32,000 nucleotides of DNA from Methylorubrum extorquens (GTDB taxonomy: Bacteria; Pseudomonadota; Alphaproteobacteria; Rhizobiales; Beijerinckiaceae), in contig LT962688.1 of assembly GCA_900234795.1 (NCBI GenBank), positions 2,040,001 through 2,072,000 on the forward strand. The letters run 5' to 3'. Shown in pieces: positions 1 to 32,000 of this stretch (the first letter of the stretch is position 1; the number at the start of each line of letters is the position of its first letter). The position numbers were made by a program, and so were the translations under genes. A model generated the notes under the pieces. The model was not told the DNA's origin, did not search any database, and worked only from the letters and a program-made list of their open reading frames with translations.

Positions 1-272
1 TGCGGCAGATCCTTGTGGAGAAGTGGCTCGCCGCCGGCGATCACGACCACCGGTGCACCGCACTCGCGCACGGATTCGAGCGCCTCGTCCACCGGCAGGC
101 GCTTGTTCAGGATCTCGTCGGGGTAATCGATCTTCCCGCAGCCGGCGCAAGCGAGATTGCAGCGGAACAGCGGCTCCATCATCATGACGAGCGGGTAGCG
201 CTTCCGCCCCGTGATGTGCTGCTTGAGGATGTAACCGCCGATCTTCGCGACGTACCGTATGGGGATTCCCAA
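1..272 (-). CDS. hpnH: Adenosylhopane synthase HpnH, radical SAM; N-terminal ~90 codons, gene continues past the window start
   Basis: Absent from the ORF track because it is open at the edge. Reverse-strand translation from TTG (272-270) gives LGIPIRYVAKIGGYILKQHITGRKRYPLVMMMEPLFRCNLACAGCGKIDYPDEILNKRLPVDEALESVRECGAPVVVIAGGEPLLHKDLP. It carries the CxxxCxxC radical-SAM motif (CNLACAGC) in the N-terminal context I recognise from HpnH. AAGGAG (285-280) lies 7 nt upstream of the TTG. Confidence 0.85.
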   Translation of the reverse strand, partial: MGIPIRYVAKIGGYILKQHITGRKRYPLVMMMEPLFRCNLACAGCGKIDYPDEILNKRLPVDEALESVRECGAPVVVIAGGEPLLHKDLP

Positions 273-1019
273 GACGCGGCTCCTTGGATGCGCGGGTTCC
301 GGACTTAGCCGGGCTGCTTAGCGTGAGAAGGACAGAAGTTCCAGCGCATTAGGCTGGAACTGTTCCGAGAGGGCGCGCTTTGAGCGCGATTTCGAGAAAG
401 TGTGTCGTGCCGGTCTCGCGGCCGAACTGCGGCTTCGGAGATGAAGCCGGTGGTCGCGCGATCCGAACCGGGAATGATCGTCTGATTTCCGCATTCTGCG
501 GCAGATTTTTGACCGTTCCTCTGCACGGACAGGCCGCAAGGGGCGAAACGGGGCGAAACACGTTCACGATTTCTCGCACGATGTCCCGTGCGGCGTCCGC
601 TACCCCGTCATGAAGCCGACATCGTTCGGAATGCTTGTGCGAAGCGATATCGTCGCGCAATCCGGTTGCAGTGCGCAATCGCACCGCCGCCGCCGGATCG
701 GACCGGTTTGCCGGGCCGCGTTGCATTCCCCCGCTGGGACAAGTAGGTAGCGCGCCAACGACACGAATGATCGGCGTGGAGTCTTTATCGAGCTCTTCGC
801 GCGGTCCGTGTTCGACGGGCAGGGTCCGCCGGCCGTCGGCGCCCCTCCCGGTTTCTCGCTCGCGAGGGCCACGTCCCGCGGGCCAAGACGAGGATCGATT
901 CGGCGCGTCGCCGCCTGCTGAGGACGCCGCGTCCTGTGTCGCGGGGAGGACGGGACTTCGGCGTCCCGGCCCGTCGTCACGCGGGGACAGGCCGGATCGT
1001 TAGGCAGACAGGGTTTTAC

Positions 1020-3668
1020 GTGATCGAACGTCTCGTCGCGTTTTCCGTCAGGCGCCGCTGGCTGGTACTGGTGGCTGCGGCGCTCCTTACGGTCGCGGGC
1101 GTGGGCGCGGCCGCGCACCTGTTCCGCATCAACACCGATGTCGAGCGGCTGATCGAGCCGAGCGTCTCCTGGCGCAAGGACGAGATCGCCTTCGAGAAGG
1201 CGTTCCCGCAACGCACGAATCTCGTGGCCGCGGTGATCGACGGCGAGACGCCGGAGATCGCCGAGGAGGCCGCCGCACGTTTCGCCGAGGCGCTCAAGGC
1301 GCACCGCTCCGAGATCGAGACGGTGTACCGGCCCGATGGCGGCCCGTTCTTCGACCGCAACGGCCTCCTGCTGATGTCGCAGGAGGAGTTGGAGCAGACC
1401 ACCCAGCGCCTGATCGAGCAGCAGGGCCTTCTCGGGCCGCTGGCGGCCGACCCGTCGCTGCGCGGCGTGATGCGGGTGCTCTCCCTCGGCGTGAAGGGCG
1501 TGAAGAGCGGCGACGCCAAGCTCGAAGACCTCGCCCAGCCGATGGAGCAGATCGACGGGACCCTGCGCAAGGTGCTCGACGGGCAGCGCGCCCGCATGTC
1601 GTGGCAGACCCTGCTCGCGGGCGGGCGCAGCGAGACCACGGACACCCGCAAGTTCGTGATGATCCAGCCGGTGCTCGACTACAACGCCCTGGAGCCGGGC
1701 CGCGAGGCGACCAAGCTGATCCGGCGCCTAGCCGCCGAGCAGAACATCGACGCGGCGCACGGCCTGCGCATCCGCCTGACCGGGCCGGTGGCGGTGGCCG
1801 ACGACGAGTTCGCCACGCTCGCCGACGACGCCTTCCTCAACTACTCGCTGACGACCGCCGCCATCGTCCTGTTCCTGTGGCTGGCTTTGCGCTCCGGACC
1901 CCTCGTGATCTCGGTTCTGATCACGACCTTCGCGGGTCTCGTCGTGACGGCCGCCCTCGGGCTCATCATGGTGGGCGAGCTGAACCCGATCTCGGTGGCC
2001 TTCGCCGCCCTGTTCGTGGGGCTCGGCATTGATTTCGGCATCCAGTTCGCCGTCCGCTACCGGGCCGACCGCTACGAACTCGGCAGCGTCGATGCGGCGT
2101 TGCGCGGTGCGGCGCGCGGCGTCGGCTGGTCGCTGACGCTCGCGGCGGTCTCGCTGCTCGCCGGCTTCTTCGCCTTCCTGCCCACGCAGTTCCGCGGCGT
2201 GTCCGAACTCGGCCTCATCGCCGGCGTCGGCATGATCGTGGCCTACCTGTTCTCGCTCACCCTGCTTCCGGCCCTGATCGCGGTGTTCAACCCGCGCGGC
2301 GAGAAGCGGGCGGTCGAGACGACGTGGATGGCGGGCGTCGACCACTGGATCATCGAGCACCGCAAGTGGGTGCTGATCTTTGTGGGCGTTATCACGGTCG
2401 CCGGCATCCCGCTGCTCTTGAAGCTGCCCTTCGATTCCAACCCGATGCATCTTCGCAGCCCGAAGGTGGAATCGATCGCGACCTATCTCGACCTGATCAA
2501 GGACCCGGCCACCAGCCCGAACTCGATCGATGTGCTGGCCCCGAACGTCGATGCGGTCCCTGCCCTCTCCAAGCGCTTGGAGGGGCTCGACGCGGTCGCC
2601 AAGGTGATCTCGATCGACACTTTCGTGCCGCGCGATCAGGATCAGAAGCTCGCCACGATCCAGGAGACGGCGCAGCTCCTTGCCCCGGCCCTCAACCCGG
2701 CGCGCAAGCCGCCGCCGCCGACGGATGCGGAGAACGTCAAGGCGCTCAAGGAAACGGCCGCGGCGCTGAAGACCATCGCCAACGGCGATTCGGCCGGCGC
2801 CAAGGCCGCGGACCGCCTGTCGGGCACCCTCGACACCCTCGCCGCTGCCCCGGCGGAGAAGCGCGAGGCCGCCAGCGTCGCGCTGACCACCGATCTGAAG
2901 ACCCTGATGAGCCGCCTGTCCGGGCTGCTCGATCCGAAGAAGATCACCCTCGACAACCTGCCCAAGCCGCTGAAGGCCGAGTGGGTGACGAGCGACGGCC
3001 GCGCCCGCATCGAGGTCCACCCGAAGGGCGACTCGAACGACGACGAGGTGCTGCGCCGCTTCGCCAAGGAGGTGCAGACGGTCGATCCCCACGCCACGGG
3101 CGCGCCGATCGCCACGACCGAGTCGAGCTACACCATCCTCGGCGCCTTCGTGCAGGCGGGTCTGACAGCGCTCGCGCTGATCTTCATCCTGCTCTCGGTC
3201 GCGCTGCGCAAACCCTGGGACGTGGCGATGACGCTCGGCCCGCTGGTGCTGGCGACTCTGTGGACGCTGATGGCGCTCAAGGTCATCGGCATGCCGCTGA
3301 ACTTCGCCAACATCATCGCCCTGCCGCTGATGCTGGCGGTGGGTGTGGCCTTCCACATCTACTACGTGATCGCGTGGCGCGCCGGCGTCGTCGACATGCT
3401 GGCCTCCAGCCTGACGCGGGCGATCTTCTTCTCCGCGCTGACCACGGGCACCGCCTTCGGTTCGCTGATGCTGTCGAGCCATCCCGGCACCGCCAGCATG
3501 GGCGAGCTGCTCGCGCTGTCGCTGTTCTTCACGCTGATCGCGGCCTTCTTCGTGGTCCCGGCCTTCCTCGGGCCGCCGCCGAAGCAGCCGGATGCCGAGC
3601 GCCCCGAGGGCAAGGAAGCCGGCCGCCCGCCGGGCACGGTCGCTCGCGAGCACGCGACGGTGAAGTAG
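1020..3668 (+). CDS. hpnN: Hopanoid transporter HpnN (RND/MMPL superfamily, sterol-sensing-domain type)
   Basis: Track ORF 936..3668. It has two blocks of about six hydrophobic helices separated by large soluble domains, which is RND topology, and it sits in an hpn cluster. I moved the start to in-frame GTG 1020 (VIERLVAFSVRRRWLVLVAAALL, basic stretch then first TM). The 28 codons upstream are Arg/Gly-rich and look non-coding. Exact start is uncertain. Confidence 0.88.
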   Translation: MIERLVAFSVRRRWLVLVAAALLTVAGVGAAAHLFRINTDVERLIEPSVSWRKDEIAFEKAFPQRTNLVAAVIDGETPEIAEEAAARFAEALKAHRSEIETVYRPDGGPFFDRNGLLLMSQEELEQTTQRLIEQQGLLGPLAADPSLRGVMRVLSLGVKGVKSGDAKLEDLAQPMEQIDGTLRKVLDGQRARMSWQTLLAGGRSETTDTRKFVMIQPVLDYNALEPGREATKLIRRLAAEQNIDAAHGLRIRLTGPVAVADDEFATLADDAFLNYSLTTAAIVLFLWLALRSGPLVISVLITTFAGLVVTAALGLIMVGELNPISVAFAALFVGLGIDFGIQFAVRYRADRYELGSVDAALRGAARGVGWSLTLAAVSLLAGFFAFLPTQFRGVSELGLIAGVGMIVAYLFSLTLLPALIAVFNPRGEKRAVETTWMAGVDHWIIEHRKWVLIFVGVITVAGIPLLLKLPFDSNPMHLRSPKVESIATYLDLIKDPATSPNSIDVLAPNVDAVPALSKRLEGLDAVAKVISIDTFVPRDQDQKLATIQETAQLLAPALNPARKPPPPTDAENVKALKETAAALKTIANGDSAGAKAADRLSGTLDTLAAAPAEKREAASVALTTDLKTLMSRLSGLLDPKKITLDNLPKPLKAEWVTSDGRARIEVHPKGDSNDDEVLRRFAKEVQTVDPHATGAPIATTESSYTILGAFVQAGLTALALIFILLSVALRKPWDVAMTLGPLVLATLWTLMALKVIGMPLNFANIIALPLMLAVGVAFHIYYVIAWRAGVVDMLASSLTRAIFFSALTTGTAFGSLMLSSHPGTASMGELLALSLFFTLIAAFFVVPAFLGPPPKQPDAERPEGKEAGRPPGTVAREHATVK

Positions 3669-3697
3669 CCGGACCCGTCTGGTTGGCGGTTCGGCGT

Positions 3698-3805
3698 CAT
3701 ACCAAATCCGTTTGACCCCTTCGGGATGGCGGATTTGGGCTTCGCTCAAGCGCCGCGCGGGCTGACCGATACGGTTCCCGCTTTGATCAAGCGGAAACCG
3801 TATCA
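3698..3805 (-). repeat. Structured intergenic repeat, copy A (two stem-loops; second copy at 30012-30119)
   Basis: Hand alignment to the reverse complement of 30012-30119 gives about 91/108 identical positions. Stem 1 is CCAAATCCG (3702-3710) with CGGATTTGG (3730-3738). Stem 2 is 3768-3782 with 3790-3804 (15 bp). The strand call is the strand on which stem 2 pairs fully once G-U is allowed. The element overlaps the TGA stop (3805-3803) of the minus-strand gene 3803..4306. Confidence 0.8.
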
Positions 3806-4306
3806 GTCGCCCGCCAACCGGGCCTGGATCGCCTCCAGGATCCAGGCCTCGCGGGTCTTGCCCGCCTTGGCGGCGGCGGCATCGATCTGCAGCGACAAAG
3901 CCGGCTTGACCGGCAGGCTCAGGATGAATGCGGTCTCGCCCTCGTTCGGGCCGGGGGGATCGTAAACGAGGCTCGTCAGCGCCGAGGCGAAGCGCCGGAC
4001 CGCCTCGCGCTGGCGGTTGAGCGTCAGGCTCTCGTCCCGGGCGACGAGCGGGCAGTACGCGGCGACCGCGCGATCGACGATGACCGTCCGCGGCACGCCC
4101 TGGGCCCTGAGACGCTGTATGGCGGATGCCAGCGCCGTGCCCGCCTTCGTCTCGGGTTGCGGCGAGACGATCGCTTGGGTGAGGACGGCGTCGGCCTCCG
4201 GGTGCGGCGCTGACGGTGGGCCGCAATCCAGCCCGGCGGCCGAGGCGGCTGTGCCCGCCAAGCCCGCTGCGACGGCAAGGGAAACGAGGGCGGCGCGTCG
4301 TCTCAT
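3803..4306 (-). CDS. Hypothetical exported protein (signal peptide, no recognised family)
   Basis: Track ORF 3803..4408. I moved the start to ATG 4306 (MRRRAALVSLAVAAGLAGTAASAAG, a typical Sec signal), with GAGGAA 9 nt upstream. High GC3 coding pattern. No domain recognised. Confidence 0.6.
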   Translation of the reverse strand: MRRRAALVSLAVAAGLAGTAASAAGLDCGPPSAPHPEADAVLTQAIVSPQPETKAGTALASAIQRLRAQGVPRTVIVDRAVAAYCPLVARDESLTLNRQREAVRRFASALTSLVYDPPGPNEGETAFILSLPVKPALSLQIDAAAAKAGKTREAWILEAIQARLAGD

Positions 4307-4500
4307 GGATCGGCGTTCCTCACGGCTTCGAAGCGGTTTTCGCGGGGCCCTTCCTCGCGGTTCCGGGCCGTCCGCGGGCTTCAGCTCTATTCGGAGGATG
4401 CTCTCCAACCCATCGACCGGCGTTGATTTCGATCAGCGCTGAAGCACCGTCGCGCTTGAACCGGCCCCCGTGAGCCGGGGCGGCTGCGCGCAGCGGATGC

Positions 4501-5343
4501 CTAAGGCAGGAAATCCGAGAAGCCGCCCAGGATTGCTCCACCCCCCACGACAGCCTCCCGCGCCTGCGGCGCGATCAGCGCATCCCGCTCGGCGGCATAT
4601 TGGTACCCAGGGGCCTCGCCGGGGAAGCCACCTGTGGTCGCCGGGTGGGTGTAGAGTTCGGTGAGCCCGTCCGGCAAGTGGCGCAGCAGGGCGGTGACGC
4701 GCTCCGGGGTCATCGCGCCGGACCACGCAAGGCCGAGGGTCCGGGTCGGGATCAGCAGGCCGGCCTGCCGGGCGCGCACGGCGAGGAGGGCCGCCCACGG
4801 TGCCGTGTCGAGAGCGGGCTTGGCCTGGAAGCCGGGCTCCGCGCGCCGCAGCAGATCGCGCGGCTCGCGCGGCACCCGCAGTGCCCGCATCCCGTAATCG
4901 CGGCCGATCCGCAGCACCATTCCGGCGATGAGCGGGTGGATGTGGAAATGCTTGTGCGCGTTGACGTGATCGAGCGGCAGGCCGGTTGCACGAAACGCCT
5001 CGAATTGCGCCCGGATTTCGGCGGCGAGTTGCCGCCGGGCGCTCGCCTTGAGGGCAAGGTCGAGGCCGAGCCGCTCCATGTCGCGCCGCATCAGCCCTTG
5101 CGCGTCCGTCAGGTCAGGAAGCTCGGCGGGCGGCAGGGTCGGCCAGGCCTCGACCAGCACGAGGTGCAGCCCGACCCGCAGGGACGGCGTGCGCCGCGCG
5201 CGGGCGACGGCGTCGGCGGCGCCGGGCGCGGAGACCATCAGGCTCGCGGCGGTGAGGATGCCGTCGCGATGGGCCTGCTCGACGGCCTCGTTGACCTCGC
5301 GGCTCAGGCCGAAATCGTCGGCGGTGACGACCAGTCGCTTCAA
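4501..5343 (-). CDS. hpnK: HpnK, YdjC-like deacetylase of the hopanoid cyclitol-ether pathway
   Basis: Track ORF 4501..5451. The conserved YdjC/HpnK N-terminus KRLVVTADDFGLSREVNEAV begins directly at TTG 5343. The 36 codons upstream (GTG 5451) are occupied by a perfect 14-bp hairpin, so they are more likely intercistronic. The alternative start 5451 is not excluded. Confidence 0.82.
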   Translation of the reverse strand: MKRLVVTADDFGLSREVNEAVEQAHRDGILTAASLMVSAPGAADAVARARRTPSLRVGLHLVLVEAWPTLPPAELPDLTDAQGLMRRDMERLGLDLALKASARRQLAAEIRAQFEAFRATGLPLDHVNAHKHFHIHPLIAGMVLRIGRDYGMRALRVPREPRDLLRRAEPGFQAKPALDTAPWAALLAVRARQAGLLIPTRTLGLAWSGAMTPERVTALLRHLPDGLTELYTHPATTGGFPGEAPGYQYAAERDALIAPQAREAVVGGGAILGGFSDFLP

Positions 5344-5410
5344 GCTCTGCCCCTGTCTCGGGTGTCGAGAGGGCAAGCCCCCTCGCGGATCCAGGGCCGA
5401 GCCCTGGAAG

Positions 5411-5444
5411 CAGGAAAGGCCGGGCGGGTGCCCGGCCTTTCCTG
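5411..5444 (-). promoter_or_regulatory. Perfect 14-bp GC-rich stem-loop between hpnJ and hpnK
   Basis: CAGGAAAGGCCGGG (5411-5424), loop CGGGTG, CCCGGCCTTTCCTG (5431-5444). It begins 29 nt after the hpnJ stop. There is no U-tract on the transcribed (minus) strand, so I do not call it a canonical intrinsic terminator. Confidence 0.6.
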
Positions 5445-5472
5445 TTTGCACGATGGAGCCGGCGGCTCAGCG

Positions 5473-6897
5473 TTACGCGGCGGCCTTGCGGTCCCGGAGG
5501 AAGTGCCAGAACTCGACGCCCTCGCGCAGGCGGCGCTTCATCATCTCGGGCGAGCGGACCATCTCGTTGACGATCGAGGCGATCTTCGGGGCGCGGAAGT
5601 AGAACTTCCGGTAGAACTCCTCAACCGCGGAGAAGATCTCCGAGTGCGACAGGTGCGGGTAGTGCAGCGGCGCGATCTGCACGCCGTTCTCGTCCACGAG
5701 CTCGGCGTTCTCGACGTCGAGCCAGCCGTTCTCCACCGCCTGCTTGTAGAGGAAGGTGCCCGGGTAGGGCGCCGCCAGCGAGACCTGGATCGTGTGCGGG
5801 TTGATGCGCTTGGCGAAGGCGATCGTCTCCTGGATCGTCTCCTTCGTCTCGCCCGGCAGGCCGACGATGAAGGTGCCGTGGATGGCGATGCCGAGTTCGT
5901 GGCAGTTCTTGGTGAACTTCTCCGCGACTTCGACGCGCATGCCCTTCTTGATGTTGTTCAGGATCTGCTGGTTGCCGGACTCGTAGCCGACGAGCAGCAG
6001 GCGCAGGCCGTTGTCCTTGAGAACCTTCAGGGTCTCGTAGGGCACGTTGGCCTTGGCGTTGCAGGACCACGTCACGCCGAGCTTGCCCAGCTCGCGGGCG
6101 ATCTCTTCCGCGCGCGGCAGGTTATCGGTGAAGGTGTCGTCGTCGAAGAAGAACTCCTTCGTCTGAGGGAACTCCTTCAGGCAATACTTGATCTCTTCGA
6201 TGACGTGCGCGACCGAGCGGGTGCGGTAGGTGTGCCCGCCGACGGTCTGCGGCCAGAGGCAGAAGGTGCAACGGCTCTTGCAGCCACGGCCCGAGTAGAA
6301 CGAGATGTAGGGGTGCTTGAGGTACCCGATGAAGTACTTTTCCATCTCGAGGTCGCGCTTGTACACGCTCGTGACGAAGGGAAGCTGGTCCATGTCCGTC
6401 ATGATCTCGCGGTCCTCGTTATGGACCACGACGCCGTTGGCATCACGATAGGACAGACCCTTGATCTCCGACATCGGCACGCCGTCGGCGACTTCCTTGA
6501 CGGTGAAGTCGAACTCGTTGCGGGCGCAGAAATCGATGCACGGGGCCTGGGCCATGGAGCCGGCGGCATCCACCGCGACCTTGGCGCCGATCAGGCCGGC
6601 GATCAGCCGCGGGTTGGCCGCCTTGAGCGCCTCGACGGTCTTCACGTCGGACTTGAAGGACGGGACCGAGGTGTGGAGCACCACGAGGTCGAAGTCGTTG
6701 GCCTGGGCCACGATCTCTTCGAGCTTGATGTTGTGCGGCGGTGCGTCGATCAGCTTCGAGTTCGGCACCAGAGCCGCCGGCTGGGCCAGCCAGGTCGGGT
6801 ACCAGAACGACTTGATCTCGCGCTTGGCCTGGTAGCGCGAGCCGGCGCCGCCATCGAAGCCGTCGAAGGTGGGGGCCTGCAGGAAGAGCGTGCGCAT
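5473..6897 (-). CDS. hpnJ: HpnJ, B12-binding-domain radical SAM enzyme (BHT-glucosamine to BHT cyclitol ether)
   Basis: Track ORF 5473..6906 (TTG). ATG at 6897 gives MRTLFLQAPTFDGFDGGAGSRYQAKREIKSFWYPTWLAQPAAL, the conserved HpnJ N-terminus. The radical-SAM cysteine motif is GCKSRCTFC. Flanked by hpnI and hpnK. Confidence 0.92.
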   Translation of the reverse strand: MRTLFLQAPTFDGFDGGAGSRYQAKREIKSFWYPTWLAQPAALVPNSKLIDAPPHNIKLEEIVAQANDFDLVVLHTSVPSFKSDVKTVEALKAANPRLIAGLIGAKVAVDAAGSMAQAPCIDFCARNEFDFTVKEVADGVPMSEIKGLSYRDANGVVVHNEDREIMTDMDQLPFVTSVYKRDLEMEKYFIGYLKHPYISFYSGRGCKSRCTFCLWPQTVGGHTYRTRSVAHVIEEIKYCLKEFPQTKEFFFDDDTFTDNLPRAEEIARELGKLGVTWSCNAKANVPYETLKVLKDNGLRLLLVGYESGNQQILNNIKKGMRVEVAEKFTKNCHELGIAIHGTFIVGLPGETKETIQETIAFAKRINPHTIQVSLAAPYPGTFLYKQAVENGWLDVENAELVDENGVQIAPLHYPHLSHSEIFSAVEEFYRKFYFRAPKIASIVNEMVRSPEMMKRRLREGVEFWHFLRDRKAAA

Positions 6898-6954
6898 GGG
6901 GTTCAAGGCCTCAAGGCTCGAGCGTTGATCTGTAAAGGGCGAATGGTTTGAAGC

Positions 6955-8151
6955 TTAGACCGAAGTCGCGCGTGACTCGCGACCGAGGCCGTGCTCCGGA
7001 ATCAGCGTACCGTCCGCAACCACACGGTAATCGTGACCTTTCCATGTCACCGCACCCGAGACGAAGCTCCAAGTGAAGTTGATGAAGGACAGCATGTCAC
7101 GTATCGGCAACAGCCAGTAGGCGTGGGGGGAGAGCCCGAAGGCCCGCTCGATGCGCAGGCACAGCAGGATGCGGCAGGTAAGGGCCAGGGCGGCGACCGC
7201 GAGTGCGCCGGAGCCGGCGCCGGGCATCAGCGCGGCGAGCAGCGCCAGCGGGAAGGCGTGGGTCACGACCGATCCGGCATAGCCCTTCGGATCGACGTTG
7301 CGGATGGTGCGGTTCCAGCGCAGCTCGTGCCGCCACAGTCCGGACAGCTCGGTATCGACGCAGGCATGCCCGATGGTGAGGGCGGGAATCGCCACCGTGC
7401 CGCCCTCGGCGCGCAGGGCTTCGCCGATCGCGTAATCGTCGGCCAGATCATCCTTGAACGCGCGGAAGCCGCCGATGCGGGCCAGCGATTCGGCCGTCAT
7501 CGCGATGGTCGAGCCGAAGCAGGGCCGGGCGAGATCGAAGGTGGTGCCGAGGATGACGTTGGGCACGAACTGCACGTCGATGGCGAGCGCCGCGAGTTGA
7601 GCGCACAGGCCCCGGTCGCCCGGCACGCCGTGATAGAGGCAGGTCACGCCGGAAATGCCGGGCTGCGACAGGGCGGCGGCGACGCGCTCGAGATAATCGG
7701 GCTTCACCGACATGTCGCTGTCGGCCAGCACCACGACGGCGTGGGCGATCCGCTCCGACATGTTGATGAGGTTGGAGACCTTGCGGTTCGAGCCGTGCTG
7801 GCTCGGATCCACCACGAGGTCGAGGCGCAGGGCGGGATGGGCTTCACGCAGGCGCTGCACCACGGCAATCGCCGGGTCGGCCGCGTTCTGGACGCCGAAC
7901 ACGATCTGCACCGGGCCGGCATAGTCCTGACGGCAGAAGCTTTCGAGGTTCTCGAAGAGGTCCGGCTCCAGGCCGCAGAGGGGCTTGAGAATCGTCACGC
8001 CGGGGCGCGGCGCATCGGCCGCGAGCGCGGGCGACGGCCGCGCGGCGAAACGGTCGACGAGCCAGGCCGCGAGCAGGGCATAGACGCAACCGGCGAGCGC
8101 CATCAGCAATAGCACAGATGCGATCCAGGCCGGCAGCTCGTTCAGATCCAT
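6955..8151 (-). CDS. hpnI: HpnI, family-2 glycosyltransferase (BHT N-acetylglucosaminyl transferase)
   Basis: Track ORF 6955..8232. I moved the start to ATG 8151 (MDLNELPAWIASVLLLMALAGCVYALLAAWL, an N-terminal TM). GT2 features include GVTILKPLCG and LADSDM (a DxD-like motif). Synteny with hpnJ and hpnK supports the call. Confidence 0.85.
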   Translation of the reverse strand: MDLNELPAWIASVLLLMALAGCVYALLAAWLVDRFAARPSPALAADAPRPGVTILKPLCGLEPDLFENLESFCRQDYAGPVQIVFGVQNAADPAIAVVQRLREAHPALRLDLVVDPSQHGSNRKVSNLINMSERIAHAVVVLADSDMSVKPDYLERVAAALSQPGISGVTCLYHGVPGDRGLCAQLAALAIDVQFVPNVILGTTFDLARPCFGSTIAMTAESLARIGGFRAFKDDLADDYAIGEALRAEGGTVAIPALTIGHACVDTELSGLWRHELRWNRTIRNVDPKGYAGSVVTHAFPLALLAALMPGAGSGALAVAALALTCRILLCLRIERAFGLSPHAYWLLPIRDMLSFINFTWSFVSGAVTWKGHDYRVVADGTLIPEHGLGRESRATSV

Positions 8152-8334
8152 GGCGCGGCGTTGCTCGCTGCTGTCTTGGGGCGGGGCCGCGGGCGGCGGT
8201 CTGAAGACGGTGAAGCCTGGACGCCGCCCCAAACGGGTCGCGGTCGGCTCCAGGCCTTGTCGGTGGTCTCGTTCCTGCCGAATCGATGGTTGGTTCGGCC
8301 CGGCGGAGCGCTTCTCAATCCCTGGTCTCTGGCC

Positions 8335-16547: not shown

Positions 16548-17357
16548 TTGCCCGAGCCAATCACCATCGACGATCCGGACGACCCGCGGCTCTCCGCCTA
16601 CCGAGACGTGCGCGAGCGCGACCTCGTGGGCCGGCAGGGCCGCTTCATCGTCGAGGGCGAGGTGACCCTGCGGCTGCTGTTCTCTGGCAGCGCCCGCTTT
16701 GCCGCGGAATCGGTTCTGCTGGCGCCCGAGCGCTGGCCGGCCTTTGCGGATCTGTTGAGCGGGGATGGGCCGCCGGTCTATCTCGCCGGCAAGGACGTGA
16801 TGAGCGCGGTGGCCGGCTTTCCGATCCATCGCGGCGTGCTGGCGGTGGGCCTGCGCGGCGAGGAGCCGTCACTCGAGTCCTTGATCCCGCCTGCCCCTGC
16901 CCCGGCCCTCGTCGTCGGGCTGGTGGGGCTGACCAACCACGACAATGTCGGCGGCTTGTTTCGCAACGCCGCCGCCTTCGGCGCCGACGCGGTCTGGCTC
17001 GATGCCGAGACCTGCGATCCGCTCTACCGTAAGGCGATCCGCGTCTCGGCCGGCGCGGCGCTGACCGTGCCCTTCGCCCGCGCGCCGAGCGGGGCGGCGC
17101 TGCTCGACCTCGCCGAACGCCATGCCCTGACGCCGCTGGCGCTCACCCCCGGCGGGAGCGAGACGCTCGATGCCCTGGATCCGCCGTCCCGCGCGCTGCT
17201 GCTGCTCGGCACCGAGGGGCCCGGCCTGCCTGAATCGCTGATGGCCCGCGCCCGCCGCGTGCGCATCGCCATGGCGCCGGGCTTCGACTCGCTCAACGTC
17301 GCGACGGCTGGCGCAATCGCGCTGCATCATCTGGCCGGACGGCGGCTCGCAGGCTGA
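16548..17357 (+). CDS. TrmH/SpoU-family RNA 2'-O-methyltransferase
   Basis: SpoU motifs NHDNVGGLFRNAAAFGA, LLLGTEGPGL and SLNVATAGAIALHHL. TTG start as given in the track. Confidence 0.85.
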   Translation: MPEPITIDDPDDPRLSAYRDVRERDLVGRQGRFIVEGEVTLRLLFSGSARFAAESVLLAPERWPAFADLLSGDGPPVYLAGKDVMSAVAGFPIHRGVLAVGLRGEEPSLESLIPPAPAPALVVGLVGLTNHDNVGGLFRNAAAFGADAVWLDAETCDPLYRKAIRVSAGAALTVPFARAPSGAALLDLAERHALTPLALTPGGSETLDALDPPSRALLLLGTEGPGLPESLMARARRVRIAMAPGFDSLNVATAGAIALHHLAGRRLAG

Positions 17358-17471
17358 AGCCGAATCCTCGGGGCGCGCGCCTGCGGCCTCCCGCCTGTGG
17401 ACGGCTCAGGCCCTCGCGGACCCCGGCCGGCCGGCGCATGTTAGAAGCAGCGGGCGCCAGCGGGGTACGGG

Positions 17472-18971
17472 ATGGGCTACGAGATCGATCTGGGTCGGGC
17501 CGGCGACAAGCCCGGGATGATGGACCTCACGGAGCTGCTGGCGACGCGCCTCCTCGTCCAGGGCAATTCCGGTTCGGGCAAATCGCACCTGCTCCGGCGC
17601 CTGCTCGAACAGAGCGCGGGCCTCGTGCAGCAGGCGATCATCGATCCCGAGGGCGATTTCGTCACGCTGGCCGAGCGCTACGGCCACGTCGTGATCGAGG
17701 CGGACGGCAACGAGGCCGAACTCCTGCGCATCGCTGCCCGCGTGCGCGAGCATCGGGTCTCCGTCGTGCTCTCGCTGGAGGGGCTCGACGCCGAGGACCA
17801 GATGCGCGCCGCCGCCGCCTTCCTCGGTGGGCTGTTCGATGCCGACCGCTCGCTCTGGTACCCGATGCTGGTGGTGGTGGACGAGGTGCAGCTCTTCGCC
17901 CCGGCCGCCGCGGGCGAGGTCTCCGACGAGGCCCGCCGCCTCTCGCTCGGCGCCATGACCAACCTGATGTGCCGCGGGCGAAAGCGCGGGCTGGCGGGCA
18001 TCATCGCCACGCAGCGTCTGGCCAAGCTCGCCAAGAACGTCGCAGCGGAAGCCTCGAACTTCCTGATGGGCCGCACCTTCCTCGACATCGACATGGCGCG
18101 CGCTGCCGACCTGCTCGGCCTCGACCGCCGCGGGGCCGAGATGTTCCGCGACCTCGCCCGCGGCCATTTCGTCGGCCTCGGCCCGGCGCTCTCGAAGCGC
18201 CCGCTGCCGATCGCCATCGGTCCGACGGTGACCGAGAGCCGCAACGCCGCCCCCGACCTGCTCCCCCTGCCTACCATGGGCGAGGAGGCGCGCGCCCTGA
18301 TCATGACGGCGTCGGCCGAGGAGGAGGCCCGGCCCCTGCCTGCCCCCCGGCCCAAGCCAGTGCGCGCGCCGGGCCCCGACGTGCTGGTCCAGCTCGCCAA
18401 TTACCGCCCGCCGGTGCGCGACGATCTGCCGGAGGAGGAGCCGATGGACCCGGCCGAGCGCGAGGCGGCGATGGCCGAGATCCTCGCCTCGGTGCTCGCG
18501 GATTCGGACGCCGCTGCCTGCACGCCCGCCACCCTCTACCAGGATTTCACCGTCCGCTGCCGTATCCGCCGGATCGGCGGCGAGGCGATGGGCCTGCCCG
18601 AGTTCAAGCGGCGGCTCGCCGTGGCGCGGGCCGGCGTCCAGGGCGCCACCGCCGAGGGACCCGGTTGGGAGCGGGCGCAGGAGATTGCCGCCGGTCTGCC
18701 CGAGGATCTGGCCGGGCTGTTCCTGCTCATCGCCCGCACGGCGCTCGAAGGTTCGCCCTGCCCCTCCGACGCGGCGCTCGCGGAGGCCTACGGCACCTCC
18801 TCGGCGGGGCGTGCCCGGCGCATGCTGGGCTATCTGGAGGAGCGTGGCGCCATCGTCATGCGCCGGGACCTGCGCGGCGCGCCGATCATCGCCGTGCCCG
18901 ATCTCGATGCCGAGACCGGCCCACAGATCGGCGCGGCTGCCGTGCTCCCGCTGCGTCGGCGGCGGCCCTGA
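17472..18971 (+). CDS. HerA/DUF87-type P-loop ATPase with Pro/Glu-rich linker and unknown C-terminal (wHTH-like) domain
   Basis: Walker A is GNSGSGKSH. Other blocks are IIDPEGDF, Walker B LVVVDEVQLF and GRKRGLAGIIATQRLAKL. The C-terminal ~180 aa has no match I recognise, except a wHTH-like stretch (RARRMLGYLEERGAIVMRRD). Confidence 0.75.
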   Translation: MGYEIDLGRAGDKPGMMDLTELLATRLLVQGNSGSGKSHLLRRLLEQSAGLVQQAIIDPEGDFVTLAERYGHVVIEADGNEAELLRIAARVREHRVSVVLSLEGLDAEDQMRAAAAFLGGLFDADRSLWYPMLVVVDEVQLFAPAAAGEVSDEARRLSLGAMTNLMCRGRKRGLAGIIATQRLAKLAKNVAAEASNFLMGRTFLDIDMARAADLLGLDRRGAEMFRDLARGHFVGLGPALSKRPLPIAIGPTVTESRNAAPDLLPLPTMGEEARALIMTASAEEEARPLPAPRPKPVRAPGPDVLVQLANYRPPVRDDLPEEEPMDPAEREAAMAEILASVLADSDAAACTPATLYQDFTVRCRIRRIGGEAMGLPEFKRRLAVARAGVQGATAEGPGWERAQEIAAGLPEDLAGLFLLIARTALEGSPCPSDAALAEAYGTSSAGRARRMLGYLEERGAIVMRRDLRGAPIIAVPDLDAETGPQIGAAAVLPLRRRRP

Positions 18972-19083
18972 ACGCGGCCGGAACCTGTCGAGACCGGCGG
19001 CACGCGACAATCCGTGCCTCTTGCCCCTCGCCCGCTTCCGGCCAAGATTGCGCCGACGATATCAGGTTGGGAGTCTTGGGGCG

Positions 19084-20676
19084 TTGCTGCAGTCGCGGGA
19101 AGGTTTGCGTACCCTGTCGGGCCGCCGCACGATCGTCGTCGGGGCCGGCCCCGGCGGGCTTGCCACGGCGCTGCTCCTGGCCAAGGCCGGACTGCACGTC
19201 ACGCTGATCGAGAAGGACGCCCAAGTCGGCGGGCGCACCAAGACCGTGGAGGCGCCGGGCGGCTACCGCTTCGATATCGGCCCGACCTTCTTCCTCTATC
19301 CGCAGATCCTCGCCGACATCTTCGAATCCTGCGGCGAGCGCCTGGAGGACCATGTCCGGCTGGAGCGGCTCGACCCGCAATACAACCTCGTCTTCGAGGG
19401 TGAGGGCGGCATTTCGGGGCAGATCCGCGCCACCGGCGACGTGCCGCGGCTGAAGGCCGAGATCGCCCGCCTCGCCCCCGCCGACGCCGAGAACGTCGAA
19501 AAGTTCTTCGAAGAGAACCGGACCAAGCTGAACTACTTCAAGCCGGTGCTGGAGCAGCCCTTCGACAACATCCTGTCGATGGCGAGCCCGGCGATGCTGG
19601 CTGCCCTGCCCCATCTCCATCCCGGCCGCAGCGTGGACCGGGATCTCAAGCGCTACTTCGCCGACCCGCGGGTGCGCCTCGCCTTCTCATTCCAGACCAA
19701 ATATCTCGGGATGAGTCCCTTCCGCTGCCCGAGCCTGTTCACGATCCTCTCGTTCCTCGAATACGAGCACGGGGTCTATCACCCGGTCGGCGGCTGCGGC
19801 GCGGTCTCGGAGGCGATGGCGGGGCTGGCCCGCCGCATGGGCGTCGACATCCGCCTCGGGCAATCGGTCGAGCGGATCCTGTTCGAGGGCAAGCGCGCCA
19901 CCGGCGTGGTCGTCGACGGCGAGACGCTGAAGGCCGATGCGGTGGTCGTGAACGGCGACTTCGCCAAGGTGATTCGCGATCTGGTGCCGGAGGAGCGGCG
20001 CCCGCGCTGGCGCGACGCAAAGATCGGCAAGGCGCGGCTCTCCTGCTCGACCTACATGCTCTACCTCGGCATCGAGGGCAAAATGCCCGAGAGCCTGGGC
20101 CACCACACCATCCTGCTGGCCAAGGAATACGAGCGCAACATCAAGGAGATCACCGGCGGCACGCTGCCGATGGAGCCTTCGATCTACGTGCAGCATGCCG
20201 GCTTCACCGATGGCGGCATGGCGCCGCCCGGCCATACCGCCCTCTACGTGCTGGTGCCGGTGCCGAACCTGAAGGCGGGCATCGATTGGGAGACGGTCGG
20301 CCCGACCTACCGCAAGCTGATTCTGGAGCGCTTGAAGCTCCTCGGCCTTCCCGACATCGAGAGCCGCATCCGCTACGAGCGCGTGGTCGATCCCCGCGAC
20401 TGGCGCGACGAGTTCGCGGTGCACGAGGGCGCGACCTTCAACCTCGCCCACGATCTCATGCAGATGCTGTGGTTCCGGCCGCATAACCGCTTTGGACCGG
20501 GGCTCTACCTCGTCGGCGGCGGCACCCATCCGGGCTCCGGTCTTCCGGTGATCTACGAGGGCGCGCGCATCTCGGCCCGGCTCCTGATCGAGGATCTCGC
20601 CAAGGAGAAGGCGCCCGCGATCCTGGCGGACCTGCCGACGACCTCGCCGCTCGCCACGCAGGGCGATCCGAGTTGA
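19084..20676 (+). CDS. CrtI/CrtN-family FAD-dependent carotenoid desaturase or oxidase (possibly CrtP/CrtNb-like)
   Basis: Track ORF 18685..20676. The Rossmann motif IVVGAGPGGLATALLLAKAGLHVTLIEKDAQVGGR is followed by FDIGPTFF, FSFQTKYLGMSPFRCPSLFTILSFLEYEHGVYHPVGG and the C-terminal LYLVGGGTHPGSGLPV. Start set at TTG 19084, with GGGAG upstream; TTG 19105 is also possible. Which paralog is the desaturase and which the oxidase cannot be decided by eye. Confidence 0.88.
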   Translation: MLQSREGLRTLSGRRTIVVGAGPGGLATALLLAKAGLHVTLIEKDAQVGGRTKTVEAPGGYRFDIGPTFFLYPQILADIFESCGERLEDHVRLERLDPQYNLVFEGEGGISGQIRATGDVPRLKAEIARLAPADAENVEKFFEENRTKLNYFKPVLEQPFDNILSMASPAMLAALPHLHPGRSVDRDLKRYFADPRVRLAFSFQTKYLGMSPFRCPSLFTILSFLEYEHGVYHPVGGCGAVSEAMAGLARRMGVDIRLGQSVERILFEGKRATGVVVDGETLKADAVVVNGDFAKVIRDLVPEERRPRWRDAKIGKARLSCSTYMLYLGIEGKMPESLGHHTILLAKEYERNIKEITGGTLPMEPSIYVQHAGFTDGGMAPPGHTALYVLVPVPNLKAGIDWETVGPTYRKLILERLKLLGLPDIESRIRYERVVDPRDWRDEFAVHEGATFNLAHDLMQMLWFRPHNRFGPGLYLVGGGTHPGSGLPVIYEGARISARLLIEDLAKEKAPAILADLPTTSPLATQGDPS

Positions 20677-21104
20677 TGCGGGCCGCGTTTCTCGCGGGCC
20701 TTGCCGTGCTGGCGGCGCTGACGGGCCCGGCGCGGGCGGCAGGCCTGGAGGTGATCGTCGAGGGGGCCGAGCCGGGGCCGGGCGAAGTCTACGTCACCCT
20801 GTGTCAGGGCGGGCTGAGCGAGGCCGCCTGTCCGATCGGCCGGAGCGCACCGGTCCGCGGCGGCGCCGAGCGCTTCGTCTTCACCGACGTGCCCGCGGGC
20901 GTCTGGGCGGTCGCCGCCTTCCAGGACGAGAACGGCAACGGCCGGCTCGACCGGACCGGGCTCGGCCTGCCGCTGGAGCCCTACGGTTTCTCCGGCGCGG
21001 TCGCGCGTCGGGGCCGGCCGGACTTTGCCAGCGCGAGCTTCGCCCTGCGCGAACCCGGCGCCGCCGTGCGGATCCGCATCGCCCGTCCCCTGCCGCGGCG
21101 CTGA
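20676..21104 (+). CDS. DUF2141-family periplasmic protein
   Basis: Signal peptide MRAAFLAGLAVLAALTGPARA/AG. DUF2141 signature FQDENGNGRLDRTGLGLPLEPYGFSG. The ATG overlaps the upstream TGA (TGATG). Confidence 0.75.
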   Translation: MRAAFLAGLAVLAALTGPARAAGLEVIVEGAEPGPGEVYVTLCQGGLSEAACPIGRSAPVRGGAERFVFTDVPAGVWAVAAFQDENGNGRLDRTGLGLPLEPYGFSGAVARRGRPDFASASFALREPGAAVRIRIARPLPRR

Positions 21105-21111
21105 CGGGCGG

Positions 21112-22080
21112 ATGATGCGCAGCGATGCCCCGCCCCTCGTCTCCGTCGAGGGCGCTGCCCTCGCCTATCGCGGCCGTCCGGCCCTGCGCGGACTCGACCT
21201 CACCCTCGTTCGCGGCACGACGCTGGCCCTGCTCGGACCGAACGGGGCCGGCAAGACCAGCCTGATCCGCCTGCTGGCCGGGCGGCTCGCGCCCGATGCC
21301 GGAAGCGTCCGCATCCTCGGCGGCGATCCCCATGCCGACCGCGCGACCCGTAAGCGGATCGGCTTCGTGCCGCAGGAGATCGCGCTCTATCCCCGCCTCA
21401 CCGTCGCGGAGAATCTCGACGTGTTCGCCCGGCTTGCCGGCCTGAAGCGCGGGGAACGCCGCGGGGCGGTCGCGGCGGCGATCGGGCGCTGTGCGCTGGC
21501 CGAGGTGGCCGGGCGGCTCGTCGCCACGCTCTCGGGCGGCTACCAGCGCCGGGTCAACATCGCCGTGAGCCTGCTCAGCGAGCCCGACCTGATCTTGCTC
21601 GACGAGCCGACGCAGGGGGTCGATCTCGACGCGCGGGCGTCGATCCACACGGTGCTGGCGGGTCTGCGCGCGGGGGGCGCCGGGCTCGTCATCAGCACCC
21701 ACGATTTCTCCGAGGCCGAGCGCCTTGCCGACCGCGTCGCCATCCTCGCCGACGGACAGATCCGGCTCGAAGGCGCCCTGGCCGCGCTGATGCGCCCGCT
21801 CGAGGCCGCCCCGCCCGAGCACGAGGCGGTGCTGGAGAGCCCCCCGGACGCCGCCGCCGAGGCGGCCCTGCGGCGCTCCGGCTTCTCGCCGCTCGCGGGT
21901 GACGCACGGTTCTGGCGCGCCGACCATGGTGCGGCCGGCGGGCTCGACGGCGCGGCTCTGCTGGCCGCCCTGCGCACCTCGGGCGTGCCGGTGGCCGAGA
22001 TCCGCGTGCGCCGCCCCGGCCTGGAAACCCTCTATCGGGACAGCCTCGCCGACCGTCCGGGCCTGGAGAGCGCGGCGTGA
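21112..22080 (+). CDS. ABC transporter ATP-binding protein (ABC-2/DrrA type)
   Basis: Track ORF 21025..22080. ATG 21112 lies 7 nt after the DUF2141 stop. Walker A is GPNGAGKTS, the signature motif is LSGGYQRR and Walker B is LILLDEPT. Confidence 0.9.
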   Translation: MMRSDAPPLVSVEGAALAYRGRPALRGLDLTLVRGTTLALLGPNGAGKTSLIRLLAGRLAPDAGSVRILGGDPHADRATRKRIGFVPQEIALYPRLTVAENLDVFARLAGLKRGERRGAVAAAIGRCALAEVAGRLVATLSGGYQRRVNIAVSLLSEPDLILLDEPTQGVDLDARASIHTVLAGLRAGGAGLVISTHDFSEAERLADRVAILADGQIRLEGALAALMRPLEAAPPEHEAVLESPPDAAAEAALRRSGFSPLAGDARFWRADHGAAGGLDGAALLAALRTSGVPVAEIRVRRPGLETLYRDSLADRPGLESAA

Positions 22081-23303
22081 TCGCGGCGGCATTCCGGGTG
22101 ATGTGGCTCTCGCTCGTGCGCGACCGCGCGGCGCTGACCATGGCCTTCGTGCTGCCCACCGTCATCTTCGCGATTTTCGCGGCGATCTTTTCGGGCGCGA
22201 TCGGCGACCGCATCCGCATCCATCTCGGGCTCGCCGACCTCGCGGGCACCGCCACCACGCAGCGCCTTGTCACGGCGCTGGAGGCCGAGCCGTCCTTGCG
22301 CATCGCGCGCCTGGACGTGGCGGACGAGGCGGCGGCCGTCCGCGCCGTGCGCCGGGGCGAGGTCGATGTGGCCCTGGTGCTGCGCAGCGACCTCGCGGCA
22401 CCCGCTGGCCCCGACAAGGCAGGCACGGACAAGGGGAGCGCGGCGGCGAGCCAGCCGGTGCTGCTGATCGAGAGTCCGTCGCGGGCGCTCGCCACACCGA
22501 TCGCGCTGGGCCAGCTCCAGCGTGCCCTCAACGACGCGCTGCCCGACGTGGTGCTCTCGCGCATCGTCGCGGATGTGGAGCGCTCCGGCAAGATCGGGCC
22601 GGACGAGCGCGCCTTCCTCGACGAGGCCTTCGCCGAGCAGCGGGCGAAGAAGGAGCCGTTCTCCTTCACCCGTCTCGTCGAGACCCGCACCACCGCGAGC
22701 GGGCGCGGCAACGAGCGGGTGAGCTACTACGCGGGCGCCATCGCCGCCGTGTTCCTGCTGTTCGCGGCGATGCAGGGGGCGCTCTCCCTGGTGGACGAGC
22801 GCGAGGGCGGGCTGGCCGATCGCCTCGCCGCCGGCCCCGGCGGGCTACCGGTGATCGTGCTGGGCAAATTCCTGTTCCTGCTCGGCCAGGGCGTGGTCCA
22901 GGCCGGGCTGATCTTTTCCGCCGCCGCGCTTCTGCACGGCGTCGATGTGTCCGGCCACTGGATCGGCTGGCTCGTCACCTCGATCCTCGTCTCGGCCATG
23001 GCGGCCGGCCTCGCGCTCGCCGCCTGCTCGCTCTCGGCCACACGTCAGCAGGCGCATCTGGCCGCGACCTTCGGCGTGCTGCTGCTCTCGGCGGTGGGCG
23101 GCAGCATGGTGCCCCGCTTCCTCATGCCCCCCTGGTTGCAGCAGGCCGGCTGGCTCACGCCCAACGCCTGGGCGATCGAGGCCTATCAGGCGGCCCTCGG
23201 CGAGGGCGCGGCGGCGGCGCTACCGGCCTGGGGCGTGCTGGCGGCCCTGGCGGCCGTGGGTCTGGGGGTCGCGGTCGGGGTGGTGGGCCGGAGAACGGTC
23301 TGA
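22077..23303 (+). CDS. ABC-2 type permease with large N-terminal periplasmic loop
   Basis: The GTG overlaps the ATPase stop (GTGA). One N-terminal TM, a ~180-aa loop, then 5-6 C-terminal TM helices, which is typical ABC-2/YhhJ-like architecture. Confidence 0.85.
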
Positions 23304-23402
23304 GGCGGATCGCCCTGCGGCGACCTGCGCCCGCGACCCGGGCGCGCGGATCGGGCAGAGGCAACGCCCCCGACCTGTCTCTCTCCGAGCCGCCCCACCC
23401 CC

Positions 23403-24263
23403 ATGACGAACGCGATGCTGCGCCTGCTGATCGCCGACGGCAACGACCGCGACGGCCGTGCGAAGCGCGAGGCCGCCGTCGGCCAAACCACCTCGCAGGC
23501 CTTCGCCAGCGTCGTGGCCGATCTCGCGCCCGAGGCGGCCTGCACGCTGGTGAACCCGGCCGATGCCGAGGCCGCGATCGGGGCCGATCTCGCCGGGTTC
23601 GACGGGATGGTGCTCACCGGCTCCACCCTGCGGCTCGCCGATGACGGTCCGGCGGTGCGGCGCCAGCTCGACCTGATGCGCGCGGCGCTGGAGGCCGGGC
23701 TGCCGGTCTTCGGCTCGTGCTGGGGCATGCAGGTCGCCGCGGCGATCGCGGGCGGGGATGTCGGCGAGAACCCGCGCGGGCCGGAATACGGTTTCGCCCG
23801 GCGCCTCACGGCCACGGGTGACGGGGCCGTTCACCCGCTCTTGGCCGGTCGCGCCCCCGCCTGGGACGCACCCGCGATCCATCTCGATGCCGTCGTCGGC
23901 GCCCCGTCCGGCGCTCGGGTGCTCGCGGCGAACGCCATGCTCGACGTGCAGGCGATCGAGATCCGCTACGGGCGCGGGCTGTTCTGGGGCACGCAGTACC
24001 ACCCGGAAACCGACCTCGACGAACTGGCCGCGATGCTGCGGCTGAGCGCCGACGCGGTCGTCTCCGCTGGCCTGGCCGCCGATTACGCCGCGGTCGAGGC
24101 CTATGCCGGCGAGATTTCGGATCTCGACGGGAGCGAGGGTGCCTCCCGCCGCCATCGCGCGTGGCGTCTCGGGATCGGCGCCGACGTGCTCGAATCTACG
24201 CAGCGGCGCCGGGAAATCGGCAATTTTCTCGCGTCTCTGTCCACAGCCCGCGGCGTGGAATGA
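23403..24263 (+). CDS. Class-I glutamine amidotransferase-like protein (COG0518/GuaA-N type)
   Basis: Nucleophile elbow GSCWGMQ and catalytic His-Glu context WGTQYHPE. About 90 aa of C-terminal extension of unknown function. Confidence 0.8.
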   Translation: MTNAMLRLLIADGNDRDGRAKREAAVGQTTSQAFASVVADLAPEAACTLVNPADAEAAIGADLAGFDGMVLTGSTLRLADDGPAVRRQLDLMRAALEAGLPVFGSCWGMQVAAAIAGGDVGENPRGPEYGFARRLTATGDGAVHPLLAGRAPAWDAPAIHLDAVVGAPSGARVLAANAMLDVQAIEIRYGRGLFWGTQYHPETDLDELAAMLRLSADAVVSAGLAADYAAVEAYAGEISDLDGSEGASRRHRAWRLGIGADVLESTQRRREIGNFLASLSTARGVE

Positions 24264-24361
24264 ACCGAGCGCGACCGGGTGGCACGTTGACCCGCCCGGT
24301 CCCGCATCTAGCTTCGCTTTGACGGCCTTCTTTTTCAGGCCGCGCGGGAGACGCGTTTCCA

Positions 24362-32000: not shown

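Follow-up and report, generated by a model that had tools for sequence, protein, structure and literature searches.

By what route do carotenoids travel through the cell envelope of Methylorubrum extorquens? The pigments occur in its outer membrane (bioRxiv 2020.12.21.423902), and the literature searched describes no carotenoid trafficking system, in line with a first-pass annotation of the locus studied here, which knew of none established for the outer membrane of Gram-negative bacteria. That annotation proposed that a DUF2141 protein and an ABC-2 exporter, encoded inside the C30 carotenoid cluster, form a dedicated export module for the pigment or for another squalene-derived lipid. Here, the cluster was analyzed within its window (the whole stretch of 32,000 nucleotides of M. 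extorquens DNA, to which all coordinates refer) and compared with about 165 other loci.

Gene order and junctions in the carotenoid cluster

The four genes at 19084-23303, all on the forward strand, are META1p3670-3667 of M. extorquens. The first (19084-20676), annotated in the first pass as CrtI-like, matched Pfam Amino_oxidase and NCBIfam crtI_fam (497 bits) and was further identified as CrtN, the C30 squalene-route carotenoid desaturase orthologous to META1p3670, on the basis of a local gene order matching META1p3670...3663 (PMC10448405). It is followed by genes for a 142-aa DUF2141 protein (20676-21104; PF09912, E 1.7e-20), a 322-aa ABC transporter ATPase composed of an NBD and a NosF-like C-terminal domain (21112-22080; Pfam ABC_tran), and a 408-aa ABC-2 permease (22077-23303; PF12698, ABC2_membrane_3, and PF01061, ABC2_membrane) that was 99-100% identical (rounded) to M. 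extorquens proteins. The tight packing reported earlier was confirmed from the window sequence and its list of open reading frames: within TGATG (20674-20678) the CrtN TGA (20674-20676) overlaps the DUF2141 ATG (20676-20678), a 7-nt gap separates the end of the DUF2141 stop (21104) from the ATPase ATG at 21112, and within GTGA the permease GTG (22077-22079) overlaps the ATPase TGA (22078-22080).

Further downstream on the same strand, a class-I glutamine-amidotransferase-like gene (23403-24263; Pfam GATase), omitted from the earlier gene list, sits between the permease gene and that for CrtP, 99 nt after the former and 98 nt before the latter. Methylorubrum and some Methylobacterium loci have it, many others lack it (e.g., L001, L016, L020-L021, L023-L025), and it is a lineage-specific insert, probably outside the module. 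Next come the C30 carotenoid oxidase CrtP (24362-25900; crtI_fam 408 bits; orthologue META1p3665), a carotenoid acyltransferase (25912-26727; Pfam Acyltransferase; orthologue META1p3664), and a GT2 carotenoid glycosyltransferase (26724-27878; Glycos_transf_2; orthologue META1p3663). The latter two had been recognized in the first pass, and their functions have been demonstrated by deletion and complementation (PMC10448405); the gene at 24362-25900 had been labeled crtN-like and is instead CrtP by gene order against the same study. In the literature searched, studies of carotenoid synthesis in M. extorquens and of its cluster do not mention META1p3666-3669, and, as had been said of DUF2141, no function is assigned to the DUF2141 and ABC genes.

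Predicted DUF2141 and ABC proteins

The DUF2141 N-terminus, MRAAFLAGLAVLAALTGPARA/AG, is a Sec-type signal with an AxA site, consistent with the clear signal peptide noted earlier, and the protein is predicted to be extracytoplasmic; the mature form is about 121 aa, with Cys43 and Cys52 present. Its AlphaFold2 model was a beta-sandwich (pLDDT 91). Foldseek gave no match with E < 1e-3 and no likeness to LolA, MlaC, LptA, lipocalin, or YceI, and a search among known structures found no solved homologue. The proposal that DUF2141 is a periplasmic lipid receiver or chaperone thus retains its location, while the structure prediction recommended alongside it returned a plain, generic beta-sandwich and no known lipid-carrier fold.

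Weak fold matches were to CBM20 starch-binding domains and secretin pilotins (all E > 0.007, TM-score <=0.58), and the conserved loop (D-x-N-G-N-G-x-L-D ... G-x-P-x-E-P-Y-G-F-S) is, as we read it, closer to a metal- or sugar-binding site than to a lipid pocket. DUF2141 might accordingly be a calcium- or carbohydrate-binding periplasmic domain whose target is the polar head group (a glucose or a carboxylate) or an envelope glycan and whose task is to organize or anchor material on the membrane surface instead of carrying the polyene. The first half of the loop, which we take to resemble DxDxDG-type calcium sites, would suit such a role, as would the CBM20 and pilotin likenesses and a polysaccharide deacetylase gene immediately upstream of DUF2141 in three loci (L071, L088, and L093). 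We nevertheless consider it very unlikely: the fold matches are poor, the RPE65-linked and CrtG-linked contexts described below have no obvious glycosides, and the linkage to an ABC exporter is explained no better than by pigment transport.

The best NCBIfam match of the ATPase was the DrrA (daunorubicin resistance) subfamily, and its closest solved NBDs were those of the type V transporters ABCA7, ABCA3, ABCA4, and ABCA1 (E about 1e-61). NosF matched it over its full length, including a NosF-type C-terminal extension of about 90 residues that the first pass did not record. In the permease, hydropathy placed TM1 at about residues 20-38, followed by ~175 hydrophilic residues, the large periplasmic loop described previously, and then by five hydrophobic segments. 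Its AlphaFold2 model was of moderate quality (pLDDT 68.5) and matched, best first, the ABCH-9C ceramide exporter in its ceramide-bound form, ABCA7, ABCG25, and NosY; the layout of TM1, a large outside domain, and TM2-6 is the same in ABCA and ABCH-9C. In both sequence and modeled fold, the pair thus looks like a type V lipid exporter that bears an extracytoplasmic domain. This likeness leaves the permease substrate unfixed, and the proteins differ from ABCA and ABCH in that this bacterial half-transporter has its NBD and TMD encoded by different genes and its extracytoplasmic domain is much smaller. ABCA1 hands its lipid to an external acceptor protein.

DUF2141 among pigment genes in close and distant lineages

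In about 33 Methylobacterium/Methylorubrum loci the upstream neighbor of DUF2141 was 76-95% identical to CrtN, within a shared order SpoU-CrtN-DUF2141-ABC-permease-(variable)-CrtP-AT-GT. A CrtN/DUF2141 overlap of -4 or -1 was available in 32/33 of these loci and an ATPase/permease overlap of -4 in 27/30, counts that are biased toward small gaps since the script chose the start nearest the upstream stop. The survey for a DUF2141 plus ABC-2 pair beside crtN/crtP that the first pass had proposed found this four-gene arrangement only in Methylobacterium and Methylorubrum, and even there two Methylobacterium loci (L029 and L034) had no ABC genes within 8 kb. Elsewhere ABC genes are lacking, but DUF2141 still occupies the position between CrtN and CrtP: this is so in Saliniramus (L004), a Salinarimonadaceae MAG (L041), Geminicoccus (L072), a metagenome locus (L006), and 11 Microvirga loci. 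It stands alone in Saliniramus and Geminicoccus and is joined by a methyltransferase in Microvirga; the slot from DUF2141 to CrtP varies in content (GATase, methyltransferase, or empty). The DUF2141-ABC-permease trio was also found intact in unrelated neighborhoods in Microvirga (beside Lon/ClpX, LuxRI, and hydrolase genes) and Lichenihabitans, and in an NJ tree the DUF2141s of these trios grouped with those of Methylobacterium. We propose that DUF2141 is an ancient, conserved partner of carotenoid enzymes and that the ABC pair is an addition particular to an ABC-linked clade comprising Methylobacterium, some Microvirga, and Lichenihabitans.

The ABC pair could be a passenger, because most DUF2141-bearing C30 clusters, like L029 and L034, do without it and the slot is variable. 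More broadly, the trio may be an independent module for envelope functions or efflux (of drugs, solvents, or another lipid), unrelated to carotenoids, that landed in a recombination-prone slot in a Methylobacterium ancestor and is co-transcribed by accident. The Microvirga neighborhoods, the changing slot contents, the DrrA subfamily assignment, a permease homologue auto-named linearmycin resistance permease LnrM, and the silence of the published pathway analyses all point that way. We judge it unlikely: the Methylobacterium module sits exactly where relatives have DUF2141, the overlap between CrtN stop and DUF2141 start is conserved, and DUF2141 keeps its place in C30 clusters on its own. The fusion to AldH, the pairing with periplasmic carotenoid oxygenases, and the return of DUF2141 with an ABC-2 pair in an unrelated polyene pigment cluster, all described next, also speak against it.

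In a distant staphyloxanthin-like operon, a 627-aa fusion protein links Aldedh through a TM segment to DUF2141; its gene is flanked by CrtN-like and CrtP-like genes, with GT2 and CrtO (PF18927, carried by the L167 operon) further on and all junctions overlapping. The fusion was found on 22 contigs, and 3/3 cluster members were 627 aa. To our knowledge, the staphyloxanthin operon of Gram-positive bacteria has neither DUF2141 nor ABC genes. The DUF2141-bearing operons otherwise resemble crtOPQMN + aldH of Staphylococcus aureus and squalene-route C30 clusters, sharing CrtN, CrtP, AldH, CrtQ (a GT2), and CrtO (an acyltransferase) (PMC9907078, PMC10448405); relative to S. aureus, Gram-negative-looking versions add a secreted or membrane-tethered DUF2141. 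The genes neighboring the DUF2141-bearing operons look Gram-negative. Fusions of DUF2141 to polytopic membrane domains were also seen.

An RPE65/carotenoid-oxygenase homologue directly followed DUF2141 in 10/66 distant loci (5/28 distant genome loci and 5/38 metagenome loci, the latter being those with enough downstream flank). Nine of these ten oxygenases carried Tat-type RRxxL signals and are therefore predicted to be periplasmic; the N-terminus of the tenth (L084) was not callable. In a single Bacteroidales locus (L071), a PF12698 ABC-2 pair, matching the exporter here in Pfam family, recurs with DUF2141 in an aryl-polyene/flexirubin-like cluster. Such clusters (with MMPL and LolA-like export genes) likewise yield a polyene pigment bound for the outer membrane, but on a polyketide-type rather than an isoprenoid backbone. 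In Sphingomonadales, DUF2141 is co-located with crtG, its role left open by the authors (PMC5989583); that pathway yields C40 xanthophylls and no ABC pair was reported, in contrast to the C30 cluster and ABC pair here. Most distant DUF2141 genes lie in unrelated contexts, and the family function may therefore be broader. These comparisons nonetheless support a nonrandom tie of DUF2141 to carotenoid/polyene pigment genes across many lineages.

The aldehyde dehydrogenase fusion also invites the reading that DUF2141 takes part in biosynthesis, as an accessory or an enzyme acting on polyene aldehydes (e.g., in the aldehyde-to-acid step) or cis/trans isomers, with the ABC pair exporting the product. 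Both recurrent neighbors, CrtP and the RPE65-family oxygenases, form aldehydes; the loop of DUF2141 is strongly conserved and acidic/Ser-bearing; and the aldehyde dehydrogenase of the M. extorquens pathway has not yet been pinned down, two AldH candidates having been deleted without effect (PMC10448405). This we regard as quite unlikely, given that the signal peptide, and the TM segment after the cytoplasmic AldH in the fusion, put DUF2141 outside the cytoplasm. Acid formation must precede UDP-sugar-dependent GT2 glycosylation inside the cell, as follows from established GT2 topology. Moreover, a 120-aa beta-sandwich with no cofactor-binding motif gave no enzyme match in the fold search, and Sphingomonadales crt clusters pair DUF2141 with a hydroxylase, not an aldehyde-former.

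A putative route for C30 carotenoid through the envelope

Our preferred reading, to which we give an even chance on comparative sequence evidence, is that CrtN, DUF2141, the ABC ATPase, and the ABC-2 permease form a single translationally coupled transcription unit whose exporter and DUF2141 protein move the C30 carotenoid of this squalene-route cluster through the envelope. The pigment, an acyl-glucosyl ester of 4,4'-diapolycopenedioic acid, is assembled on the cytoplasmic side of the inner membrane through CrtN, CrtP, an aldehyde oxidation step, GT2, and the acyltransferase. We infer that the type V ABC-2 exporter, of the ABCA/ABCH kind with its ~175-residue extracytoplasmic domain, would use ATP to flop or extract this glycolipid outward from the inner membrane, and that the secreted beta-sandwich DUF2141 would receive and bind the polyene at the periplasmic side and then either hand it toward the outer membrane or hold and present it at the membrane surface. 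A soluble shuttle is not required, because in one lineage the AldH fusion tethers DUF2141 to the inner membrane; this fusion and those to polytopic membrane domains fit poorly with an obligatory free periplasmic shuttle. The dedicated export module proposed in the first pass thus gains from the linkage of DUF2141 to pigment genes and from the lipid-exporter-like ABC pair; its restriction as a four-gene set to Methylobacterium and Methylorubrum, and the trios in unrelated Microvirga neighborhoods, weigh on the other side.

Known systems offer partial parallels. LolCDE-LolA, MlaFEDB-MlaC, and LptB2FGC-LptA share the proposed logic of an ATP-driven inner-membrane extractor and a periplasmic shield for hydrophobic cargo, but they are type VII, VIII, and VI ABC systems, respectively, the module here is type V, and DUF2141 has no fold similarity to their carriers; the analysis also turned up no outer-membrane receptor. 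HpnN, as described for Rhodopseudomonas palustris, is likewise a dedicated inner-membrane transporter that takes a squalene-derived lipid to the outer membrane and is encoded with biosynthetic genes, but it is a proton-driven RND/MMPL protein rather than an ABC transporter and lacks a DUF2141-like partner. M. extorquens has its own HpnN at 936-3668 (1097 bits), encoded with HpnIJKL 15 kb upstream in the same window; the DUF2141-ABC module is therefore a separate system. The alternative that it carries a hopanoid or other squalene-derived lipid is unlikely because of this dedicated transporter and because the partners of DUF2141 elsewhere are carotenoid, not hopanoid, enzymes.

Since DUF2141 is repeatedly tied to pigment genes, it and the ABC genes are the best current candidates for carotenoid envelope transport.

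The pigment gene cluster and its hopanoid neighbors

Eight consecutive genes on the + strand of the window match eight consecutive locus numbers of M. extorquens AM1, META1p3670 through META1p3663. They encode a CrtI-family oxidase (19084-20676; Pfam and NCBIfam; META1p3670 by gene order), DUF2141 (20676-21104; Pfam; META1p3669), an ABC ATPase (21112-22080; Pfam and NCBIfam; META1p3668), an ABC-2 permease (22077-23303; Pfam; META1p3667), a class-I glutamine amidotransferase (GATase; 23403-24263; Pfam; META1p3666), a second CrtI-family oxidase (24362-25900; Pfam and NCBIfam; META1p3665 by gene order), an acyltransferase (25912-26727; Pfam; META1p3664), and a GT2 (26724-27878; Pfam; META1p3663). 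Given this one-to-one correspondence, the first oxidase is CrtN and the downstream one CrtP; with two CrtI-family oxidases, a GT2, and an acyltransferase ordered as in AM1, the region is a C30 (squalene-route carotenoid) cluster. Assignment of the window to Methylorubrum extorquens follows from the permease, which is 99-100% (rounded) identical to proteins of that species, AM1 included. The G+C content of the window is 70%, and codon-position G+C on the + strand traced a single unbroken gene run across the cluster. Direct reading of the sequence bore out the tight junctions described for the CrtN-DUF2141-ATPase-permease unit in the first-pass annotation: a TGATG overlap at 20674-20678, a 7-nt gap at 21105-21111, and a GTGA overlap at 22077-22080. 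A promoter scan of the window returned no promoter-like sites, and terminator-like sites were weak and intragenic.

The AM1 pigment is 4-[2-O-11Z-octadecenoyl-beta-glucopyranosyl]-4,4'-diapolycopenedioic acid, and published assignments exist for META1p3663 (glycosyltransferase), META1p3664 (acyltransferase), META1p3665 (CrtP), and META1p3670 (CrtN) (PMC10448405). The four genes in between, META1p3666-3669 (GATase, permease, ATPase, and DUF2141), are not mentioned in that paper and are absent from the PA1 study (bioRxiv 2020.12.21.423902), nor were their locus tags found in the literature searched. The squalene-synthesis genes hpnCDE of M. extorquens lie elsewhere than the C30 cluster: none is within the window, and those of AM1 are META1p1815-1817, in another part of the genome (PMC10448405).

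A hopanoid locus (936-10142) precedes the carotenoid genes by 9-18 kb, so that two squalene-derived lipid systems are chromosomal neighbors. It consists of HpnN (936-3668, + strand, 1097 bits) and, on the - strand, HpnK (4501-5451), HpnJ (5473-6906), HpnI (6955-8232), and HpnL (8949-10142). A hopanoid, or another squalene-derived lipid, had earlier been offered as an alternative substrate for the four-gene module. Hopanoid export is an unlikely role and was rejected, because the hopanoid transporter HpnN, together with HpnI, HpnJ, HpnK, and HpnL, is encoded in the same window. Moreover, HpnN is an RND/MMPL membrane protein, whereas none of the four module genes carries an MMPL domain, and the HpnN model matches the separate gene at 936-3668. 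Between the hopanoid and carotenoid regions lies a gene for a 421-aa alpha/beta hydrolase (12723-13988, - strand) with a weak chlorophyllase-family match and no NCBIfam assignment.

The DUF2141 protein and its ABC partners

The DUF2141 protein matched PF09912 at 73.4 bits (gathering cutoff, 24.4; E = 1.7e-20; residues 27-126) and, as in most members of the family, comprises an N-terminal export signal and a single domain of ~110 aa. Its N terminus, MRAAFLAGLAVLAALTGPARA/AG, is of the Sec type, in keeping with the signal peptide claimed earlier, and signal-like N termini were found throughout a 62-sequence alignment. The loop D-x-N-G-N-G-x-L-D ... G-x-P-x-E-P-Y-G-F-S is conserved family-wide, with a Cys pair additionally conserved in the alphaproteobacterial clade. 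A total of 6857 representative clusters were related to the window protein at E <= 1e-3. Some DUF2141 genes are fused to polytopic membrane domains. Among the representative proteins, some of ~390-450 aa contain three DUF2141 copies in tandem (Pfam-confirmed only in P0246 and read from three matched stretches in P0253, P0254, P0258, and P0271), and others (P0312, P0326, P0382, and P0251) carry DUF2141 behind DUF2306 or DUF6622, both predicted membrane domains, or together with a PRC-barrel.

Structure prediction, proposed in the first-pass annotation as a check, gave a confident model (a beta-sandwich; pLDDT, 91), but the fold is generic and not that of a known lipid carrier. A PDB sequence search returned nothing meaningful, and a Foldseek search of the PDB with the model gave no match with E < 1e-3. 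The weak matches (pilins, the ExsB secretin pilotin, and CBM20) reflect only a generic beta-sandwich, so the fold points to no function. Foldseek thus showed no fold similarity of DUF2141 to a known periplasmic lipid carrier (LolA/LolB, MlaC, LptA, lipocalin, or YceI), and the PDB sequence search gave no match either.

The ATPase contains a nucleotide-binding domain (ABC_tran, 114.8 bits); its best NCBIfam family was the drrA subfamily, at 183 bits and thus under the 312-bit cutoff of that family. Its nearest solved relatives are ABCA7, ABCA3, ABCA4, and ABCA1 (E ~1e-61), 25 orders of magnitude ahead of the next group, and NosF aligns with it over the full length. The permease matched PF12698 (97.2 bits) and PF01061 (64.8 bits) and has six transmembrane segments (TMs). 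Its large loop, also noted in the first reading, lies between TM1 and TM2: hydropathy gave one TM, ~175 hydrophilic residues, and then five TMs. The permease model, only moderate (pLDDT, 68.5) because the underlying alignment was shallow, matched ABCH-9C (an insect ceramide exporter) best, followed by ABCA7, ABCG25, and NosY. The best reading of these similarities is that the ATPase and permease would together form an exporter of the type V lipid exporter type.

Conservation of DUF2141 in carotenoid and other pigment loci

Window proteins were mapped by tblastn onto 86 collected genome loci; first protein searches filled with Methylobacterium matches, and DUF2141 relatives beyond that genus were drawn from a representative library and from locus scans. 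The order CrtN-DUF2141-ABC-permease was present in ~33 Methylobacterium/Methylorubrum loci, where a candidate start overlapping the upstream stop exists at the CrtN/DUF2141 junction in 32 of 33 and at the ATPase/permease junction in 27 of 30 (start choice being biased toward the stop). The M. aquaticum group (L030, L035, L037, and L038) has the four-gene unit without CrtP nearby. In Methylobacterium carpenticola and M. oryzisoli (L029 and L034), CrtN-DUF2141 is present, but the 8 kb downstream contain neither the ABC pair nor CrtP. Two genes are inserts specific to particular lineages: that for the GATase and one for an AAA ATPase upstream of CrtN. The latter, a 499-aa AAA/HerA-like protein encoded between a SpoU methylase and CrtN (17472-18971, + strand), was seen only in Methylorubrum-type loci (L008-L013), SpoU directly preceding CrtN in other Methylobacterium; the GATase-like gene (23403-24263, + strand) is present in some species and not others, some having extra DNA between it and the permease.

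Outside the genus, DUF2141 lies between CrtN and CrtP, without ABC genes, in Saliniramus, a Salinarimonadaceae MAG, Geminicoccus, and a metagenome contig; the operon in these four loci runs on to GT, fused HpnC/D, HpnE, and LytB where the flank reaches. The entire route forms one operon, CrtN-DUF2141-CrtP-AT-GT, in Saliniramus, Microvirga, and Geminicoccus (L004:14086-17994, L006:13980-17868, and Microvirga loci), with a tail encoding a 550-560-aa SQS_PSY protein (apparently fused HpnC/HpnD), HpnE, and LytB/IspH. Eleven Microvirga loci carry an O-methyltransferase-like gene in the slot after DUF2141; this gene, for a SAM-methyltransferase-like protein of ~360 aa (L045:8443-9525, with equivalents in L043, L049, and other Microvirga), precedes CrtP, and its product is possibly an enzyme that methyl-esterifies a carotenoid acid. 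Other Microvirga species and Lichenihabitans encode a stand-alone DUF2141-ABC-permease trio, in tandem or divergent, with unrelated neighbors (Lon, ClpX, LuxRI, and a hydrolase). Named matches suggest that the two types of DUF2141 belong to separate Microvirga species. A crude neighbor-joining tree set an ABC-linked clade (the stand-alone trios together with all Methylobacterium) apart from a CrtN/CrtP-only clade. From synteny and tree together, DUF2141 is a conserved component of carotenoid clusters, and DUF2141 together with the ABC pair is a separately conserved module; among the loci surveyed, both arrangements are combined only in Methylobacterium and Methylorubrum. The expectation that the DUF2141 and ABC-2 pair would recur beside crtN/crtP in other genomes thus held for DUF2141, found in other C30 clusters, but not for the ABC pair, which was confined there to one genus group.

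Other pigment enzymes also adjoin DUF2141. In the 28 distant genome loci, RPE65 (carotenoid oxygenase) was the neighbor family seen most often, in 5 loci (L068:7893-9942, L075:1776-3721, L078:7971-9944, L083:7770-9841, and L084:7974-9903). A metagenome scan, with neighbors classified by tblastn using chosen query proteins only, found it in 5 of 38 loci with enough downstream flank (L094, L098, L100, L136, and L162). In all ten, DUF2141 and the oxygenase gene immediately downstream share a strand, 10-16 nt apart in the four genome loci measured; in L100 a second DUF2141 follows the oxygenase. Nine of these enzymes bear a twin-arginine signal (the N terminus of the tenth, in L084, was not callable) and are therefore predicted to be periplasmic, which implies candidate periplasmic enzymes of carotenoid or stilbenoid cleavage in Gamma- and Betaproteobacteria and Acidobacteriota.

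A 627-aa protein joins an aldehyde dehydrogenase (AldH), a hydrophobic (TM) segment, and DUF2141 within a crtN-aldH::DUF2141-crtP-GT2-crtO operon (CrtN-like, CrtP-like) with overlapping junctions (fusion gene at L167:10001-11884, L108:4573-6456, and L168:6843-8726). It was present on 22 metagenome contigs (peat or soil), and its length is shared by two other members of its cluster, so the fusion is not an assembly artifact; the neighbor genes secretin, MotAB, and OmpA suggest a Gram-negative host. In a Bacteroidales MAG (L071:800-16293), DUF2141 ends a ketosynthase run in a cluster encoding an ABC ATPase, a PF12698 permease, four ketosynthase-like proteins, a polysaccharide deacetylase, GT2-DUF2062, and a 1289-aa MMPL-acyltransferase-methyltransferase fusion, a gene set like that of aryl-polyene/flexirubin clusters. 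The deacetylase-DUF2141 pair also occurs in L088 and L093. Many other DUF2141 genes stand in unrelated contexts. Five loci (L099, L129, L132, L152, and L164) were rejected as instances of the same DUF2141-ABC module: an ABC ATPase adjoins DUF2141, yet no PF12698-like permease was detected. Such a permease was found in no distant locus except L071, and inspection showed none after the ATPase in L129 or L164.

A candidate module for post-synthetic pigment handling

The outer membrane of M. extorquens is reported to contain carotenoids, which influence its lipid packing (bioRxiv 2020.12.21.423902). DUF2141 is named in only three papers of the literature searched, one of which notes it beside crtG in Sphingomonadales without settling its role (PMC5989583). 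That literature yielded nothing relevant on a carotenoid export or periplasmic carotenoid-binding system, nor a route by which any Gram-negative carotenoid reaches the outer membrane from where it is made, in agreement with the first-pass annotation. In the mechanism proposed here, DUF2141 and the ABC pair would form a post-synthetic handling module, in which the type V lipid exporter would extract the completed glycolipid carotenoid from the inner membrane and DUF2141, lying outside the cytoplasm, would bind the polyene. The link between DUF2141 and carotenoids is strong, with four independent kinds of genomic context and one from the literature pointing to it; that between the ABC genes and carotenoids is weaker, since it comes from one genus and one aryl-polyene cluster only. 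The export or envelope-insertion module first envisaged is accordingly borne out in part: DUF2141 is tied to pigment genes in many lineages, but the full arrangement occurs only in Methylobacterium/Methylorubrum, and transport stands as a proposal from comparative genomics.

The AldH fusion places DUF2141 outside the cytoplasm but tethered to the inner membrane, so a freely diffusing shuttle is not obligatory, and it is safer to speak of a receiver or presenter on the membrane surface. An ABC extractor paired with a protein that binds an envelope lipid outside the cytoplasm is a known type, in which DUF2141 is proposed, with partial support, as a new binding-protein family. More broadly, and only tentatively, DUF2141 might be the founding member of an extracytoplasmic polyene-pigment-binding family (~6,900 clusters at 50% identity) covering carotenoids, apocarotenoids, and aryl polyenes, one that with the type V ABC-2 exporter would form the first dedicated route of a carotenoid from the inner membrane towards the outer one in a Gram-negative species and that in other lineages would supply periplasmic oxygenases that cleave carotenoids.

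M. extorquens is engineered to produce carotenoids and terpenes, a field in which export or sequestration often limits titers, and the DUF2141-ABC module is of practical interest there. With three genes that are small and can be deleted, in an organism amenable to genetics, the locus provides a test bed for the question of how carotenoids reach the outer membrane, and it offers a concrete, falsifiable function for a large domain family. The AldH-DUF2141 fusion, the pairs with Tat-exported oxygenases, and the aryl-polyene cluster extend the links beyond this locus and suggest that bacterial pigment biology has a periplasmic side more generally, perhaps with periplasmic carotenoid cleavage.
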